Of a stretch of 64,000 nucleotides of DNA, positions 1 through 64,000 are shown in pieces. How positions within the stretch are numbered: the first letter of the stretch is position 1; each line of letters begins with the position of its first letter. This stretch comes from a virus. Lineage: Duplodnaviria > Caudoviricetes. The notes beneath the pieces are model-generated. The model made no database searches, had not been told where the DNA came from, and saw only the letters and a list, made by a program, of their open reading frames with translations. The translations under genes and the position numbers were made by a program. Location of the stretch: IMG/VR virus record IMGVR_UViG_3300020576_006930, positions 64,001 to 128,000 of that record. One strand, written 5' to 3'.

Positions 1-59
1 CTTAGGTTCACGGCGAAAGCGAAAACATCGCTGACGCATTCATTTTATTTCCCCCCCTT

Positions 60-135
60 GGCCTGTTAGCTCAATTGGTAGAGCACGACTCTCTAAAAGT
101 TTTTGTTGCGGGTTCGAGCCCCGCACAGGCCTCCA
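60..135 (+). tRNA. tRNA-Sup (anticodon CUA, amber suppressor)
   Basis: GGCCTGT/ACAGGCC acceptor, GCTC/GAGC D-stem, anticodon loop CT-CTA-AA, GCGGG-TTCGAGC-CCCGC T-arm, discriminator T, encoded CCA; 76 nt. Confidence 0.9.
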
Positions 136-140
136 TTTTC

Positions 141-195
141 GGGCGCAATAACAATTTACTTGTTTCTCTAGGTGTGAGTCCTAGTGCGCCCACCA
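141..195 (+). ncRNA. Minimal tRNA-like RNA (acceptor stem + T-arm, no D-arm)
   Basis: GGGCGCA/TGCGCCC-A-CCA, CTAGG-TGTGAGT-CCTAG; only a short AACAA/TTGTT hairpin in between; 55 nt. Confidence 0.7.
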
Positions 196-200
196 TTTTC

Positions 201-390
201 GCGAAGGTATCCATAATGAAGGGCATGGATCCGGTTAGTAGGTTTCATACATCAAGCGCTTGGTGTTTTGAAGGAACCCCGGTGAAGTGTGCGATGGAAG
301 CAAATCCCTATTGGCTTCCCGTCGGTGACGACGAATGGAGCTACAACGCAAGTTGTAGACATGCGGGTTTAAGTCCCGCCCCGAGCACCA
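201..390 (+). ncRNA. Expanded tRNA-like RNA (Leu-like ends, extra arms)
   Basis: 3' GCGGG-TTTAAGT-CCCGC T-arm, CCCGAGC-A-CCA; 5' GCGAAGG-TA-TCCAT..ATGGA D-like arm; three additional hairpins; acceptor stem imperfect. Confidence 0.55.
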
Positions 391-395
391 ATTTT

Positions 396-594
396 GCCGG
401 TGTAGCTCAACTGGATGACGAACTGGGGTAAGAAAGAGTATGGCTTGACCCGTTTCACACCCTGCAGGAAGGTGAACGGCAATAGCCAAAAGATATTTTA
501 CTCAGTAGTAGTCAGATGTGAAAACATTAGAGAGCCAATCGTTGGAACCAATACGGTTGGTTGGTTGGAGGTTCAAATCCTCCCGCCGGCGTCA
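396..594 (+). ncRNA. tRNA-like RNA with ~113-nt D-loop insert
   Basis: GCCGGTG/CGCCGGC acceptor; D-stem GCTC(405-408)/GAGC(532-535) split by a long hairpin; GGAGG-TTCAAAT-CCTCC T-arm; anticodon loop non-canonical. Confidence 0.75.
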
Positions 595-600
595 ATTTAT

Positions 601-703
601 AACAGCGTATCGAATTGTAAAACGAAAGGCAGAGTTCGACTCTATTAGCAAGTCCTGTAGCGTGCTAACTACTTTGTGGGTTTGATTCCTACCGCTGTTA
701 CCA
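601..703 (+). ncRNA. tRNA-like RNA with enlarged D and anticodon loops
   Basis: AACAGCG/CGCTGTT-A-CCA, TCGAA/TTCGA arm, TTAGCA/TGCTAA arm with 12-nt loop, GTGGG-TTTGATT-CCTAC T-arm. Confidence 0.65.
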
Positions 704-709
704 ATTTAT

Positions 710-888
710 ACGGGGTTAGCTCAGTGGTAATGTGAAAGCAAAAATAACGATAGGGTTAGAAGCTAGACTATAATCCGAAAATAATTCGCGGGAGTAGCAT
801 TTATGTATCGTTGGATGACGGTCTTACGATCAAGAGCAACGGACTAATAATCCGTGGGTCGCTGGTTCGAATCCATCACCCCGTACCA
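710..888 (+). tRNA. tRNA-Ile(AAU) with ~104-nt D-loop insert
   Basis: ACGGGGT/ACCCCGT-A-CCA; GCTC-AGTGGTA-[730-833]-GAGC; ACGGA-CT-AAT-AA-TCCGT; TTCGAAT T-loop. Confidence 0.8.
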
Positions 889-894
889 ATTTAT

Positions 895-1045
895 GGGTAG
901 GACGATGAGCGCCGTGAGAGTCGGCAGGAAAGACGTAGTGGAAGGTGGGGATGTAGTAATGGAAGTGTACATCACCAAAATGAGATAACCATTGAGTAAC
1001 TACGTTGAGTATAAAACTTTGGTTCGAGTCCGAAGCTACCCACCA
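895..1045 (+). ncRNA. tRNA-like RNA, anticodon arm replaced by long hairpin
   Basis: GGGTAG/CTACCC-A-CCA, TTTGG-TTCGAGT-CCGAA T-arm, GCCG/CGGC hairpin, ACGTAGT..ACTACGT long stem. Confidence 0.65.
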
Positions 1046-1051
1046 ATTTAT

Positions 1052-1193
1052 GGAGTTATAGCTCAGTGAGCCAAACGAATGGGGCATGAGTAGAATGTGA
1101 GGCTAACATTTGAAAGTTCTCGGTAGGGAGGCATAGTAGAGCGTCGGATTTTAGATCCGAAGGTCGGTGGGTAAATACCACTTAGCTCCACCA
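1052..1193 (+). tRNA. tRNA with UUA (ochre) anticodon and 67-nt D-loop insert
   Basis: GGAGTTA/TAGCTCC-A-CCA; GCTC-AGTG-[1069-1135]-GTA-GAGC; TCGGA-TT-TTA-GA-TCCGA; T-loop GTAAATA deviant. Confidence 0.75.
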
Positions 1194-1199
1194 ATTTAT

Positions 1200-1275
1200 G
1201 GACAATGCTACATGGAAGATGGGTCGCGCTCAAAGCCATGTGGGTTTCGTGGTGAAAATCCACCTCTGTCCACCA
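1200..1275 (+). ncRNA. Degenerate tRNA-like RNA
   Basis: GGACA/TGTCC-A-CCA, GTGG-TGAAAAT-CCAC T-like arm, one long CTACATGG/CCATGTGG hairpin in place of D and anticodon arms. Confidence 0.5.
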
Positions 1276-1392
1276 ATTTACCTGTAAGGGAAACACCTTA
1301 TTGATAACCACTGCGATTTAACCTACACTATAATCATAGAATGAAATGATGTGGTTGAAACGACTACGGTTCATTTTTAAGAATGGAATAAT

Positions 1393-1512
1393 ATGTTAAA
1401 TATATCTACATTGGGTGCGGTTTTTCTGAGCGGCGGTTCTGGTTTATATCTAGGCGGCGGTTTGGGTTTGATACTACTAATAATAGTAATCGTTGTATTG
1501 TTTCGTAGATAA
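1393..1512 (+). CDS. Small single-pass membrane peptide (39 aa)
   Basis: Below ORF-track cutoff: MLNISTLGAVFLSGGSGLYLGGGLGLILLIIVIVVLFRR; Gly-rich then hydrophobic helix then RR. Confidence 0.6.
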   Translation: MLNISTLGAVFLSGGSGLYLGGGLGLILLIIVIVVLFRR

Positions 1513-1532
1513 TTATATACAGACACTTTCTT

Positions 1533-1676
1533 GACAACGTGGCGGAATGTAAATACGCACCTATCGATGGGTGAAGTGGGCCTAGAGGCAAGGCGAAAAG
1601 CGGTGACGCTCCGAGCCAATGTGGTGTCGAACCCGATAAGCTTCACAAATTGCAGGTTCAAATCCTGCCGTTGTCG
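1533..1676 (+). ncRNA. tRNA(Leu)-like RNA with ~90-nt insert in anticodon/variable region
   Basis: GACAACG/CGTTGTC acceptor, TGGCGGAAT..ACGC Leu-type D-arm, GCAGG-TTCAAAT-CCTGC T-arm; no encoded CCA. Confidence 0.7.
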
Positions 1677-1701
1677 TCTTCTTCAAAAAATAAATTAAGA
1701 C

Positions 1702-1730
1702 TTGACCTTTTTACAAAAATGTGAGATACT
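1702..1730 (+). promoter_or_regulatory. sigma70-type promoter
   Basis: TTGACC ... GATACT at about 17-nt spacing, upstream of the ncRNA/tRNA block. Confidence 0.5.
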
Positions 1731-1761
1731 TATCTCCAGATGGAGGTGAGGAACCTCTATT

Positions 1762-1966
1762 CGGTAAGATACGCACAGCAAAAAATAAAAAATAATACAA
1801 GCAAACAACCAAATAACCTATCAATTGGTCATTGGTAAGTTGGTCGAAAGCCAACTCTAAAAAAGTTTTCCGTGATGTAGCGAACACGTAACCTGAATGC
1901 TCGGAGTTGGTGCGTCCGTCAAAACATAACCCGGAGACAACCGTATAATCCGTATCTAGTAAACCG
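1762..1966 (+). ncRNA. Structured ncRNA of unknown class
   Basis: Terminal helix CGGT-A-AGATACG / CGTATCT..ACCG enclosing ACAGCAA and several hairpins (e.g. AGTTGGT-CGAAA-GCCAACT); no ORF. Confidence 0.5.
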
Positions 1967-2040
1967 CGAGTTTAGCTCAGTGGAAGAGCGTTTGATTTAC
2001 ACTCAAAATGTCGGGGGTTCAATCCCCTCAACTCGCACCA
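1966..2040 (+). tRNA. tRNA-Val(UAC)
   Basis: Full cloverleaf, loop TT-TAC-AC, CCA. Confidence 0.95.
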
Positions 2041-2046
2041 ATTTAT

Positions 2047-2124
2047 CACTCCGTCGCCTAGCTTGGTATGGCACTTGCTTTGGGAGCAAGCACAACGTCG
2101 GTTCAAATCCGACCGGGGTGACCA
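2047..2124 (+). tRNA. tRNA-Pro(UGG)
   Basis: Full cloverleaf, loop TT-TGG-GA, CCA. Confidence 0.95.
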
Positions 2125-2134
2125 AAATTCCAAT

Positions 2135-2209
2135 GGGGTCATCTGTATAATGGTAGTACGGCAGCTTTGCAAGCTGTAGGCCGGGGTTCGACTCCCCGTG
2201 GCTCCACCA
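2135..2209 (+). tRNA. tRNA-Ala(UGC)
   Basis: Cloverleaf, G3:U70, loop TT-TGC-AA, CCA. Confidence 0.95.
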
Positions 2210-2213
2210 ATTT

Positions 2214-2372
2214 ATGACGAAGAAGAATAGTCGTAAAATTTTAGAGTTGTTGGAAGAAATGAAAGTCTGTAATAGTTTTCGATCTGCTCGCATTGCCATT
2301 GTCATTAATCGGATGTTGCATCGTTATTACAAACCAACACCAGAACCAACAGATAGAAAACGATTTAATTAA
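2214..2372 (+). CDS. Hypothetical protein (52 aa)
   Basis: ATG..TAA frame exactly fills the gap between two tRNAs. Confidence 0.5.
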   Translation: MTKKNSRKILELLEEMKVCNSFRSARIAIVINRMLHRYYKPTPEPTDRKRFN

Positions 2373-2450
2373 GGTGCTTTAGACCAACTGGCAGGAGTCG
2401 TTGCCCTGAGAAGGCAAAATGTATCGGTTCAAATCCGTTAGGCACCACCA
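2373..2450 (+). tRNA. tRNA-Leu(GAG) with short variable loop
   Basis: GGTGCTT/AGGCACC-A-CCA, TTGCC-CT-GAG-AA-GGCAA; no long variable arm. Confidence 0.85.
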
Positions 2451-2454
2451 AAAT

Positions 2455-2637
2455 ATGCGTCGGCAAACGGTAAAAATGTCAGGTTTTGACCCTTGCGGCC
2501 AAAAGCGGTTTTTTTCTTCTAAAAATGAGGCTTGGAAAGAAGCCGAACGGCAAGCTAGAGAGAGTGCCGGAGCCGTTTTTAAAAAACCATACCGCTGCAA
2601 GTATTGTAAGGGATTTCATTTTACCTCTGTGGATTAG
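2455..2637 (+). CDS. Small Zn-binding phage protein
   Basis: C..KRFFSS..EA...PYRCKYCKGFHFTS motif; the only TAG-terminated gene seen. Confidence 0.7.
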   Translation: MRRQTVKMSGFDPCGQKRFFSSKNEAWKEAERQARESAGAVFKKPYRCKYCKGFHFTSVD

Positions 2638-2652
2638 GTCGATATTATTATA

Positions 2653-2681
2653 TTGACAAACCACCGCTGATCTGATATTAT
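2653..2681 (+). promoter_or_regulatory. sigma70 promoter for RNase P RNA
   Basis: TTGACA-N17-TATTAT. Confidence 0.8.
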
Positions 2682-2692
2682 ATAGGCTGAAA

Positions 2693-3004
2693 GTTTGTCG
2701 TAAGTGACTCTACGCTGGGGAGAAATCCTTAGAGGAAGTTCGCTGGTGAATAGCAGATATGGGAGAATCATCCTGAGCCCTTGTAAAACTCGGATAAGTT
2801 CAGCAGGAAGGGCGAAATAAAGGGGTTTTAGAATAAGCCTGTGATTCGTTTGAACCAAAAATTATCACTAATCCTAAATTGTCAAAGAGTAGTGCTACTC
2901 ATTGTAAAGACAAGGTTGGAGCAGTTACCCTTAACGGGTGACCAGTCGCAAGACTGAGATAAATGTAGGGATAAAACAGGACAGCGGCTACGGCTGCGGC
3001 AAAC
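2693..3004 (+). ncRNA. rnpB: RNase P RNA (divergent, phage-encoded)
   Basis: P1 GTTTGTCGTA/TGCGGCAAAC, P2 CTCTAC/GTAGGG, CR-I GAGGAAGTTCGCTG pairing with CR-V ACAGGACAGCGGCTA (P4), P18 CAGTC-GCAA-GACTG followed by AGATAAATG. Confidence 0.85.
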
Positions 3005-3070
3005 ATCTTGTATAGGTTTTAACAGAACCTTTAGTGACAAGCTGTCGTGAATAACTATAAATCTGTTAAT

Positions 3071-3144
3071 GGGGCTATAGTATAATGGTATCACATTTCC
3101 CTCGCACGGAAAAAATTCCGGTTCGATCCCGGATAGCTCCACCA
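3071..3144 (+). tRNA. tRNA-Ala(CGC)
   Basis: Cloverleaf, G3:U70, loop CT-CGC-AC, CCA. Confidence 0.95.
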
Positions 3145-3148
3145 ATTT

Positions 3149-3367
3149 ATGTTTATCAAAACAAAACTAACAGTGGAAGTTGAAGTCGAGACCCAATTCG
3201 GACCCGCCGATGCTGTAAATTTGATTGAAAATTTGACACGTCATGTTTCCGCTGTGAAATCGATGAAAATAGTTGGGATTAAAACTGACTATGAATATTC
3301 TGATAAGTTTCCTGATGATTTGAATTTTAAAGCGATAAATAATATCCCTTACATTATTAAGGATTGA
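3149..3367 (+). CDS. Hypothetical protein
   Basis: 72-aa ORF between tRNAs. Confidence 0.6.
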   Translation: MFIKTKLTVEVEVETQFGPADAVNLIENLTRHVSAVKSMKIVGIKTDYEYSDKFPDDLNFKAINNIPYIIKD

Positions 3368-3391
3368 CTTTTTTCTTTTATCGCCTATAAT
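3364..3391 (+). promoter_or_regulatory. sigma70 promoter
   Basis: TTGACT-N16-TATAAT upstream of the tRNA block. Confidence 0.7.
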
Positions 3392-3407
3392 TATAGGCAG
3401 TTAGTAT

Positions 3408-3495
3408 CGCGGGAACAGGCCGGAAGATGCCATCGACGCTCATAACGTCGGTCTGAAAAGACTATGGTTGGTGTAACTCCAACTCTCCGCAACCA
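3408..3495 (+). tRNA. tRNA-Met(CAU), initiator-like, with long variable arm
   Basis: CGCGGG..CCGCA-ACCA with C1:A72 mismatch, loop CT-CAT-AA, extra GGTCT-GAAA-AGACT arm, atypical D-arm and T-loop. Confidence 0.7.
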
Positions 3496-3501
3496 ATTTT
3501 T

Positions 3502-3575
3502 GGGGTCATAGTATAATGGTATTACATCAGGCTGGCAGTCTGGTCATCAGAGTTCGATTCTCTGTGGCTCCACCA
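3502..3575 (+). tRNA. tRNA-Ala(GGC)
   Basis: Cloverleaf, G3:U70, loop CT-GGC-AG, CCA. Confidence 0.95.
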
Positions 3576-3584
3576 TTTTTATAT

Positions 3585-3658
3585 TGGGGATTGTTGTAAT
3601 GGAAGCAAAGTGCTCTCTGAAAGCAAAGGCGGTGGATCGATACCACCATCCCCAGCCA
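3585..3658 (+). tRNA. tRNA-Gln(CUG)
   Basis: TGGGGAT/ATCCCCA-G-CCA, loop CT-CTG-AA. Confidence 0.9.
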
Positions 3659-3661
3659 GTT

Positions 3662-3819
3662 TGTAACGGGCACGGTAAACATTCGGCGTCGTAAAGGATA
3701 CCAGCGCCAAAAACATCGGCAATAAGTAGGTTGTTAAGTTCAACTGAAGACGGTGGCAGGTTATCTCCGGCCTAAAGCGGAGTATGAGTTGGATATATTC
3801 CAACCCGTTGTTCGTTACA
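3662..3819 (+). ncRNA. Structured multi-branch ncRNA
   Basis: Long closing stem TGTAACGGGCACGG/CCGTTGTTCGTTACA enclosing four hairpins, the last T-arm-like (GTTGGA-TATAT-TCCAAC). Confidence 0.6.
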
Positions 3820-3822
3820 TTT

Positions 3823-3910
3823 GGAAGGTTGCCAGACCGGTAATGGCTCAGCTTGGAAAGCTGATGGCTCCGTAACAGGAGAACAGGTTCAATTCCTGTA
3901 CCTTCCGCCA
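3823..3910 (+). tRNA. tRNA-Ser(GGA)
   Basis: Cloverleaf with long variable arm, G73, CCA. Confidence 0.95.
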
Positions 3911-3928
3911 ATTTGTAGTGGTAATTTT

Positions 3929-4016
3929 GGAAGGTTGGCTGAGTGGTAAAGCAATAGTTTCGAAAGCTATAGTCTCCGTAACAGGAGCGGGGGTTCGATC
4001 CCCTCACCTTCCGCCA
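3929..4016 (+). tRNA. tRNA-Ser(CGA)
   Basis: Cloverleaf with long variable arm, G73, CCA. Confidence 0.95.
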
Positions 4017-4021
4017 TTTTA

Positions 4022-4375
4022 ATGAAAAAATTACTAACCATTTCTTTTTTGATGATTATAACGTTCGTGGTTATGTCATCCAACGTCTTTGTCAATTGGG
4101 ATCACAGCGGCCTTCCTGATACCGTTTCGGGGTATAACATCTACTACGGGCCAAGTAATCATTACTATACCAATTTCGTAACCGTCGGTTATGTAACGAA
4201 TGTGGTTATTTCCAACATTCCAACCCCCGCTTATTTCTCAGGAAAAACCATTGCGCCGGATGGTTCGGAGTCGGCTTTCGGCAATGAGATTCGTTCCACT
4301 CCAATCCCAGCTAATACCTTACCCAGTATGGTTAGAGATTTTAGCATAAGCAAAGTCGCCGTAACTATTTATTGA
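4022..4375 (+). CDS. Secreted fibronectin type III domain protein
   Basis: MKK-hydrophobic signal peptide; WD..SGYNIYYG..ESAFGNE FN3 pattern. Confidence 0.8.
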   Translation: MKKLLTISFLMIITFVVMSSNVFVNWDHSGLPDTVSGYNIYYGPSNHYYTNFVTVGYVTNVVISNIPTPAYFSGKTIAPDGSESAFGNEIRSTPIPANTLPSMVRDFSISKVAVTIY

Positions 4376-4376
4376 T

Positions 4377-4733
4377 ATGAAGAAATTATTTTATGTTTTT
4401 GGTATATTGTTAATCGTGGCTGTCGCCATTGCGCAAACAGCTACTTACGATCTTTGGCTTACTTGGACGCCTAATCCGCCCCAGGAATTAGTCAGTGGTT
4501 ATCGTATTGAATATCAGAAAGCGCCTGTGGTTAATGCGTGGACATATTTTACGTGGGTACCGTCTTCAACGAACGGGATTGTAATCAAAAATCTTTCTCC
4601 GGGATATGTCTACAAATTCCGTGCCTTTGCTGTCAATGCGATAGGTGTCGGCACAAATCTTTCCAGCGTGGTTCAAATCCCAACTGAAATTCCCGGTTCC
4701 GTAATTAATTTTTCAAACAAAACCTCCCTTTAA
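4377..4733 (+). CDS. Secreted fibronectin type III domain protein
   Basis: Signal peptide; LTW..P..GYRIEY..NLSPG..YKFRAFAVNAIG. Confidence 0.85.
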   Translation: MKKLFYVFGILLIVAVAIAQTATYDLWLTWTPNPPQELVSGYRIEYQKAPVVNAWTYFTWVPSSTNGIVIKNLSPGYVYKFRAFAVNAIGVGTNLSSVVQIPTEIPGSVINFSNKTSL

Positions 4734-4749
4734 TTGTTAAAAACAAGTT

Positions 4750-5037
4750 ATGTCTTCACCAAAAAGTTCTCTCTGTAGTTTAACGGTTGAAATTCAAAAC
4801 GAAATGGGCTTACACGCACGTCCCTCTGCGTCATTCGTCAAGGCAGCGAATGAGTTTAAGTCAGATATTTTCGTTGAAGTCGATGGGGAAAAGGTTAATG
4901 GTAAGAGCATCGTCGGACTATTAACCTTGGGCGCCGCGTGCGGAACCAAATTGACGATTTCCGCTGACGGGCCTGATGCTTTAGACGCATTAAAAAATCT
5001 TGAATCGTTAGTCAATAATAAGTTCAATGGGGTTTAA
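4750..5037 (+). CDS. ptsH: PTS phosphocarrier protein HPr
   Basis: GLHARP (His15) and VNGKSI (Ser46) motifs, 95 aa. Confidence 0.95.
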   Translation: MSSPKSSLCSLTVEIQNEMGLHARPSASFVKAANEFKSDIFVEVDGEKVNGKSIVGLLTLGAACGTKLTISADGPDALDALKNLESLVNNKFNGV

Positions 5038-5081
5038 ATTAAATTGAGTATCTATTGGAAATAGACTACACTCTCTTTACT

Positions 5082-5750
5082 ATGATCGAAAAACCCAATC
5101 TCACCGAAGACGAATTAAAGCAAAATTACGACGAATTCATAAAGTTCATCGACGACACATTTACAGGAGAACGGCGTGAACGGTTAAAAAAGATGTATGC
5201 GGAAGAAGGTGGCTACGGCATTACAACTTTGATTGCTCCAGCTTCGATGGCCGAGCATTTCCACTACGCACATCCGGGAGGTTACTTACAACACATCATG
5301 CGGGTTATTAAATGCGCTCGGGGCATGAAAAAACTTTATCTTGTAATGGGCGGCACGGTTGATTTTACCGATGAGGAAATGGACTTCGCTGCGATGCATC
5401 ACGATCTTGGCAAATTGGGTGACCCGGAACTGGGAGAGTATTATGTTCGGGAGGACCAGGATTGGAAACGCCGCCGGGGTGAAATCTACAAGCTTAATCC
5501 CGAAATTCAGTATATGGATGCGGCCGACAGGTCAGTTTATGTTCTCCAACGATTCGGAATTACTTATACGTGGAAAGAATATCTTGGGATTAAACTAGCG
5601 GATGGTATGTACAAAGACGCTAACCAATCTTATCTCAAAACTTACAACAAAGATTTTTATCTCCGAACTAGCCTACCCAAGATTGTCCACGCGGCTGATT
5701 ATATGAGTTGCGCAGCGGAAATTGATCAATGGCGGAAATCCAGCGAGTAA
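5082..5750 (+). CDS. HD-domain phosphohydrolase
   Basis: HYAHPGGYLQH, HHDLGKLG, HAAD motifs. Confidence 0.85.
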   Translation: MIEKPNLTEDELKQNYDEFIKFIDDTFTGERRERLKKMYAEEGGYGITTLIAPASMAEHFHYAHPGGYLQHIMRVIKCARGMKKLYLVMGGTVDFTDEEMDFAAMHHDLGKLGDPELGEYYVREDQDWKRRRGEIYKLNPEIQYMDAADRSVYVLQRFGITYTWKEYLGIKLADGMYKDANQSYLKTYNKDFYLRTSLPKIVHAADYMSCAAEIDQWRKSSE

Positions 5751-5752
5751 AT

Positions 5753-5935
5753 ATGGAACAGATTGTATACATAACACTATTGATTTCCGCAATTATCGTT
5801 TTGGCGATAATCGGCGGCAGAACAGGGGATGAAAAAATAAAGCAATTCCAAACCGAAGCGGTTGCATTAAATTTCGCAGAATACAATTCCACCAATGGTG
5901 TCTGGCAATGGAAAGCAGTTACAAACAAACCGTAA
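5753..5935 (+). CDS. Small membrane protein
   Basis: N-terminal hydrophobic helix; tight operon packing. Confidence 0.6.
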   Translation: MEQIVYITLLISAIIVLAIIGGRTGDEKIKQFQTEAVALNFAEYNSTNGVWQWKAVTNKP

Positions 5936-5944
5936 ATAAAAATT

Positions 5945-6211
5945 ATGTCAAAGAAAACCCCTAATGTATCAAAACCACCCGGCGCAGAGAGTTCTCCGTC
6001 GGAATTTCGTAATGAACCACGGTTTGAAGATCCTGTAAAATACGTTGTTGTTCGGAATGACCAACGGGTTTCGGATAACGAATACTCCGACCCCGACGAC
6101 TTCCGCGCCGATGATGAAAAGATCTTTTGGCAACGGGTAGTGACGAATTGGTCCCCTGGAGAAAAAGTGGAAATCGTCAAATTCAATAAAAAGAAACATC
6201 GCAACTGGTAA
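5945..6211 (+). CDS. Hypothetical protein
   Basis: 88-aa ORF in operon. Confidence 0.7.
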   Translation: MSKKTPNVSKPPGAESSPSEFRNEPRFEDPVKYVVVRNDQRVSDNEYSDPDDFRADDEKIFWQRVVTNWSPGEKVEIVKFNKKKHRNW

Positions 6212-6213
6212 TT

Positions 6214-6480
6214 ATGAACACTGAGGAAAATTATACGACTACCAATCGGGAGGGGCAATCCGTCGCATATGCAGTTCCCGTCATTCGCCACGTTTGGAAA
6301 AGGAATAAAAAAGATTTGGTTTCAGAAATTCGTGGTAAAATTCGCAACGCACGGACCATTGCTGAAGTGAATGCATTTTTGGAAAAGAGTATCGCCGCTG
6401 CCCAATCTGCTACGCCGGCCGTTATCGCAAAATGGAAACGTGCCGCACAAATTCGTGTAGACGAACTTTTCGAAAAGTAA
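6214..6480 (+). CDS. Hypothetical protein
   Basis: 88-aa ORF preceding a terminator. Confidence 0.7.
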   Translation: MNTEENYTTTNREGQSVAYAVPVIRHVWKRNKKDLVSEIRGKIRNARTIAEVNAFLEKSIAAAQSATPAVIAKWKRAAQIRVDELFEK

Positions 6481-6511
6481 AAAATAATTCAAATTTTTAA
6501 AAATAAAAAAC

Positions 6512-6544
6512 GAGCCGGACCGAAAGGTCCGGCTCTTTTGTTTT
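6512..6544 (+). terminator. Rho-independent terminator
   Basis: GAGCCGGACC-GAAA-GGTCCGGCTC followed by TTTTGTTTT. Confidence 0.9.
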
Positions 6545-6572
6545 GCTTCCTGATATTTATTGTTGTAGGGCT

Positions 6573-6920
6573 ATGGCACAAAAAAAGAAACAAGTCGAAC
6601 CCGTTCTTCAAAGCTATCCGCTCCCTTCAGCGGATGTGGAATTGAGAACATTTATCGATTCTAAAAAAGTCGATATGATGCAACAAACCGTTGCCTCCAT
6701 TGAATACGCACTTGATAACAATCTTCCTGTCGTCGAAATTTTCCAATTCACAGGATCGGAATTCGTCGTTATGCTTTCCGATAAAGATTTTCTTCCCAAC
6801 CTTGAACACATATACAATTATTATCTCAATCACGAGATGTATGAATTTTGTGGCAAGGTTTTGGGCTTGAAAAATAGATTAGGTCACACCATAAAACTTA
6901 ATGAAACGAAAACACATTGA
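6573..6920 (+). CDS. Hypothetical protein
   Basis: ATG downstream of TATTTAT; overlaps phoH start. Confidence 0.7.
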   Translation: MAQKKKQVEPVLQSYPLPSADVELRTFIDSKKVDMMQQTVASIEYALDNNLPVVEIFQFTGSEFVVMLSDKDFLPNLEHIYNYYLNHEMYEFCGKVLGLKNRLGHTIKLNETKTH

Positions 6921-7632
6921 ACCAGGTTCGGCGGAGGACAATAGTCCTCTGATTCCTCAAAGGTCAAAACTCCGTTGTCCGTTATCCATATATAAAAGGG
7001 AATTTACTCCAAAACAAAAAGAGTTTCTGAGCATTGCCTGTGACAAAAACACTAAACTAATGTTTGTCACAGGGCCTGCCGGAACATCTAAAACCTATCT
7101 ATCCGTATTTGTGGCTCTGACGCTTATCTCCGAGCGCCGTGTCAGCGATCTGGTTTATGTCCGAAGCATCGTCGAAAGTTCTGATTCCAAAATGGGTTAT
7201 CTTCCGGGAGAAACAAACGAAAAGCTTGCGCCTTATTTACAACCTTTAGTCGATAAAATGACGGAGTTGTTGCCGAAAACTGACATTGATCTTCTTAAAA
7301 AAGAAGAAAGAGTGTGTGGATTGCCAGTTGGGTTTTTGCGAGGGTTGAACTGGAATGCCAAGGCAATCATCTCTGACGAATCCCAGAACTTGACGATGAA
7401 GGAGCTTATAACCCTCTTAACAAGAATCGGAGAGTTTTCCAAGGTTTTTATAATTGGGGATCCCGAGCAATCGGATATCAACGGAAAAAGTGGATTTGTC
7501 AAAATGGTAAGTATCTTTGACGATGAAGAAAGTAAAAAGGAAGGAATTCACGTCTTTCGCTTTACCGACGACGATAATGTTCGTAGTGCTCTTTCCCGGT
7601 TTATTAACAAAAAGATTAAGAAAGCTAATTGA
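6901..7632 (+). CDS. phoH: PhoH-family ATPase
   Basis: GPAGTSKT, GYLPG, FLRG, DESQN, TRIGE..GDPEQSD motifs. Confidence 0.95.
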   Translation: MKRKHIEPGSAEDNSPLIPQRSKLRCPLSIYKREFTPKQKEFLSIACDKNTKLMFVTGPAGTSKTYLSVFVALTLISERRVSDLVYVRSIVESSDSKMGYLPGETNEKLAPYLQPLVDKMTELLPKTDIDLLKKEERVCGLPVGFLRGLNWNAKAIISDESQNLTMKELITLLTRIGEFSKVFIIGDPEQSDINGKSGFVKMVSIFDDEESKKEGIHVFRFTDDDNVRSALSRFINKKIKKAN

Positions 7633-7667
7633 ACACTCTATTTATGATTATGCTACCCGCATAGTCT

Positions 7668-8876
7668 ATGAGCAATAAGAGGATAACCGAATTAGTTACA
7701 ATAAATCGAGCTGAAATTTCTGGAGATGACAGAGTGCCCTTGGCTGATGTCAGTGTTCCAGAAACAAAACAGATGACAATGACGGATCTGGCAAGCTGGG
7801 TCGCATACAGCGCCAGCCTGACCGTTCAATCCGCATCCTATTCTAATTCGGCGTCATTTCTTATTTTTAGAGGTATGGGTGCCAATTCAAATGGCACGGC
7901 CTCTTTCTCAATCTCATCAAGCTGGGCCTATTTAGCCTATAGCGCATCGTTTGTTATTTCCGCTTCCCGAGCGACGACTTCCTCCTATGCTTTGACCTGT
8001 TCTTATTTCGATGGAACGATTAGTGGGGCGTTTAGTGTAGCGTCGGCGAACACCTCATCTTTCTTGTCTTACGGCGGTTATCCCAACGGCACCGCCTCTT
8101 CCGCAATCAGCTCATCCCGCGCTTTACAAGCCGACACCGCTTCGTATGTTTCGTGGTTCGGTAACAATGTGGATAACGGTACTGTTTATCGTTCCGTTTC
8201 CGCTTCCTTCGCCTCCACCGCGTCTGTGTTGGTTGGTAGCGGCGGTACAATCTCCGCAACCGCGTCTTGGGCCGGACGGGCAGTATCCGCTTCCTTTTTA
8301 ACTTTCACCTCTGATTTTGGGGCGGGGAACAATGGCACAGCTTCGCATGCGCGTTACGCTTATTCCGCCAGCACTGCTGCGGCGGTTACCAACGTCGTCA
8401 ACTCAAACATTTATCGTGAATGGGGTCCAATAACCTCTAGCATAATCGGCACCGCAACCATAGCGACCACCGCTTCTTTTGGTTATATTCAGGTTAGCGG
8501 TTCTGGCGCAAAGATTGTTGTCGAAGCCTGGGGCGATGTCAATGTGCCAATGTCCAGTAGCATTAATTATAGCGGCTCTATTCGTTTGGATTTGTCGGAG
8601 AGTTTTTCAGCTTATTATCAATTGGATGAATCGAAATTTCAAAATTACTACACGGGTTCGGATGTTGGGTTGGCTAGCCATTTCAATACAGGATCTGTCA
8701 TCCGCCGTTTCTATTTAAAGGGCTATACCACTAATGCTGCTTCTGCGGGAGGCCTACACCGTTATCAAATTGGCGCATATGTTAGTAATGGTTTATCATT
8801 CGTCACCGGCAGTAATGTTTGGTCGGGCGTGAGATGTAGCCTCAAGGTTAATACTGACAATGTCGTAACCGAATAA
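7668..8876 (+). CDS. Tail-fibre-like structural protein (SAS repeats)
   Basis: N-terminal KRITEL..DDRVPLAD..ETKQMT motif, Ser/Ala-rich repeats. Confidence 0.6.
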   Translation: MSNKRITELVTINRAEISGDDRVPLADVSVPETKQMTMTDLASWVAYSASLTVQSASYSNSASFLIFRGMGANSNGTASFSISSSWAYLAYSASFVISASRATTSSYALTCSYFDGTISGAFSVASANTSSFLSYGGYPNGTASSAISSSRALQADTASYVSWFGNNVDNGTVYRSVSASFASTASVLVGSGGTISATASWAGRAVSASFLTFTSDFGAGNNGTASHARYAYSASTAAAVTNVVNSNIYREWGPITSSIIGTATIATTASFGYIQVSGSGAKIVVEAWGDVNVPMSSSINYSGSIRLDLSESFSAYYQLDESKFQNYYTGSDVGLASHFNTGSVIRRFYLKGYTTNAASAGGLHRYQIGAYVSNGLSFVTGSNVWSGVRCSLKVNTDNVVTE

Positions 8877-8883
8877 TAAATTT

Positions 8884-10500
8884 ATGCCATCTGTAAAAAT
8901 AAGCCAACTGCGTGACCTACCGTTGATTTCCAGCGATGATTTTTTCCCACTTGTTGACAGCGGTTCGTTAACAACCTATCACGCCGATTTCAATGATGTC
9001 AATGCTTGGTTAAAACTTTATGGTTCTGCTTCTTGGGCCACCAGCTCAATTAGCTCATCCTACGCACGGACCTCAAGTTTTTCTATATCCTCTTCGTGGG
9101 CGCCGGCGGGAGCAATCCAGACAACCGTCTTGTCTGCTTCCTGGGCATCTAGCTCAATCAGCGCTTCATTCGCATTAACCGCCAGCAATCTAAAAGGTTT
9201 TGGTACGTCTAGTGAACAGACGATGATCATCAGCACCTCACTGGTCCTGGCCGCGGACGCTGGAATGTTATTGCCCAGAAAGAGTTATATTCTACAAAGT
9301 CAGGAAGGCCTTGCGGCAAATTCATTGTTTTTTAATAAAAATTATGGTATCGAATCTTCAGTCATTTCCAATGACTTTGGTCGAATATTTTACATTGAAA
9401 ATCCAGTGGATTCAGGTCGATTGGTCATCGAATTGGGAGATAATACCGATTCGACTGCTTCCATGGGCCCAAGCATCGATGTTATTTCTAGAACCAACCC
9501 TGGATTTTTATTTTCCACCCAAAATATCAATATCACCGCCGCGACTTCAAGTTTGTTGTTTTTGAGAACGGATGGGACATTATACGGTAGGGTGTTCGAA
9601 GGTCGTGAATTTTCTGCGAGCTTCCTAGCCAACCGCGTTGGGTTTTATGGCACGGCAAGTTGTGCGGTTACGGCTTCATATGTGGCTAATCTACCAACCG
9701 CTGCGGCGAATGTCACCCCAGCTTTTGTCAAGAATTTGTCAATTCGGCCTAACTGGACACCATACGACGCAAGCAATGTTCCAATTAGTATTGCCCTTGA
9801 TGAAGTCATTGTGCGGGATACCTCATCACCCTCCAATACCAAACGTTTATCCTCCGATAGTTATACGCTTACCTTTACCAATAATCGTGGTTCATCAGGT
9901 GCGGGTGGCATAATTGGAGCGTTCACCCAAAATCTGTGGTATGATATTTGGATTATTTACAATTCCGGCACGGACACCGTATCCTCCGCCATTATTTCTA
10001 GTGGCGCAACACCAAAAGCCAGCGCATTAGCCACGGTGTTAGCCGGCGCTGCGGGATATGATTACGGAATACGGATCGGTTCGGTGTTGGACGAAAATTC
10101 CATCGCTTGGCGTCAGTGGTATGAATATGGCTTCCAGACAATGTGGGCATATCGTAAACCTATGCCAACTGCCATCGGAGTTGCGAATGGGTTTAATGTC
10201 ACACATTATTTAAATACCGCGCCAAGGAATGTCCAAGTCAAACTTAAAGTGAAATCGATGGATTCGACGATGGTTAGTAACGGTTTCGCTGTTGGTGACG
10301 AAGTAAGTTCAGACGATTTTATCAATGACTATAATGGCGGTGACGTGGAAATTCAGTCATTCTTGACGATGACGACGGATTCAACCCTCAAGTTTAGCTG
10401 GGTTTATCAGGAAAACGGTTGGAAAGTATCTTCGCCGACTGGATATTGGTTCGCCACTTCACCCAGCTATTGGGATGTGTTGATTTATTCTTGGATATAA
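8884..10500 (+). CDS. Tail-fibre-like structural protein
   Basis: N-terminal VKISQL..DDFFPLVD, SASWA repeats. Confidence 0.6.
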   Translation: MPSVKISQLRDLPLISSDDFFPLVDSGSLTTYHADFNDVNAWLKLYGSASWATSSISSSYARTSSFSISSSWAPAGAIQTTVLSASWASSSISASFALTASNLKGFGTSSEQTMIISTSLVLAADAGMLLPRKSYILQSQEGLAANSLFFNKNYGIESSVISNDFGRIFYIENPVDSGRLVIELGDNTDSTASMGPSIDVISRTNPGFLFSTQNINITAATSSLLFLRTDGTLYGRVFEGREFSASFLANRVGFYGTASCAVTASYVANLPTAAANVTPAFVKNLSIRPNWTPYDASNVPISIALDEVIVRDTSSPSNTKRLSSDSYTLTFTNNRGSSGAGGIIGAFTQNLWYDIWIIYNSGTDTVSSAIISSGATPKASALATVLAGAAGYDYGIRIGSVLDENSIAWRQWYEYGFQTMWAYRKPMPTAIGVANGFNVTHYLNTAPRNVQVKLKVKSMDSTMVSNGFAVGDEVSSDDFINDYNGGDVEIQSFLTMTTDSTLKFSWVYQENGWKVSSPTGYWFATSPSYWDVLIYSWI

Positions 10501-10626
10501 AAAATAGACATTATTGTAGAAGTTTTGTATATTTATTTCCAGACGATGATCGTCTAGGTAATTGTCTCTTATGAGAAATTGCCATTTTTAACAGACAACT
10601 TTTGTTGTTAAAATAAGGAGTAACAT

Positions 10627-11100
10627 ATGAACAATAATGTAATCAGATATAGCCCCCAATCCCTTAACCGTGAAGAATTCTTGACCCCATTTTCATCATT
10701 ATTTGATGAATTTTTTAACAGTTCTTTTCCAGATTTTACTTTGGGAAAAGAGTTTTTTGAAAGTGGAGCATACCCAAAAGTTGACGTGCGCAATGAAGAT
10801 ACGCAGATTGTCATTGAAGCGGAAGTTCCTGGAGTCAAAAAAGAACAACTTTCCATTGAACTAAAAAATGGAATCCTCTCCATTAAAGGAGATAAACAAG
10901 ACTCTTCGGGAAAATCTTCAAAGAATTATATTCACAAAGAATTGAAACGTTCTGCTTTTTGTCGTTCGTTTACTCTCGGAGACATTGTTGATGGAGAAAG
11001 TATTAATGCAAAATTTGAAAATGGGATTCTTGAAATAACCTTAAAGAAATTAAATCCGACTCCGCTGGAGGAAGGGATAAAGAAAATAGAAATAAAATAA
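10627..11100 (+). CDS. Small heat shock protein (Hsp20/alpha-crystallin)
   Basis: PKVDV..EAEVPGV..L.IKG..F.RSFTL..AKFENGIL.ITL, C-terminal IEI; TAAGGAG RBS. Confidence 0.95.
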   Translation: MNNNVIRYSPQSLNREEFLTPFSSLFDEFFNSSFPDFTLGKEFFESGAYPKVDVRNEDTQIVIEAEVPGVKKEQLSIELKNGILSIKGDKQDSSGKSSKNYIHKELKRSAFCRSFTLGDIVDGESINAKFENGILEITLKKLNPTPLEEGIKKIEIK

Positions 11101-11120
11101 TCTGTAGTTTGAAGTAGTGT

Positions 11121-11154
11121 AGAGCCCCATCGAAAGGTGGGGCTCTTTATTTTT
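11121..11154 (+). terminator. Rho-independent terminator
   Basis: AGAGCCCCATC-GAAA-GGTGGGGCTCT followed by T-rich tail. Confidence 0.9.
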
Positions 11155-11173
11155 GCCGTCATATATATGTTTT

Positions 11174-12049
11174 ATGAAAGATAAACTACTACCACATACC
11201 CATTTTCCTATGATCGTGGGTCTCACCGCCTTGGCCATTGCGATTTGCGCCGCTGGGTTTTCCGTCTATGGAATCGCCACCTTATTTGCCGGAGCGGCCG
11301 TTTCCGTTGCGGTTATGGCTGGGACTTTGGAATTTGGAAAACTTGTGGTAACGACTTATTTATATCGTTACTGGAACAAGATTGGGTTTGGCTTTAAAAC
11401 CTATCTGACCCTTTCCGTTTTAATCCTAATGGTCATAACTTCGCTAGGTATTTTTGGGTTTTTAAGTTCCGCATATCAGGCCAGTTCTTTAGCGTATAAC
11501 CTAAATCAGAGCAAGATCCAACAGATTGAAACGCAGAAGTCTTTTCACAACGACACCATCACGGCAGCCAATTCAAGGATTGCTATTTTAAACCAAATCC
11601 GCAATGGGCAGGAAGCTAGGCTAAGTGAGGCCCAGACCAACGCTTTCATCAGTCGCAATCCGATTCAATTAGCTCAGTTACAAAATCAAACCGGAGAAAT
11701 GATCAAGCAAGCGAATGAGGAAATTAAGGAAAAAAACCAATTAATAGAAACGGAACGGAAAGCGTTACAAAACATTGATCAACAAACGACGGAGTTAAAA
11801 ATTGCGGCCAGTGGGAAAAAGGATATTCAAACTCTAAAATACGTCGCCGATCAACTTGGATGGGAATTGGATCGGGTCGCTTTTTGGTTTATGTTAGCGA
11901 TCATTTTTGTTTTTGACCCCCTTGCCATAGCTTTGATCCTGGCCTATAACGTCGCGATATTCCGACGGGAATCATTGGAGGTTTTAAAACCGGAAACTCC
12001 AAAACAGGAAAAAGAGCTATTATTGGATTCTGACTCAAAAAAAGCTTAA
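11174..12049 (+). CDS. Membrane protein with coiled coil (extended to 12243 by a probable -1 frameshift)
   Basis: 3 N-terminal TM helices, coiled coil, C-terminal TM IIFVFDPLA. Confidence 0.8.
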   Translation: MKDKLLPHTHFPMIVGLTALAIAICAAGFSVYGIATLFAGAAVSVAVMAGTLEFGKLVVTTYLYRYWNKIGFGFKTYLTLSVLILMVITSLGIFGFLSSAYQASSLAYNLNQSKIQQIETQKSFHNDTITAANSRIAILNQIRNGQEARLSEAQTNAFISRNPIQLAQLQNQTGEMIKQANEEIKEKNQLIETERKALQNIDQQTTELKIAASGKKDIQTLKYVADQLGWELDRVAFWFMLAIIFVFDPLAIALILAYNVAIFRRESLEVLKPETPKQEKELLLDSDSKKA

Positions 12050-12073
12050 CGCCGGAAACTCCGCCGGCGGTTA
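12037..12073 (+). other. Putative -1 programmed frameshift signal
   Basis: A-AAA-AAA slippery site followed by the CGCCGG..CCGGCG hairpin; -1 frame open to TAA at 12241-12243. Confidence 0.6.
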
Positions 12074-12254
12074 TAAAAATTCCGGAGATGGTTGAAATGG
12101 AAGTAACAGGATCTTGTCCATTGATAGAAGATTCCTATGAAATGGACCCTACTTTAGAACCACCTGATGCCGGCGCGATGCAAAAATCTTCACAACCATT
12201 TCACGATCCGTTCTTTGACGCATATTTTAAAAGAAATAATTAATGAATAATGTC

Positions 12255-12283
12255 TTGACAACATTATCTAATAGTACTAAAAT
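12255..12283 (+). promoter_or_regulatory. sigma70 promoter
   Basis: TTGACA-N17-TAAAAT upstream of the operon containing the sigma factor. Confidence 0.75.
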
Positions 12284-12366
12284 ATATTCGTAATAATCAA
12301 ATTGTTTTGATTTTGCAGAGAAGAGAAACTATATATCGTATTGAATCCAAGACGGATTCGCAAATT

Positions 12367-12513
12367 ATGGATTTATCTGATATTCAATATCTAATAGAGT
12401 TGCTCGAATCTGCAATTCATAGTCAAGACTGGGATAATGTTCAAGAAGCTTTGGAGTTCCTTAAAGAAGCTAATGATGAAAATTCCTCCCTTGACGTGGA
12501 TGACAGAGATTAA
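12367..12513 (+). CDS. Small acidic hypothetical protein
   Basis: ATG at 12367 within the tracked ORF. Confidence 0.55.
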   Translation: MDLSDIQYLIELLESAIHSQDWDNVQEALEFLKEANDENSSLDVDDRD

Positions 12514-12518
12514 CAACT

Positions 12519-12821
12519 ATGCTAGCGACAATTATAATTCTATCAATTCTTCTCCTTATTTTTGCCACCGCGTTTGTATCCGTGTGTTTTATCGCCCGTG
12601 CCCAATATAATCGAGCGAAACAATACGCAGCGTTATTAGACGACTATGACGTGATACTAGATGAGTTCGGCGAAGATGTTTTGACGACTTACCAACATAT
12701 GAAAACCATTGACGATAAAAAATGGTTTGAATCGGACGACGATGTTGGGAATGTTTTTCAAGATTTGGTGAAAATTATTGAGAAGTTTAATGAGAAGACG
12801 CAAGCTAAACTAGAAAGATAA
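12519..12821 (+). CDS. Membrane-anchored hypothetical protein
   Basis: N-terminal TM; FESDDDVG.VF motif. Confidence 0.7.
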   Translation: MLATIIILSILLLIFATAFVSVCFIARAQYNRAKQYAALLDDYDVILDEFGEDVLTTYQHMKTIDDKKWFESDDDVGNVFQDLVKIIEKFNEKTQAKLER

Positions 12822-12832
12822 ACCCACTTCTT

Positions 12833-13666
12833 ATGAAGCGACTCAAAAAATCACCGAAGAACCATGTCCGAAAAAAATCCTCTCCCGCTCCTACGGTTAA
12901 ATCCCCCAAAAAGATAGACCCGCCTGTTGGTCCTAATATCGCACGTAATTGGCGACCACGAAAACCCCGCAGTAAAAAGTTCTCCATTGATAGAATGTAT
13001 TTCACCCAAGACACTGAGAATGCCATAGTTAAATATAATACCACCGAATGTCAGGAAACACGGAATAACATCTACAATACTCTTATCAAGTACGCTTTTG
13101 AAAAATTAGTAGAAAATGTTTTTAACACCTTCAAGTTCTCATATTTAGAAACCGGACCACTTGACGCCCAGAAAGAAACGGTTGCCCACCTTGTCGCGAA
13201 CATTAACAAGTTCGATCCAACCATCGGATTCAAAGCGTATTCGTATTTTTCTATCGTTGCGAAGAATTATCTCATCGCACTAAATAACAATAACTACAAG
13301 CGTTTCAATCAACACGTTGATATTGGGGAAGAGAGAGACGACCATACTATCCAGCTTCAGTCGGAGGATAAACATTATAAAGATTCAGAAACCGCTGAGT
13401 TCATGGATTTGATGGTTGATTTCTGGGAGAACAATGTCAATAAGATTTTCAACAAATCCCGTGACTTAAACATTGCCAATGCGATTATTGAGCTATTCCG
13501 AAACTCAGATCGGATCGACGCATATAATAAAAAAGCCTTGTATTTGTATATTCGGGAGATTTCTAGCTGTAAAACTCAACAGATAACTAAAATTATCAAT
13601 AAAATGAAGCAATACCAAAGGCAAATAACTCAGAGTTATGTTGAGGACGGAGTAGTGGAAGTATAA
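12833..13666 (+). CDS. Phage sigma factor (T4 gp55-like late sigma)
   Basis: Sigma region-2-like KFDP..KAYSYFSIVAKNYLI; basic N-terminal extension. Confidence 0.7.
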   Translation: MKRLKKSPKNHVRKKSSPAPTVKSPKKIDPPVGPNIARNWRPRKPRSKKFSIDRMYFTQDTENAIVKYNTTECQETRNNIYNTLIKYAFEKLVENVFNTFKFSYLETGPLDAQKETVAHLVANINKFDPTIGFKAYSYFSIVAKNYLIALNNNNYKRFNQHVDIGEERDDHTIQLQSEDKHYKDSETAEFMDLMVDFWENNVNKIFNKSRDLNIANAIIELFRNSDRIDAYNKKALYLYIREISSCKTQQITKIINKMKQYQRQITQSYVEDGVVEV

Positions 13667-13723
13667 TCTAAGCATTTATTGGATAAAATGTCTAAATTGG
13701 GTTAAGTCGGTCTATTTATCCAT

Positions 13724-14119
13724 ATGGACCAAGATTTTGATATTTACGACGGAAAAACCTTTTCTCAACTCTGTAGCGATATTGTCGATAATCAGGAAGA
13801 AATGAAGGGTCAGATTGATATTCTGATCGGTGAGTTAAAACCCCTTATTAAAACCGTTAACGATGCGATGATTGTCGTTCCGTTGTTGAAGGATTATATT
13901 GACGTTGCGGTTAAGAATAACGAACACCTTATTAAATTGGCGGCTATAACCAATAAAGTAAAGGCTAAGTATTCAGACGCGGATGTGTCAGGAGCAGGTG
14001 GATTTGAGTCGGTGATGAGTGAGGAAGAAAAGTCGGAGATTGCCAAACATATCCGGGAAATTCAGGTTGGTCAAACCCAGATAAAGATTGAGAAATCGAA
14101 ACTGGGGGAGAAAGAGTAA
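13724..14119 (+). CDS. Conserved hypothetical phage protein
   Basis: Helical 131-aa ORF at the start of the baseplate operon. Confidence 0.7.
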   Translation: MDQDFDIYDGKTFSQLCSDIVDNQEEMKGQIDILIGELKPLIKTVNDAMIVVPLLKDYIDVAVKNNEHLIKLAAITNKVKAKYSDADVSGAGGFESVMSEEEKSEIAKHIREIQVGQTQIKIEKSKLGEKE

Positions 14120-14121
14120 TT

Positions 14122-15714
14122 ATGCCATACTGGGAAAAGAAATCCCCCACCTCCAACAAATCGATGGATAACTACTCCACCGCGATTTCTGGACCAGCAA
14201 ATCCTCCGGAGTTTTATGAACTTGAACCCGCGGTAGTTTTAGATGTTATCATCGATAAGAACCACGAGATTTTTAAAAAGGGCAAAACCATTGGGGAAGA
14301 ACCTTGGGCGCCAGATCTTAACGGTCAGGCCGCCCTAAAAACGGATGTAGATTATACCTGGATTGGTCGGGTTCTTGTGCGTCCAGTGACTTCTGGTAAG
14401 CAAATTTCAAAAGAAAAATTGGTGTGGGCCATACCAATGGAATCAAATCTCTCCGAATACCCACTGGTTAATGAATTGGTGATTGTTGGAAAATATTTTG
14501 GAAAATATTATTACTCCAAAAAACTAAACCACTCCAATTTAGTCAATCACAATACGGATTTCTCCAAAGAACCTTACTTGGGCGGCGGAGAAAATACCGA
14601 ACTGGGTACTTCAGATTTATACCAAGGCCCATTATCGAAAACCACTCTTCAATCTGGATTTGGAGAAAAAGGAGTTGCGGGTAGGTATTTTTGGGTAAAC
14701 AAAAACATCCGTGCGTTACGTCGGCATGAAGGCGACCTCATCGTCGAAAGTCGTTTTGGCCAATCCATTAAATTTGCGGGGTATGATGACGAACGAAAGA
14801 ATGATTCGGGGCTTAAGAAAAACAAGGATTATTATGGGCCGGCGAACGGCGCATCGAAGAATCCTGTTAGCCAGGAAATGTCAGGCGGCGGAAATCCGAT
14901 GTTGATCATTCGTAATCGCCAGAGGCCGCTTTTAAAAAATGGCGAAACATTAATCTTAGCTCATAGCCCAAACCCCGGAACCATCCGGGGGACATCAGAA
15001 GAAAAAAACGTTGGTGGTTACGTTTCGGAGGATATCAATCACGACGGTTCTTCTATTCACATAACTTCAGGTCAGACGATTAGTTCCTGGGTGACCACTT
15101 GTTATAAAAAAATGTTTGGTTTGGGGGAGGAAGTTAAAGAGTTTTCTGGAATAACGACATTTACTTACCCCACTTTAGATGGTGATCAAATCGTAATTAA
15201 TTCCGACCGGCTGGTTTTATCGGCTCGTTACGGAGAACAATTTCACTATTCGAAAAAACGATATGCTATCGTCACCGATAACGAATATACCGTTGATGCG
15301 CATCAGCAGGTTGTTATAACCACCAATACCAAAGCGGTGATTAATGCGCCCGCGATTTATTTGGGGGAATACAACCAAACCAATGAACCTGTTTTGCTTG
15401 GCCAAACGTCCGTAAATTGGTTATACGATTTATGCGATTGGTTAAAAGCTCACACTCACTGGTATATTCATTCCCACGTTGATGCGGGCGAACAATCTCC
15501 GTCACAAACCCAATTGCCTGTCCAAATTCAACAATTGATTGCCTTACAGAACCGTCTGGAGAAGTTGTTAAGTCGCAGAGTGTTTGTTACGGGAGGTGGT
15601 TTGGCTCCAGGACAAAACGGAGGTTCAATAACTGATGGTACGGCACCTACCAATATCAATACCACCACCGGCGCTGGAGTTCCGGGAGGTTGGAAAGGCG
15701 CGAACAAGAGATAA
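14122..15714 (+). CDS. Baseplate hub/spike protein (gp5-like)
   Basis: OB-fold-like N-terminus (PLVNELV), EGD..ESRFGQSI, beta-helix, His-rich HTHWYIHSH tip; upstream of gp25/gp6. Confidence 0.7.
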   Translation: MPYWEKKSPTSNKSMDNYSTAISGPANPPEFYELEPAVVLDVIIDKNHEIFKKGKTIGEEPWAPDLNGQAALKTDVDYTWIGRVLVRPVTSGKQISKEKLVWAIPMESNLSEYPLVNELVIVGKYFGKYYYSKKLNHSNLVNHNTDFSKEPYLGGGENTELGTSDLYQGPLSKTTLQSGFGEKGVAGRYFWVNKNIRALRRHEGDLIVESRFGQSIKFAGYDDERKNDSGLKKNKDYYGPANGASKNPVSQEMSGGGNPMLIIRNRQRPLLKNGETLILAHSPNPGTIRGTSEEKNVGGYVSEDINHDGSSIHITSGQTISSWVTTCYKKMFGLGEEVKEFSGITTFTYPTLDGDQIVINSDRLVLSARYGEQFHYSKKRYAIVTDNEYTVDAHQQVVITTNTKAVINAPAIYLGEYNQTNEPVLLGQTSVNWLYDLCDWLKAHTHWYIHSHVDAGEQSPSQTQLPVQIQQLIALQNRLEKLLSRRVFVTGGGLAPGQNGGSITDGTAPTNINTTTGAGVPGGWKGANKR

Positions 15715-15735
15715 CCCCACACTATTTATACACAT

Positions 15736-16305
15736 ATGAAAGCTGATGAACTTATTAAAGCCATACGAAAACTTGTCCGGGACGAAGTTAAAAAAGTTGT
15801 AACGGAAGAAGTGAATAAATCTATGACACGCCTCCTGGCCGAAGTCATTAACCGAAACCCAAATGAAGCTGCGGTAGCTATTAGAGAGGAAGCCCAGCCC
15901 CAGAAAACCTATACCAAGGACAATCGCTTAAATGAAGCTTTAAATTCAACGGTTACCAATCTGCGGCAACGTGAACCGCGTGCTCCGCATACATCTCCTA
16001 TGGTAAGTTTATCGGATATGTTTGATAAAATAGATGCTGGAGAGGATGTTATTACTCAACCAACCCCTTCGCCCATTGATACTTCCACGAAACTTGGAAT
16101 GTTAAAGAGTATTGTTAGTAACGGACCGATTAATCAACAAACTTCGGTCTTGGATCATGTCCACGCCACTCCGATTGCTAATGTGTTTAAAAAAGATTTT
16201 CGGTCTATGATGAAAAAAATCGACGAAAAACAGAAAAAAGGCGGAAGTTTCTTTGCGGGTTCTGTACCTCTGACTCCGACGATGGGTGGTTACGACTCCC
16301 AATAA
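15736..16305 (+). CDS. Hypothetical virion protein
   Basis: ORF in structural operon. Confidence 0.65.
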   Translation: MKADELIKAIRKLVRDEVKKVVTEEVNKSMTRLLAEVINRNPNEAAVAIREEAQPQKTYTKDNRLNEALNSTVTNLRQREPRAPHTSPMVSLSDMFDKIDAGEDVITQPTPSPIDTSTKLGMLKSIVSNGPINQQTSVLDHVHATPIANVFKKDFRSMMKKIDEKQKKGGSFFAGSVPLTPTMGGYDSQ

Positions 16306-16308
16306 TCT

Positions 16309-16725
16309 ATGATTCCGGCCTCCAAAACTCCAATTGGAATAACCATTCCAATAAGAAAGACCGCGTCCTCTTATTTTGATCAAACGTATGATACTTTGGG
16401 GCAGACTAGAGCAAATATCATAAATTTACTGAACACACGTCCTGGCGAGCGTAGAATGCAACCGACGTTTGGGAGCCGGTTGTGGATCCTGGCGTTCGAT
16501 CAGAACACGGAGATGTTGCCAGAAACCGCCCGGCGATTAATTGAAGAAGATATCTCAATGTGGGTTCCTGGAGTAAGCCTTAACTATACGGAGGTTGATC
16601 TTTTAAAAAGCGAACAAAGTCAAGACGACCGGGATATTTATAGATTACACATATCCGTTCAATTTACAATAAATTCAACGAAACAAACCGATACCATCGA
16701 ATTGAATGTGGATAGGGTACAATAA
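16309..16725 (+). CDS. Baseplate wedge protein (gp25/GPW family)
   Basis: NLLNTRPGERRMQPTFGS motif. Confidence 0.9.
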   Translation: MIPASKTPIGITIPIRKTASSYFDQTYDTLGQTRANIINLLNTRPGERRMQPTFGSRLWILAFDQNTEMLPETARRLIEEDISMWVPGVSLNYTEVDLLKSEQSQDDRDIYRLHISVQFTINSTKQTDTIELNVDRVQ

Positions 16726-16730
16726 CTAAT

Positions 16731-18707
16731 ATGTCAGCCACCACCCCCAAGTCATTCCAACCCCAATCTAAAGATGTGCGGTATGTTAATCGTGACTTCC
16801 CTCAGTTGAAGGAAGCCCTTATCCAATTTGCCAAATCTTATTTTCCCAACACCTATAAGGACTTTTCCGATTCTTCTCCAGGAATGATGTTCATTGAACA
16901 AGCGGCTTATGTCGGAGATGTGTTATCCTATTATACGGATTATATTTTCAAAGAATCCCTGATTGGTAATACCCAAGAACGCACTAATATCATCGCCTTG
17001 TCCCGGTACCTGGGTTATAAGGTTAAAGCTAGCCGGGGAGCAACGGCGGAGTTGGATTTATATCAAATAATACCCGCAGTTGAAATTAATGGTGAATATG
17101 TTCCGGATACCAGATTTGCTTTGGAAATCAAGGAGGGGGCACAGGTATCTAATAATGTTGGTTCTGCTTATTTGACAATGTTGCCAGTAAATTTCTCCGT
17201 TAATACTAACATTTCCCCGCGCACCGACTCCGTATACAGCCGCACCGACTCCGGTGTTCCTGAATATTTCCTCTGTAAAAAAAGCGTGCGCATTCGGGCT
17301 GGAAAAATTGTCGTTAAAAGTTTTTCGGTCAATGACCCAAGTTCATTTTTGCGATTATATCTGGATGAAACGAATGTATTGGAAATCCTTGAAGTAAAAG
17401 ACGCAGATAATAACAAATGGTATGAAGTTGATTATTTAGCTCAGGAGGTAGTATTGGATTCCGTGCCCAACGACGAATCCTATGAGGGTTTTTACACAAC
17501 TTACCGTGATCAGGTGCCTTATATTTTACAATATCTCCGAACCTCAAAACGATACACGACAAATGTGGATGAGAACAATCTCACCTATCTTGAATTCGGG
17601 GCTGGTCTGGAGGCGTTTTCCAATGAATTGGTGACGATGAATTCTCAATTGGTGGGCGTGGGTTTGAGTAATATTAATAAATTGAACATTCCCTACGATC
17701 CCTCAAACTTTTTAAAGAATGAAACCTACGGTTTAGCGCCTAACAATACCACCATCACCGTTAAATATTTGGTGGGCGGCGGTTATACGTCTAATGCTAG
17801 CGTCGATGAGATCATAAATATAGACTCTGTGGAATATGATAACTCAACTATTGGTTTGTTGCCGGATCAAATCACTAAAATTGATGATGCGAAGAGTTCG
17901 TTGCGGGTTACGAATCCCGTCCCGGCCACGGGAGGTAAGGATCCTGAAACAAATGACGAGATAAGACAAAACGCATTAGCCTTTTTCGCTGCTCAAAATC
18001 GATCAGTCACCAAAGATGATTACCTTGTGCGGGTTTATTCCATGCCGCCCAAATACGGTTCGCTTGCTAAAGTTCAAGTCGTTACCAATACCAGCCTAGA
18101 CGTCAACGTCAATCAAATTTTAACCGGCACCATCGATGCGAATAATATTGCGCAGGTGACCAACACCGACACCCAAACTTATTTTCGTAAATTGTCTTAT
18201 GACCGGTCCAATCCATTCGCCATCAACCTATACGTTTTATCTTACGATAATAACAAGAATTTAACGCCTGCGAATCAAGCACTGATCAATAATATGATCA
18301 ACTATTTGAAGCAATTTCGCATGATTACGGACGCGATAAATGTTGTGGATGGTTATGTGATAAACATTGGCCTTGAATTTACCATTTCCGTGTTCAAGGG
18401 TTACAATAAAAAAGAGGTTTTGTTGAATGCGATCACCGCGGTTCAGTATTTCTTTAACATTGATAATTGGAACTTTTCCCAAACCATCAATCTAAGCCAA
18501 CTGGAATTGGAAATTGCCAAAACCGATGGCGTTCAGTCGGTGCTTTCATTGGACATTTTCAATCTTAATGCCAACGATGGGAACTATTCCAAAGTTGAGT
18601 ATGATATCAATAGTGCCACCCGCAATAAAATTGTATACCCATCCGTTGACCCGTCTGTTTTTGAAATAAAATATCCCGATCAAGATATTAAAGGGACGGT
18701 GGTGTAA
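16731..18707 (+). CDS. Baseplate wedge protein (gp6-like)
   Basis: RDF..LK..L..F...YFP..Y.DFS..SPGMM, GG.DPET.DEIR..A, QNRSVTKDDY. Confidence 0.9.
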   Translation: MSATTPKSFQPQSKDVRYVNRDFPQLKEALIQFAKSYFPNTYKDFSDSSPGMMFIEQAAYVGDVLSYYTDYIFKESLIGNTQERTNIIALSRYLGYKVKASRGATAELDLYQIIPAVEINGEYVPDTRFALEIKEGAQVSNNVGSAYLTMLPVNFSVNTNISPRTDSVYSRTDSGVPEYFLCKKSVRIRAGKIVVKSFSVNDPSSFLRLYLDETNVLEILEVKDADNNKWYEVDYLAQEVVLDSVPNDESYEGFYTTYRDQVPYILQYLRTSKRYTTNVDENNLTYLEFGAGLEAFSNELVTMNSQLVGVGLSNINKLNIPYDPSNFLKNETYGLAPNNTTITVKYLVGGGYTSNASVDEIINIDSVEYDNSTIGLLPDQITKIDDAKSSLRVTNPVPATGGKDPETNDEIRQNALAFFAAQNRSVTKDDYLVRVYSMPPKYGSLAKVQVVTNTSLDVNVNQILTGTIDANNIAQVTNTDTQTYFRKLSYDRSNPFAINLYVLSYDNNKNLTPANQALINNMINYLKQFRMITDAINVVDGYVINIGLEFTISVFKGYNKKEVLLNAITAVQYFFNIDNWNFSQTINLSQLELEIAKTDGVQSVLSLDIFNLNANDGNYSKVEYDINSATRNKIVYPSVDPSVFEIKYPDQDIKGTVV

Positions 18708-18725
18708 ACCGATTTTAAGTAGATT

Positions 18726-20942
18726 ATGGCACACGTTTTCTATCCCAGAGTAGCGGATACTTACATCCGCGTAGTCAGCGGTTCTACCTTGAATGAATTT
18801 CACGTTGGGACTGGGGATAATTTTATTTTTTATTTGACGGGTTCGAATTTTGGGACAGCCTCATTGACGGCTAGCTATGCCATCTCCTCTTCCTATGCGC
18901 CAGGTTCTCCAAGTGTCAGTGCTTCTTATGCGTTAACCGCTTCCTACGCATTAAACGGAGGTAGTGTTGGATCAACTGCTAGCGCAGTCACCATTGCGGA
19001 TATCGGTAATCCCAACACCGAATACGGCGTCGTGTTCGACGCCGGTACGGGGATAAATTTAGCGAGAAATGGCGGCGGAACCAGTCTTTTTTCATTTAAC
19101 CCATCCACCGGTTCATTTAAAGCCGTAGTTTTCGTTGGCGATTTAACAGGGACCGCCAACGCAGCATCAACGGCATCTTATGCGTTGACCGCATCTTATG
19201 CGTTAAATGGTGGTGGTTCCGGCACAACTTTAAGTACCAGCAGTCTATATCCGGTAACTTCTTCCTGGGCTAAGACTTCAAGCGCAGTTACCGTGGTGGA
19301 TATAGGCAACCCCAACACTGAATACGGCGTCGTTTTCCTCAGCGATGGCAGTAACTTAGTGCGCAACGGCGGTGGGACCAGCCTATTTGCGTTTAATCCT
19401 TCCACCGGTTCATTTAAAGCCCTGGTTTTCATTGGTGACTTAACTGGCTCAGCCGCTAATGCGATATCAGCTTCGTATGCTTTAAGCGCAAGCTATGCGC
19501 TTTCAGCTTCGTATGCTTTAAGCGCAAGCTATGCGCGGACCGCTTCCTATGCGTTTACTTCCAGTTTTTCATTCACTTCCATTTCATCCGCCTTTGCGGA
19601 CTATTCCATCCAATCTTTAACAGCGTCTTATGCGCTTAATGGTGGAGCCGGAGGAACTTCAAGTTTTAGTATTTCGTCCAGTTGGGCCAGTCAATCCGCT
19701 TTTGCGCCGGTTATTTTTAGCAATGTCCAAGTTATTAATGGCCAGTTATTGATACTGAGCACCGACACCAATACTTGGTATTCGCTCGGCGTCAGTGATG
19801 ACGGGTCCGGTTCCTATACGACCAATCTAACCCCGACCACTAACACGGGTAGTTATTACGCCAGCGGCAGTTTTTATTACGCAACTATTACCAGTTCCGT
19901 GTCGGCTTCGTGGGCCACCGCTTCCATTAGCGCATCCTATGCTCGGACGGCGAGTTATGCGCTAAATGGGGGTTCAGGAGGCTCAACGATTTCGGCGTCC
20001 TGGGCTTCTAGTTCTTTAAGTTCCAGTTATGTTTTGCCCTATCAAAACTATACCGTCACGCCGACGGGTTCAGGAAATTGGATCACTTGTAGTTTTTCTC
20101 TGTCCAATCAACAAGTCAATCTGACTACGGCGTTGGTTTACAACTTTACTCATAGTAATTTACCAAGTTCCGGCCAAATTGCCGATCTAGCGGTTTTCAT
20201 AAGTCATTCCGCTAATAATACCAGCTCCTTGATCTTTCCTCCACAATGGAGAAATATTGGTTCGGGCTGGCCGACGACAATCGCCGCAAATACGGTCGGC
20301 GTGGTTTGGTTGCGGGCGATTGACACCAATGTTATTGTTGGAACTTACGGAGTATCCGGCAGCTCAGCTTCAGTAAACTCAGGTTCCGGAACTACTTTGA
20401 CCACGGGAAGTTTATACTCAATTACGGCTTCTTGGGCAATCAATTCAAATAGTTCTAGTTATTTAAATGCCTATCAAAATTTAGTGACGGTGGCGACCAG
20501 TTCTTTGAACTGGATAACTTGTAGCTTTTTATATCCCAGTCAACAAATCAGTCTTTCCGTTGCGCAAGTTTATAATTTTACGGCTAGTGGGCTGTCTAAT
20601 TCCGGACAAGTGTCTGATATTGCTTTGTTTATTAATCATTCGGCCGCTGGGTCTAGTTCTTTAGCCTTCCCCAACAACTGGAAAAATATCGGCGGGGGCT
20701 GGCCAAATACGATTTCCTCTAATACCGTCGGGGTTTTATGGTTACGTTCGTTGGACGCAAACACCATTATCGGATCGTTTAATGTGTCGGGAAGCATAAG
20801 TACTTCCGCAAGTTATGCGTTAAGTGCGTCGTATGCTCCCGGTGCGCCTAGTCTTTCCGCATCTTATGCGTTAACCTCCTCCTATGTATTGTCAACGAAC
20901 ACTTTGAAAAATTTTTCCGTGGCTATGGCGATTGCTCTATGA
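18726..20942 (+). CDS. Tail fibre protein with ASYA repeats
   Basis: SASYAL repeats, two internal domain duplications, C-terminal AMAIAL. Confidence 0.7.
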   Translation: MAHVFYPRVADTYIRVVSGSTLNEFHVGTGDNFIFYLTGSNFGTASLTASYAISSSYAPGSPSVSASYALTASYALNGGSVGSTASAVTIADIGNPNTEYGVVFDAGTGINLARNGGGTSLFSFNPSTGSFKAVVFVGDLTGTANAASTASYALTASYALNGGGSGTTLSTSSLYPVTSSWAKTSSAVTVVDIGNPNTEYGVVFLSDGSNLVRNGGGTSLFAFNPSTGSFKALVFIGDLTGSAANAISASYALSASYALSASYALSASYARTASYAFTSSFSFTSISSAFADYSIQSLTASYALNGGAGGTSSFSISSSWASQSAFAPVIFSNVQVINGQLLILSTDTNTWYSLGVSDDGSGSYTTNLTPTTNTGSYYASGSFYYATITSSVSASWATASISASYARTASYALNGGSGGSTISASWASSSLSSSYVLPYQNYTVTPTGSGNWITCSFSLSNQQVNLTTALVYNFTHSNLPSSGQIADLAVFISHSANNTSSLIFPPQWRNIGSGWPTTIAANTVGVVWLRAIDTNVIVGTYGVSGSSASVNSGSGTTLTTGSLYSITASWAINSNSSSYLNAYQNLVTVATSSLNWITCSFLYPSQQISLSVAQVYNFTASGLSNSGQVSDIALFINHSAAGSSSLAFPNNWKNIGGGWPNTISSNTVGVLWLRSLDANTIIGSFNVSGSISTSASYALSASYAPGAPSLSASYALTSSYVLSTNTLKNFSVAMAIAL
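19467..19536 (+). repeat. 36-nt period tandem repeat
   Basis: TCAGCTTCGTATGCTTTAAGCGCAAGCTATGCGC repeated twice, encoding SASYALSASYAL. Confidence 0.9.
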
Positions 20943-20985
20943 CATTCTTCATATTTATATCCCAATCATTCTATTTATCTGTACA

Positions 20986-21552
20986 ATGAAACAACTCATT
21001 CCTAACTATACCTTTAATGCGGCTACCAATCAAGTGACGCTAACGGACTACCCAACCTTGGATTTGGAACGTTTATTGTTGATTACCAACGTCACCGATA
21101 ACATATTTTTATATAATTTTGCCGACCCAACCATTGGGGCAACGGTTGCGGGTAATACCATCACTTTAGCCTATAACACCACGGCAATGAGTGATACGGA
21201 CAAACTTCAGATTTTTTACGATGTGGCAAGTAATGCGCCGGCGTCGGAAGAAAGTTTACAATTATTGAAGGAGCAGGTTATTTTAACCCGCAAACTACTC
21301 AAAACCACCGAATGTTTGGCTACGGTCGATCTTAACCAGAGGATGAAGGTAGACCTGGACGGTTACCAAGGCGCAACTTTAACCGCGACGGGTTTAACGA
21401 CTCGGGTTTTGGATTCTGGCGGCTCGACGATGTATACTATCAATGGATCGACTTTGACTCTATTGTCAGCTATTCCAGAGTTATGGCGAACGATTGATCA
21501 AGCACGCATTTCTTACAATTCTGGTATCCGGGCAAATTTAACGTTTTCATAA
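20986..21552 (+). CDS. Tail/baseplate-associated structural protein
   Basis: YTFNA..LLLITNVTDN..YNFADP..D.LQIFYD motif typical of T4-like tail proteins. Confidence 0.7.
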   Translation: MKQLIPNYTFNAATNQVTLTDYPTLDLERLLLITNVTDNIFLYNFADPTIGATVAGNTITLAYNTTAMSDTDKLQIFYDVASNAPASEESLQLLKEQVILTRKLLKTTECLATVDLNQRMKVDLDGYQGATLTATGLTTRVLDSGGSTMYTINGSTLTLLSAIPELWRTIDQARISYNSGIRANLTFS

Positions 21553-21555
21553 TCT

Positions 21556-23964
21556 ATGGCTTTAACCAATACACTAAAACAAAAAGTTGATCTTCCAGTA
21601 TGGGAGTGGATGCGCCCTTGCCCTATCGCCACTGCCGCTGGCGGAACGCTTACAACAGCGGATGACGGTGCCCACCGTTATCTATATTATTTGGGCGCGA
21701 CTTTCTATCGTTACGACACCATATCCGATTCTTGGAATCAACTAACCACTCCACCCGTAGCTAACAGCGGTATCGCATCCATTAAATACACGGGGTATCG
21801 TGGTTATTATGGCCGCGCCATCTCTGCGCCCAGCGCTAATACTTTGCGCATCGCGGGATTATATGGCAAAGCCTTGTCCGGTTATCGCATTCGGATTATT
21901 AGCGGCACTGGCGCTGGTCAGGAACGAACGATAACTGATGTCGCTGATCCTATTATTTGGGAGCGGGGGGTAGTAACGGCGGTTTCAACGACCACCCCGT
22001 TGTCTCTGTCGGATAGCACCAAAACCTGGGCCTTTAATCGTTATCGGGATTATCAAGTACGCATTGTATTGGGAACAGGAGTAGCCACCCGACAAACTTT
22101 TAAAATTCAGTATAACAGCAATAACACCGTTTATGTCGCGGATGGTAACTATCAGGGTCTTGAACCGTTCGTGGGCGCATGGTATCGTGCGTGGACAACC
22201 AGTCCTGTTACGACTGGTGGTTCTCAGACTATTTTTCAGATTGAATCCAATGATATTACGGTTAATTCCAATTGGGATATTTTACCAAATAATACCTCAC
22301 GTTTTGTTGTCCTGAGCGGAGGGATATGGGCTTTGACCGGTGGCACGAACTTTGTGTTGATGTACTATGACATTCTGTCTGACGCATGGTATAGTAAAAC
22401 CTCCCAAGGCGCAACCGGGATTGGGCCAAGCGCAGCTTTAGCCACCGATGTAGTCTTAGAGAAGTTGGGTGAATACGCCGGCGCATTTTGGTCCGGATCA
22501 GCCACCAGTGGCAGTTTACGCAATTTAACCGATGCGACTTTGAATTTGTCAGAAAATCAATATGTCAATTACCGTGTTCGAATAACAAGTGGTTCCGGCT
22601 GGGGTCAGGAACGAACAATTATATCCAGCAGTGTCAATACTTTAACGGTTGCTCCGCCATTTTCGATTTCGCCACTATCTTCATCACAATACAAAATTTA
22701 CGGTGACACAGATAAGTTGTTATGGACCGGTGACGGTAAAGCATCTCTCTACAAATATTCTGCCGAAGCAGATATTCACGTTCAGTCAGATATCTTAGAT
22801 TACGGTTGCCCCGCTCAGTATTGTTTTACTTGGGCTGGGATGCCAACTGCTGCGCAACCAATTTCATCCATTACCAGGGTGGGAACTTTAGCGCAAGTCA
22901 CGACCTCCTATAACCACTGCCTATCTGCGAGTAATGTAGTTCAGATTTACGGAGCAAGCGATCCGCTTTACAACATTTCCGCTAGCGTCACTTCCGTCCC
23001 AACGCTTACTGGATTTACTTATGTTATGGCTGGTACTCCAGGTTCTAATGCGACGACGGCTATACCCGCGCTTTCCATTAACAATCTATCAGATCCCAGT
23101 AAAAACTGGATTACTAATGAACATAGTGGTAGCATTTGTATTTATCAAAGCGCAACCGTAGGCACATATAACCCTGTGTTTCGTGCGTTTCGCATTCAAA
23201 ATAATACTTCCCAGTCATTGACTCTCTTTTCATCCTCCGCTGCCCCAATTATCGGAGGAAAATACGCGATTTGTTCCCAACAAGCCTTTGGCACATATTA
23301 TTCCGCGTCTGTTCCTGTAATGGGCAGCGCCACAACTCTTGGATCGACCACAACAATTGTGGATAGCACTAAAACTTGGCCGGTTAATATTTTTGCGGGA
23401 TATCGTGTCAAAGTAATGGCCGGCGCCGGCCATGGCTCAGAAGTAGCCATCACCTCTAACACGGCTACAACTTTAACGGTCGGCACATTATTAGCCGCTT
23501 CCGATACTAGTTCAATGTATTGTGTCCTGGGATCTCCGGTTAAAGGATTATCCCACGGTTTACTTTGGGCCGGGTCTACTTCCGGATCATTATATTCCGG
23601 CTACGAAAAATATCTATACTCACCGGTCGGCGGCGCCTCTTCCCAATTGACAAGGTTTAACCTTCAAACGGATCAGTGGGAACTTATTGAGTGGTATCCA
23701 TTTATGGAAACCCTAACCACTGGCACTTGTTATGCTTACGACGGAACCAATGATATTTATTTCCAAAAGGATAATACTGGAAGAATTTATCGTTTGGATG
23801 TCGCAACCTTGGTGGTTGAACCCGCAGCGACGATCCCTTACGGCCATAGCACCGTGCTTCTGGGTAATCGTATGGAAATCATTCAAACCGAAGACGATCT
23901 CAAATACTTATACATTATGCGTAACACGGGTCAGGAGATGTGGCGCACGCTTTTGTTTTGGTAA
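21556..23964 (+). CDS. Structural protein with beta-propeller and repeated beta domains
   Basis: Kelch-like ends; repeats of D.TK.W..N.Y..Y.VRI..G.G.GQ.R.I..N. Confidence 0.7.
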   Translation: MALTNTLKQKVDLPVWEWMRPCPIATAAGGTLTTADDGAHRYLYYLGATFYRYDTISDSWNQLTTPPVANSGIASIKYTGYRGYYGRAISAPSANTLRIAGLYGKALSGYRIRIISGTGAGQERTITDVADPIIWERGVVTAVSTTTPLSLSDSTKTWAFNRYRDYQVRIVLGTGVATRQTFKIQYNSNNTVYVADGNYQGLEPFVGAWYRAWTTSPVTTGGSQTIFQIESNDITVNSNWDILPNNTSRFVVLSGGIWALTGGTNFVLMYYDILSDAWYSKTSQGATGIGPSAALATDVVLEKLGEYAGAFWSGSATSGSLRNLTDATLNLSENQYVNYRVRITSGSGWGQERTIISSSVNTLTVAPPFSISPLSSSQYKIYGDTDKLLWTGDGKASLYKYSAEADIHVQSDILDYGCPAQYCFTWAGMPTAAQPISSITRVGTLAQVTTSYNHCLSASNVVQIYGASDPLYNISASVTSVPTLTGFTYVMAGTPGSNATTAIPALSINNLSDPSKNWITNEHSGSICIYQSATVGTYNPVFRAFRIQNNTSQSLTLFSSSAAPIIGGKYAICSQQAFGTYYSASVPVMGSATTLGSTTTIVDSTKTWPVNIFAGYRVKVMAGAGHGSEVAITSNTATTLTVGTLLAASDTSSMYCVLGSPVKGLSHGLLWAGSTSGSLYSGYEKYLYSPVGGASSQLTRFNLQTDQWELIEWYPFMETLTTGTCYAYDGTNDIYFQKDNTGRIYRLDVATLVVEPAATIPYGHSTVLLGNRMEIIQTEDDLKYLYIMRNTGQEMWRTLLFW

Positions 23965-23982
23965 AGAAAATTCAATACATAT

Positions 23983-25197
23983 ATGAATATGACACGCAAA
24001 CTTTTAATTGGTTTTTTAATCTGGAGTATGACTCTGACAATGTTCGGCGCAACCGTATCTCTGATCTACGATTCTGTCACGGGAACAATATTGAGTCGCA
24101 AAGAGTTGATTTTTCCGTCCAATGCGACTTTTAACGCGCAGGTATCCATTTATAGCCAAACCAACTCCATTTTAAATGTGGGCATCCTGAACCTAACTAA
24201 TAGTCTAATCGTTAATGGTTCAGGTGTACTATCCCAACTTGCAGTCGGGGCAACCAACGCTTCCGGCGGAACCAATATTCTTGAGCTTTTGTATAATGGG
24301 GTGAAGTTGGGGCGTTTCGGAACAAATGGGATTTGGTATGGTAATTTCGCCGGGGCGACCAATCTGCCCATAAGCGCATTTTGGGGCTCGGGTGGCACGA
24401 ACACGGCAAATACAAACGGTACATTAGGACAAGCTCTGTTTAGTTCCGGCAATGGCGGTGTATATTTCGGAGCAAGTCAGACACCAGGTGTTTTGTTTGG
24501 TGACCGGGCCGTCTGGAATGGGACGGCGTGGGAAGACGACTCACGATGGACGCATTTTGAGAATGAGTTTTTTCTTGCGCAATCCGTTGGCTACCCAATG
24601 GCAGTTTTCGGTACCGGAACTGGGGCTGGGGTAAGCAGCGTAGATACGACGAGCAATCGCCTCGGCGTGGTTACTCTGTCGCCCGGAACAACTGCCAATG
24701 GCTATTATGGTGAGTGTATTGGCAGCGCAGCCATTCGAGCGTTTACCTGGGGACAAGGTGAAAAGATGATCACCGATCTGACTTGTTATGTGGACACCTT
24801 ATCCGACGATACAGAGAATTATTGTTTTCAATTTGGTTATAGCGATTCACAAACCACAAATAATCCAGCGGATACCTTGCTTGTACAATACTCTAACAAT
24901 ACCAACGCGGGGAAATGGGAAATTATGTCACGCAATTCTACAGGCAGCACAAATGTTTACGATATCGGCACGAATGTCGTCGCTAGACGTTGGTATGACA
25001 TTCGTCTTGTTACCGACACGGATGGCACAAGTTCTGCTTACCTGGACGGTGTTCTGGTTAAGTCTGGTATTCCCGCCACGTCAGGTCAAGTCATTCCGAT
25101 GTTTAGGGTAAATAAAGCCGCGGGGCTACTAGATCGGCCGATCCGGTTGGATTATTATCGTTGGTCTATCAAGCGGGCGACTACCAAATATCAATGA
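23983..25197 (+). CDS. Signal-peptide protein, fibre-like N-part and lectin-like C-terminal domain
   Basis: MTRKLLIGFLIWSMTLTMFGA signal; beta-rich C-terminus. Confidence 0.7.
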   Translation: MNMTRKLLIGFLIWSMTLTMFGATVSLIYDSVTGTILSRKELIFPSNATFNAQVSIYSQTNSILNVGILNLTNSLIVNGSGVLSQLAVGATNASGGTNILELLYNGVKLGRFGTNGIWYGNFAGATNLPISAFWGSGGTNTANTNGTLGQALFSSGNGGVYFGASQTPGVLFGDRAVWNGTAWEDDSRWTHFENEFFLAQSVGYPMAVFGTGTGAGVSSVDTTSNRLGVVTLSPGTTANGYYGECIGSAAIRAFTWGQGEKMITDLTCYVDTLSDDTENYCFQFGYSDSQTTNNPADTLLVQYSNNTNAGKWEIMSRNSTGSTNVYDIGTNVVARRWYDIRLVTDTDGTSSAYLDGVLVKSGIPATSGQVIPMFRVNKAAGLLDRPIRLDYYRWSIKRATTKYQ

Positions 25198-28100
25198 GAT
25201 ACGCAATTTTTATATTTTTATTGTTATGCTTGGTGTTAAATTCTCCAGCGGAAAACCGCGTCCCCAATTCTGGATTTGAATTAGGACCTTCGCGTGGTTG
25301 GTTGTCGTGGGAAAATTTAAATAAACCGACGTTTAATGGCAACGGATCGCTCTACACATTCATGAACACGAATGCGAATTCCGGCGGTTATTCCTTTCGA
25401 TCCACTGGAAGGTTGCGTTCTCGCTTGTTTTGGTTAACCAATGGAAATTATGTTCTGACTTTTTCTGCCAAAGCAACTTCCGCCCATACTCATAAAGCGG
25501 GAATTTTAAACGAAACCGCAGGTGTAACTACCGTTGATCCGACAGATACGATTTCAGTCACTACCTCTTGGGCACGGTATACAAATACTTTCACGGCAAC
25601 CAGTGATGGTCTTTATTTTGTAAAATTTATTGATGTTAACGCGTCGGTTTTTTATGTGGATGATGTTCAGGTTGAGTCCGGCGTAACGGCGCATGACTAT
25701 GCGCCTTCAACTCCAGTTGAACTTGGTATTACGATTCCCCAGACAAATTCTATGTTTTTTGTTGGTCAAACGGCGCAGTTCACACTTAACTTTTGGAACA
25801 CAGGCCCGCCGACCAATGCCACGGCGCGGTATGATGTTTATGATTTCTGGAACTCAAATGTGTTGAGCGGAGTTACCTCCGTCGCCCTGGCGGCAGCAAC
25901 GAACACCACCACTAATATAAATATCCCCAATCTAACCGGCTGGTTTCGGGTAATGACTAGACTTGCGGATTATCCCGATTCGTGGGACGAAGCCACGTTA
26001 GTCGCATATCCGTTTGCGTCGAATATTACCTACAACGCAGCAACGGACTGGCTCGGCGGGCATCCACAAGATTCCACAAACAATATTAATCGTGAAATGA
26101 TGGCAGGGCGACACATCGGGAGAACTCTCGGGCCTGGATGGCAAGCCAATCGCTGGGGATTTGTGTCGGGTATTGAATATAATCAAGGGGTATTTGACTG
26201 GAACGATTACGCCATCACAAATTTGACGCAGCAAGGAATGTATGTGGTTGCGACCCTGACTCCGGAAGACGGAACGTGGCCGCATTACTTTACGAATAGC
26301 GAGGCGGTGAATCTGGGGCTGTGGAGTAACTACTGCTACAAGCTGGTTTACCGCTACAATGTCGAACTTGGACTCAGCAACAGCATCATTTATGAGGTTG
26401 GACCAAATGAACCACTACAATCCGGTCCGACTACACCCATCAATGTCCGGGACGCCGTGACCTACGCTAATGTTCTGACCTACGGCGTTTGGGGCGCAAC
26501 CAATGCGCATGGGAGCGCAAAACTAATCGGTATTGCCGGTGCGGCTGGAGCGGGTGAATGGGCTTGGTGGGTCTACACGAACTTACCAGCCGGAACAAAG
26601 GCAGCACTAACGGCGGTTTCCACCCACGTCTACCCACAGGATTCAGTGGGGGTTGCTTTAAACCCAAACGGAAGTTTTAACGCAGTAAGCTTCGTGAATA
26701 ATTCTTACGGTTATGCGACCAATTTTGCGGGGATCAAGCCTGTCTGGAATACGGAATCCGGAGTAGGAACTGTTTCAGGCTTCAAAGGTCAAAATACAAT
26801 GTGGACGAATTATTATTCATTGTTTAAAACCGATTACACTTATGAGAGCCAACGAATGGAACGGCAGAGCCGAAGTTTAACGGCGGTAATTACCAGCACT
26901 GAAGAAGCTCTCCGTGGTCTTGGCGCTGGTTTGGATAAGTTTTTATATTATGATTGTCGGAGATTTAACGATGCTTCATTTCAAACCGCTCAACCATACG
27001 GTCAAGATTATATGCAAGTTGATCACCCGCATCTAGTCTCCTTGTCCATCGCACAATATATGGTAACACACGGCTTTGGTCGGGTTGTCAATAGTGGAGA
27101 AACTAAAGTTGAAGCCTATTCTTTTACTAATTCCAGTGGCAATGCGGTAATAGCGGCGTGGAACTACGACCGCACCAACCGAACGGCGACGTTAACCAAT
27201 GCGTTTTTTGCCGCTTACGACGTAATGGGAAATCGGATTTCCACTAACTCAGCAAACATCGCACTAGACCGATTTCCAACCTACTTTGTGAGCAGCACGC
27301 TTTCGTTAGTTCAGATGAGCAATATGTTTTGTACAGCAACGTTTGTTAATGTTGCCGATACGATTCCACCTCAGGTTTCCTTCTCCGTTGCGCCGACTGG
27401 AGCGTGGAACGGTGATTCCGCCGGAACATTGGTTAAATGGGACGCGTTGGATAACCGGTGGTCGAATTATCCTGAGGGCTACGATTACACTAATATTCTC
27501 AGCAAATATTCACTAGACGGAGCTGCCTATACCACTTATTCCCAGAGCAATTACGTTTGGTTATCTGGGCTGTCAGCTGGCAACCACACAATTAAAGTTA
27601 CAGTTAAAGATAAAAATAACAATGCCGACGAATGGACATATGATTTTTTGGCTGGCGAAGACATCCCGGTTATTACCATCACCTCACCGACTAACAATCA
27701 ACCTTCCGTCGCGACATCAATAACGGTTACCGGAACAAGTTCTGATAATGATACGGTGAGTGGGGTTTCTTTAACTAACATATCAACTGGAGTCGGCGCA
27801 ACCGTAACCGGAACCACTTCTTGGAGCGCAACAATGACGTTGCGGCAAGGAACAAATACATTACAAGCCGTAGTCACAGATAATTTAAGTAATAAAGCAA
27901 CTAATTCAATTGATGTCATAGCGGTCAACCTGACAAACCGGAACACCGCCGTTAAATCTCCCTATTTAGGTGTACAGTATTTACAAATTCAGAATCCCGC
28001 TGCCCAGCATACTTTGATGTCTAATGTGCCCGCCACCTATGTCAATATGCCTATCACGTATGCGATCCTGACTGGCGGCGCATACGGGGGCCACGCAAAC

Positions 28101-29153
28101 GGAACAAATTATTACGATGCGACGTATGCCGCCAATACAAACGCGGGGTGGAATATCATTTTACAATTTTCTGATATGCCCACGAATCTTATTGCCACAT
28201 ATGTTCCTTATTTAGTTGCTAGGTACCCTTCGTGGATGGTGATCCCGTTGAATGAGAATGACAGCGCAGCGGAGTCGTCGGCGATCATCAAGTTGTTCCG
28301 GACGGCGTTACCGACGCAACGGCTCGGAGGTCCAGCTCTTTATCATATCGTCAACCCACCATATATTGATGCTTTGATCGCGAGCAACGCATTCCAATTA
28401 CTTGACAGCTTCGTCGCACACGATTACCTTGCGGTGCCGTTGAACGGGCTCTGCACGGCTGGCTGGTGGACGAATAGCTACTATCACCCGAGCAACACGC
28501 CGACGGGCTACCATCCGGAGTGGTCGGTTGGGAATCTGCCTAGCCGTTTAACGTGGATGAATAGCTACACGAACCAATTGCGGACGGATTATACCGATAC
28601 CCCGAAGGCAATTGTTTCAGAATATGGCATTTATCAAAATGATGTTCCTGATGGCGAATACGCAGGACGTATATTCCGTTCTATGCATATACCAGTTTTC
28701 GTCACGGCGAACTTCGCCACCACTAATCAGTGTCCATATAATAATGCTCTATACGATGGAGTTGGGGTTGGTTATTTCACCGAAAGTCAACAGGAATTTC
28801 TTTCCAGTGTAGAAATTACCAGTTCTTGTGCGGTTGCTTCTCCCGTCGTCGTGGCAAGTGGAGGCGCAGGTTTATATAGCACAAGTAGTAGTACAATTAA
28901 CGTATCAGGAACTTCAGATAATCCTGACGCGGTGATCTCGTGGAGTAATTCCCGAGGCGGCGCCGGATCGGCAACGGGCAATCTGACGTGGAGTAAGACG
29001 GGGATAACTCTTTATAGCGGTGGTAATACCTTAACTTTTACCGCAACATCAGGAGAGGATAGCACGTCTACTACATTAACGGTTACGTATACTCCGCCGC
29101 CTCCTGGTGGTTCGACGAACAATGTTTGGATATTAAATCTTTACAACCACTGA
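25194..29153 (+). CDS. Secreted multidomain glycoside hydrolase (CBM + clan GH-A-like barrel + Ig + second GH-like barrel + Ig)
   Basis: Signal MRYAIFIFLLLCLVLNSPA; NSGFE..YVDDVQVE CBM4/9-like; NEP and WNTESG catalytic-type motifs; second NE..HDY..SEYG; ATGA overlap with upstream stop. Confidence 0.75.
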   Translation: MRYAIFIFLLLCLVLNSPAENRVPNSGFELGPSRGWLSWENLNKPTFNGNGSLYTFMNTNANSGGYSFRSTGRLRSRLFWLTNGNYVLTFSAKATSAHTHKAGILNETAGVTTVDPTDTISVTTSWARYTNTFTATSDGLYFVKFIDVNASVFYVDDVQVESGVTAHDYAPSTPVELGITIPQTNSMFFVGQTAQFTLNFWNTGPPTNATARYDVYDFWNSNVLSGVTSVALAAATNTTTNINIPNLTGWFRVMTRLADYPDSWDEATLVAYPFASNITYNAATDWLGGHPQDSTNNINREMMAGRHIGRTLGPGWQANRWGFVSGIEYNQGVFDWNDYAITNLTQQGMYVVATLTPEDGTWPHYFTNSEAVNLGLWSNYCYKLVYRYNVELGLSNSIIYEVGPNEPLQSGPTTPINVRDAVTYANVLTYGVWGATNAHGSAKLIGIAGAAGAGEWAWWVYTNLPAGTKAALTAVSTHVYPQDSVGVALNPNGSFNAVSFVNNSYGYATNFAGIKPVWNTESGVGTVSGFKGQNTMWTNYYSLFKTDYTYESQRMERQSRSLTAVITSTEEALRGLGAGLDKFLYYDCRRFNDASFQTAQPYGQDYMQVDHPHLVSLSIAQYMVTHGFGRVVNSGETKVEAYSFTNSSGNAVIAAWNYDRTNRTATLTNAFFAAYDVMGNRISTNSANIALDRFPTYFVSSTLSLVQMSNMFCTATFVNVADTIPPQVSFSVAPTGAWNGDSAGTLVKWDALDNRWSNYPEGYDYTNILSKYSLDGAAYTTYSQSNYVWLSGLSAGNHTIKVTVKDKNNNADEWTYDFLAGEDIPVITITSPTNNQPSVATSITVTGTSSDNDTVSGVSLTNISTGVGATVTGTTSWSATMTLRQGTNTLQAVVTDNLSNKATNSIDVIAVNLTNRNTAVKSPYLGVQYLQIQNPAAQHTLMSNVPATYVNMPITYAILTGGAYGGHANGTNYYDATYAANTNAGWNIILQFSDMPTNLIATYVPYLVARYPSWMVIPLNENDSAAESSAIIKLFRTALPTQRLGGPALYHIVNPPYIDALIASNAFQLLDSFVAHDYLAVPLNGLCTAGWWTNSYYHPSNTPTGYHPEWSVGNLPSRLTWMNSYTNQLRTDYTDTPKAIVSEYGIYQNDVPDGEYAGRIFRSMHIPVFVTANFATTNQCPYNNALYDGVGVGYFTESQQEFLSSVEITSSCAVASPVVVASGGAGLYSTSSSTINVSGTSDNPDAVISWSNSRGGAGSATGNLTWSKTGITLYSGGNTLTFTATSGEDSTSTTLTVTYTPPPPGGSTNNVWILNLYNH

Positions 29154-29172
29154 TTGATAGTTATGGCGTGAT

Positions 29173-29580
29173 ATGAAAAAGGTAAAAATAATCTGGTTTT
29201 GTCTTGGGTTTATTATAACCGGTCTATTATGGGCGGCGCCTTCCAAACAATTGTTGGGGCCAACCGCAAGTACAACCGCTAACGCATTGGCCCGATGGAC
29301 CGATACCACGGCTTCCCGCTTGACTAATTCCGTGGTGTTCGTGGATATCAATGGCAATCTCAGCGGAGTTAATACCCAGAATTTGAACCAAGCTAATATT
29401 AGTACAGGTATCACCACCAATGGTCTGATTTTTTTAAGCCGCAGTAGTTTACCTAGTGCCAGTGATGTAGGTGGAACTATCGGTTCCATCACGAATTATC
29501 TTATGACGGTAACTAACGGAATAACGACGGTGTTTTGGTCCGACGGCACCACTTTATACAGCAAACAAATCGCTCCTTAA
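29173..29580 (+). CDS. Secreted stand-alone copy of shared C-terminal module
   Basis: Signal peptide + KQLLGP..WSDGTTLYSKQIAP. Confidence 0.8.
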   Translation: MKKVKIIWFCLGFIITGLLWAAPSKQLLGPTASTTANALARWTDTTASRLTNSVVFVDINGNLSGVNTQNLNQANISTGITTNGLIFLSRSSLPSASDVGGTIGSITNYLMTVTNGITTVFWSDGTTLYSKQIAP

Positions 29581-29586
29581 AACGAT

Positions 29587-30216
29587 ATGAAAAAAATACT
29601 AACATTCTTGCTGGCGATTCCATGGTTGGCATCGGCTCAAATCGGGATCACCGGCAACGCGGCGTTTGTTGGCGCGGCGGGCTTCTCGGTTGCGAGCACG
29701 GGCGGAGGCAGTTGCCCCGGCACGCCTACGGTGGCCCAAAATGTTTACAACGCAAATCAAGCATGTGGGCTTACGGATGGAATTGGACATTACCGAACGG
29801 GTTTAATCGGATACACCAACTCGGCGACGATCAACATTTGCGGGGCTGACTTTTTAATGACCTATGTGGCGGGTGACATTTCAGGGCTGACGTTTAAGGC
29901 TTATGTTTACTCGCTATCTGGAAACAACCTCGACACGTTGCTAGCAACATCCTCAACCACGATTTCTGGTAATAATAGCTGGTCCCATACCACCAATCAT
30001 TTCGATTTTTCAACGGCGGCTACCGTTAGTCCGGGAACGCGCGTAGCAGTTTTTGTGCAACCAACGCAGGCGGGGGATAATTCCAACTACGCTAGAATTG
30101 ACGTGCAAGACACAAATGTTTTGACCCCCGGAAACTTAGCGACTTGGAATAGCACGGGCGGAATTGAATTGAACGCAACCACGAATGACCCATGGATAAG
30201 CCTTTATTTTTATTGA
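29587..30216 (+). CDS. Secreted beta-sandwich protein
   Basis: MKKILTFLLAIPWLASA signal; jelly-roll-like composition. Confidence 0.7.
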   Translation: MKKILTFLLAIPWLASAQIGITGNAAFVGAAGFSVASTGGGSCPGTPTVAQNVYNANQACGLTDGIGHYRTGLIGYTNSATINICGADFLMTYVAGDISGLTFKAYVYSLSGNNLDTLLATSSTTISGNNSWSHTTNHFDFSTAATVSPGTRVAVFVQPTQAGDNSNYARIDVQDTNVLTPGNLATWNSTGGIELNATTNDPWISLYFY

Positions 30217-32000
30217 TCGGTTTGCTGCTGGCATTGCAGGCGCAAGCGGCGACCAACATTGCAACGAGTGTGTCTCGCTCTGATGTTAACGCGGCAATGT
30301 CGGCCTGTTCCAACGGGGATACCCTTTCGATTCCCGCCGGGTCCGCAGTGTGGACTTCGGCGCTTACGGTGACGAAATCAATTTCAATCATCGGAGCTGG
30401 CACAAATGCAACCTTCATCACCAACGGGCAAGCTAGCGGGGTCTGCACCATTTTTGCGTTTGAACCCAGCGCGAACGCCCCGCAGCGGCTTAGTTCAATG
30501 GCTTTCATCCAGACCAACGGGTTTGCTCAGCAATATGTAATTACTGTCAAGGGGGCTATTAGCTCGTTTCGGCTCGACCGCTGTTTTTTTACTCAAGGCA
30601 AGACTATCATCCAAACGGCACTCGCGGCGGGAAGCGGGCCGGTTTTCGGCGTGATTGACCATAACCATTTCTATAATTGTTCACTGGAAATACAGTGCTT
30701 CAATTTCCGAACCGGAGACACGTTGGACGGCGACCAAATGTGGACAGCCTGGCGGGCCGCTCCGAGCAGCTATATCGGAACGACTAACAGCATGGTGGTA
30801 GAAAATAATGCGTTCCATGTGGACAACTCTTTGGCGGGTGACAATGACGAGCCAATGAGCGGAGGGCGTGGGGCAATTTACGCTTGGCGATTCAACACCC
30901 ATCGAAGCGACAACACCTCGCGGGCCTATGTGGGTGTTGATATGCATGGTGCGTTTGCGGGGGTTCGTGGGGGAACGCTGTATGAGATTTACTCCAACAA
31001 TTTTTACATTGCCACCACATACCGACTCACCAAACAGCGAGGCGGAAGCTGGATATCCTACGGCAACACCTATTGGAACACGAACACGGTGAGGGACTTC
31101 ATAAACTTGGGTGCGGAAACGGGCACCGAGCAAACGGCGAATGCGGCGACCGGCGACGGTTACACCAATTCTTTTTATTGGGGGAACATCTCAAACGGTT
31201 CGGAAAATACAACCGTTGTTAACGACAGTCTGCTGCCCGCAGTTGAGGGGACGCATTACTTTTTGCACGCCCCGGCTTCCACCAACAATTTTTACCCCTA
31301 CACCCCGCTTGTCTATCCGCATCCACTCGTGACGGCGCAGGATGGCGGCGGAGGCGGCGACGTAACCGCCCCGACCTGCGTGATCACATCGCCGGCCTCG
31401 GTATCGAGCGGGAGCAGCGGAAGCTACAGCACCAGCAGCAGCACGATCACGGTGAGCGGAACGAGCGACGATGCGACGGCGACGGTGACGTGGAGCAATT
31501 CACGCGGGGGAGCGGGTACGGCGACGGGAAGCACAAGCTGGTCCGCACCAGACATCGCTCTTTATTATGGTGGTAATACACTAACTATATCAGCGACGGA
31601 TTTGAATTCCAATATAACCTCCACCGTCCTGTATGTCATTTATATTAGTCCTTTTTCCACTGCGAAACAAATCACCGGTCCCTTAGCTTATTCCCGGGCG
31701 CAATCCGCGGCGACCTGGGCCGATACCAATGCTTATAAAGTACTGGATTCACCCGTTTTAATTGATAATATTGGGAATATCACTGGCGTAAATACTCAAC
31801 AGATGGTCCAAGCAAATGTCACGACTTTATATACCACCAATGGCTTCCTCTTACAACAGAAAGCAAGCCCACCGGAAGTGTCAACCATCGGCGGTTCAGT
31901 TGGTAGTATAACCAATGGTTTTTTATTGAATTATAATGGCAAAATTTATATGTATTGGAGTGACGGTAATACATTATATTCCAAACAATTAATCCCCTAA
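30192..32000 (+). CDS. Secreted right-handed beta-helix protein + Ig + shared C-terminal module
   Basis: Signal peptide; GDTLSIPAG..ISIIGAG, VIDHN.F, VVENN.F, YEIYSN; YPHPL; C-terminal WSDGNTLYSKQLIP. Confidence 0.8.
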   Translation: MDKPLFLLIGLLLALQAQAATNIATSVSRSDVNAAMSACSNGDTLSIPAGSAVWTSALTVTKSISIIGAGTNATFITNGQASGVCTIFAFEPSANAPQRLSSMAFIQTNGFAQQYVITVKGAISSFRLDRCFFTQGKTIIQTALAAGSGPVFGVIDHNHFYNCSLEIQCFNFRTGDTLDGDQMWTAWRAAPSSYIGTTNSMVVENNAFHVDNSLAGDNDEPMSGGRGAIYAWRFNTHRSDNTSRAYVGVDMHGAFAGVRGGTLYEIYSNNFYIATTYRLTKQRGGSWISYGNTYWNTNTVRDFINLGAETGTEQTANAATGDGYTNSFYWGNISNGSENTTVVNDSLLPAVEGTHYFLHAPASTNNFYPYTPLVYPHPLVTAQDGGGGGDVTAPTCVITSPASVSSGSSGSYSTSSSTITVSGTSDDATATVTWSNSRGGAGTATGSTSWSAPDIALYYGGNTLTISATDLNSNITSTVLYVIYISPFSTAKQITGPLAYSRAQSAATWADTNAYKVLDSPVLIDNIGNITGVNTQQMVQANVTTLYTTNGFLLQQKASPPEVSTIGGSVGSITNGFLLNYNGKIYMYWSDGNTLYSKQLIP

Positions 32001-32001
32001 T

Positions 32002-32502
32002 ATGCTAAGTCCTATTTTCATTATGGGTCAGTTCCTTCAGCCCTTATATGGGTTTTCTGTTGCCGCCGCCGGCGATATCGTTTGGATTTCGCAAACCACC
32101 GACGCGGATTGGTGGCAAGGGACCATTCACTCTCAAGGGATTAAAAACTCATCGGCCCGCACCATTTCAAAAGTTAGAATCAAACTGGAAAATGCCGCCG
32201 GGGATACCACGGGCACCGTCGGCATTTACTCGCTTCAAAATGCCGGCGGAACCCAAACCGGAACAAGCTCGCAAGCCGTAACCCTAACCGGCGCAACCGC
32301 CGCATGGTATGAGTTCACGTGGGCGTCTAATCCGACAACGACGGCAGGCGACTTTTTTATCTGCCTATCCTGCGGGAGCGGGAACATTCGTGTGCGAACC
32401 AGCACGGTTTCGACGAGTTATGAAAACTCGTCTTACGACTACTGGAACGATGCGACCACGCACGCGGCAGACATGGTGTTTGAAATTTATACAATCCCTT
32501 GA
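32002..32502 (+). CDS. Small beta-sandwich partner protein
   Basis: Resembles 29587 (GFSVA near N-terminus, D..F.IY C-terminus); no clear signal peptide. Confidence 0.65.
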   Translation: MLSPIFIMGQFLQPLYGFSVAAAGDIVWISQTTDADWWQGTIHSQGIKNSSARTISKVRIKLENAAGDTTGTVGIYSLQNAGGTQTGTSSQAVTLTGATAAWYEFTWASNPTTTAGDFFICLSCGSGNIRVRTSTVSTSYENSSYDYWNDATTHAADMVFEIYTIP

Positions 32503-34556
32503 AGCGTTTTCTTTCATTTATTTTTGCGGTTGGTTTGGCCCTGCCAGCTTTTTCGGCTACCTACTATATTGATTACGGGGCGGCGAATGATTCGGCCAAT
32601 GGTCTGACCACCTCCACCCCCTGGAAGCGATGCCCGGGCATGGTGGGCTTCGCTGGCACTTACTCGCATAGCGCAGGCGACGTGTTCACATTCAAGGGTG
32701 GGGTGACGTGGCCAAAGACGGTCTTCCCTTTGACCATCGGTTACAGCGGCGCCGCTGGCAACGTGGACACCTATACTGTGGATCAAACTTGGTATTCAGG
32801 AGGGGCTTACGACTATCCGGTTTTCGACGGCGAGACGACGCTCGGAGGTGCGATTATTTCAATTCCGGCAGGTGGCCGGGATTACATAAAGATCAATGGG
32901 TTGAAGATGCAGAATTGCGACAACGGCACGAACTCCGTAGGCGCAATTATGATTGACATGTATGATGGGCGAGATATTGAAATCAGCTATTGCTGGCTCG
33001 CCCCAAACTCCATCGAGGCTTTTGATTACCTAGCCAACTCCAAAAGCGCGGCCAACATTTCAATCCACCATTGCACGATCCGAAACGCGATTCGAGGGGT
33101 GGTTTATGCCACGACCGGATTCAGCGTGACGAACGTTTCAGTTTACAACAACGATTGGCAAGGGCCGGGGACGATGTACATGGGCGGCTACCATGCAGAC
33201 GGCTTAATGGTGGGCGACCCAATCGCCGGCGTGGCCAATTCGATTTACAACTTGCGCGTTTACAACAACAAATTCTACGGGAATTGGCAGATTGCAACAG
33301 CCATCATTTACAGCAATGGGGGCGTGAACGGCGCTGAGATTTACAACAACGTCTTTTCGTTGGAAAACACAAACGGATACGCGACCAATCAGCCAATTTT
33401 CGGAGCGTTCTGCCAGTTTTATCGAAACGACACCAATCTTCGTTTCTACAACAACACCTTCTCCAGTGACGCCATGCACGGATGGAACGGCAGTGACCCG
33501 TTAGGGGCAAAGGCGGCGATTGCTCAATACACTCCCATCAGCGGCGCAGTGTTGACCGCCTACAACAATCTTTTTTCCAAATGTGCAATCGGGATAAATG
33601 TTGATGCGACGGTAACGGTTGTTTCAGATTACAACCTGCACGAGCCAGACGCATCGCATTGGGGTTATCTGATCTGGGGGGCGACCGCGTATAGTTCGCT
33701 TGCCGCCGCGCAAGGGGCAGGCTATGAGCTTCATTCGCCGGCACTGGCCTACGCCAGCTTTGTAACCGTTTCAAATGGCATCACGGGGGGTTCTGATTTC
33801 CGCCTTCAAACCAATTCTCCCGCCATCGGCGCCGGCACGAACCTAAGCGCCTTATTTACGGGCGACATTTTAGGTACCAATCGCGGAAGCTCGTGGACGC
33901 TTGGCGCGTATCAATCCGCGTCAAGCGGCGCCGGGGGCGGCGACGTTACCACCCCGACCGTTACCATTACCAGTCCCACTCATAACCAAGTTATTAGCGC
34001 AAACTCCATTGCGGTTAGCGGAACCAGTTCGGACGATGTCGCCGTCAGTTCGGTCGCCTTGACTAATACCTCAATGAATGCCGGCGCCACGGTCACCGGA
34101 ACAACCAGTTGGACGGCGACGATTCCCCTTCGCACCGGGACCAACCTTTTAAGCGCCGTGGCCACGGATAGCAGTGGTAATAAAGCTACTAATACGATCA
34201 CGGTCATTTACTCCGTGGCCAAACAGATTATCGGCCCAGTCGGATTAACAACGGCCAGGGCGCTTGCACGTTGGTTGGACACTTCCGCTTATAAATTAGC
34301 AAATAGCTCAGTGGTTATTGATGATTTAGGTAATGTCTCAGGTGTTAGTAACCAAACCATAATGAGACTGGACGTTGGTATAGTGTGTGTCTCCAACAAC
34401 TTGATTTTTATCCAGCAAAACACTGCTCCAATTGCTGGTGATATTGGGGGATCGGTTGGAAGTGTAACGAACTGCGTCATACGTAATGTCAATGGTATTC
34501 TAAATGGTTATTATTCAGACGGTGTAACTCTTTGGACAAAACAATTAGCCCCCTAA
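32499..34556 (+). CDS. Secreted pectate-lyase-like beta-helix protein + Ig + shared C-terminal module
   Basis: Signal MKRFLSFIFAVGLALPAFSA; ATYYID..ND..NG....PWK; HADG; IYNN.F repeats; DFRLQ..SPAIGAG; C-terminal YSDGVTLWTKQLAP. Confidence 0.85.
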   Translation: MKRFLSFIFAVGLALPAFSATYYIDYGAANDSANGLTTSTPWKRCPGMVGFAGTYSHSAGDVFTFKGGVTWPKTVFPLTIGYSGAAGNVDTYTVDQTWYSGGAYDYPVFDGETTLGGAIISIPAGGRDYIKINGLKMQNCDNGTNSVGAIMIDMYDGRDIEISYCWLAPNSIEAFDYLANSKSAANISIHHCTIRNAIRGVVYATTGFSVTNVSVYNNDWQGPGTMYMGGYHADGLMVGDPIAGVANSIYNLRVYNNKFYGNWQIATAIIYSNGGVNGAEIYNNVFSLENTNGYATNQPIFGAFCQFYRNDTNLRFYNNTFSSDAMHGWNGSDPLGAKAAIAQYTPISGAVLTAYNNLFSKCAIGINVDATVTVVSDYNLHEPDASHWGYLIWGATAYSSLAAAQGAGYELHSPALAYASFVTVSNGITGGSDFRLQTNSPAIGAGTNLSALFTGDILGTNRGSSWTLGAYQSASSGAGGGDVTTPTVTITSPTHNQVISANSIAVSGTSSDDVAVSSVALTNTSMNAGATVTGTTSWTATIPLRTGTNLLSAVATDSSGNKATNTITVIYSVAKQIIGPVGLTTARALARWLDTSAYKLANSSVVIDDLGNVSGVSNQTIMRLDVGIVCVSNNLIFIQQNTAPIAGDIGGSVGSVTNCVIRNVNGILNGYYSDGVTLWTKQLAP

Positions 34557-34629
34557 GCTATCTTTTTAATAAAATATTGATCGGTTTTCATACCGTTTAC
34601 CATATTTATAATCAAAGGAATCTTATTAT

Positions 34630-34854
34630 ATGGACTGGTTAAAAGGTATTTTAGAAGACAATAGTGGCGGCGCATCCTCCACACGCATATTAATGTTGGT
34701 CTGGGGCGTCGGAGTTTTCGTCGTTTGGGCTTATATTTCCCTCCATACGGGAGTAATGGTCGTTTTACCAGAAACCGTAATCACCGTGCTCCTTGGTACT
34801 TCCGCAATGAAAGTTGTTCAGCGGTTTGGGGAAAAGCCTGAAGATAAGAAATAA
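34630..34854 (+). CDS. Putative holin
   Basis: 74 aa, SSTR motif, two TM helices, charged C-terminus. Confidence 0.55.
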   Translation: MDWLKGILEDNSGGASSTRILMLVWGVGVFVVWAYISLHTGVMVVLPETVITVLLGTSAMKVVQRFGEKPEDKK

Positions 34855-34935
34855 TTCCGGCGTTTAATACACGCTTGAATTTTTTGTTACGGTAGAGTTA
34901 AATAGGCTAGTGGTGTATATTTATTCTCAAGACTC

Positions 34936-37152
34936 ATGCACCATCTAATTTTTCCAACTAAAGACTCTCACATCACCAATCAGAACTCTTATGCGGATAA
35001 GAATTTGGGATTGGATGAAATCCTAAAAGTCGGCTCTTATTCTCAATATTCTTCAGTCCGGGTGTATACCCACCTGTACACTTACCCCGACAATCAATAT
35101 TTTGATTGCCTGCTCGTAGATAGTTTTGCGGGAACGATCACCGGTTCTTTCACCGGAACGGCAAGTTATGCGTCGGGTAGCATCAATGGCACAGGTATTC
35201 TGACCGCTTCCTATTTTGTCGGCAGTGTCACCGGCAGTGTTTTTGGTTTTGAGGCCGGCGTGCCTGTTGCGGATAATGCGTTTTCCGGTTCGTTATCCGC
35301 TTTTAGCGGCAACATCTCTTCCAGCGCTGGCGGCTTGTTCGGTTATCTCACCGCCAGTTTTAATTCCGCTTATTTGGTGACCTACACAGGTTACATCAGC
35401 GGCTCCACTGGACAAATCACCGGCTATCTTTCTGGCTCCAACACGGCCAATGAACAGGGTTATGAAATTCTTGAAAACAAGGTTATTAGCCGGGCCTTGT
35501 TAAAATTTGATCTCACTGCCATTTCCCGCTCCATAGCCGATGGTTCCATTCCCAATCCCCAATTCCGGCTTAAAATGAAAATCGCTAAGGAGGAAGAACT
35601 ACCTCTGGCTTATACCCTTTACACCTTCCCTGTCAGTCAGAGTTGGGAAATGGGTACAGGTTATTTTTCCGATGGTGGTAGCAATGAAGGCGTCAGTTGG
35701 AATTGGCGCAATTTTTATTCCAGTAGTTACTGGTATCCGCCAGTGGAGTCTGACTTTCTTCCGACGGCGGACTATCTTAACGACTCCGCTTCCACGTGGC
35801 TATCGTTTAATCGTGGGGGTGGAACCTGGTATTACAAAGATGGGTTGAATAATAACGTCAAATGTACGCAATCGTTTGATTATGAGACCTCTGATGTCTA
35901 TATGAATGTCACCAGCATTGTCCGGGCTTGGATTACCGGCTCGCTACCCAACGAAGGTTTTATTGTAATGAGTTCCCTGGAAAACCAATCCGGCTCCAAT
36001 GGGTTATTGACTTTCTTTTCCCGGGATACCAATACGATTTTCTCCCCCACCTTGGATGTTATGTGGGATGATTCCGTGTGGACTACGGGGAGCGTAACGA
36101 CCGCCAGTGTTACTTTAGCCACTTTTCCCGCCGGTATAAGTTCCAGTATTCAAACAGGTTCGACTTTAACGATTGCGGGTGGAATTGCGGGCTTGTTCTC
36201 CGGCAGTGGGTTTTTTGTTTATGGTAATCAATTAGATGTCACCGCATCGGCCTTTGGAGGCTTTGTCGTTGGTCAGGGTTTGTCAGGAAATATTACCGGA
36301 ATGCCGGTGTTGGGCAACATTACCGGCTCCATCTCCGTGAGTCAATCGATTGTAACCGGCCCGTGTGGTAACGACTTTACCGCCTCATTTGTTTCCGCTT
36401 CTTTTACCAGTGGCCTTTTTAGTGGGAGTTCGTTTGGGGCTTACTATGTCGAAAATAAACTTGAAAATGGCTGGTTGACCGGTTCCTGGAGCCCTCTGGC
36501 GTTACTGGGAGCTAAGGTGGAAATCCCCATCCCAACCGGCATCGAACCGTACGCATACGCTTATGTTCACGGGATATACGTCAACGGCACGGCGTTGGGC
36601 ATCTACACGCTTTCTGGATCCTCCACCGACAGCGCAAGTTTCAGTGGTCAGTTTATTGATGGGCAATTAGCTGGTGGCACAATCAATTTACAGATGAGTG
36701 GGAGTGTCTTTCCCGCAAGTTATATGTATACCAGCAGCGTGGAATACTCAACAAATGCTTTGACCGCGCTGAACACGGATATTCCGTTCGTAGCCGTGGT
36801 TCAAAATCTGCGCCAAAAATATAGCAATGGTAATGTGGTGCGAATTAATGTTTTTGGGCGGGAAGAACAGCCGTTGAAAAACTTCGTTCGCCGGACGCAA
36901 TTGACCCAGTATATGATCCCCGCCTATTTGCCGACAGCCTCATACTATGCTGTCAAGGACAATGAAACGGAAGAGGTGATCATCGACTTCGACGCTTATA
37001 CGCGGTTAAGTTGCGATGAACACGGGAATTTCTTTATTCTGGATATGACGGGCCTGGCCCAGGAGCGCAATTATCGCATCCTTCTAAAATCCGTGGTCGG
37101 TGATGAGGTTTATGTCTTTGACAATGGCGACGTATTTAAAATTGTAAGATGA
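34936..37152 (+). CDS. Structural (baseplate/tail) protein
   Basis: KDS.I..N.GLDEIL, SRALLKFD, SWEMGTG, FFSRDTNTIF.P.L motifs with G/S-rich inserts. Confidence 0.7.
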   Translation: MHHLIFPTKDSHITNQNSYADKNLGLDEILKVGSYSQYSSVRVYTHLYTYPDNQYFDCLLVDSFAGTITGSFTGTASYASGSINGTGILTASYFVGSVTGSVFGFEAGVPVADNAFSGSLSAFSGNISSSAGGLFGYLTASFNSAYLVTYTGYISGSTGQITGYLSGSNTANEQGYEILENKVISRALLKFDLTAISRSIADGSIPNPQFRLKMKIAKEEELPLAYTLYTFPVSQSWEMGTGYFSDGGSNEGVSWNWRNFYSSSYWYPPVESDFLPTADYLNDSASTWLSFNRGGGTWYYKDGLNNNVKCTQSFDYETSDVYMNVTSIVRAWITGSLPNEGFIVMSSLENQSGSNGLLTFFSRDTNTIFSPTLDVMWDDSVWTTGSVTTASVTLATFPAGISSSIQTGSTLTIAGGIAGLFSGSGFFVYGNQLDVTASAFGGFVVGQGLSGNITGMPVLGNITGSISVSQSIVTGPCGNDFTASFVSASFTSGLFSGSSFGAYYVENKLENGWLTGSWSPLALLGAKVEIPIPTGIEPYAYAYVHGIYVNGTALGIYTLSGSSTDSASFSGQFIDGQLAGGTINLQMSGSVFPASYMYTSSVEYSTNALTALNTDIPFVAVVQNLRQKYSNGNVVRINVFGREEQPLKNFVRRTQLTQYMIPAYLPTASYYAVKDNETEEVIIDFDAYTRLSCDEHGNFFILDMTGLAQERNYRILLKSVVGDEVYVFDNGDVFKIVR

Positions 37153-37153
37153 T

Positions 37154-37603
37154 ATGGAGTTCAACAATCAAATCAATAAGTTTCAAACGCTTGGTCTTTA
37201 TGACTATAAATTTGATGAGGTCGGCAATGTCATCGCCAACTCCGCCAGCGCAGAGTTTTCTTATAATTATCTAGCGTTACCGTTACGGGATATGGTTTAC
37301 GACACCCAATCCATCACTGCGTATTACGATGTGGATTTTACTGAATTTGTTCCGGCTTTGGTTCCCGTCAGTGCCACGGATACAACGATTAACTCAACCG
37401 CCAATCAGGATTTAATAACGGAGAACAATCAGTTAAAATCCAAGATCGACGATTTGATTCAATTATCCGAATCCAACTCCGCGGTGGCCAAAAATGATGC
37501 GATCAAGCGTGTCATTTTAGATTTACGGATTGCGTTAAAGGAAGGTAAGGAAGACCGTGAATTTTCCGATGTATTTCCTTATACTGCCAAGGCAATTAAT
37601 TAA
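37154..37603 (+). CDS. Hypothetical virion protein
   Basis: Operon position; coiled-coil segment. Confidence 0.65.
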   Translation: MEFNNQINKFQTLGLYDYKFDEVGNVIANSASAEFSYNYLALPLRDMVYDTQSITAYYDVDFTEFVPALVPVSATDTTINSTANQDLITENNQLKSKIDDLIQLSESNSAVAKNDAIKRVILDLRIALKEGKEDREFSDVFPYTAKAIN

Positions 37604-37606
37604 ATT

Positions 37607-40600
37607 ATGTCATATCCATTCCAAGTTACAGGTCCAGTGACCGGGAGCATAAGCTCGGGATCATATTTTAATGATTCCGATAACGCGTTATTCTACCGTA
37701 ATCCGGTCCGTGATTTTTGGTTTGGGTTTTCACCCTATGACATTACAGAGGTTGCGGCTTACGATTACGCCAACAACCAATTGGCCTGGGGCATTATGGA
37801 TCAGGTCACGGATTATAAGAAATTGACCTTCTCTTATGAAAATGAGAAAAATCAAGTTGTCCAATATTCTTACAATCAATTTGTCAGCAACACCCTGCTA
37901 TACAAAAATGATAAAGCCCTTGATCACCTTACCCGCCATTTGACGCAATTGGGACTGGGGAATGGTGATTATCGCGTAGTTTACAATTATACCCGGCAGC
38001 TTGCCGGCGGGCCTGATAATTTCCTTTCCCTCCGGGACATTTCTGCTTCCCGTAAAGAATTGAAAATCGTACCGACCACAGCGGAGACCGTGCGCTTTCA
38101 AGCATTTTGTAAAAAGAAGTTTCAGATAAAAGATGTCTCCGCGTTGTTGATTCAGTTAACGGATAATTGTCCTTACGATGAGTTATATCGGGGCATGAAA
38201 GATTCTTATCAGGACGCCATTAACTTTCTCCAAACCATTTTCTTTTTACAAACCGACGGAGATATTCTTCGCTTCTTAAAAAACTTATATGAAGATTATG
38301 TAAAATACGTGGCGATGTCCGTTGAGAATATTAATGCGGGGGAATCCCCCGGCCGAGTCAGTCGGATTCAGGGCATTCGCAATTATTTCCAAAATTGGCT
38401 CCGCTCAAATAACGACGCCATTTCTGATTTTGCGGATATTGAAGTAAAATTTATTGAATTTGTAACGAAACGAATCAATGAACAATTTCTTCCGTATCAG
38501 AATCAAACGGGTGCGGATTTCGTCCGGGCCAAACAATTTATCTATGACTTGTTCGTTGAACGATTCTACCAAACCACGACCGAGCCGCTCGTATCCAATT
38601 ACCGAAACAAATACGTCTCCTATTTCAAAAACGCATTCAACTTCGGTAATAATCGCTATGTTTTGATTTTTAACCATAGTTTTTCAGAAGAAAATGGGGA
38701 GTTGGTGCTCTTAATCAAATTGGCAGAAGAATTGCCTTCCGATATAAAACTCCGGGATCGTTGCTGGATCAGCAATCTGGGGATGGTACCTTATATTTTC
38801 CAGGTCTCCGTGCGGGGTTCGGTCTCCAATAAAACGATCCACATTTCACCTCCGGATTTTCTTTTACACGCAAATAATGTTGATACCAAAAACATTAACA
38901 AATTATATTCCGCCGCGGAGCTGAAGCAGGATTCTACAAGCCAAGCCGACAACATTTTCATTCAAAAAAAGATAACGGAACTGAACGTCGATTACAGCAA
39001 TTTTGAAAATTTCGTGGTGTTTTCTTCCGTGGCTAATCGGCTTAGCGTTTTCAAAAACAAAATCATTGATTGGTCTACCCTAAGCGCATCCTTAGCCGAT
39101 GTTCAAAGCCATTCCTCATCCGTTTATCCCTATTACACGGAAGAAGTCGATGAAATTGAAACGCAAATGAGCAGTTTGGTGGAATCGTTTGATGGCTACG
39201 AATCCTATCTTTTCCGATCCAACAACTACCTTTATAACGTTGGGGCTCAGACCTGGAATAGTTCTAGTTATGTGATTGCTCTCGATGCGGAAGCTGTAAC
39301 CTATGATCGCAATAACGGCGATAGTTTAATCAATAATACCCCCGCATACGTTGTGGATGATGAAGCGAACGATGAATATCTAACCTTCTTGTCTATGATT
39401 GGGCATTACTTTGATAACCTGTATCTTTACATCAAGGCTATGCCCTTGGAGCGGGTAGCCCAAAATCAGATATCCGGAAGTATGTCTTCTAATATGTTGA
39501 AAGATATGCTGGGTTCGTTTGGTTGGAAAATCGATGACATTTTAGGCGATAGTCCCCAGGATAAGGTTTATTTGAATAATGCGTCGGGCGGTAGTAATGC
39601 GTTATCGGATAGTGAACGCATGCGGAGTATCTGGAATCGGATTTTAATTACTCTACCCCAACTTTACAAAACTAAGGGCACCGAAGAATGCGTGCGGCTG
39701 ATCTTAGCCTGCCACGGAATCCCCTCTGACCTGATTTCCGTAAAGGAATATGGTGGGGTAGATTATTCCGCAGGCACAAGCATTTCCTATGTTCAGAATG
39801 AAAAAGTGTTTATGATGCGCTTTACTCCTTCTTACGCTTATTGGAATATCCCGTTTCCTCATCAAACGAAGACCATTGAATTTAAACTTGCCTTTTCTGA
39901 CGCTAGCCTTTATGAGTTTGAGGATGATATCCCTCTAATGTGTTACATTCCTGGACCTTTTACTGGCGGTAGTGGCCAGTGGCGGCTCGGAGTTCGTAAG
40001 GGGCGCGGGGAATTCGACGGTTCCATATATTTCCAGATCCATCAGACAGGATCCTATCACAATGTCTCAGGTTCCTCAACGGCCGCATTAGAATTGACAA
40101 GCAGCACCCTCCCATTATTTAACGGTGATGTTTTCAGTGTTATGCTCCGGAGAAACTGGCCCACCATTCTGTTTGCCACCGGTAGTGGTTTATTGGAAGA
40201 TTCCTTACCCACAAAATATGATTTGTATGTTCAACGCAATGAATCAGGCCGCATGGTTTTCCAAGCCACCTCCAGTATTGTCTTGTCACGGGATTACAAT
40301 CAGGGCTTTTCTGATATCTCTAAGCCCGTGGGCAATCGCCTTTTGATTGGTAACTGGGCTTCAAATTATCCCGTATTGGGTAATGCGTTCATCGGCGTTT
40401 TAGATAAGATTCGGCTATGGCGTATTCCAATCGGTGATAGTGATTTCCAGGATCACGTCAATGACTTCAACTCCTATAGTTGGTATAGCTCCTCCGCTGA
40501 TGATTTGCTTCAGAAGAATCTCTATTTCGTGTCCGACGTGAATTATCCGATTGACGTTGCTGAACCAAATTATGTGACGGGATCCGCCTCCGGTTCTCAC

Positions 40601-42454
40601 GGCGTAGTTTATTTTCCAAATAGCAACGAGTATTTCACGGCGCCGACTAGTTGGACCTCTTTTGATTCCATTTACACCGGGTCAATTTTTAGCAGTTCCT
40701 TGAGCCAAAGTGCCTGGGTGCCGTATAATGACACCGATTTTAGGTCCGGTTCCTATGTTTTGTTTTTCAATGGGATATGGCAAAACATTTCCCATTCTCT
40801 GTCCGGTGACGGCTGTTATCAAACTACCCATTCCGTTTATCCCTATCAATATCTTCCAGTTAATTTGAATCAAACTTATACCGTGGGGGCTTATGGCCCA
40901 AACAAGTTCAAGAATAATAAGATAAAGAAAACTGACTACACTTTAGATGTTCGGTTGGATGATCGGTATAGTTCGACAACTCCGACAGAAACCCTGGTAT
41001 CCTCCGATTCAAATATTTTTGGATTCTTCTCCGACCCACAGGATTTCCGTAACAAGGATATTGTCCGTTACTTCGGTAATTCCGGAATTCTAAATTCTAT
41101 TTCCGATCCGGGCGCACTCTATTCTTCAAGCTATAGCGGCTTGACCAGTGCGCAAAAGCAATACGCTAAACACGTTAACAAAAAAACTTTGTTTACGGAA
41201 CTGATTTCTCTGAATAAGTTTTATTTTGACAAGTCAATCTTTAAGACAATTAAAAATGTTGCGCCGGCCCGGGCAAATACCCTAACGGGAATATTGATCG
41301 AACCGTCAATCATTGAACGACCCAAGTATCAACACCGGGCAATAACCACGGAATTAAATCCGGCTGGAGATTATCTAGGCGTCATTGATAAAATAGAAAA
41401 CCCAGCGTGTGATGTGCTTTGGTCGGAGTTCAATACTGATATCACGACGCAATCAACCCCCAAGGCTTATCCTCTGGACTATTACCTTTTCTTGGCGCAA
41501 AAAAATCAAAATCCTGGACTGACCGAACCGACTTGGTATCCTGTCTTAAAGGAGCGTGGGGAAATTCTCTCTTATCAGGGCTTTGAATATCTTTTAGATG
41601 ATTACAACCGTATCACCTGGAATAATAGTCTACCCCCAAATTACACTGCGCCCATTGATTTGAAAGCGGTAAGCAATCCAAATTCAATTTACCCGAACAA
41701 TTACGGAGGCTGGTATATGGATGACTTGCTGGATAAGTATCAGTTTGGGTGGTATCCTGACCGCGCGGGGGAATACCGTAACGATTCAGTGGTGGGGAAT
41801 GGAAAAAATCCACCGGGAGCCACAAGTCAGGCCAATATGAACAATTGTCCAAGTGGCAGTGCTTTATATTATTTATTGAAAAGGTGGAGAAAGTATGATG
41901 TTTTCGCTAAAAGCGGGTCTTATCTCCATACCAACAACCCACAGGATAATCAATACAGTACATCTTCAGTGTATTTATATGATATCATCCACGTCACGGA
42001 AGACTTTTATCGGTCATTGGTGTATATAAAAAATGATCAAACCGAGGTCGAACCCCTTGACCCGAGTACAGTTTATCAGTCCGGTTATGGTTACAAACAC
42101 TCCGCTGGCACGTTTATTAGCACTTCCAACGAATATCGCAGCAATATCCGCGCGGTTCCTGTTGGGGGTGGAGGTCCGACAAATCTAAATTATTATCTGG
42201 ACAATTCCAATCTTGGTTATTATGAATTACTCAACGGTTATCCCCGCAATCACTATACCAACAAAATTCAGTGGTTGAGTCCGACGCGGATTTCTATATT
42301 TACCACGACGGCAACAGGATCGTCGTTTATTAAGGGCCGGCAGACGGTCGAAACAACCGTAGACACAGGAAGCCTTGGCGATAATTCGTTGCCCGTCACT
42401 TCCATTAACGTCAGTAATGTTAATGTGGTCGCAGGCGATAATGTATTGAACTAA
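37607..42454 (+). CDS. Large baseplate/tail structural protein (LamG-like segment)
   Basis: 1615 aa; LYKTKGT baseplate-type motif; FIGVLDKIRLW LamG-like. Confidence 0.7.
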   Translation: MSYPFQVTGPVTGSISSGSYFNDSDNALFYRNPVRDFWFGFSPYDITEVAAYDYANNQLAWGIMDQVTDYKKLTFSYENEKNQVVQYSYNQFVSNTLLYKNDKALDHLTRHLTQLGLGNGDYRVVYNYTRQLAGGPDNFLSLRDISASRKELKIVPTTAETVRFQAFCKKKFQIKDVSALLIQLTDNCPYDELYRGMKDSYQDAINFLQTIFFLQTDGDILRFLKNLYEDYVKYVAMSVENINAGESPGRVSRIQGIRNYFQNWLRSNNDAISDFADIEVKFIEFVTKRINEQFLPYQNQTGADFVRAKQFIYDLFVERFYQTTTEPLVSNYRNKYVSYFKNAFNFGNNRYVLIFNHSFSEENGELVLLIKLAEELPSDIKLRDRCWISNLGMVPYIFQVSVRGSVSNKTIHISPPDFLLHANNVDTKNINKLYSAAELKQDSTSQADNIFIQKKITELNVDYSNFENFVVFSSVANRLSVFKNKIIDWSTLSASLADVQSHSSSVYPYYTEEVDEIETQMSSLVESFDGYESYLFRSNNYLYNVGAQTWNSSSYVIALDAEAVTYDRNNGDSLINNTPAYVVDDEANDEYLTFLSMIGHYFDNLYLYIKAMPLERVAQNQISGSMSSNMLKDMLGSFGWKIDDILGDSPQDKVYLNNASGGSNALSDSERMRSIWNRILITLPQLYKTKGTEECVRLILACHGIPSDLISVKEYGGVDYSAGTSISYVQNEKVFMMRFTPSYAYWNIPFPHQTKTIEFKLAFSDASLYEFEDDIPLMCYIPGPFTGGSGQWRLGVRKGRGEFDGSIYFQIHQTGSYHNVSGSSTAALELTSSTLPLFNGDVFSVMLRRNWPTILFATGSGLLEDSLPTKYDLYVQRNESGRMVFQATSSIVLSRDYNQGFSDISKPVGNRLLIGNWASNYPVLGNAFIGVLDKIRLWRIPIGDSDFQDHVNDFNSYSWYSSSADDLLQKNLYFVSDVNYPIDVAEPNYVTGSASGSHGVVYFPNSNEYFTAPTSWTSFDSIYTGSIFSSSLSQSAWVPYNDTDFRSGSYVLFFNGIWQNISHSLSGDGCYQTTHSVYPYQYLPVNLNQTYTVGAYGPNKFKNNKIKKTDYTLDVRLDDRYSSTTPTETLVSSDSNIFGFFSDPQDFRNKDIVRYFGNSGILNSISDPGALYSSSYSGLTSAQKQYAKHVNKKTLFTELISLNKFYFDKSIFKTIKNVAPARANTLTGILIEPSIIERPKYQHRAITTELNPAGDYLGVIDKIENPACDVLWSEFNTDITTQSTPKAYPLDYYLFLAQKNQNPGLTEPTWYPVLKERGEILSYQGFEYLLDDYNRITWNNSLPPNYTAPIDLKAVSNPNSIYPNNYGGWYMDDLLDKYQFGWYPDRAGEYRNDSVVGNGKNPPGATSQANMNNCPSGSALYYLLKRWRKYDVFAKSGSYLHTNNPQDNQYSTSSVYLYDIIHVTEDFYRSLVYIKNDQTEVEPLDPSTVYQSGYGYKHSAGTFISTSNEYRSNIRAVPVGGGGPTNLNYYLDNSNLGYYELLNGYPRNHYTNKIQWLSPTRISIFTTTATGSSFIKGRQTVETTVDTGSLGDNSLPVTSINVSNVNVVAGDNVLN

Positions 42455-42518
42455 AGAAAAATAAATGAAAACACCAAGAAGTTCATAATTATGGTACACG
42501 AACCATTGAATCCACTTT

Positions 42519-43160
42519 ATGTATATTGACAACCAGACTATCACCGTCGATGCGATGTTAACCCGAAAAGGCCGTGAGCTCCTGGCCAAAAACGGCAACC
42601 TTAATATTAACGCATTCGCCCTCGCAGATGATGAGATTGATTACACCTTGTATCAGCCGAACCACCCCAACGGGAGTGCTTTCTTTGACATCGCCTTACG
42701 TAACACCCCCATTTTTGAACCCCTCTCCGATGAGACGCAGGTGATGAAGTATAAGCTGGTGACTTTGAATCAAGGCGTAACTTCCATTCCGGTCATTGCT
42801 ATCGCCCAAGATAAAATTTCAGTTCAGCGAGATTACACCGGTGACATCATCATTTCCCCATCCACTAACCCAGCTTACAATCTTTCTCTGGGCTACACTG
42901 CGATCTTGGGTAATAAAAATGTCGGTGTGCTGACCGTGGAGGAATCCAACTCAATTAACGCGGTGTCCAACACCATCCCCACGTTTGCGGGCGACGTTAA
43001 CACCGCAAGTTCACAGGTGGTGGTCGGTAAGAAGTTTCGGTTTTTGCCCAACAGCAGTTTGGGTAAAACGACATCAACCACTCTAACGATTGTTGGTAAT
43101 GAAAGTGGTGGTAGTATTAGTATTGAAGTGACGGTTTCTGCGCCGACGACTTCCGTGTAA
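42519..43160 (+). CDS. Conserved structural protein
   Basis: VDA.LT.KGRELLA..FALADDEIDY.LY. Confidence 0.7.
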   Translation: MYIDNQTITVDAMLTRKGRELLAKNGNLNINAFALADDEIDYTLYQPNHPNGSAFFDIALRNTPIFEPLSDETQVMKYKLVTLNQGVTSIPVIAIAQDKISVQRDYTGDIIISPSTNPAYNLSLGYTAILGNKNVGVLTVEESNSINAVSNTIPTFAGDVNTASSQVVVGKKFRFLPNSSLGKTTSTTLTIVGNESGGSISIEVTVSAPTTSV

Positions 43161-43170
43161 TTGAGGCTAT

Positions 43171-44274
43171 ATGATATTTAAAACTTTTTCACCAGACGAC
43201 ATTGTGGCCGGGAGAACAACCCGAGTGGCTAGTGGGTATTGGCCAGGTTCCCAGACCAATTGGAGTTCCAGCCTTTTTGTTGATAACTACTGGGCTCTGA
43301 CTTCCTCCGCGACCCCCTCCCCATCTTTTGGAGCTTCCTATTATGATGTCCGGAAGACAATGTATTATCTGGATGTTTTTCCCGATAGCACCTACTATCC
43401 CAACGATCCCTACTTTTCCATTGCTTACGGCCACATTGGAGGCGACGTAGGTAGTGGCTCCTTCAATCTGGAGACCGGAAGTATCCGGGTCGCACCCACC
43501 AAGACCATTTATAACCAATATAAAAACATCCTTTTAGGTTCGGCGGATGCGGATGGCAAATTCACTTTTAAATCCGGTAGTACAACAACCAACTCCGATG
43601 AAATATTCGTTTTGAATTTCTCTTCGTATAAGATGAAAGACAAAATTGATGAGGGCGCATTTGAAATTTCTCTCAGCGGTTCACTTGGTTTAGTTACCCT
43701 ACGTGACGACTCGCCCTACCAAACCCAAGCGTCTAGCTATTATAATCTTGTCTCCGGATCGCTCAATGATACAACCACTACCTCTCCGACTTATCAGGGG
43801 CTTGGTCTCATTTATCCCAATGATGGAATTGTCGTGTTGAACGCAACCACTTTGAATCAACTCATTGGTTTAACCGCGGTTACTCCGACCAGCGATTTTA
43901 ACTACACTGGTTCCTGTATTAATGATACCAAAACGGTAAATCATAAAGTCCTTTCGTGGAGTCTTAAAGCGGCGAACCGGATTGTAAAAATTCGCAAGAG
44001 TGAATATGTTCCGGCTCGGCACTATTTTGTTCGCATAAAAAATAGAGATTTCAATTACAGCAACAATCCAACTTATGTCTACGATGGCACCGATGGTATC
44101 CATTCCAAAGGCACAATTCGTAATGCTGATTTTATAACCGATCCCAAGACGTATATTACGACGATTGGTTTGTATAATGATAGCAATGAATTGGTGGCGG
44201 TGGCTAAATTAAGCCGCCCGGCCGTAAAGGACTTCAATTCTGAGCTTTTGGTGAAGGTACGACTCGATTTTTGA
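43171..44274 (+). CDS. Tail-collar/fibre attachment protein
   Basis: C-terminal YITTIGLYND..ELVAVAKLSRP..VKVRLDF. Confidence 0.7.
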   Translation: MIFKTFSPDDIVAGRTTRVASGYWPGSQTNWSSSLFVDNYWALTSSATPSPSFGASYYDVRKTMYYLDVFPDSTYYPNDPYFSIAYGHIGGDVGSGSFNLETGSIRVAPTKTIYNQYKNILLGSADADGKFTFKSGSTTTNSDEIFVLNFSSYKMKDKIDEGAFEISLSGSLGLVTLRDDSPYQTQASSYYNLVSGSLNDTTTTSPTYQGLGLIYPNDGIVVLNATTLNQLIGLTAVTPTSDFNYTGSCINDTKTVNHKVLSWSLKAANRIVKIRKSEYVPARHYFVRIKNRDFNYSNNPTYVYDGTDGIHSKGTIRNADFITDPKTYITTIGLYNDSNELVAVAKLSRPAVKDFNSELLVKVRLDF

Positions 44275-44328
44275 CCCAGAACTACAAATAAAACATCGTT
44301 TTGATAGTGTCACTGATATGTACAACAT

Positions 44329-45363
44329 ATGAGTGACATTTTTATTTGTAAACATTGTGGAAAAGGAATTGGTATAAGACAATTTGGCCACCACCTTTCG
44401 AAAATCCACCAACAGAAATATGAAGATTATGTAAAAGATAATATCGTCGATTTTAAACATTTGAATTGGAAATTGTGTTCCGATTGTGGTGAGTTGTGTA
44501 GAAGTATTTCCAATAAATGTGGAAAATGTTATACTAAAACTCATCAAATAAAAGGAAATCAATATATTCAGTGTAACTATTGTAAAGAGAAAGTCCATTC
44601 CAAGGTGTTGTCTCAACATTTAAAAATGTATCACAATGTTGATTTTAGAGAATATGTCAAAAATAATCTTAACGATTTTAAGAAGTTTGGATGGAGCAAT
44701 TGTATTGTTTGTGGAACGGTGTGCGTGAACCGAAGTAAAGTTCATAATAACCCAACTTGTTCTCCCGAATGTTTATGGAAAATTAGAAAAACTTGGGTGG
44801 GAGAAAATTCTCCACGTTTCGGCGCTATTCTTTCAGAAGAAACGAAGCGAAAGATTTCGAATGGAAATAATGGAAAAAAAGGATTGAGAGGAGATCTTAA
44901 TCCGGCCTGTCGAATAGATGTGAGAAAAAGAATTTCAAAAACTCGTATAGAACGTGGAGTGGCGAAAGGGAAAAACAATCCGATGTTTGGAAAAACCCAT
45001 ACTCCCGATTCAATTGCTAAAATATTTTCTCATCGGAAGATGAACAGATTAGAAAAGTTGGTTGCGGATGAACTTGATAAAGCATCCATTCCATATTATT
45101 TTCAATTTTTTATTACTGAAAATGGGATTTGTAAATCATACGATTTCAAAATTAAAGATCGCCCAATTATTCTTGAAATAGATGGTGATTTTTGGCACGG
45201 TCATCCAGAAGCAAAAAACCATTTCGACAGACTGGATCAGGTAAAAAACAATGACATTTTAAAAAATTCTATGGCATCCAACAGGGGATATAAACTTATT
45301 AGGTTTTGGGAACGTGATATTAAGAAAGATCCTTCCATTATCCTTAAATCTATAGTCGGTTGA
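44329..45363 (+). mobile_element. Free-standing homing endonuclease (Zn fingers + NUMOD3 + Vsr/DUF559-like nuclease)
   Basis: C2H2/CxxC repeats, NPMFGKTHT, YDF..LEIDGDFWHG..GYKLIRFWE; AT-rich; interrupts the structural operon. Confidence 0.85.
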
Positions 45364-45382
45364 TATTTATCTCTACGCGGCT

Positions 45383-46396
45383 ATGATTAAAAGCATCAAC
45401 AAGAATAATGTTCTCATTACCCCATTTATCGCAACTAAAGGTTGTGAAATGTCAGGTATCCAGACGGATGATCTGTTGTTGATTGAAGCCACTCCGGCAA
45501 CTGGATCCAGCCCCGCCACCAGCTCCATCCCTATCGCGCTTGATTTTGTGGATTATGGCGCCGGCGTCAATAATCCGGTCCTCAATCGCAATTGTAGCCT
45601 TGCCCTGGAGCAACAAACCCTTGACCAGGTTATCTATGAGGAAGGTATTAGTGGGAGTGGAATGTTTTATCCAGATGCGGAAGCAGTCAATATCAATGGT
45701 TCATATAAACGTCTGGTCTGGAATCAAATAAAATCAGCCTTCTATAATGAACACCACAATCCAACCCAGTTATTTGGGATGGAAAATGTCGATGTTAACC
45801 TTTCCGGAACGAAACGACTTTTCGCCAATCGTGTTCGGGTTTTTACTGTACCCCGAATTGTTTTCGGTGAAAAATTGTTGGAGAACAGCATTCGTTTAAT
45901 CGATAACGCTTTGGATGATAAATACGTCATCGTTGATGATGGGCAGGGGAATCTAATTGCGAAAGACAATTTGTTTTCTAAATATCAAGCCGTTCGGCCC
46001 TGGGTTAATCTCATTGTCACCGGTTCAACCGGCTATACTTGTCCCGCCGTGATAATTAGCCCGCCCACAGGAAGCTTTACGTTAATAACCACCCTCACGG
46101 CGTCGATTTCTGGCGCAGCAACCGTTTCGCCGTTTACTGCCAGTTTATTCTGGTCCGATCCGTTTGATAACGAACTTGGGTTTAAAGTTTGGATGGCAAC
46201 AAAAGCAACTCAGGGCAGTGGTTGGTCACCTTACAATAACATCGCAGATGTCGGTGCGAACATTACCACTTTATCCGCGATGTTCACTGATGTTATGGTT
46301 TCTGCTTCCTTCTATGTGAAAGCATATAATGCGCTCGGGACCTCTTCCGCGACAAATATTACTTATGTAAGCCTGACCGGATCAGGTGCGCCATAA
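45383..46396 (+). CDS. Structural protein with C-terminal FN3 domain
   Basis: DDGQGNL motif; W.D..DNE.GF..YVKAYNA.G.S. Confidence 0.7.
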   Translation: MIKSINKNNVLITPFIATKGCEMSGIQTDDLLLIEATPATGSSPATSSIPIALDFVDYGAGVNNPVLNRNCSLALEQQTLDQVIYEEGISGSGMFYPDAEAVNINGSYKRLVWNQIKSAFYNEHHNPTQLFGMENVDVNLSGTKRLFANRVRVFTVPRIVFGEKLLENSIRLIDNALDDKYVIVDDGQGNLIAKDNLFSKYQAVRPWVNLIVTGSTGYTCPAVIISPPTGSFTLITTLTASISGAATVSPFTASLFWSDPFDNELGFKVWMATKATQGSGWSPYNNIADVGANITTLSAMFTDVMVSASFYVKAYNALGTSSATNITYVSLTGSGAP

Positions 46397-46402
46397 CGAT
46401 TT

Positions 46403-49156
46403 ATGAATTTATATAACAAAATAAATAATGAAAATTATGGTTTCTCTGTGGCGACCAGAGATAAATGGCTGGTTGTCGGTAATCCTTCATTTTATAGTTG
46501 GCCGCCTGCTGAACTGGGAGTGGCTACCAGTGGTTCCGTAGATGTTTTCCTGTATAGCAAACGGTATGATCAACACCTCTTACAGAATACTCTGTTTCGA
46601 CATCTTTTGGCGGACGAAGAAATTTTGTTGGCCGCGGAGACAGGTTCGGGTGGTCAACCACCAACAGGATCCATAATTTCAGGAAGTTTACACACCGAAG
46701 CGACGGGATCTTTTTCGGATACGGCAGACTCCGATATAATCCTAGACTATGGGACATATCTCAGTGGTTCGGTGAATGATTACGGTCGGGCCGTGGACAT
46801 CCATAACCGATTATTGGGAATCGGTTATACCTACAACCGATTATTATTTCAATTTGATTCCGGAACGCTCGATATTAGTTCCTCCGGCGGCGTGGACATG
46901 TATGATTTAGGCGTTTATGACCCCGACACCGTTTCATTCCGGGAGGTTATCACTTCCGATTCCTACTCAGGTTCGGATGGTTATTACTATTTTATGGCCT
47001 CCGTGCCGCCCGGTTATTCCGCGGTTGCTTTACAACGGACAACCGATTTGGTTAATTGGAATACCATCCAAACTCTCTCCACTGACTATGAGGCCGGAGG
47101 CCAATACGCATTTCGTTTCCCGCAATCAGAATATGTTGGAAATTATCGGTTGACGGAATCCGTTGATTATGATCCTTACATTTTAACCTTGACTAATCCG
47201 GTCCCGACCGTGACTGGATCTTTCGGTTGGGCAGTCTCTATCAATGACGATTGGGTCGCAGTCGGTTCTCCATTTTATAGTTCATCCCGTGGAGCGGTTC
47301 ATATGTTTCGCAAATTTGGCGGCACGGCGCTCGCAAATTTAAGCTGGTCGCTTCATTCCACGATCACCGCAAGTGATGCTCAACCTGGAGATTTATTCGG
47401 ATATTCCTTGGAACTAAATAGTGCGCCGGGAGTCATAAACTACACAACACGCTCCGTTGCGTATTCTCAGAGTATGGTTATTGGCACTCATCGCCCAAGT
47501 GGTTCAAAGGTTTATTACTATGAGATTAGCGGCAGTGGTGGTCTTTCAGGAAGTATTAGCAGCGCCAGTTGGCAAGAAACTTTTTACTTCACTCCGACCT
47601 ATACTAATTTACCACTGACATATTATCCCGATGCGTATCCGATCTTATCCTCTTCCTGGGCCGGGCCCAGCCCAGTTGCGGATATGTTTGGTTATGACGT
47701 TTCCATCTATGGCGACACCGTTGCCATCGGCGCTCCATTTGATCGGTATTATTTTGAATACACCCAGTCCGCAGTTTATCAACAAGGCGCTTTCTATGTT
47801 TTTGAAAGATGTCCAGTTGCGGACTATGGATTTTCGTTGAATATGAAATCCCACGGTACGGAGGATTCTCTTAAAAATCACCGTTTAGGTTATTCACTCG
47901 ACACCTATGCGGGAAAATTGGTGGTTGGTTGTCCTAAGTTAACGACTATCCAAATGGGCTCATCATCTCTATCGCCGTGTTATATCCAAGGTTCTTTATA
48001 CCAAGCACATTTCTGTCGGACCGAAGAGGAATATCAGATCCAAGGTCAGTATTGTTATTTACAATACAACACCGGATCAAATCTGTGGGAGTACAACAAT
48101 ACTTATCAAATTAAAAAACGCTATCTTGCGCCCTATCGCAATTTCGGTTGGGGGATTGATATGTCGGATCGCTTTATCGTGGTTGGGTCACCAATGAATA
48201 TCAGTGGTTCCAAACGCACAATAGACATCTATTACACCGGTAGCAACCTAAATGACTTCGATCCCATATCGGGACAAGCTTACATTTACAACCTTGCCAA
48301 TTATAAATCCGAATTTCAAGTTGGGAATGTGTTTTATCGCAATGGCAAAATTGTGATTATAACCTCCGGCTCACAATTTGATGGTTTGTTTTTCAATCCC
48401 ATATCCGATGCTGACTATCAATACGATCTGATGTTTCATAACAAGCAGACGTTACACGAAAAACAAATTATTTGCTCTGTGGAACCAGGGGAATTTAATG
48501 TCAGTACCAATCCAAGCTCCACCTCCATAACTAGGTCTCTGTTTGATATCAATCAGAACGGGGTTTTTGATTTTCAAGATGTTGATGTGTTGTTGATGTA
48601 TATGAACTACAAACGTACGGAGGGGGATAGTGATCAGAACTCAAACTGGTCTGCTTCCGTTTTGATCGCCGATGACGAAATCTGTTGGCACGATTATTTG
48701 AAAAACTCCGGAAATTTTTATGGGACAAACGAATTGTATAGTTCCAGTTTTGCGTGGTTAAATACAACTGCGATGTATTCGGCACTGGATTTTAATCAAG
48801 ATAATATCATCGATGTCAATGACCAAAATATTCTGTGGAAGTATTTTTCCAATCGTTTAAATCAAACTAATTTTGATAAATATCTGACAACAAATTCCTC
48901 CCAACGGCTTTATAGTTCGACCGTCGATCAGTTAAATGCCAAAACCAATCGCAATCACTTACCCACCATCCGTTCCGAATTTTTTGATTATGATCGGTTA
49001 AGCAAAAATGATCAGACGGGATCTTATTTGACTCCCTATGTGACTTCCATCGGCCTTTATCAGGATGGTGAACTGGCTGCAATTGCTAAATTAGGTAGTC
49101 CCATTAAACTATTGCCTGATTATCCCTATAACTTTGTAGTGAAAATGGATTTTTAA
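46403..49156 (+). CDS. Structural protein: FG-GAP propeller, EF-hand/dockerin-like loops, tail-collar C-terminal domain
   Basis: FGWAVSI..VAVGSP repeats; DINQNGVFDFQD and DFNQDNIIDVND; YVTSIGLY..AIAKL..VKMDF. Confidence 0.75.
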   Translation: MNLYNKINNENYGFSVATRDKWLVVGNPSFYSWPPAELGVATSGSVDVFLYSKRYDQHLLQNTLFRHLLADEEILLAAETGSGGQPPTGSIISGSLHTEATGSFSDTADSDIILDYGTYLSGSVNDYGRAVDIHNRLLGIGYTYNRLLFQFDSGTLDISSSGGVDMYDLGVYDPDTVSFREVITSDSYSGSDGYYYFMASVPPGYSAVALQRTTDLVNWNTIQTLSTDYEAGGQYAFRFPQSEYVGNYRLTESVDYDPYILTLTNPVPTVTGSFGWAVSINDDWVAVGSPFYSSSRGAVHMFRKFGGTALANLSWSLHSTITASDAQPGDLFGYSLELNSAPGVINYTTRSVAYSQSMVIGTHRPSGSKVYYYEISGSGGLSGSISSASWQETFYFTPTYTNLPLTYYPDAYPILSSSWAGPSPVADMFGYDVSIYGDTVAIGAPFDRYYFEYTQSAVYQQGAFYVFERCPVADYGFSLNMKSHGTEDSLKNHRLGYSLDTYAGKLVVGCPKLTTIQMGSSSLSPCYIQGSLYQAHFCRTEEEYQIQGQYCYLQYNTGSNLWEYNNTYQIKKRYLAPYRNFGWGIDMSDRFIVVGSPMNISGSKRTIDIYYTGSNLNDFDPISGQAYIYNLANYKSEFQVGNVFYRNGKIVIITSGSQFDGLFFNPISDADYQYDLMFHNKQTLHEKQIICSVEPGEFNVSTNPSSTSITRSLFDINQNGVFDFQDVDVLLMYMNYKRTEGDSDQNSNWSASVLIADDEICWHDYLKNSGNFYGTNELYSSSFAWLNTTAMYSALDFNQDNIIDVNDQNILWKYFSNRLNQTNFDKYLTTNSSQRLYSSTVDQLNAKTNRNHLPTIRSEFFDYDRLSKNDQTGSYLTPYVTSIGLYQDGELAAIAKLGSPIKLLPDYPYNFVVKMDF

Positions 49157-49236
49157 GAAATTGTAGAAAAAATGTTTAAACGAAAAAGGTATGAATTGCC
49201 CTGAGAGTTATATTTATATAGTAAGGATAATGATAT

Positions 49237-49485
49237 ATGACACCAACCGCACGACCATCAACTGAAAATAATCTAGCTCAACGTTATAACTCCCAGAAAG
49301 CTGGCGGAGCCTACGACGCTAAAACTATTGGTAAGTGGGGGCTGCATGCGCCAGTGGAAAATTCTCTCCAGTCACGCTTTTGGACTCCTCTTGGATTCCG
49401 GGTCAAAATGAATTCTAGCGAATTTAATAATCCCGGAGGATCTATGTATTTACAAGGTCACACGACCAAAAAATACAAGCCGTAA
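49237..49485 (+). CDS. Hypothetical protein
   Basis: 82-aa ORF downstream of TATTTAT. Confidence 0.6.
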   Translation: MTPTARPSTENNLAQRYNSQKAGGAYDAKTIGKWGLHAPVENSLQSRFWTPLGFRVKMNSSEFNNPGGSMYLQGHTTKKYKP

Positions 49486-49501
49486 ATCCATTCAAAAAGT
49501 T

Positions 49502-49927
49502 ATGTCATTTGGGCACTGGAAACTTCCAGAAAATTTAAAAGCTATTCCCACGGAGGCTATTGGTTTCGTTTATGTTATTACCAATACTCTCACCAATCGC
49601 AGATACGTCGGGAAAAAATTGTTGGTTAACAAAAAGAAACGAAAACCGCTAAAAGGGCGGGTTAATTCCCGACGGTATACCATCGAATCTGACTGGAAGT
49701 CTTACACTGGATCCTCCCCCATTCTCAACGAAGATGTTATAAAATATGGTAAAGACAAGTTCGTTTTTGAAATTTTATCTTTTCACCCCTCCAAACTTTT
49801 GTTAGCTTATTGGGAAACCAAGACCCTAGTTGATCGCAATGCGATTTTTAGTGACGAATACTATAATGAGGTACTTAATTTAAGAATTCGCAATCGGAAA
49901 GCGGTCAATAACGTTATTTTAAGTTGA
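49502..49927 (+). CDS. GIY-YIG endonuclease (T4 endonuclease II-like)
   Basis: GFVYVITN..RYVGKK..ESDWKSYTGSS..YYN. Confidence 0.85.
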   Translation: MSFGHWKLPENLKAIPTEAIGFVYVITNTLTNRRYVGKKLLVNKKKRKPLKGRVNSRRYTIESDWKSYTGSSPILNEDVIKYGKDKFVFEILSFHPSKLLLAYWETKTLVDRNAIFSDEYYNEVLNLRIRNRKAVNNVILS

Positions 49928-49960
49928 TGTTAGTCGGAGGTAGACCGTACAATCCCCTTC

Positions 49961-50905
49961 ATGTCAATAGACCAGACAAAGCTTCTTTCATTGTTAAATG
50001 AAGTGTTCAATCAACAAGCCAAAATCCGAAAAGGGGTAGAGGCGGTGTATTTTTGTCCGTTTTGTCATCATTATAAGCCCAAGTTAGAGGTAAATCTTAA
50101 TGTTCAGAAATGGCATTGTTGGACATGTAATACCTCCGGAATGTCTTTCCGCAGCCTTTTTAAAAAATTAAATGTAGCTAGGTCATATTTTACGCGGCTC
50201 TACGACATAACCAAGGACAAAAGGTTAAATATAGAGGCCCCAGATGACATTAAAAAGGAACATAAACAGCTCCCAGACACCTTCATTCCCTTGGCCGATG
50301 GGTTTTGGGGTGGAACATATGCTTCCCCCCACCGAAAATCGGCTATGTCCTATCTACGGAAAAGAAATGTCACGGATGAAGACATTCTGAGATATAATAT
50401 TGGATATGCGGAAGCTGGGGAGTATCAGAATAGGATCATTATCCCATCTTATGATAAAGACGGGAATTTGAACTTTTTCTCATCCAGAGCTTTTTATGAA
50501 GCTATGACTATGTCACATAAACTTCCTGACTGGAGCAAGGATGTAATCGGATTTGAATTGTTTATCAATTGGGCTGAGGATATTACTTTAGTGGAGGGTA
50601 GTTTTGACGCTTTAGCTATTCGGAAAAACGCTATCCCCCTGTTTGGGAAAACTATGAGTTTTTCGCTGAAGGAAGCGATTATTCGGGAAGGGGTTGGCCG
50701 GGTCAATATTATATTGGATAACGACGCTCGGGGTGCGGCCATCAAAATCCAAGAATTTTTGACCGCTCAAGAGATCGACTCACATTTGATTAAACTTGAA
50801 GAAAAAGACCCATCCATACTGGGGTTCGGTAGGATAAGCGAAATTATACAAGATTCCAAACCATCCGATTTTCACAACATCATTTCTATGAAACTATTCG
50901 AATAA
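49961..50905 (+). CDS. DNA primase (DnaG/gp61-like)
   Basis: CPFC..HCWTC Zn-finger, YLRKR, RIIIP, VEG.FDA, LDNDA TOPRIM. Confidence 0.9.
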   Translation: MSIDQTKLLSLLNEVFNQQAKIRKGVEAVYFCPFCHHYKPKLEVNLNVQKWHCWTCNTSGMSFRSLFKKLNVARSYFTRLYDITKDKRLNIEAPDDIKKEHKQLPDTFIPLADGFWGGTYASPHRKSAMSYLRKRNVTDEDILRYNIGYAEAGEYQNRIIIPSYDKDGNLNFFSSRAFYEAMTMSHKLPDWSKDVIGFELFINWAEDITLVEGSFDALAIRKNAIPLFGKTMSFSLKEAIIREGVGRVNIILDNDARGAAIKIQEFLTAQEIDSHLIKLEEKDPSILGFGRISEIIQDSKPSDFHNIISMKLFE

Positions 50906-50906
50906 T

Positions 50907-53900
50907 ATGCCCATTACCAAATTAAAAACCGATATTGCTAAAGTTTCGCACATCGTCCATGTGGCCGACATCCACATTCGACTTAATAAAAGAAATGAAG
51001 AATATCGTGGAGTGTTTGATAAATTATATGAAGAAATAGCTAAAACACCGGCTAGCACCGTTATTGCGGTCTTGGGCGATGTCTTTCACAATAAATCGGA
51101 AATGGCGCCGGAGGGAATTCAGTTAGCCAAGGATTTTTTGTATACTCTCGCGGAAATGCGTCCGGTGATTTTAATTGCGGGAAACCACGATGCGACATTG
51201 ACTAACCGCAATCGGCTTGATTGTTTAAGTCCTCTGGTCGACGCGCTTAATCACAAAAACATCCACTACCTCCGTGATTCGGGATTGTACAGTTTTGGGA
51301 ATGTGTTGTTTAATAATATGGGCGTGTTCGATCCGGTCGAAAAATATCTTCGGTTCAAGGATATTCCAACCGTTCACAAAAATTCCCACGAACATTTTAT
51401 TGCGTTGTTCCACGGTCCGGTAAACAATGCGCTGACTGATCTTGGGTATACCATCTCCAGTAAATCCTACCCCACCGCTTTATTTGATGGACATGAAATC
51501 GCCTTGCTAGGCGATATTCATATGAAGCAGGATTTACAATTATATGACCCGGATGAAGGTCAACCTTTTATTCATTACGCGGGATCGTTGATTCAACAAA
51601 ATCACGGCGAAGATTTAAAAGGACATGGGTTCAGTTTGTGGGATCTGGGTAAAGTTTCATATACCCACGTTGAAATTCCAAACGAATACGGACATTTCAC
51701 CATTGACGTAGAAAAAGGAAAACTAAATACCGATTTAGCGAATATACCAAAAAAAGCGCGGTTGAGAATTCGTTGCTTTGAGTCGGTCGCCACCGAAGTA
51801 AAAGCGGTTCTGTCCAGTGTGCGTAAGGTCGCGGATATAACAGATGTCATTTACGTGCGGGTAACATCCCCTACCGATCAAAAAACCATCAAAGCTGGAG
51901 CCATTTTATCGGGTGATTTATCCGACACAGAATATCAAAATTCATTGATCACCGACCATCTTAAAAAACAAATGAAAGTGGTGGACAAACCGACCATTGA
52001 AAGTGTGCTCAAGGTGAACAAGGTTATAAATAACCAAGTTAAAAAGGATGGGTTTAGCCGAAACATTCGTTGGAAACCAAAGCTATTTGAATTTGACAAT
52101 ATGTTTTCTTACGGAGAGGGGAATGTCATAGACTTTTCCAAGCTCAGCGAAGTTGTCGGTTTATTTGCTGCGAATGCGTCAGGAAAATCAAGCGTCTTAT
52201 CTGCTCTAATTTTTTGTATCTTTGACAAGTGTGATAAAGCATACAAAGCTAGTTTCATTTTGAACAATCAAAAAATGAGCTTCCGGTGTAAGTTCAATTT
52301 TGAAATCGACGGGATCAATTATTTCATTGAACGTGGAGGGAAAGCGGACAAGAAGGGAAATGTCCCCGTAACGGTAAAGTTTTGGAAAGAAGAAAACGGA
52401 GAAGAAATTGAACTTCACGGGGAAGGCCGGCGGGATACCAACGAAGTTATCCGTGATTACCTTGGAAGTTATGACGATTTTCTTCTAACGACTCTATCGG
52501 TTCAAAACGCAAAAAATTCAAATTCGTTTATTGATATGGGTCACTCCGAACGTAAGGATTTGTTGAGCCAATTTATCGGCCTAACAATTTTTGATCGGTT
52601 ATATAGTGTCTCCAATGAAAAACTTAAAGAACTGACGGTTTTGTTAAAGGAATACAAAAATGACGACTTTACTAAAAAGTTAGTAGAATTAAATAATGCG
52701 TTGGGGAATTCTCAAAGTTTATATAACACTTCCCATATCGAATTGAATCGGTTAGCTTCCGAACGTGAAGAGGTAAATTTAAAAATTGTTGATGTTTCTA
52801 AAGGATTTGTCAATACGGACAATAAAGTCGTAGATCTGGCCGCAGCGGAAAAATCAAAGTCAGATTTAATTCAGAGAATAGAAAAGGAACAACGTTCTCT
52901 CCTCGGTTATACCCAAGCCTCAGTCACGTTACAAAAATCAATCGATGGCTTTCAGAAAGTCATCACCGAACTGGCTCATAAAAATGTTGAGACGATTTAC
53001 ATCCAATTCTCCGAAGCTGAAATTCTTTGGCGGGATTTGAAAAATTCCGTGGATAAAAAGAAGATTGAAGTGCGTTCCAAATTAGATAAATTGGACAAGT
53101 TAAATAAACACGAATATGATCCAAATTGTAAATATTGTGTTAATAACGAATTCGTCAAAGACGCATTGCGCACAAAAGAGGAATTGCCTCAGGAAAAACT
53201 GGCCGCTGCCAAGTTAATTGAACGGCTTCAACAGATCAGTAAGAAAAAGGATGATTTGGCCTGGGTGGTGGCTGATCATAAATTACTCCTCACAACTCGC
53301 GAAAATTTAGTTCAGAGTAAGGATGATTTTAATGATGAATTGGCAAAAATAACCAAATCTGAAACCTTGATCGTGCGCTTGGCGGCAGAACGGGATGCGA
53401 TCACCAGAGACATTGAGTTTTATCACAATCACCAAAAAGACATCGAATCCAATAAACAAATTCAAAAAGAAGTGGAAGTCCTAAATCAGAAATTGAGAAA
53501 TGTCGCTCACACCCACAAGACCGTGAACCAAACAATCTTGGATTTGAATGGCAAACTTACGGTGTTAAAAACTCAGATCGAAGAGATAAAAAAGAAAGTG
53601 GAAAAGGCTAAATCCATCGAAGATGAATATGAATCTTATAGCCTGTATGTCCAATGTGTCGGTCGGGACGGAATTCCCTATGAAGTTATCTCCGCAACAG
53701 TTCCGGAAATTGAACGGGAAGTGAATAATATTCTCAGCCAAATCGTTGAATTTTCCGTGGAATTGGAATCGGATGGTAAAAACATCACTCCGTTCATTGT
53801 CTATGAGAAAAATCGCTGGGCCTTGGAACTATCCAGTGGCCTTGAGAGATTCATTTCGTCCTTGGCCATTCGGGTAGCGTTGATTAACATTTCCAATCTA

Positions 53901-54107
53901 CCACGGATGAATGCGATTGTAATCGACGAAGGGTTTGGGTGCGCAGATGCGGACAACCTCGCAGCGATGAACACCCTATTTGATTACCTGAAAACTCAAT
54001 TTGACTTCGTTTTAATCATCTCCCACCTTGATGCGCTTAAGGATATGGTGGATAAACACATCGAAATCAAGAAAGAAAACGGGTTTTCCAAAGTTAACTT
54101 CGTATAA
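50907..54107 (+). CDS. Fused SbcD-SbcC (Mre11-Rad50; gp47-gp46) nuclease/ATPase
   Basis: DIH, GD, GNHD, GDIH, YAGS phosphoesterase motifs; NASGKS Walker A, CKYC hook, SSGLE signature, IDEGFG, ISH. Confidence 0.92.
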   Translation: MPITKLKTDIAKVSHIVHVADIHIRLNKRNEEYRGVFDKLYEEIAKTPASTVIAVLGDVFHNKSEMAPEGIQLAKDFLYTLAEMRPVILIAGNHDATLTNRNRLDCLSPLVDALNHKNIHYLRDSGLYSFGNVLFNNMGVFDPVEKYLRFKDIPTVHKNSHEHFIALFHGPVNNALTDLGYTISSKSYPTALFDGHEIALLGDIHMKQDLQLYDPDEGQPFIHYAGSLIQQNHGEDLKGHGFSLWDLGKVSYTHVEIPNEYGHFTIDVEKGKLNTDLANIPKKARLRIRCFESVATEVKAVLSSVRKVADITDVIYVRVTSPTDQKTIKAGAILSGDLSDTEYQNSLITDHLKKQMKVVDKPTIESVLKVNKVINNQVKKDGFSRNIRWKPKLFEFDNMFSYGEGNVIDFSKLSEVVGLFAANASGKSSVLSALIFCIFDKCDKAYKASFILNNQKMSFRCKFNFEIDGINYFIERGGKADKKGNVPVTVKFWKEENGEEIELHGEGRRDTNEVIRDYLGSYDDFLLTTLSVQNAKNSNSFIDMGHSERKDLLSQFIGLTIFDRLYSVSNEKLKELTVLLKEYKNDDFTKKLVELNNALGNSQSLYNTSHIELNRLASEREEVNLKIVDVSKGFVNTDNKVVDLAAAEKSKSDLIQRIEKEQRSLLGYTQASVTLQKSIDGFQKVITELAHKNVETIYIQFSEAEILWRDLKNSVDKKKIEVRSKLDKLDKLNKHEYDPNCKYCVNNEFVKDALRTKEELPQEKLAAAKLIERLQQISKKKDDLAWVVADHKLLLTTRENLVQSKDDFNDELAKITKSETLIVRLAAERDAITRDIEFYHNHQKDIESNKQIQKEVEVLNQKLRNVAHTHKTVNQTILDLNGKLTVLKTQIEEIKKKVEKAKSIEDEYESYSLYVQCVGRDGIPYEVISATVPEIEREVNNILSQIVEFSVELESDGKNITPFIVYEKNRWALELSSGLERFISSLAIRVALINISNLPRMNAIVIDEGFGCADADNLAAMNTLFDYLKTQFDFVLIISHLDALKDMVDKHIEIKKENGFSKVNFV

Positions 54108-54139
54108 AATAACCAAAATTTCATATACTTATATGGTGT

Positions 54140-56905
54140 ATGAATTTACTGCCATCGTTTGGTAAGCGTGGACCGGTTTTAAACCTGCTTACCAAAAAAG
54201 TTGATATCGAAGATACCGCTGATTCTTCGAAATACTTTGTTATAACTGAAATCGACACCGTTTTTACAGCTGGAAGAAATCCTGTTGCTTTTAACGGGTC
54301 ATCTTTACTTAAAGATAAATCTGAAGTTCAGATTGAGTGTATTGATTCGAATGGCAATTCCCTTTACTTCGAGCAGGCTAAATCAAAAATTGCTCAATTT
54401 ACCGACGTGTCAAATTTCGTCGTGTCATTTCACGTTTATGGCGATTCATATAATGGCCCGGCCAAACTGGTTTTCGTAGGCATAACAATCGATAATCGGT
54501 TGGTGCGGTGGGTACGAAATATAACCATTGACAAAACTCTTACCAACTCTAAAAAAGTAAGATTTTACAATGAACCAACATTAGAGATTAGACCATTGTT
54601 ATATCCCGTCGTCGATCTGGGCCTGGCCTCCGAAGTTGATGTGGCGACCGTATATCGTCAAGCAACCGCAACCGCAACCGTTATCGGTTTTGTCAGTTCG
54701 ATAACATTTATTTCTCCGGGATTTAAGGGGTCAGGATATACATCAGCGCCAGGAATAGTCATCGGCGCACCCACAGGACCCAATCCCCGCCAGGCCACCG
54801 CGACATGTACTTTATCCGGCGATTATGTCGCCTCCGTCACCATCACCGACGCGGGGCGGGGCTATATTACTTCTCCCGCCATTACATTCGTCGGTGGGGG
54901 ATTTGTTGTTCAGGCCACCGCACAGGTTAATATTACCAATCAAATTAACACCATCGCCGTAACCTCAGGCGGACTTGGCTACACCACTATTCCCGGAATA
55001 ACTTTCACCGGCGGTTCAGGCGCAGGCGCGGTAGCCCACGCTACTATTTCTGGTGGCAAGGTAACGGCAATAACTATTGATGACAATGGCGATGGGTATG
55101 TGTCAGCTCCGGATATTGTCATTGACGATCCGACGCCAACGACCGCGGCGGATTTGAATGTCGCATTAACTTTTCAATCACAATTCTATTCTTATCCGGT
55201 TAATCCATTAGCCGACACGAACCAAGCATTGGTTAATAAAAAACGAACGGAGATTGATTATCGAATTGTTAATTCCGGGATATCTGATGCGGATTTATCT
55301 CCGGGATTAATTCAGACCGGATCCTTTAATGCGCAGATGGAAGGGCGTGACATAACCCTTACCATCGCGAAAATAAAATTGCCTCTGTCGCATAAAGAAG
55401 TGAACGTCAATTTGACCGAAACTTTCAAGGTTAAAAAGGTTGTCGATACAAAAACTTTAGTATTGAATGATCCGTTTTATTACCGTGTTGGTAATAGCAA
55501 ATTCGTAGCGACGATTATCTCCGGATCGTGTTCTATTCCATACAACTATATAAAATACAATACTAATCCTGATTCTAGTCTGACAACCTTCCCGTCTGGC
55601 GCCCATGCGCCCGTTAATGTCAAGGAGTCTTACGTAGAAGCCACCTATCGAAACATAAAACCATTTTCCGGTTTTATCGCGCGGCATAAGTTATATCGGC
55701 GCAGTTTGTTTTATCCTGGAGAGTTTCAACAAATTTCCGACGAACCATTGAATGCGGTGGAATTGTTGACGGACACCGTAACGTTTAATCGTGCGTACTA
55801 TCGATTGGGAACGTTTTATCACCAATTTCATATCAACAAATATTGGTTTTCGAGTTCCGCTGACATAACCCTTCAGGCTAAATCATCTCCACTCAATTCA
55901 ATGTACATTGATTGTGGCGCACCCAAAAACGCGGATGGTTCCAAATATGTTTTGGTAAAAACCGACACCATTGGTAGTGTAAACGATAATAATTATTACC
56001 CTTATAATTCGACGGAATATAACTCTCTCTCAGGTTCATCATACAATTCCAATTTCATAAATCTCAAAAAGGATTCTCTCCACGCTCTTCAATCAGGAAT
56101 TATTATTGAAAAAGATATCCGGGCAACCGATGCGAAGGTTAGTTTTTATTTCACAAGCTCAGTGGCTTCCATTGCCCAAGAACCAACCTATGATCCTGTA
56201 TATGGATTGAAAATTGGAGAAATAAGCACTCAGGAACTGACTTCAAAGAAATTTTTCAATCAACCTCAGACATTGTATTTTACTCCGCAAGACGATTATT
56301 TCGGAACTCTAAAAATTGTTCCCTATAAATGTAATGTTACTTTATCCGATCTCTCTTTAAAAGCTTACGGCGACACTGGATTTTCTCCGGAAGTTCTTGT
56401 TATTCGGGTTCCTTGCCCCCTAAATGTGGCAAACGAAGCTTTTGAATTCCGGGCTGAGTTATATGATATCAATCACATTCTCATCCCAACCGAATTAAAA
56501 GCGACGGAGGGGGTAGATCCGGATGGGATCAGTTTATTGGGTAGTGACCACTTAGGTCAGGTTTTGGTCGTCAATAATAATAACACAACCATAACTTCAA
56601 CTGCGGAAAGTTTCACCATTAATAACAATTTATATCTTCCCCATCTTGTTACAAATTGTTCCCCTACTGATTATAATCGGTTAGTCACCTGGAACGGTTT
56701 AACGGGCGCTTTAGAAAGAACCCCCATCATCAACGTCAGTCACGATAGCGAATACATTACTTTACGTACAGGATCGTGTAAATCGTTCCTCGTGACGCCA
56801 GTGGAGGGGAAATCGGTTAATGTAGCGTTTGATGGTTCCACGGGGGGCCGGCAAATCTATTGGTCAGCGGGCGTGATAAAAACTGTAGTGTCATCGTCAA
56901 TTTGA
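54140..56905 (+). CDS. Structural protein with G.GYTSAP repeats
   Basis: Repeated IT..G.GY.SAP.I.. GA.A.A modules typical of T4-like virion proteins. Confidence 0.7.
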   Translation: MNLLPSFGKRGPVLNLLTKKVDIEDTADSSKYFVITEIDTVFTAGRNPVAFNGSSLLKDKSEVQIECIDSNGNSLYFEQAKSKIAQFTDVSNFVVSFHVYGDSYNGPAKLVFVGITIDNRLVRWVRNITIDKTLTNSKKVRFYNEPTLEIRPLLYPVVDLGLASEVDVATVYRQATATATVIGFVSSITFISPGFKGSGYTSAPGIVIGAPTGPNPRQATATCTLSGDYVASVTITDAGRGYITSPAITFVGGGFVVQATAQVNITNQINTIAVTSGGLGYTTIPGITFTGGSGAGAVAHATISGGKVTAITIDDNGDGYVSAPDIVIDDPTPTTAADLNVALTFQSQFYSYPVNPLADTNQALVNKKRTEIDYRIVNSGISDADLSPGLIQTGSFNAQMEGRDITLTIAKIKLPLSHKEVNVNLTETFKVKKVVDTKTLVLNDPFYYRVGNSKFVATIISGSCSIPYNYIKYNTNPDSSLTTFPSGAHAPVNVKESYVEATYRNIKPFSGFIARHKLYRRSLFYPGEFQQISDEPLNAVELLTDTVTFNRAYYRLGTFYHQFHINKYWFSSSADITLQAKSSPLNSMYIDCGAPKNADGSKYVLVKTDTIGSVNDNNYYPYNSTEYNSLSGSSYNSNFINLKKDSLHALQSGIIIEKDIRATDAKVSFYFTSSVASIAQEPTYDPVYGLKIGEISTQELTSKKFFNQPQTLYFTPQDDYFGTLKIVPYKCNVTLSDLSLKAYGDTGFSPEVLVIRVPCPLNVANEAFEFRAELYDINHILIPTELKATEGVDPDGISLLGSDHLGQVLVVNNNNTTITSTAESFTINNNLYLPHLVTNCSPTDYNRLVTWNGLTGALERTPIINVSHDSEYITLRTGSCKSFLVTPVEGKSVNVAFDGSTGGRQIYWSAGVIKTVVSSSI

Positions 56906-56919
56906 CCGTATTTATGTGT

Positions 56920-58212
56920 ATGACATCGTTAAGTGAATATTTTTTATCATCAATTAGTAGTGTGGAATTAGAATCTTTTCTACAACGAATTGTAGAAGGT
57001 GGCGCATACGGCCATTTAGCCCACCCCTATGAAGATTTAAGCCTTACCTTTAGGGATGTAAAAGCCATCGTCAATTCGGCGTTGTCGGGGAAAATTCAAG
57101 CTGATGAAAAGGTCGATGGACAAAATCTGATGTTTACTTGGAAACGCGAACAATTGCGAGCGGCTAGGAATAAAGGTCATATTAAAAATTATGGAGAAAA
57201 TTCCTTAACCAAGGATCAACTGGATCAAATGTTTGCGGACAGACCGCCGCAGATTCGTAAAGCATTTGTTACCGCAATGGGGGATCTGGAAAATGCTTTA
57301 AAACAAGTCGATCTTCGTTTATTGCGGGAAATTTTTCAAGAAGGCAAGCGGTTCGTTAATGTTGAGGTAATTCTACCTGCCACCCAAAATGTTATCCCAT
57401 ATGGGATGAATGTTTTGGTATTCCACGGTACCGTAGAATATGATGAACAGGGCAATCCCATCGGCCAGGGTATGGTAAACGCGGGGCAGTATTTAGAGGG
57501 AATCATTAAAAAAGTAAATTCAAATATTCAAAAGAACTTTACCCTCCGTGGCCCAAACCCAATTGTGCTTAAACAAGTCAAAGATTTTCAACAGAAAAAG
57601 AAAGAATATTTGGATAAGATTCGTCAAGCTCAGGGTAAGTTGCCCGATTCCGCAACCATTTCCGATTACCACACGGGGCTTTGGAGTAAAATGATCACGC
57701 AGAAAGCGTCTGAATTTGGTTATCAGATTCCAAAAAACATTGTCGGTGATTTAATCAATCGATGGGTTCACGATGATAAGAGTAAGAGAATTGCCCAACT
57801 TCAAAAAGAAATCGTTTCTCCGGAATTTAAACAATGGATAGCGGAATTCGATGGTAAACCGGCTCAAGCTTATTTTAAACAAGTAAATGAAGCGTTTGAA
57901 AATTTATTTTTAAAGCTTGGGGTGGATGTCTTGGCTAATGCGACCGGTTATTTGGCCGCAAGTCCTGATGCTGCGGCTCGGGCGGTGGCGCAGCAAACTC
58001 AGCAAGAAATTGAAAAAATAAGACAATCCAATGACCCGGAAGCTATTTCCAAACTGGAGCGGGAACTAAACCGCATTCAGAGTTTGGGTGGGTTGGAAAA
58101 AGTCGCGGGGACGGAGGGAATTGCTTTTTATCGCAACGGTAAAATTTATAAGCTAACAGGTTTATTTGCCCCCATTAATATGATACTCGGAATTATAAGA
58201 TACAAACGATGA
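56920..58212 (+). CDS. Nucleotidyltransferase/RNA-ligase-like protein
   Basis: EKVDG (motif I), ARN, VEVI, FHG, TEGIAF (motif IV), YKL (motif V). Confidence 0.5.
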   Translation: MTSLSEYFLSSISSVELESFLQRIVEGGAYGHLAHPYEDLSLTFRDVKAIVNSALSGKIQADEKVDGQNLMFTWKREQLRAARNKGHIKNYGENSLTKDQLDQMFADRPPQIRKAFVTAMGDLENALKQVDLRLLREIFQEGKRFVNVEVILPATQNVIPYGMNVLVFHGTVEYDEQGNPIGQGMVNAGQYLEGIIKKVNSNIQKNFTLRGPNPIVLKQVKDFQQKKKEYLDKIRQAQGKLPDSATISDYHTGLWSKMITQKASEFGYQIPKNIVGDLINRWVHDDKSKRIAQLQKEIVSPEFKQWIAEFDGKPAQAYFKQVNEAFENLFLKLGVDVLANATGYLAASPDAAARAVAQQTQQEIEKIRQSNDPEAISKLERELNRIQSLGGLEKVAGTEGIAFYRNGKIYKLTGLFAPINMILGIIRYKR

Positions 58213-58263
58213 CTGGAGAAAATAATCCTGTTTTTTTAAAATATTTTTCCTATTTATGTTCGT

Positions 58264-59139
58264 ATGGACGAATTTTATGTATACGAACTTATTGATCCCA
58301 GAGACGGGAATCCATTTTATATCGGCAAAGGAAAAAAAGACAGGATGTATCACCACGTCAAAAAAGTAAAGAAAAATGATCAGCGGGAATTGAGGAAAAA
58401 TCCACATAAATTTTACAAAATAAAACAAATTTTAAATGACGGATTTATTGATATTTCTTATAAAATAATTCTCTCCGGAGTGAGTGAAGACGATGCGTTT
58501 AAAAAAGAAAAAGAGATGATCTTCTCATATGGGAAGGGAAATCTAACAAACATAACGGATGGGGGCTTCGGTGGGGCAAATGAAATAGCAGCAAAAACAA
58601 ATAGCATACTTAGAAAAGGAAAGACGTGGGAGCAGATATATGGTCGTGATATGGCGGTAGCTCTCAAAAAGAAATTGGTAGAACGGTCGGTTGGAAATAA
58701 AAATCCATTTTTTGGAAAGACACATACGGAAGAAAATAAACGGCTATTCTCAGAAAATTCTAAAAAATTACACACAGGAAAAAAAAGAAGCGAAGAAGCG
58801 AAGAAAAATTTATCCAATGGAATTTCCAATTCTCCAAAACATAAAGAGTGGAGGTTGGTGATGAAATCGGAAAAATATAAAAAAATGTATTCGGATAAAT
58901 CTAAATTATTGTGGCAAGATCCTGTGTTTAGAGAAAAGAATATGGCTGGAATTAAAAATAGAAAGCCTAGGTCGAAAGTATATACGGATGAGTTTCTCAT
59001 AAATACATATAGGGGGTATTTAGAAGAAAAAGAAAAAACAAAAAAATATTTATCCTGGGCAAAATACTACAGAAGTTTAGGGATTAAAAGTCCTGTTTAT
59101 TTTCATTACAAAGCAAAAAGACTTTCAAAAGGAATATAA
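58264..59139 (+). mobile_element. Free-standing GIY-YIG homing endonuclease with NUMOD3
   Basis: FYVYELIDP..PFYIGKG..R, LTNITDGG.G, NPFFGKTHTEE; very AT-rich. Confidence 0.85.
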
Positions 59140-59142
59140 GTT

Positions 59143-59757
59143 ATGGCACGAAGACGTTGGAAAATTCAAGATATTCAATCGGTGGTTTCAGGGGAAAACC
59201 CATTCACTCAATTTGGTTATCATGTACAGGAACCCAAACGAAAATTGGATGAACGTTGGGTGGATGCGAAGGGTAAAGTGTGGGAACAACGGAGTGGGTA
59301 TAAAGCGATTGTCAATGAAAAAGCGGATGCGATTAGGGATTTAGTCCGGCAAAATTGCTCCAAATGCCATATTGATTTGCGGTGGGGAACTCAATTGGAT
59401 AAGAGGTTTTTTCCAAAGACGGGAATGTGCTATAATTGTACCATTGATCACGATACTAAAATGCGTATGGATGGAACGTGGGATGTATATGAAAAACGCA
59501 AAGTTTTAAAAAATCAATTAGCTTATATCCAAGACATGCGCAATTACATTAAAGAATCAATTGACTATCTCACGACAACCGATGGGAAAATGTCTTTTGT
59601 GGATGAAAAGGGCAAACTTGAAACGTGGACAAATACCCAAATTGATATTTTGTTGTCCGGAGCTAAAATGGATTATGAAAAACTGACACAGGATATTGTC
59701 GCGACGGAAAACCTCATCGCCTCCTTGGGGGAGGAAAAGGAAGTTAATGGCCAGTAA
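59143..59757 (+). CDS. Hypothetical protein (CxxC..CxxC)
   Basis: CSKC..CYNC; overlaps terminase start. Confidence 0.7.
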   Translation: MARRRWKIQDIQSVVSGENPFTQFGYHVQEPKRKLDERWVDAKGKVWEQRSGYKAIVNEKADAIRDLVRQNCSKCHIDLRWGTQLDKRFFPKTGMCYNCTIDHDTKMRMDGTWDVYEKRKVLKNQLAYIQDMRNYIKESIDYLTTTDGKMSFVDEKGKLETWTNTQIDILLSGAKMDYEKLTQDIVATENLIASLGEEKEVNGQ

Positions 59758-61378
59758 GCAACAACTTGCTGCGCAAAAAGCCCGCCAGTACATGCGTAAT
59801 GAATACGCTAAATGTTTGATGGAGCCGCTATACTTCATAAAAACATATGTCAAAATTCAACACCAAGATCGTGGTATCATTCCCTTTGAACTCTATCCGT
59901 TTCAAGAACAATGTTTGAAGGATTTTCATTCTTCCGGCCGTTGCGTAGTGCTCAAATCACGGCAGATGGGTATTTCCACTCTTGTCGCCGCTTATGCGCT
60001 TTGGGAATTAATTTTTCACGACGGTAAAAATATTCTGGTTATTTCCATTAAGGAAACCGCGGCGAAAGAAGTTATTGGTAAAATAAAACTTGCCAATGAT
60101 GAATTACCACCCTGGTTAAAAATTCCGGTCGTGGAAAGTAATAAACTCTCATTGAAGCTCAATAACCAATCCCGGGTGCTGGCGACTTCCTCCGCCTCCG
60201 ACTCTGCCCGGGGTTTCGCTGCGTCCCTGTTGATTATTGACGAATGTGCGTTTATTGATGGCATCGAAGATATTTGGACCTCCGCGCAACAAACGCTCGC
60301 CACGGTTGCCGCGGGGAAAGCGATCATCTTATCCACGCCGAATGGTATGGGCAATTTCTTCCATAAAACTTGGTCGGAAGCAGAAGCACATCAAAATAAT
60401 TTCAAGACCATAAAATTGCCGTGGCATCTTCATCCGGAAAAAACCCAGATATGGCGGGATGCGCAGACCCGGGAATTAGGCGCACGCATGGCGGGCCAAG
60501 AATGTGATTGTGATTTCCTAGCCTCCGGTAACAATGTTATTGATCTGGTTAAATTGGCGGAAATTGAAAAGGATTTTGTCGTTGAACCCATTGACTATGC
60601 GGAAGGCAAGGCGTTGTGGATTTGGGAGAGGCCCAAGGATAATACTGATTATCTGGTTACTGCGGACGTGGCCACCGGAGACGGGAGCGACTATTCCGCA
60701 TTTCACGTTATTGACCGGGACACAATGACCCAAGTTGCGGAATATCAGGATAAAATTGGGATATTGGAGTTCGCCAAAATCTTGGTTTCGGTTTCTACAC
60801 GTTATAATAACGCGCAATTGGTGGTTGAACGTGAATCCTACGGCCGGGGCGTTTTGGAATTTATTATGGCAGATGGTTATCGCAATTTGGTTTTTACCAA
60901 TTCCAATGAATTGTATGTTGAAACCAAAGGGAAAATTCGTAATAAGTATTACGCTGAAGAAAAGAAGCTTCTTCCTGGTTTCTCCACCAATGAAAAAACT
61001 CGTATTCTTATCATTGGTAAAGTGGAATTGTATTTTGCTCAAAAATATTTTACTCCGCGCTCCATTCGTTTAATCCACGAATTGAAAACATTTATTTGGC
61101 ATAATGGCCGGGCCGAAGCCGCTTCGGGTTACCACGACGATTTGGTCATGTCGCTGGGCATTGGACTTTGGGTCCGTGATAATTCCCTCAAATGGAAAGA
61201 GGAAAATATTGAAATCGCCAAAAAAATGTTGGAAGAGATTCATACACCTGACAAACCTCCCGGCCACTCACCCATTTATACTGCGCGCAGCGCACAGAAC
61301 TCTGCCTTTGATCAGTGGAATATGCGAGTTGGTGGAGTTGGCAACGATCAGAGAGAAAATCTATCGTGGTTACTATAA
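59747..61378 (+). CDS. Terminase large subunit (gp17-like)
   Basis: LYPFQ, KSRQMGIST, IIDECAF, STPNG, ADVA.G.G.DYSA, HDDLVM. Confidence 0.95.
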   Translation: MASKQQLAAQKARQYMRNEYAKCLMEPLYFIKTYVKIQHQDRGIIPFELYPFQEQCLKDFHSSGRCVVLKSRQMGISTLVAAYALWELIFHDGKNILVISIKETAAKEVIGKIKLANDELPPWLKIPVVESNKLSLKLNNQSRVLATSSASDSARGFAASLLIIDECAFIDGIEDIWTSAQQTLATVAAGKAIILSTPNGMGNFFHKTWSEAEAHQNNFKTIKLPWHLHPEKTQIWRDAQTRELGARMAGQECDCDFLASGNNVIDLVKLAEIEKDFVVEPIDYAEGKALWIWERPKDNTDYLVTADVATGDGSDYSAFHVIDRDTMTQVAEYQDKIGILEFAKILVSVSTRYNNAQLVVERESYGRGVLEFIMADGYRNLVFTNSNELYVETKGKIRNKYYAEEKKLLPGFSTNEKTRILIIGKVELYFAQKYFTPRSIRLIHELKTFIWHNGRAEAASGYHDDLVMSLGIGLWVRDNSLKWKEENIEIAKKMLEEIHTPDKPPGHSPIYTARSAQNSAFDQWNMRVGGVGNDQRENLSWLL

Positions 61379-61419
61379 AAACTATTTATACATCGCAGTA
61401 CTCTATATATTTCTAATCT

Positions 61420-63498
61420 ATGGCACAAAATTCAATGAAAAATAACCTCACTGCCTCTGACGAAACCGATATCAGAGAGAGGTCGTTATTTGCGCGTTTA
61501 AAAAGACTATTTTCTTCTGGAACCATCGTTCGCAACATCGGCGGCAAGAAGTTAAAAGTTATCGACACCGATAACTTAATGGTGGGTACATCTCAGAACA
61601 CGACTCGGGATCGATTCAATCGCGTTCGTTCAACAGGCTACAATGCTTATACCCGTGACTTTGCGCTTTCTTATCAAGCCGCGCGAATTGACTTATTTCG
61701 CGACTACGACACGATGGATATGGATCCCATAATCTCTTCGGCCTTAGATATTTATGCCGACGAATGTTTAACACCTAACGAATTGGGTGAGATTATAGTC
61801 ATCCACTCCGATGATAGCAACATTAAAGATGTACTAAACAACCTTTTTTATGACATTCTAAATATCCAGTTCAATCTCTGGTCTTGGACCCGCAATATGG
61901 CAAAATATGGGGATTTTTTCTTACGACTTTATATTTCCCCCACCTATGGCGTTTATTTCGCGGAACCAATCTGTGCTTATAACGTCGAACGCATCGAAAA
62001 TTCTGATCCGTTGAATAAAAATTATGTGAAGTTCCAAATCCGGCCCACGGATTCTTCTCAGGCGGATACGTTGGAAGAATTTGAAATGGTCCATTTTCGA
62101 TTATTGTCGGATAGTAATTTCTTGCCTTATGGTAAGGGTATGTTGGAAGGGGCCCGGCGCATTTGGAAACAACTCTCCCTGATGGAAGACGCGATGTTAA
62201 TCCATCGGATAATGCGTGCGCCGGAAAAACGCATATTTAAAGTTGATATTGGTAATATCCCACCCAATGAAGTTGACGCACATATGGAAAAGCTTATTTC
62301 AAAGATGAAAAAAGTACCATATATTGATCAACGCACAGGGGATTACAATTTAAAATTCAACTTACAGAATATGGTGGAGGACTTTTTCTTGCCCGTGCGT
62401 GGTTCGGATAGTGGTAATTCCATTGAAAATTTGACCGGTATGGAATGGACCGGAACCGATGACATTGAATATCTACGTAATAAACTGATGGCGGGTTTGA
62501 AAATTCCCAAAGCCTTCCTGGGTTATGAAGAAGAATTGTCCGGAAAAGCAACTCTGGCTGCGGAAGACGTGCGCTTCGCGCGGACAATTGGCCGCATCCA
62601 GAACTTTTTGATTTCCTCCCTTGGGCATATCGCGCGGGTTCACTTATATTCTCAGGGTTACCGGGATGAAGATCTGGTGAATTTTTCCCTTGAACTCACC
62701 AACCCATCCATCATCTTTGAAAAAGAAAAAGTAGCGCTCTGGACCGATAAAGTCAGTGTCGCCAAGGATATGATGGAAAACAAATTGTTTTCTAAAAAGT
62801 GGATTTATGACCACGTCTTTAGCATTGACGAAGACGCGGCGGAAGTGTTGGGTAAGGAATTGATTGAAGATGCTAAATCGCTTTATCGCTTTAAGAGTAT
62901 TGAAGAGGATGGTAATGATCCCGCCCAGCCGTTCAAAAAAATCAAACCGAGCGGCGGTGAGGATCAGGGCGGTGGGGATGGCGGTCCACCCGATTTGGGA
63001 GGATTGGATGGGGGGCCAGGCGGCGGCCCGGAACCAGGAGGCAGCGGGCCGGAAGCCACGCCAGGTGGTGAGCCGGGAGGCGCTCCGGGCGGGCCGGATG
63101 CGGATTTAGCCGACGCGCTCAAGGAAGGCCACGGCGAACCGGCGGATGATTATGTCCGCCCGTCGCAAGCGGGTAAAAAAGACGCGAGTGATTATCCGTT
63201 CGGCGAAGACCCACTAGGGGATAAAGAAAACCGCGCCGAACCAAGAAAACGTAGCGCGCTCACTCATCAGTGGCAGGGCGGTAGTCCGTTTGATATGGGT
63301 ACGTTAGCCGAACGCTCTCAGACCAAGGCTCAGGTCATGAAAACGCTCCGGGACCCAATTATTACCTCTTTGGATGCGTTTTTGGTTAATTCCACCAAGG
63401 AAATCCTCACGGAGACAAAAACCAACGGAGGCCAAATGGAAGAAAGCGGTTCGAAAACTTTCTTGGATGAAGATAATATAATCGATTCTGATCAATGA
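61420..63498 (+). CDS. Portal protein (gp20-like)
   Basis: LMEDAMLIHRIMRAPEKRIF.VDIGN.P, EDFFLPVRG, DDIEYL..KL...LKIP. Confidence 0.93.
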   Translation: MAQNSMKNNLTASDETDIRERSLFARLKRLFSSGTIVRNIGGKKLKVIDTDNLMVGTSQNTTRDRFNRVRSTGYNAYTRDFALSYQAARIDLFRDYDTMDMDPIISSALDIYADECLTPNELGEIIVIHSDDSNIKDVLNNLFYDILNIQFNLWSWTRNMAKYGDFFLRLYISPTYGVYFAEPICAYNVERIENSDPLNKNYVKFQIRPTDSSQADTLEEFEMVHFRLLSDSNFLPYGKGMLEGARRIWKQLSLMEDAMLIHRIMRAPEKRIFKVDIGNIPPNEVDAHMEKLISKMKKVPYIDQRTGDYNLKFNLQNMVEDFFLPVRGSDSGNSIENLTGMEWTGTDDIEYLRNKLMAGLKIPKAFLGYEEELSGKATLAAEDVRFARTIGRIQNFLISSLGHIARVHLYSQGYRDEDLVNFSLELTNPSIIFEKEKVALWTDKVSVAKDMMENKLFSKKWIYDHVFSIDEDAAEVLGKELIEDAKSLYRFKSIEEDGNDPAQPFKKIKPSGGEDQGGGDGGPPDLGGLDGGPGGGPEPGGSGPEATPGGEPGGAPGGPDADLADALKEGHGEPADDYVRPSQAGKKDASDYPFGEDPLGDKENRAEPRKRSALTHQWQGGSPFDMGTLAERSQTKAQVMKTLRDPIITSLDAFLVNSTKEILTETKTNGGQMEESGSKTFLDEDNIIDSDQ

Positions 63499-63560
63499 CA
63501 ATTGTATGATTTTCACTAGGATTTATCATATTTATAATTTAAGTAGAAGCGTTTAAGCAT

Positions 63561-64000
63561 ATGCATAAGAAACTGCGGCATTCCAAATTTAGAAATACCG
63601 GCATTTTATTCGAACTTTTGACAAGGCAGATAACAGCAGATATTATTGCTGGTAAAGAAGAGTCAGAAGCCCAGGATATTTTGTTTCGTTATTTTAAGGA
63701 AAATACCGAATTAGGTAAGGAGTGGCAACTTTATAGTTGTCTCATCCAAGAAAAAATTAAAAATGAACCAAACGCGGAACGCTTTCTTCAGACGGTCGTT
63801 GAGCGCCGTCGGCGCCTGGATTCCAAACAATTAATTTTTGAAAAATATAATCTAGTTAAGGATATCAAAGCCCGTTATCCCATCGATGACTTTCTAAAAT
63901 CCGGAGTTAAAAATTATCGTTTATACGCTTCCATTTATAAAGTATTTGAAGACTCATCTTCCGCGGATGTAAAATTTGATTTGAAGGAGATTTACCAATC
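63561..64000 (+). CDS. Conserved phage protein (partial, runs off window)
   Basis: MHKKLRHSKFRNTGILFELLTRQITAD.. open to window end. Confidence 0.75.
   Translation, partial: MHKKLRHSKFRNTGILFELLTRQITADIIAGKEESEAQDILFRYFKENTELGKEWQLYSCLIQEKIKNEPNAERFLQTVVERRRRLDSKQLIFEKYNLVKDIKARYPIDDFLKSGVKNYRLYASIYKVFEDSSSADVKFDLKEIYQ

Follow-up and report, generated by a model that had tools for sequence, protein, structure and literature searches.

The only interruptions that tRNA genes of bacteria and their viruses are believed to have are self-splicing introns located in the anticodon loop. Those of group I, as they occur in bacterial and phage tRNA genes, lie in this loop, measure at least about 200 nt and possess a conserved core (P1-P9). 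In archaea, non-canonical introns of the bulge-helix-bulge (BHB) type are cut by EndA and joined by RtcB, and sites in the D-loop region do occur among them. The eukaryotic mode of tRNAscan seeks introns only at the canonical position in the anticodon loop. It is from this mode that the tRNA introns of the Lak megaphages were derived (PMC6784885). The Lak megaphages (Devoto et al. 2019, PMC6784885) share with the phage considered here a huge genome, many tRNAs and interruptions that belong to no recognised intron class.

The gene described here lies at positions 710-888 of the window, the whole stretch of 64,000 nucleotides that was analysed, which corresponds to bases 64001-128000 of a 139-kb IMG/VR virus record with a CheckV completeness of 39%. 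Like a group I intron, its insert interrupts a tRNA gene within a bacterial-type genetic system, but it has 104 nt, lies in the D-loop and is without an Rfam match. As with archaeal non-canonical BHB introns, a tRNA that is canonical in other respects is interrupted within its D-loop, whereas BHB motifs are no more frequent than in shuffled sequences, EndA and RtcB are absent from the 139-kb fragment and from another, complete phage carrying a gene of this kind (G007), and the gene belongs to a phage whose features are bacterial in type (CCA-encoded tRNAs, homologues of PhoH and HPr). Unlike the Lak introns, the insert is in the D-loop, its site recurs in unrelated phages and it may be no intron at all. 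If it were retained, it would resemble the long variable arm of class II tRNAs (Leu, Ser, Tyr) in adding extra helices at an outward-facing, length-variable site, with the difference that it occupies the D-loop instead of positions 44-48 and is five to ten times larger.

The window derives from a huge phage with a tail, whose long ORFs in the record are all on the + strand, a portal and a baseplate wedge protein being among them, and 48 Rfam tRNA matches are found in the record, the majority at about 45-68 kb; ARAGORN, with introns allowed, finds 43 tRNAs at 38-69 kb. Relatives by portal protein (58-79% identity) are common in IMG/VR and have large tRNA arrays too. An ORF of the record (G000:59884-60732) starts with the prepilin-type motif FTLIELLVV, which we take to be typical of proteins of Planctomycetes/Verrucomicrobia and thus a possible hint of the host. 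The gene at 710-888 is built as follows.

710-729, + strand: 5' tRNA part, pairing 7/7 with 878-884 and 4/4 with 834-837
710-716, + strand: acceptor 5' strand (ACGGGGT), followed by U8 and A9
719-722, + strand: D stem 5' strand (GCTC)
723-729, + strand: head of the D-loop (AGTGGTA), containing G18 G19
730-833, + strand: insert of 104 nt in the variable pocket of the D-loop, after G19-U20-A21
834-888, + strand: 3' tRNA part, from the D stem 3' strand to CCA, as in the ARAGORN cloverleaf of the joined form
834-837, + strand: D stem 3' strand (GAGC), followed by A26
839-855, + strand: anticodon arm with loop CTAATAA, anticodon AAT at 846-848
856-860, + strand: variable loop of five bases
861-877, + strand: T arm with loop TTCGAAT
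878-884, + strand: acceptor 3' strand (ACCCCGT), followed by discriminator A885
886-888, + strand: encoded CCA
889-894, + strand: spacer ATTTAT, which follows the CCA of 710-888 and likewise that of neighbouring units and of normal array tRNAs

The first-pass annotation had proposed that dropping 730-833 gives a textbook 75-nt tRNA, and this stands: deletion of 730-833, or equally of 729-832 (the boundary of the insert is ambiguous by 1 nt), leaves 75 nt which ARAGORN calls as a full-length tRNA-Ile(aat), the single flaw being a C.U mismatch in the T stem (862/876). This joined form has a 7-bp acceptor stem, a 4-bp D stem, a 5-bp anticodon stem and a 7-nt loop (U33, A37), together with the tertiary positions U8, A14, G15/C48, G18 G19, A21, G46, T54/A58 and C56. 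As encoded, the D-loop counts 111 nt against the canonical 7-11 nt, and the unspliced 179 nt receive no ARAGORN call, intron option included, while Rfam RF00005 matches only 818-885, at 28.5 bits versus a cut-off of 29. A 7-nt Watson-Crick acceptor partner, U8 and a 4-nt D-stem partner would be encountered by chance within 280 nt upstream with a probability of about 1e-5. The rules of E. coli IleRS comprise AU at 35-36, A37, A38, A73 and U12-A23, and also C4-G69 and C29-G41; in 710-888 the bases A35, U36, A37, A38, A73 and U12-A23 are present, the pairs 4-69 and 29-41 are G-C, not C-G, and position 34 is A, not G. The exact combination of CCA and spacer, CCAATTTAT, is found at 701, 886, 1043, 1191, 2038, 2207 and 3142. 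Since an independent Logan assembly (SRR32380203) contains the identical 201 bases, the gene is no assembly chimera.

This anatomy creates a puzzle: What is a stretch of 104 nt, with 37% G+C, doing within the D-loop of a nearly perfect tRNA? When the cloverleaf is imposed as a constraint, the insert folds into three weak hairpins (737-764, 768-797 and 804-832), which are no better than those of shuffled sequences (z -0.4 alone, -0.8 in context), and the constrained fold of 710-888 lies 4.3 kcal/mol above the unconstrained minimum. No Rfam family, introns and ribozymes included, matches the insert in searches of 1-4100 at E<=5 and of 130-1700 at E<=10; the group I intron model RF00028 is likewise without a match at E<=5-10, and small self-cleaving ribozymes (hammerhead, twister, pistol, hatchet and others) are absent from 1-4100 and from the inserts of three comparable genes presented below (L119, L124, L132). 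A programmatic search finds 2 BHB-like motifs near the borders of the insert, versus a mean of 4.0 in shuffled sequences, and the sole full motif would yield a D-loop without G18 G19. The earlier judgements that the insert is below group I size and that no clean BHB is visible are thus both borne out. Two other candidate origins were discarded: the insert is no mobile repeat, its sequence being unique in the record and in relatives, and the resemblance of its 3' end to a degenerate copy of the 5' half, suggested by an alternative Rfam alignment, is not significant (p 0.44). An ORF across 833-1087 has no homologue and is spurious.

Enzymes that could remove such an insert were sought as well. 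The splicing endonuclease EndA (PF01974), RtcB (PF01139) and a TadA-like deaminase, for which the first-pass annotation had suggested a search, are all absent from the 139-kb fragment, which represents 39% of the phage. EndA is absent also from four complete or near-complete huge phages, including the carrier of L132 (G007), while RtcB is present in one of the four (G009, without a large insert) and not in G007. TadA occurs in two of three near-complete phages with AAU tRNAs and hence is not informative as a partner of A34. The array does encode, 13 kb upstream, a protein with an HNH-like N-terminus and an RNA_ligase domain (PF09414; G000:50228-51262, L103:12228-13259), which has full-length relatives with 55-67% identity among metagenome proteins, numbering in the thousands, but no sequence match in the PDB; a contig that encodes a 95%-identical RNA ligase exists. 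The usual role of the PF09414 family is tRNA repair.

An intron of a new type could be envisaged, cut at both borders by an endonuclease of host or phage and joined by the ATP-dependent RNA ligase into a tRNA-Ile(AAU) that would read AUU; its conditional removal could also explain the interrupted UUA tRNA next door. This explanation draws on the completeness of the joined form according to ARAGORN, with its one T-stem mismatch, on the demand for AUU, which is the top Ile codon of the phage (33.6 ATT per 1000 codons), on the HNH and PF09414 ORF in the array, PF09414 ligases being found in all three near-complete huge phages with AAU tRNAs, and on the precedent of the Lak megaphages, whose tRNA introns have been called 'enigmatic' (PMC6784885). 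The ligase says little, however, because its family is very common (about 8000 homologues at E<=1e-10), and Lactobacillus phage Lb, which has a D-loop insert, is without an annotated RNA ligase. As there is also no endonuclease candidate, no BHB motif above chance and no ribozyme or intron family, and as insertion sites are limited to variable regions of the D-loop, we regard an intron as plausible but less likely than not, and somewhat behind the explanation that we prefer below.

The first-pass annotation treated 710-888 as a lone oddity; instead, it turns out to be one member of a recurrent class, represented among its neighbours and in unrelated phages. The neighbours form with it the following block.

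60-1275, + strand: block of nine consecutive tRNA-like units
60-135, + strand: intact CUA tRNA
141-195, + strand: tRNA-like unit
201-390, + strand: tRNA-like unit
396-594, + strand: sister gene with an ACG anticodon loop (Arg; manual reading) and an insert of about 117 nt after the D-loop GG
601-703, + strand: tRNA-like unit
710-888, + strand: sixth unit, the gene described above
895-1045, + strand: tRNA-like unit
1052-1193, + strand: sister gene with a UUA anticodon and an insert of about 70 nt between the two D-loop Gs (z -2.6)
1200-1275, + strand: tRNA-like unit

Each of the nine units has at its end a T arm, the acceptor 3' strand and CCA (TCA in one case); the ATTTAT spacer stands behind most of them and also behind normal tRNAs further on, and no terminator-like site is present on the + strand within 60-1275. 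In the sister gene 396-594, additional bases also separate D stem and anticodon stem, and the 3' end is TCA, not CCA, while 1052-1193 has a non-canonical T loop (GTAAATA). The rest of the block units have no recognisable D arm or anticodon arm. One of them, 141-195, has 55 nt and lacks a D arm, although its acceptor stem pairs perfectly over 7 bp and it possesses a T arm and CCA; its short central hairpin could present TTA. The block includes an intact CUA-anticodon tRNA of the amber-suppressor type (60-135) while the phage nearly avoids TAG stops, as well as a UUA-anticodon tRNA body (1052-1193) despite TAA being the main stop; in the 65 long ORFs of the record, TAA is used 41 times, TGA 23 times and TAG once.

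That the acceptor stem, T arm and 3' CCA/TCA are kept in nine of nine units despite their varied interiors would suit a different explanation, namely that 710-888 is a tRNA-shaped carrier, the tRNA frame serving processing or stability and the function residing in the insert, or in an anticodon loop offered as a decoy to a tRNA-targeting enzyme of the host. Phage tRNAs have indeed been proposed to counter tRNA-targeting defences (PMC10264068). The inserts of the three units with an interrupted D-loop (396-594, 710-888 and 1052-1193), however, have in common only a short ATGTGA/GAAA-hairpin motif, which is not clearly enriched (about 2-fold in the array), nothing points to a target, and the full D stem and anticodon arm of 710-888 would be superfluous for a mere carrier, which makes this explanation doubtful.

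Counterparts of 710-888 itself were searched by several routes. Exact and looser anticodon-arm patterns return unrelated hairpins or nothing from IMG/VR, DNA searches in five relatives (58-79% portal identity) give T-arm matches only, and the protein of an HD-domain gene, used as an anchor, leads to no orthologue. Homologues of a 72-aa ORF of the array are found in the same phage population (99.99% identical) and in two distant contigs without the region.

A scan of JGI metagenomes and IMG/VR with a pattern combining the AAU anticodon loop and a standard T loop identified three unrelated phage lineages in which the D-loop of an AAU tRNA gene carries a large insert. The first (L119, JGI) is an AT-rich, phage-like contig of 2 kb in which about 130 nt are inserted after the D-loop GG of a tRNA(AAU), with a promoter-like TTGACT/TATAGT pair of its own read in the sequence upstream. 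The second (L124, IMGVR_UViG_3300037010_000866, identical in L138 and L149) has an insert of 112 nt and five of seven acceptor pairs, and the third (L132), from a phage of 345 kb that is complete and has terminal repeats, is interrupted at the same site by 125 nt. Unconstrained folds of L124 and L132 keep the cloverleaf, with hairpins within the D-loop. The four large inserts, from 104 to 135 nt in length, share no sequence, as would be expected of introns; this is a point in favour of splicing and against retention. Among other phage AAU tRNAs there are normal-sized ones as well as some with a D-loop of 18 nt or with an additional hairpin at position 26. In cellular organisms, the pattern is found in only 59 stretches across the genomes of 185,579 species, and about 29 of these stretches have a valid anticodon stem, in agreement with the earlier statement that tRNA-Ile with A34 is rare; none of these approximately 29 has a D-loop insert, those inspected being normal-sized. 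A brute-force deletion scan produced false positives which were rejected (L107rc 2035-2209, in fact a short unit with a CAT anticodon, L147, and L106 2889-3126), and of four further sequences (L114-L117) only the 3' halves are visible.

These genes can be gathered in a class, which we propose to define by intact acceptor, anticodon and T arms with at least 35 extra nt in the D-loop beside the conserved GG. It encompasses 710-888, its neighbours 396-594 and 1052-1193, the genes L119, L124, L132, L309 and L367 (Asn), and the GAU genes of Streptococcus phages and of the Lb type described below. The large inserts are placed after the D-loop GG, those of the Lb type and of L367 before it, whereas the position of the GG is not clear in the Streptococcus-phage type. 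We take 710-888 to be a genuine gene of a recurring type that has escaped annotation until now, and full-text searches of open-access papers and preprints found no account of tRNA genes from phages or bacteria with inserts in the D-loop.

Is the phenomenon peculiar to isoleucine? As controls, the same pattern was used with other anticodon loops, at about 100 distinct sequences each, a normal-sized ARAGORN call being counted as normal.

AAU (Ile): 15 distinct sequences, 8 normal, 2 with D-loop inserts
GAU (Ile): 84 distinct sequences, 61 normal, 7 with D-loop inserts, in 3 families
GUU (Asn): 111 distinct sequences, 104 normal, 1 with a D-loop insert
UGU (Thr): 99 distinct sequences, 89 normal, 0 with D-loop inserts

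Among distinct phage sequences, D-loop inserts are thus present in 9/99 for Ile versus 1/210 for Asn and Thr (Fisher p 2e-4), and counting by family gives 5/95 versus 1/210 (p 0.012), a modest enrichment that rests on manual classification. The GAU set contains also four tRNAs without a D arm. In cultured temperate phages, the scan leads to unannotated GAU tRNA-like genes with smaller D-loop inserts (37-55 nt): a family with 37 nt in the Streptococcus phages Javan527, Javan454, LYGO9 and JX01, and another with 55 nt, inserted before the GG, in Lactobacillus phage Lb. In the two genomes examined, Javan527 and Lb, the GAU gene occupies the space just before the gene for the small terminase, on its upstream side. 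Substitutions among the four Streptococcus-phage variants fall mostly in the insert, and both two-sided pair changes are located in the two insert helices; these compensatory changes, with n=4 sequences, are no more than suggestive. Similar compensatory changes are seen by eye between two variants of the Lb type.

The recurrence of the architecture bears also on another explanation, in which 710-888 is a pseudogene, that is, a tRNA gene inactivated by insertion of DNA and carried along in a large redundant array. Such an origin would accord with the two normal tRNA-Ile(GAU) genes present in the same array, with the T-stem mismatch, with the loss of D or anticodon arms in several neighbouring units and with an insert that has no significant fold. 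It would leave unexplained why the gene has kept its conserved tRNA positions, the encoded CCA and the spacer, why the insert is neither a repeat nor a copy of a mobile element, and why the same architecture is found in unrelated phages with a preference for Ile tRNAs. We consider a pseudogene quite improbable.

The explanation that we prefer, though tentatively and with a probability of roughly 0.4, is that the insert of 710-888 is a retained expansion of the D-loop which is not removed by a dedicated splicing pathway. The gene would be transcribed with its eight neighbours as one block and its ends would presumably be matured as theirs, by an RNase P cut at 710, the CCA being already encoded; the insert would stay as a peripheral expansion of the D-loop, at most nicked by general RNases, while proteins such as IleRS, EF-Tu and anticodon-loop enzymes would still have access to the acceptor/T-arm helix, to the elbow with G18 G19 and to the AAU anticodon arm. 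What tilts the balance to a retained appendage is the recurrence among the neighbours, in three AAU lineages, in GAU genes of temperate phages and in phage Lb without an annotated ligase. Retention is favoured also because the inserts sit in length-variable, outward-facing parts of the D-loop, as structural tolerance predicts; BHB-type splicing has no restriction to such D-loop sites. Further arguments for it are that the tRNA features and the CCA-ATTTAT punctuation of 710-888 are intact, that no endonuclease or border motif is evident, G007 lacking both EndA and RtcB, and that at least one insert family has compensatory pair changes. Against retention stand the fold of the insert, which resembles that of shuffled sequences, with a cloverleaf 4.3 kcal/mol above the free minimum, and the ATP-dependent RNA ligase with HNH-like N-terminus encoded in the same array. 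Moreover, an elbow domain of about 100 nt probably clashes with the ribosome, and hence a retained insert speaks against ordinary decoding; the intron explanation has no such difficulty.

In functional terms, a preference for isoleucine may have to do with the synthetase. The D-loop is reported to hold no aminoacylation identity element for bacterial IleRS (PMC13752280), a further point in favour of retention. E. coli IleRS is said to require the D-loop nucleotides 16, 20 and 21 for editing and not for charging (Hale et al. 1997, as reviewed in PMC11295145). We infer that this editing role could explain why tRNAs for isoleucine tolerate, or exploit, remodelling of the D-loop. A more specific version of the retained expansion, which we deem improbable, would be that phages favour such inserts in tRNA-Ile, the RNA being charged but handled differently by the host synthetase, with altered proof-reading or faster release, or else staying inactive until the insert is removed. 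If this were true, D-loop remodelling of tRNA-Ile would be a new viral means to rewire host translation.

Whatever the fate of the insert, near-intact tRNA genes with 35-135 extra D-loop bases recur in unrelated phages, escape the standard tRNA finders and have no annotation in the published phage genomes checked. They would imply either a new route of RNA cutting and joining in bacterial cells, or tRNAs that tolerate and use a large elbow domain, and both outcomes would change the way in which phage tRNA sets are counted and interpreted. Cultured carriers such as Lactobacillus phage Lb and the Streptococcus prophages make the question accessible to experiment.

Several other unusual tRNA-like units came to light in the course of these scans. 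In L124, the AAU gene is flanked by more non-canonical units with an acceptor stem, a T arm and odd interiors, comparable to those at 141-1275 of the window. Two JGI metagenome contigs (L113, Ga0075352_1010520; L118, Ga0075353_1010435) have a fragment of bacterial 23S rRNA (Rfam 1030 bits) that holds two tRNA-like units, one of 66 bits corresponding to Ile(AAU) with 8 extra D-loop bases and the other with an enlarged anticodon loop. In four phage sequences from IMG/VR (L226, L270, L273 and L291), a tRNA-Ile(GAU)-like unit has, in place of the D arm, a run of about 17 unpaired, A-rich bases. Phage tRNA genes are recurrently interrupted at a second site too, at about position 26, where 16-45 extra bases lie between a normal D arm and the anticodon stem in L269 (GAU), L405 (GUU), L527 and L575 (UGU) and L128 (AAU). 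Six tRNA-like 3' halves (L468, L494, L491, L519, L232 and L292), which come from several phages and differ in their anticodons, all have GGTTACTTC right before the anticodon loop and no recognisable D stem. Within the window, finally, the CAT-anticodon unit at 3409-3494 departs from the canonical form in its D region, carries a short additional variable arm and has TGTAACT as its T loop, and it is conserved in the relative L107 (about 60% portal identity) on the reverse strand, at approximately 2120-2209 of the reverse complement.

Follow-up and report, generated by a model that had tools for sequence, protein, structure and literature searches.

The window analysed here is a stretch of 64,000 nucleotides, bases 64001-128000 of a 139-kb IMG/VR virus record that is estimated to be 39% complete; judged by its baseplate-wedge matches, the genome is that of an uncultured large tailed phage. 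One strand carries all the large open reading frames (ORFs) of the window. A dense tRNA cluster occupies bases 1-4100, in which 11 tRNAs are recognized by Rfam and nine by ARAGORN, with a CUA-anticodon suppressor among those called. The ends of all nine ARAGORN tRNAs lie 3 nt past those of the matching Rfam tRNAs, which fits an encoded CCA, and CCA could be directly read at six of the window's tRNAs. Embedded in this cluster, between tRNA-Leu(GAG) (2373-2450) and tRNA-Ala(CGC) (3071-3144), is an RNA gene of 312 nt on the + strand (2693-3004, from the 5′ to the 3′ strand of helix P1), of which the 139-kb record holds a single copy. RNase P RNA is the ribozyme that trims new tRNAs, and, on the strength of covariation among relatives and of matches to half-models built without the window, 2693-3004 is to be regarded as a real RNA gene whose product, hereafter mini RNase P RNA, is homologous to the catalytic domain of the type-A RNase P RNA of bacteria.

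The gene is preceded on the same strand by a sigma-70-type promoter (2653-2681), made of TTGACA (2653-2658), a 17-nt spacer and TG-TATTAT (2676-2681), which agrees with the consensus at 11 of 12 positions and is the best such site within the first 5 kb of the window. Transcription is predicted to start at about 2688-2690. The consensus promoter that the initial annotation had assigned to this RNA as its own is, thus, present in near-consensus form and with the TG; furthermore, a similar promoter (TTGAC-N16-18-TAnnnT) is found just upstream of the gene in 22 of 30 relatives. On the downstream side, a spacer of 66 nt beginning at 3005 leads to tRNA-Ala(CGC) and holds no + strand terminator-like site; the mini RNase P RNA and this tRNA are probably part of one transcript.

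The relatives were gathered by pattern searches. A scan with a CR-I-like 14-mer returned mostly chance matches and four true relatives, and two gapped patterns, one for the 5′ side and one for the 3′ side of the RNA, retrieved further ones from viral and metagenome contigs. After removal of duplicates, 30 distinct full-length relatives were available, all on viral or metagenome contigs and originating from freshwater, sediment, soil and peat samples. The 3′ pattern found no relative in 185,579 bacterial and archaeal species genomes, its two matches there (L176 and L177) being chance ones in coding DNA; one more chance match to this pattern was seen in a metagenome (L160). Searches of 50,697 GenBank phage records by blastn, both with the window RNA and with a typical relative, gave no match. 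All sequences fetched with the 3′ pattern contain the 5′ strand GAGGAAGUUCGC, and those fetched with the 5′ pattern contain, conversely, the conserved strand of the opposite side, so that the way of retrieval cannot account for the conservation. Indeed, GAGGAAGUUCGC, the AA of J5/15, the GGU and the strands of P6 are conserved although they were not imposed by the search patterns.

The structure model was drawn by eye and tested on MAFFT alignments that had not been fitted to it. With 30 sequences, 92.7% of the cells are paired versus 33-49% with slid partners, and the covariation score, 0.487 versus at most 0.114, was reached by none of 500 shuffles; with 15 sequences and the window left out, 90.7% of the cells are paired versus 34-47% with slid partners, the covariation score is 0.442 versus at most 0.11, and 46 of the 70 pairs have changes in both partners. 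P1, P2, P3, P4 with its bulged U, P5, the P6 pseudoknot, P7, P15, P16 and P17 are all supported by the relatives. The minimum-energy fold of the region is weakly better than those of shuffled sequences (z -1.41), so that the free energy is by itself uninformative.

On the 5′ side, P1 (2693-2702/2995-3004) shows changes on both sides in eight of its 10 pairs. P2 (CUCUAC/GUAGGG, 2708-2713/2965-2970) is 100% paired and occurs among the 30 relatives in three forms (CUCUAC/GUAGGG, CCUUAC/GUAAGG and CUUUAC/GUAAAG), and the 7-bp P3 (2715-2721/2726-2732), which is closed by a GAAA loop, is 98.7% paired and is expanded by 35-70 nt in four relatives. Next comes the CR-I segment (2733-2745), made of J3/4 (AGGAA) and of the P4 5′ strand GUUCGCUG with the bulged U2739; its core GAGGAAGUUCGC does not vary among the 30 relatives, and its counterpart in bacterial rnpB is GAGGAAAGUCCGGGC. 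P4 itself (GTTCGCTG/CAGCGGC around the bulged U2739, 2737-2745/2982-2989) reaches 99.6% pairing across the 30 sequences, and one of its pairs varies among the relatives between U-A, G-C and C-G. The compensated P4 claimed in the initial annotation is, therefore, recovered with the very strands named there, and P1-P5 as a whole, which had also been listed there, covary across the relatives. The strands flanking P4 read GAGGAAGUUCGC and ACAG(A/G)AC.GCGGCUA in the phage family. P5 (GUGA/UCAC, 2746-2749/2865-2868) is 100% paired, with double changes in all four pairs, and, like P2 and P6, exists in at least three compensated forms. The P6 pseudoknot joins UAGCA (2751-2755) to UGCUA (2893-2897) in loop L17, is likewise 100% paired, and takes six compensated forms, namely UAGCA/UGCUA (window), CAGCA/UGCUG, AAGCA/UGCUU, AAACA/UGUUU, CAGAA/UUCUG and AACUC/GAGUU. 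A P7-like helix is formed by AU 2757-2758 with AU 2861-2862 and by UGG 2760-2762 with CCA 2855-2857, and its outer two pairs covary (AU/AU, CU/AG, UC/GA, CC/GG and UU/AA).

The 3′ side begins with J5/15 (UAA from 2869), whose AA at 2870-2871 is invariant, and continues with P15 (2872-2874/2918-2920) and P16 (2879-2883/2909-2913), both supported by the relatives, and with P17 (2887-2889/2898-2900; L17, UAGUGCUA), which is 100% paired. Although a canonical L15 GGU had not been obvious in the initial annotation, one lies immediately before the P15 3′ strand (2914-2916); none of the 30 relatives departs from it, and it is predicted to pair with the 3′ CCA of tRNAs. Two further hairpins, a P15.1-like one with loop UUAAC (2924-2942) and a P18-like one with the GNRA loop GCAA (2943-2956), are optional and peripheral, being missing in the smallest members of the family (L142, L159, L161, L155 and L170); together with the P15 region (2872-2920), they are the P15-like, P15.1-like and P18 elements previously described for this RNA. 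The last segment (2957-2989) comprises J18/2 AGAUAAAU, which is CR-IV-like, the P2 3′ strand GUAGGG, J2/4 AUAAAACAGGA and the P4 3′ strand CAGCGGCU (CR-V), and corresponds to AGAUGAAUG...ACAGAACCCGGCUUA of bacterial rnpB. In the window copy, P15 contains a U-U mismatch, and J2/4 (ACAGGAC) deviates at G2980, a position occupied by A in 29 of the 30 relatives and in bacteria. One relative (L264) is truncated after J18/2, so that not every copy of the family need be functional.

A search with covariance models of RNase P RNA, proposed earlier as a check, did not detect the gene: the Rfam RNase P models (bacterial A and B, archaeal, nuclear and type T) gave no match to it either at their gathering thresholds or at E<=10, and the window RNA, thus, stays below the gathering threshold of RF00010 (100 bits). 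When RF00010 and RF00011 were run against the whole phage record, neither yielded a usable match; the only one of RF00010 scored 6.4 bits and was in the wrong register. A different picture was obtained with two half-models, R1 for the 5′ half and R2 for the 3′ half, which were built from 15 relatives with the window left out. R1 matches the window at 2703-2871 (63.6 bits, E 1.6e-13) and R2 at 2863-2994 (129.9 bits, E 9e-30), the two matches being adjacent and colinear.

The same half-models were used to scan, with filters off, 28 proteobacterial rnpB loci with 1.5-kb flanks. Nine of the 20 best R2 matches (E<=10) fall on the 3′ third of rnpB in the sense strand, a target that makes up 2.4% of the searched bases and for which about 0.5 matches would be expected (binomial p ~4e-10). 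The three highest-scoring matches reach 17.6, 17.6 and 16.4 bits, with a best E of 0.02; the alignment covers J5/15, P15, P16, P17, the GGU, CR-IV and CR-V, and most of the matches stop about 12 nt before the end of the RNA. R1 gave no signal on the 28 bacterial rnpB loci. In bacterial rnpB this model must bridge a specificity domain of about 200 nt. Conserved strands can also be aligned one by one between the phage family and bacterial rnpB: GAGGAA-GUUCGC with GAGGAAAGUCCGGGC in CR-I, GGAGCAA-NNCC-AAAUn-G with GGAGCAAGACCAAAUAGGG from J5/15 to P15, (A/G)GGU-NGG with GGGUAGG from L15 to the P15 3′ strand, AGAnAAAUG with AGAUGAAUG in J18/2, and ACAGAAC.GCGGCUA with ACAGAACCCGGCUUA in CR-V. Homology of the catalytic domain to cellular RNase P RNA is, on these comparisons, well supported, and the failure of the Rfam models would be due to the missing specificity domain rather than to a lack of homology. 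The proposal that the phage encodes an RNase P RNA, thus, appears sound in the light of the type-A catalytic architecture, the compensatory changes and the accompanying tRNA arrays.

With the bacterial type-A RNA (Escherichia coli M1 RNA/rnpB; RF00010) the phage RNA shares P1-P5, the P6 pseudoknot, P7 and P15-P16-P17, the GGU placed 5′ of the P15 3′ strand, a P18-like GNRA hairpin, the bulged U of P4, the CR-I, CR-IV and CR-V strands and the AA of J5/15. In both RNAs, the long-range P4 is formed by CR-I and CR-V (in the bacterial family, GAGGAAAGUCC... and ACAGAA...GGCU..), and the elements follow each other in the order P1-P2-P3...P18-P2′-J2/4-P4′-P1′, with P4 crossing P2; this order, combined with the pseudoknot between the strand after P5 and L17, is the hallmark of the type-A topology. 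The phage RNA differs from the bacterial type in being devoid of P8-P14 and of the CR-II elbow-binding elements, so that its core comes to about 205 nt as against 350-400 nt, in having 6+2 rather than 5+3 pairs around the P4 bulge, in carrying the extra P15.1-like hairpin, and in being phage-encoded, often the leader of a tRNA and undetected by RF00010.

In RNase P RNA, the specificity domain reads the elbow formed by the D- and T-loops of the tRNA. The motifs of this domain are absent from the corresponding region of the window (2756-2864), in agreement with the initial annotation; what remains there is P7, a variable hairpin and a strand of the GUUAAUACCAC type. This conserved return strand (2848-2864, GUUUGAACCAAAAAUUA; family consensus CGUUAAUACCACAAAUUA) includes the 3′ strand of P7. 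By eye only, CGUUAAUACCACAAAUUA resembles the bacterial GGUAAACCCCACC, which closes the specificity domain, and the strand at 2848-2864 looks like a remnant of it. The hairpin between P7 and the return strand has pairs that covary and contents that differ across the family, namely 12 nt in L159, 13 nt in L153 and from 60 to about 190 nt elsewhere. Three relatives (L146, L145 and L139) are near-identical RNAs except for inserts of 17, 75 and 122 nt, respectively, the insert of L125 is a 45-codon ORF with a CxxC...CxxC pattern, and the smallest members of the family measure about 205 nt. The specificity domain is, accordingly, deleted in the phage family. The ‘remodelled’ domain of the earlier description is, therefore, better described as a permissive hairpin that takes up between 12 and about 190 nt of unrelated sequence.

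In the window, the variable hairpin spans 83 nt (2765-2847), and its outer stem (GAAUCAU/GUGAUUC, 2765-2771/2841-2847) encloses a grafted module of about 70 nt (2772-2840). The module consists of stem A (2772-2775/2804-2807), a small hairpin (2792-2801) and stem B (2810-2813/2837-2840), and is made a pseudoknot by the loop-loop pairing of CCCUU (2778-2782) with AAGGG (2820-2824). A pattern for it matched 67 viral contigs and, once GC-rich chance matches had been removed, yielded 43 distinct copies, including those of the window and of L148, of which 40 are free-standing; stem A with 18 variants and stem B with about 30 covary across these copies. No Rfam family covers the module, blastn against the 50,697 GenBank phage records gave no match to it, and the window's genome record holds no second copy besides the ribozyme insert. 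The window module is 94% identical to the insert of L264 and 84-90% identical to free-standing copies, and the insert of L148 matches another free-standing subtype, so that the module would have been acquired on two separate occasions. A tRNA called by ARAGORN begins right after the module in 17 of the 40 free-standing copies, and a tRNA-like gene follows it in many of the others. R2 found no match near 54 module loci apart from L264, and no convincing one in 39 whole module-bearing records, among them four at least 90% complete (none of the four). The weak R2 matches inspected are coding sequence. On these results, the idea that the module acts as a trans-acting specificity domain for the mini RNase P RNA family was rejected. 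These comparisons show the window insert as a cassette, which would sit as cargo in a permissive loop.

Other readings of the locus need to be weighed against a ribozyme reduced to its catalytic domain. The region at about 2755-2850 could be a working, remodelled specificity domain that evolved for the tRNA-shaped neighbours with altered D- or anticodon arms. Such a reading could appeal to the insert being a conserved, well-folded module rather than junk, to the nearly constant adjacency of the free-standing module to tRNA or tRNA-like genes, which makes a tRNA-related role conceivable, and to the separate gain of the module by two mini RNase P RNA lineages, that of the window with L264 and that of L148. 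However, most relatives have at this place a hairpin of 12-20 nt or an unrelated insert in the same tRNA synteny, the near-identical RNAs L146, L145 and L139 differ in the insert alone, the module occurs in phages devoid of the mini RNase P RNA family, as none of the four near-complete records has an R2 match, and no bacterial elbow-binding T-loop motif is recognized in it, all of which makes a remodelled domain unlikely. Furthermore, since the insert is a cassette with 84-94% identical copies elsewhere, its co-adaptation to the neighbouring tRNA-like RNAs, which the initial annotation had suggested, amounts to a guess and is not supported, and a role of the insert in substrate choice is possible but unsupported.

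Loss of the specificity domain, use of the variable hairpin as a cargo site, the alteration of a nearly invariant J2/4 base in the window copy and the truncation of L264 after J18/2 would also be compatible with a look-alike that does not cleave, be it a decoy or regulator (which, for example, soaks up host RnpA or pre-tRNAs) or a scaffold displaying a cargo RNA. Yet a scaffold or a sponge would not need all the active-site elements, whereas the bulged U, the adenines of J3/4 and J5/15, the strands of J18/2 and J2/4 and the GGU are all maintained by selection in 30 diverged sequences, and this possibility is regarded as quite improbable. Even more so is the idea of a structured RNA without kinship to RNase P, or of a decaying fragment of a captured host rnpB, whose resemblance to RNase P RNA would be due to chance: the silence of Rfam and the failure of the 5′ half-model on bacterial rnpB could be taken in its favour, but agreement with RNase P extends to two pseudoknots, to five conserved strands and to the order of the helices, the R2 matches are enriched on rnpB (p ~4e-10), purifying selection and compensatory changes speak against decay, and the 3′ pattern found no member of the family in the 185,579 species genomes. 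Chance resemblance or decay is, therefore, disfavoured, and its probability is held to be very small.

A phage RNase P RNA cut down to its catalytic domain and working along the following lines is considered the likely explanation of the locus. Host RNA polymerase would transcribe the RNA from its own strong promoter, and the RNA forms, as the covariation shows, a type-A catalytic core with the P4 and P6 pseudoknots, a short P7 and the GGU loop. No match to RnpA (PF00825) was found in the 139-kb record, which covers 39% of the genome, nor was RnpA found among the seven neighbouring small ORFs, and the host protein is, therefore, assumed as the partner with which the RNA would remove the 5′ leaders of the phage's many tRNA precursors. 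The cleavage site would be found through the acceptor stem, the pairing of the 3′ CCA with the GGU at 2914-2916 and contacts of the protein with the leader; the tRNA elbow would not be measured because the specificity domain is gone. The slot left by the lost domain may serve as a permissive hairpin that collects cargo, in this case the pseudoknotted element of about 70 nt.

In deletion studies of the 1980s-90s, bacterial catalytic domains stripped of the specificity domain proved still able to cleave pre-tRNA, especially with the protein, which makes the mechanism proposed for the phage RNA plausible. According to the same kind of studies, weak unaided binding of tRNA is to be expected of a bacterial-type RNA lacking the specificity domain. 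Engineered minimal RNase P RNAs are laboratory constructs, whereas the phage RNA belongs to a natural, conserved gene family. The closest natural parallel that retains the catalytic domain alone is the type T (or type P) RNase P RNA of Pyrobaculum, in which nearly the whole specificity domain is missing (Lai et al. 2010, cited in PMC4919922) and which is the only natural form without this domain mentioned in a 2016 review on RNase P. The Pyrobaculum RNA is, however, a cellular one of the archaeal type that acts together with several archaeal proteins, while the phage RNA has the bacterial P6, P16/P17 and L15 GGU; the Rfam model of the Pyrobaculum type, RNaseP-T, does not match the window at E<=10.

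RNase P RNA is generally regarded as a ribozyme universal to cells. No viral counterpart is named in the reviews searched, nor in the literature searched as a whole, which includes that 2016 review and the paper on the Bcheck tool, and neither a database model nor any of this literature describes a phage mini RNase P RNA of this kind. A conserved phage family would mean that viruses bring along their own ribozyme for tRNA maturation together with their tRNA sets. It would also provide a natural bacterial-type RNase P without the elbow-reading domain, a condition otherwise represented by one archaeal genus and by laboratory deletions, and natural scaffolds of about 205 nt for structural and engineering work. 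At the same time, it exposes an annotation gap, in that the standard models overlook all these genes, and the variable hairpin together with the free-standing leader module points to an unexplored trade of small structured RNAs within phage tRNA clusters. A more speculative view, which we hold to be rather unlikely, is that the slot is a plug-in site, where a module otherwise found as a tRNA leader supplies the ribozyme with a new input, be it by guiding the choice of substrate, by docking it to a partner RNA or protein, or by switching it on and off. The two independent acquisitions of the module hint at some benefit and, were the plug-in reading true, this would be a natural modular RNase P.

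Around the gene, tRNAs lie on the same strand at 23 of 29 loci, and a recurring order is Leu(GAG), mini RNase P RNA, Ala(GGC) or Ala(CGC), Gln(CUG), Ser and Ser. The tRNA that follows the ribozyme begins 15-22 nt past GCGGCUA, that is 1-8 nt past P1, in 15 of 30 relatives, so that there the ribozyme would itself be the 5′ leader of that tRNA, and RNase P cleavage would then create the 3′ end of the ribozyme.

The pseudoknotted module borne by the window ribozyme (a phage mini RNase P RNA) at 2772-2840 also exists as a free-standing element on approximately 40 viral contigs, examples being L215:13514-13603, L216:3991-4081(-), L222:5859-5946(-) and L263:2445-2545. The module spans approximately 70-90 nt and consists of two covarying stems together with a CCCUU/AAGGG loop-loop pseudoknot, the strands UACCCUUGAAAAACUCG and GAAAUAAAAGGGUA..AGAAUAA being invariant across its copies. 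Free-standing copies are nearly always found in tRNA arrays, often 3-8 nt 5′ of a tRNA or tRNA-like gene; no match to the module was found among Rfam families or GenBank phages.

The same module is found in the divergent P RNA of contig L264 (4186-4480, minus strand), which ends after the joining strand J18/2. Since neither the P2 3′ strand nor J2/4 nor the P4 3′ strand is present within approximately 4.2 kb downstream, this P RNA is either a pseudogene or divided by a large insertion.

Other insertions are accommodated within the ribozyme family. In the relative at L125:11152-11524 (minus strand), the variable hairpin, which lies in the position of the specificity domain, contains a 45-codon ORF, complete from ATG to stop, with two zinc-ribbon-like CxxC pairs; this would be a protein gene nested within a loop of an RNase P RNA. 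Helix P3 is expanded by 35-70 nt in four relatives (L155, L170, L141 and L171) and is, therefore, a second permissive site of the phage ribozyme family, which recalls how P3 is enlarged in eukaryotic RNase P and MRP.

In the catalytic core of the window ribozyme, J2/4 reads ACAGGAC, whereas the 29 other relatives, like bacteria, have ACAGAAC; the altered base (2980) is a nearly invariant core position. The tRNA-Ala(CGC) that follows is preceded by a leader (3005-3070) that contains CAUCUUGUAU, a hairpin and then UAGUGACAAGCUGUC.UGAA; the same element precedes tRNA-Ala(CGC) in L153. The leader in other relatives is of another kind, likewise conserved, and has two hairpins.

On the other side, the interval between tRNA-Leu and the ribozyme promoter holds a 60-aa ORF (2455-2637, plus strand) with a C...C / CxxC pattern, which matches no Pfam family and is missing there in relatives with only approximately 125 nt between tRNA-Leu and the ribozyme. 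A CUA-anticodon (amber suppressor) tRNA (60-135, plus strand; labelled Pyl by ARAGORN) stands first in the array of tRNA-shaped RNAs (141-1676). Downstream, a fibronectin type III protein (4377-4730) adjoins a phage-encoded homologue of HPr, the sugar-transport phosphocarrier (4750-5034, plus strand; PF00381, E 1e-29).

Follow-up and report, generated by a model that had tools for sequence, protein, structure and literature searches.

A gene island inside the tail module of an uncultured freshwater phage encodes predicted Sec-exported, glycan-directed proteins

The stretch of DNA analysed here (the window, 64,000 nucleotides) is part of a 139-kb record with 168 ORFs, a 39%-complete fragment of a large, uncultured freshwater phage. 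Seven consecutive ORFs (g1 to g7), all on the + strand, occupy positions 23983-34556 inside the tail module, and ORF calling reproduces both the gene set and the coordinates given in an initial annotation of this DNA. The island, the small gene next to it and the flanking genes are arranged as follows.

16731-23964, + strand: upstream flank, with genes for a baseplate-J-like wedge protein (16731-18707), a fibre-like 738-aa protein, a virion-protein-like 206-aa protein and a conserved 802-aa protein, all leaderless.
23983-25197, + strand: g1, 404 aa; predicted leader of ~23 aa, an N-terminal part of no recognised fold and a C-terminal jelly-roll (~aa 173-400).
25194-29153, + strand: g2, 1319 aa from the ATG chosen in the initial annotation; predicted leader (aa 1-19) and a clan GH-A barrel in the structure model.
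29173-29580, + strand: g3, 135 aa; predicted leader (aa 1-21) followed by the C-terminal module alone (nt 29236-29577).
29587-30216, + strand: g4, 209 aa; leader with cleavage predicted after ASA.
30192-32000, + strand: g5, 602 aa; predicted leader (aa 1-19), probable right-handed beta-helix (from its sequence pattern), Ig-like domain (aa 395-487, nt 31374-31652) and C-terminal module (nt 31665-31997).
32002-32502, + strand: g6, 166 aa; the sole island gene without a classical leader.
32499-34556, + strand: g7, 685 aa, TTG start; predicted leader (aa 1-19), probable beta-helix (aa 20-470), Ig-like domain (aa 486-570, nt 33954-34208) and C-terminal module (nt 34218-34553).
34630-34854, + strand: small membrane gene, 74 aa; two predicted TM helices and a charged C-terminal tail.
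34936-42454, + strand: downstream flank, with leaderless 738-aa, 149-aa and 1615-aa genes, the last of which is also kept in a relative (L027).

The g1/g2 and g6/g7 genes overlap as ATGA and TTGA, respectively, and g4 and g5 share 25 nt. Only 18 nt separate the island from the flanking tail gene and 73 nt from the 74-aa gene. The initial annotation grouped these genes into three coupled cassettes, each with a small beta-sandwich gene overlapping a gene for a large enzyme of the order signal peptide, catalytic domain, Ig-like domain and shared module. Three pairs do overlap, but g1 is not a small partner and the beta-sandwich fold of g4 and g6 is only a lead. The proposed domain order is exact for g5 and g7, but g2 lacks the shared module, which is carried instead by the separate, leader-bearing g3. 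Neither promoter-like sites (40 versus 28 +/- 5 in shuffled background) nor terminator-like sites (19 versus 20) rise clearly above background in our scans, and the sequencing runs listed for the sequence include no RNA data. Pfam, PHROGs and NCBIfam searches with all seven proteins return Ig-type matches and weak noise only. PDB sequence searches with g1, g2, g5 and g7 find nothing, and there are no matches among 50,697 GenBank phages to the island by megablast or to g2, g7 and g3 by tblastn.

Good signal-peptide candidates are present in g1 to g5 and g7, the six of seven that the initial annotation had claimed, when judged with a home-made heuristic that looks for a basic n-region, an h-region of 8-18 uncharged, hydrophobic residues, and small residues at positions -3 and -1. 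The g6 protein is also ticked by this heuristic, but it is not counted because its leader lacks a basic n-region and has glutamines in its core. Elsewhere among the 168 ORFs of the record there are only about five convincing candidates, and six leaders in seven consecutive genes is far beyond chance. The predicted cleavage sites (ASA/Q, AQA/A, AFS/A, SPA/E and LWA/A) all have canonical small residues at -3/-1. In the g7 family, a hydrophobic leader (median 27 aa) stops just before the conserved mature start, ATYYIDY, in 101 of 105 homologues, and all 20 full-length members of the g2 family (20/20) have one that ends at the mature start (median 19.5 aa). Phage and bacterial homologues keep the length and hydrophobicity of the leader while its sequence is free to vary. 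By these sequence measures the island leaders look functional, and the concern that they might be relics not conserved in relatives does not hold for the g2 and g7 families. With the position of the leader conserved in phage and bacterial homologues alike, the proteins appear to be genuinely exported, as had been proposed, and they most likely leave the cytoplasm, the site of particle building.

The g2 protein models as a clan GH-A (GH39-like) glycosidase. Its leader is followed by a CBM(CenC)-like sandwich, an Ig-like domain, a (beta/alpha)8 barrel (~aa 284-629), two beta-sandwiches, an Ig-like domain (aa 825-909), an unassigned domain of ~290 aa (aa 932-1217), another Ig-like domain (aa 1211-1302) and a short conserved C-terminal tail. 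In the AF2 model (pTM 0.82) the barrel comprises model residues 265-610. The best Foldseek match is a GH39 structure (5jvk_A, E 3.7e-18, TMt 0.68), GH2 entries come next, and a comparison with BFVD matches phage GH5-type proteins. Two sites, N405-E406-P407 and E521, do not vary across 20 sequences, and they are placed as a catalytic pair would be, with the putative acid/base Glu of the N-E-P motif after strand 4 (model strand 379-383) and the putative nucleophile Glu at the end of strand 7 (498-503). The catalytic part has no matches in Pfam, NCBIfam, PHROG or PDB sequences, and since no curated GH family matches, we give no CAZy family.

The C-terminal jelly-roll of g1 may be ConA/SO2946_C-like, a lead that comes from an Atlas structure match (TM 0.83) to viral SO2946-like_C clusters. 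Residues 151-404 of g1 are 77% identical to a leader-bearing 613-aa protein of L025, and its relatives in L025, L026 and L032 are enzymes or lectins of 604-613 aa. An unaligned, leader-bearing 1068-aa gene stands in the place of g1 in L034. For g4, the Atlas offers a DUF4082-like feature, again as a lead, and there are no Pfam, PHROG or NCBIfam matches. No similarity between g4 and g6 is detectable.

The beta-helix assignment of g7 derives from its 281 homologues, many of which carry a precomputed PF13229 match. The g7 protein itself has no PF13229 match at E up to 0.1, and its score against the choice-of-anchor Q family NF041518 is weak (21.3 bits, below the cut-off of 25). These homologues are secreted bacterial proteins with a beta-helix, and the gene for the closest one (51% identity) lies next to a flippase and a pyruvyl transferase in a bacterial exopolysaccharide (EPS) locus. 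The g7 catalytic domain is 30-51% identical to bacterial secreted right-handed beta-helix proteins (PF13229; NF041518), whose leader is at the same position. Those compared (474-811 aa) end without the fibre-repeat module, and several bear other extra domains, whereas the phage versions add a Big_7-type Ig-like domain and the full trimer module and lie in a tail operon. The mature N-termini begin straight with the catalytic domain, as in the bacterial homologues, without a leaderless N-terminal tail or baseplate anchor. The Ig-like segment of g5 is a module shared community-wide, with a depth of 150-350x versus 34x and many loose ends.

The C-terminal module (~112 aa) is present three times, in g3, g5 and g7, and it makes up a stand-alone gene in the case of g3. 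It consists of one fibre repeat and a terminal domain of ~55 aa. Trimer modelling, which the initial annotation had suggested, was run on g3. The homotrimer model is intertwined and scores 0.90 versus 0.00 for the best control; the mark is reached by 20 of 30 homomers of solved structure and by 1 of 23 solved single chains. At least 87% of the contacts are shared between runs and pLDDT is at least 88, compared with ~45 for the same stretch as a monomer. From this model, the C-terminal modules of g3, g5 and g7 are predicted to form homotrimers. Stand-alone counterparts of g3 with leaders occur in L027 (136 aa), P0127, P0132 and P0138, and no relative emerged from an IMG/VR pattern scan for g3. 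Recoding of a stop codon that would fuse g2 and g3 was rejected; TAG is the codon read by the phage tRNA, and the two genes stop at TGA and TAA.

The terminal ~55-aa domain is a mark of exported proteins, as judged from predicted leaders, which are found in 33 of the 44 proteins that end in it versus 13 of the 92 that have the fibre repeat only. It also ends secreted enzymes in Wzx/Wzy polysaccharide loci (P0185 and P0172), one of them in a Verrucomicrobiota MAG, and SGNH esterases of such loci share it with the island modules. Neither phage nor bacterial carriers give a Pfam or NCBIfam match to this domain. T9SS-type CTD, PEP-CTERM and similar sorting domains were rejected as its identity because no curated model matches. 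Like the foldon of T4 fibritin, it is very short, lies at the extreme C-terminus after a fibrous segment and would nucleate trimerisation. It differs in having no detectable homology to the foldon, in being about twice as long and in occurring mainly on leader-bearing proteins, and its trimer is a model.

The 74-aa ORF that follows the island had been called a holin. Its translation does fit the shape of a class II holin, with two predicted TM helices, a charged, putatively cytoplasmic C-terminus and a length within the 60-150 aa range, but it has no Pfam or PHROG family match, and no endolysin gene of the PF00959 (Phage_lysozyme), PF01510 (Amidase_2) or PF01464 (SLT) families is found in the 39%-complete fragment. 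Its single weak match, at E 8e-3, is a small Ralstonia phage RS-AB1 ORF and is uninformative.

A survey of related phages, also suggested in the initial annotation, recovers comparable arrangements elsewhere. At a different genome position, L027 has a three-gene leader-bearing island that is directly followed by a 75-aa gene 72% identical to the 74-aa ORF. A pair of leader-bearing enzyme genes, with small TM and lipoprotein genes after it, is also found in unrelated podovirus-like contigs with an SU10-type capsid and in other phage contigs, and the g2-like member in the podovirus-like contigs is 76-83% identical to g2. Small membrane or lipoprotein genes come after the island in the four different phage backgrounds in which the downstream genes were read. 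In a further 24 distant relatives, collected by way of the 802-aa upstream gene, the downstream region lacks such an island, and their distance makes the set uninformative. The GC3 of g4 to g7 (0.53-0.58) is above that of the flanking genes (0.42-0.47). The earlier description of a glycan-directed block inside the tail module is supported, and the block travels with a small membrane protein.

We judge it an evenly balanced question whether the island encodes exported trimeric enzymes that act on host surface polysaccharide late in infection, in a receptor-destroying or escape role outside the virion, and this is the reading that we prefer. The island would then be a horizontally mobile, late-expressed cassette of Sec-exported proteins, with a clan GH-A glycosidase (g2), two probable beta-helix enzymes (g5 and g7), a lectin-like protein (g1), two small partners (g4 and g6) and a protein that is stalk only (g3). 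Each chain would cross the inner membrane via Sec and lose its leader, and g3, g5 and g7 would trimerise through the fibre repeat and its foldon-like cap. In the periplasm or at the cell surface, the enzymes may cleave or attach to exopolysaccharide or O-antigen on a diderm host, which is probably a freshwater member of the Verrucomicrobiota, to judge from one MAG match and a prepilin-type gene. Working at lysis alongside the small membrane protein encoded next to them, they would strip away the polysaccharide layer so that progeny can be released, and would prevent both progeny and superinfecting phages from adhering to the dying cell. Kinship with bacterial secreted enzymes of polysaccharide loci and the absence of an N-terminal virion anchor both favour this non-virion role.

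Several observations pull the other way, toward virion appendages that are exported, trimerised in the periplasm and added to cytoplasm-built particles as depolymerase or receptor-binding fibres, either when the inner membrane opens at lysis, perhaps through the neighbouring small membrane protein, or after the burst. We consider this alternative possible but doubtful. The initial annotation had offered both outcomes, attachment of exported proteins to virions and remodelling of the host capsule. The island is closely packed between its neighbours in the tail module and stays linked to the holin-like gene. The repeat in its C-terminal module is typical of leaderless phage fibres, the modelled intertwined stalk is tailspike-like, and the g1 jelly-roll resembles viral fibre or spike tips, which is again a lead. 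In the siphovirus-like L031, a leader-bearing protein with the terminal domain is encoded at the place expected for the receptor-binding protein. Cellulophaga phage phi10:1 (KC821618) likewise has, at the end of its tail module, consecutive genes that all begin with classical leaders, gp091-gp094 and a pectate lyase gene, gp095. Small TM proteins come next, and a GH108-like lysis enzyme lies further downstream. The phi10:1 proteins gp091-gp094 are annotated as structural from MS/MS of a virion preparation, whereas the island is known from sequence alone, and the two share neither sequence similarity nor the C-terminal trimer module; phi10:1 has a Bacteroidota host and Q-rule leaders. Such MS/MS can also catch co-purifying secreted proteins or vesicles. 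Weighing further against virion appendages, the C-terminal module is limited to three island proteins in the 139-kb fragment with no docking paralogue visible, the terminal domain is common to ordinary bacterial secreted enzymes, and leaderless fibre-like genes are present on both flanks and in the podovirus-like relatives. A broader version, which we hold to be similarly unlikely, extends this to tailed phages of several diderm phyla (Verrucomicrobiota being the probable one here), in which some of the host-recognition apparatus would be made in a second compartment. Sec-exported depolymerase fibres would trimerise in the periplasm by means of a cap borrowed from host enzymes and would join particles once a dedicated membrane protein opens the inner membrane. 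As a side claim of this version, the ~55-aa domain would be a previously undescribed one with which Verrucomicrobiota trimerise or sort their secreted proteins.

It is improbable that these are auxiliary or conversion genes, moron-like secreted glycanases that reshape host exopolysaccharide or feed the infected cell and have no link to lysis or virions. The catalytic domains shared with bacterial EPS-locus enzymes, the compositional island formed by g4 to g7 and the mobility of the cassette among phages would all suit such genes. However, the island is tightly packed in a late tail operon, where no boundary signal rises above background, it is followed by small membrane or lipoprotein genes in all four phage backgrounds, and a nutritional role would not readily account for a trimeric fibre-like stalk. 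More improbable still is that the leaders are non-functional, as relics or cytoplasmic membrane tethers, and that the proteins are tail fibres or spikes of the ordinary cytoplasmic kind. The sole argument for this is the general rule that virion proteins of tailed phages are made in the cytoplasm; against it stand canonical cleavage sites and leaders kept across hundreds of homologues, including bacterial ones that must be secreted. Finally, an assembly chimera with a host fragment misjoined into the phage contig, a possibility raised in the initial annotation, has practically no chance despite a rise in GC across 29.6-34.6 kb and Logan contig breaks at 29.9-31.5 kb, and is rejected because contigs from separate samples (X1, 20000-29892 and 31487 to beyond 38500; X2, 21598-26150 and 34202-35730) bridge both borders, the breaks fall on the repeated Ig module, and the same kind of island occurs in L027.

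The island has partial parallels in several known phage systems. Depolymerases of the virion such as the P22 tailspike and the K1F endosialidase lack a leader and use an N-terminal anchor for attachment. The island shares with them predicted beta-helix or glycosidase domains, predicted trimers, a location among tail genes and modular swapping, but in its proteins the enzyme begins immediately after an N-terminal leader, and the stalk predicted to trimerise is at the C-terminal end. Llp of T5 and Cor of phi80 and N15 are small lipoproteins that mask a protein receptor, protecting progeny from debris and blocking superinfection. They are also exported phage proteins encoded beside host-recognition genes, whereas the island encodes large enzymes that would remove polysaccharide. 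Endolysins exported by Sec or as SAR proteins (Lys44 of Oenococcus phage fOg44 and Lyz of P1) are single proteins directed against peptidoglycan. Like the predicted island proteins, they are lytic-stage enzymes that use host Sec and are outside the cytoplasm before the holin acts; the island differs in being a multi-gene set with predicted glycosidase and beta-helix folds. Leader-bearing proteins of unassigned function have been noted in Porphyromonas gingivalis phages (PMC10367356). In the literature searched, we found no paper describing leader-bearing tail proteins or a cassette of this kind. The initial proposal of an undescribed system fits this searchable literature, but the layout is already contained in a deposited record of a cultured phage, phi10:1.

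Virion proteins of tailed phages normally assemble in the cytoplasm, and textbook accounts place the whole process of assembly there. Phage depolymerases are known in two forms, as spikes on the virion and as surplus soluble copies freed at lysis. A conserved, mobile block of trimeric glycan enzymes in tail operons that, by its leaders and models, appears to be Sec-exported would fit neither picture. A further implication is a short, new domain for trimerisation or sorting. If the enzymes act freely, then an exported receptor-destroying or matrix-clearing function would be added to the phage release programme. If they join virions, then assembly would span two compartments. Either outcome bears on the prediction of depolymerases and receptor-binding proteins from metagenomes, because pipelines assume that these proteins carry no leader.

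The initial annotation had correctly located seven consecutive open reading frames (g1 to g7) inside the tail module, and its count of six genes with signal peptides holds: g1-g5 and g7 begin with convincing signal-peptide-like N-termini (leaders) by an n/h/c-region heuristic, and their predicted cleavage sites are canonical (ASA/Q, AQA/A, AFS/A, SPA/E and LWA/A, cut at the slash). The heuristic also ticks g6, which we left out of the count because its leader has no basic n-region. Elsewhere among the 168 open reading frames of the virus record, the same heuristic finds only about five further convincing candidates. The genes surrounding the island are tail genes, and the features of the region are as follows.

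16731-18707, baseplate-J-like wedge protein, a tail gene near the island
20932-21552, virion-protein-like gene, a tail gene near the island
21556-23964, 802-aa gene, with the same partner alongside in 24 IMG/VR phage contigs
23983-25197 (+), g1, leader-bearing
25194-29153 (+), g2, leader-bearing, predicted glycosidase
29173-29580 (+), g3, leader-bearing, with the shared C-terminal module
29587-30216 (+), g4, leader-bearing, without family assignment
30192-32000 (+), g5, leader-bearing, with Ig domain and the shared C-terminal module
32002-32502 (+), g6, without family assignment
32499-34556 (+), g7, leader-bearing, with beta-helix part and the shared C-terminal module
34630-34854, 74-aa holin-like small membrane gene, two predicted transmembrane helices

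The proposed coupling of neighbouring genes is borne out by overlaps of ATGA between g1 and g2, TTGA between g6 and g7, and 25 nt between g4 and g5. The order of leader, catalytic part, Ig domain and shared module that had been put forward for these genes describes g5 and g7, and g3 consists of leader and shared module only. The three copies of this C-terminal module (about 112 aa) align at 46-47% identity with no notable gaps, and Ig domains of two kinds are shuffled between g2, g5 and g7 with 58-65% identity. The GC3 of g4-g7 (0.53-0.58, versus 0.42-0.47 in the flanks) fits import from a higher-GC source. The predicted C-terminal jelly-roll of g1 resembles SO2946_C/ConA-like domains of viral proteins, which is a lead only.

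The virus record is a single sequence of 139,132 bp, of which the window makes up bases 64001-128000. It is linear according to IMG/VR, and its completeness of 39% (CheckV) implies that the phage is probably a jumbo phage whose full genome measures about 350 kb. The phage is present in runs from two studies, one of them labelled a riverine metagenome. Its genes show no Shine-Dalgarno sequences. Of the window's 44 large open reading frames, 29 end in TAA, 15 in TGA and none in TAG, and a phage-encoded tRNA with anticodon CTA (window 60-135) reads TAG; this codon may be avoided as a stop, or may be decoded as sense at a late stage of infection. At 44329-45363, an HNH or homing-endonuclease-like gene (GC 0.33, GC3 0.27) lies between two genes that adjoin each other in the related phage contig L027, and looks like a recent insertion. 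A single 1066-aa open reading frame (50907-54107) matches SbcD-like phage nuclease families in its N-terminal part and SbcC-like ones in its C-terminal part, and appears to be a fused SbcCD. Far from the island, beside the tRNA cluster, two neighbouring 117-118-aa proteins have classical leaders (MKKLL...; 4022-4733). At 4 kb upstream of the window (genome 59884-60732), a 282-aa protein carries a prepilin-type N-terminal methylation motif (...AFTLIELLVVIAIIGILA...); proteins with this motif are very abundant in Planctomycetota-Verrucomicrobiota genomes, and this one is a possible clue to the host.

A chimeric host contig is ruled out by Logan contigs of separate samples that cross both island borders, those of sequencing run X1 covering 20000-29892 and 31487 to past 38500, and those of run X2 covering 21598-26150 and 34202-35730. 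The breaks in these contigs are confined to 29.9-31.5 kb. Depth climbs from about 34x to 150-350x across the Ig segment of g5 (31106-31722), where four runs show many variant letters and alternative flanks. This Ig module is thus carried by many different genomes of the same river communities, and it breaks the assemblies.

Nor do the leaders look like non-functional relics that relatives have lost. A cleaved signal peptide is free in sequence, but its length, hydrophobicity and end point are conserved, and this is the pattern kept in both families compared. For the beta-helix part of g7 there are 281 homologues, most of them on bacterial contigs, which reach 5 Mb. In those whose sequences were read, the leader always ends directly before the conserved start ATYYIDY; over the family, 101 of 105 members have a strongly hydrophobic stretch in the leader, whose median length is 27 aa. 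The closest g7 homologue (51% identity) has a polysaccharide flippase and a pyruvyl transferase as neighbours. Over its first 830 residues g2 has 20 homologues, and in the full-length members the leader ends ahead of the motif N-L-x-P-N-S-x-F-E (20/20; median 19.5 aa). This comparative evidence says that the island leaders are functional.

A fold model of g2 residues 20-830, made with the 20 homologues (pTM 0.82), contains a CenC-like carbohydrate-binding sandwich, an Ig-like domain, a (beta/alpha)8 barrel and two more sandwiches. Its best match in the PDB is the GH39 enzyme 5jvk_A (E 3.7e-18, TMt 0.68), with GH2 enzymes next in rank, and among viral models GH5-type phage proteins match best. 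Two sites do not vary throughout the family, N405-E406-P407 after strand 4 and E521 where strand 7 ends, and in the model they lie as expected for the acid/base and nucleophile of clan GH-A. Because g2 matches no curated sequence model, no CAZy family is assigned. The C-termini of family members carry a short conserved tail, for example ...NNVGTLxIR or ...NVSGTANIGTITV (homologues P0279-P0297). This tail is retained in g2 (...NNVWILNLYNH, 29100-29150) despite an insertion of about 390 aa ahead of it, and could be a docking strand or sorting tag.

A profile search with the shared C-terminal module over 1.84 billion representatives, followed by local re-scoring, divides the module into two parts. 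The first, at positions 4-50, is a repeat that 92 large proteins carry in 2-22 copies; these look like ordinary phage fibres since few of them have leaders (13/92, several doubtful). The second, at positions ~54-112, is a strongly conserved domain, always at the extreme C-terminus, that matches no model in Pfam or NCBIfam. Of the 44 proteins with this domain, 33 have leaders; the passenger domains are beta-helices, SGNH esterases or of unassigned kind. Two of these proteins sit within bacterial Wzx/Wzy polysaccharide loci, one in a MAG titled uncultured Verrucomicrobiota. The monomer model of g3 has a confident terminal domain and a disordered repeat part (pLDDT ~45), and three copies of mature g3 give an intertwined trimer that scores 0.90 (best control 0.00), with at least 87% of contacts in common between runs and pLDDT of at least 88. 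Among solved structures, 20 of 30 homomers and 1 of 23 single chains reached the mark for this score, in a calibration that used two copies and its own alignments and applies only roughly to three-copy g3. We read the module as a putative C-terminal trimerisation device, a short fibre with a foldon-like cap, and trimerisation at this end suits chains that leave SecYEG N-terminus first.

L027 is a true relative, with a 213-aa and a 379-aa protein that are 86% and 62% identical to window proteins. Its island has three leader-bearing genes: a 136-aa g3-like protein, a 1089-aa glycosidase ending in the C-terminal module, and a 437-aa protein 73% identical to the second half of g2. Directly after them is a 75-aa gene 72% identical to the 74-aa gene of the window. 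The L027 island lies after fibre-like genes and before a homologue of window gene 46403-49156, so the block sits at differing places in the two phages with the small membrane gene after it both times. In phages of different types (L025, L026, L032, L033 and L034), a leader-bearing gene of 604-1068 aa overlaps a leader-bearing g2-like gene. L026, L032 and L033 have an SU10-type capsid and a GC content of 0.60, and the g2-like gene of the podovirus-like contigs is 76-83% identical to g2. Small transmembrane proteins and lipoproteins lie downstream of the enzyme pair in the three contigs read (L025, L026 and L032). Four to six more small transmembrane, lipoprotein or leader-bearing genes follow the pair in L026 (14327-16461) and L032 (13067-15211), and structural genes resume past them; with the pair they make up a larger block of predicted exported proteins. 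The siphovirus-like contig L031 encodes a 1245-aa leader-bearing protein with the terminal domain at its end, at the place expected for a receptor-binding protein.

The enzymes and domains of the island are of known kinds. What is new is that a whole tail-module block is predicted to be routed through Sec, that its modelled C-terminal trimer module is shared with enzymes of host polysaccharide loci, that the stalk also exists as a stand-alone protein, g3, and that the block is conserved in its position next to a small membrane protein. The literature searched contains no description of such a Sec-routed block of leader-bearing genes, and comes nearest in Porphyromonas gingivalis phages, where leader-bearing proteins of unknown function were noted (PMC10367356).

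The island proteins are very probably exported. They would pass through Sec with leader cleavage, trimerise in the periplasm through the C-terminal module, and then attack a diderm host, probably one of the Verrucomicrobiota, at its exopolysaccharide or O-antigen. The main alternative to a non-virion role, which we consider rather doubtful, is that they serve the phage itself as depolymerase fibres that mature in the periplasm and are joined to particles once the inner membrane opens. The odds of such virion fibres are raised by Cellulophaga phage phi10:1 (KC821618), where gp091-gp094 all start with classical leaders and are annotated 'structural protein ... experimental MS/MS proteomics', although secreted proteins can co-purify with virions. 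A leader also starts the phi10:1 pectate lyase gp095, and small transmembrane proteins and a GH108-like enzyme come next. Given export, we favour a non-virion role, to which we give roughly even chances overall, because ordinary secreted bacterial enzymes have these same catalytic parts and this terminal domain, the island proteins have no N-terminal anchor, and leaderless fibre-like genes lie on both island flanks. Such non-virion enzymes would clear the infected cell of its surface polysaccharide, which would let progeny get away and keep both progeny and competitors from adsorbing to the dying cell. T5 Llp follows the same logic, which the island would carry out by enzymes.
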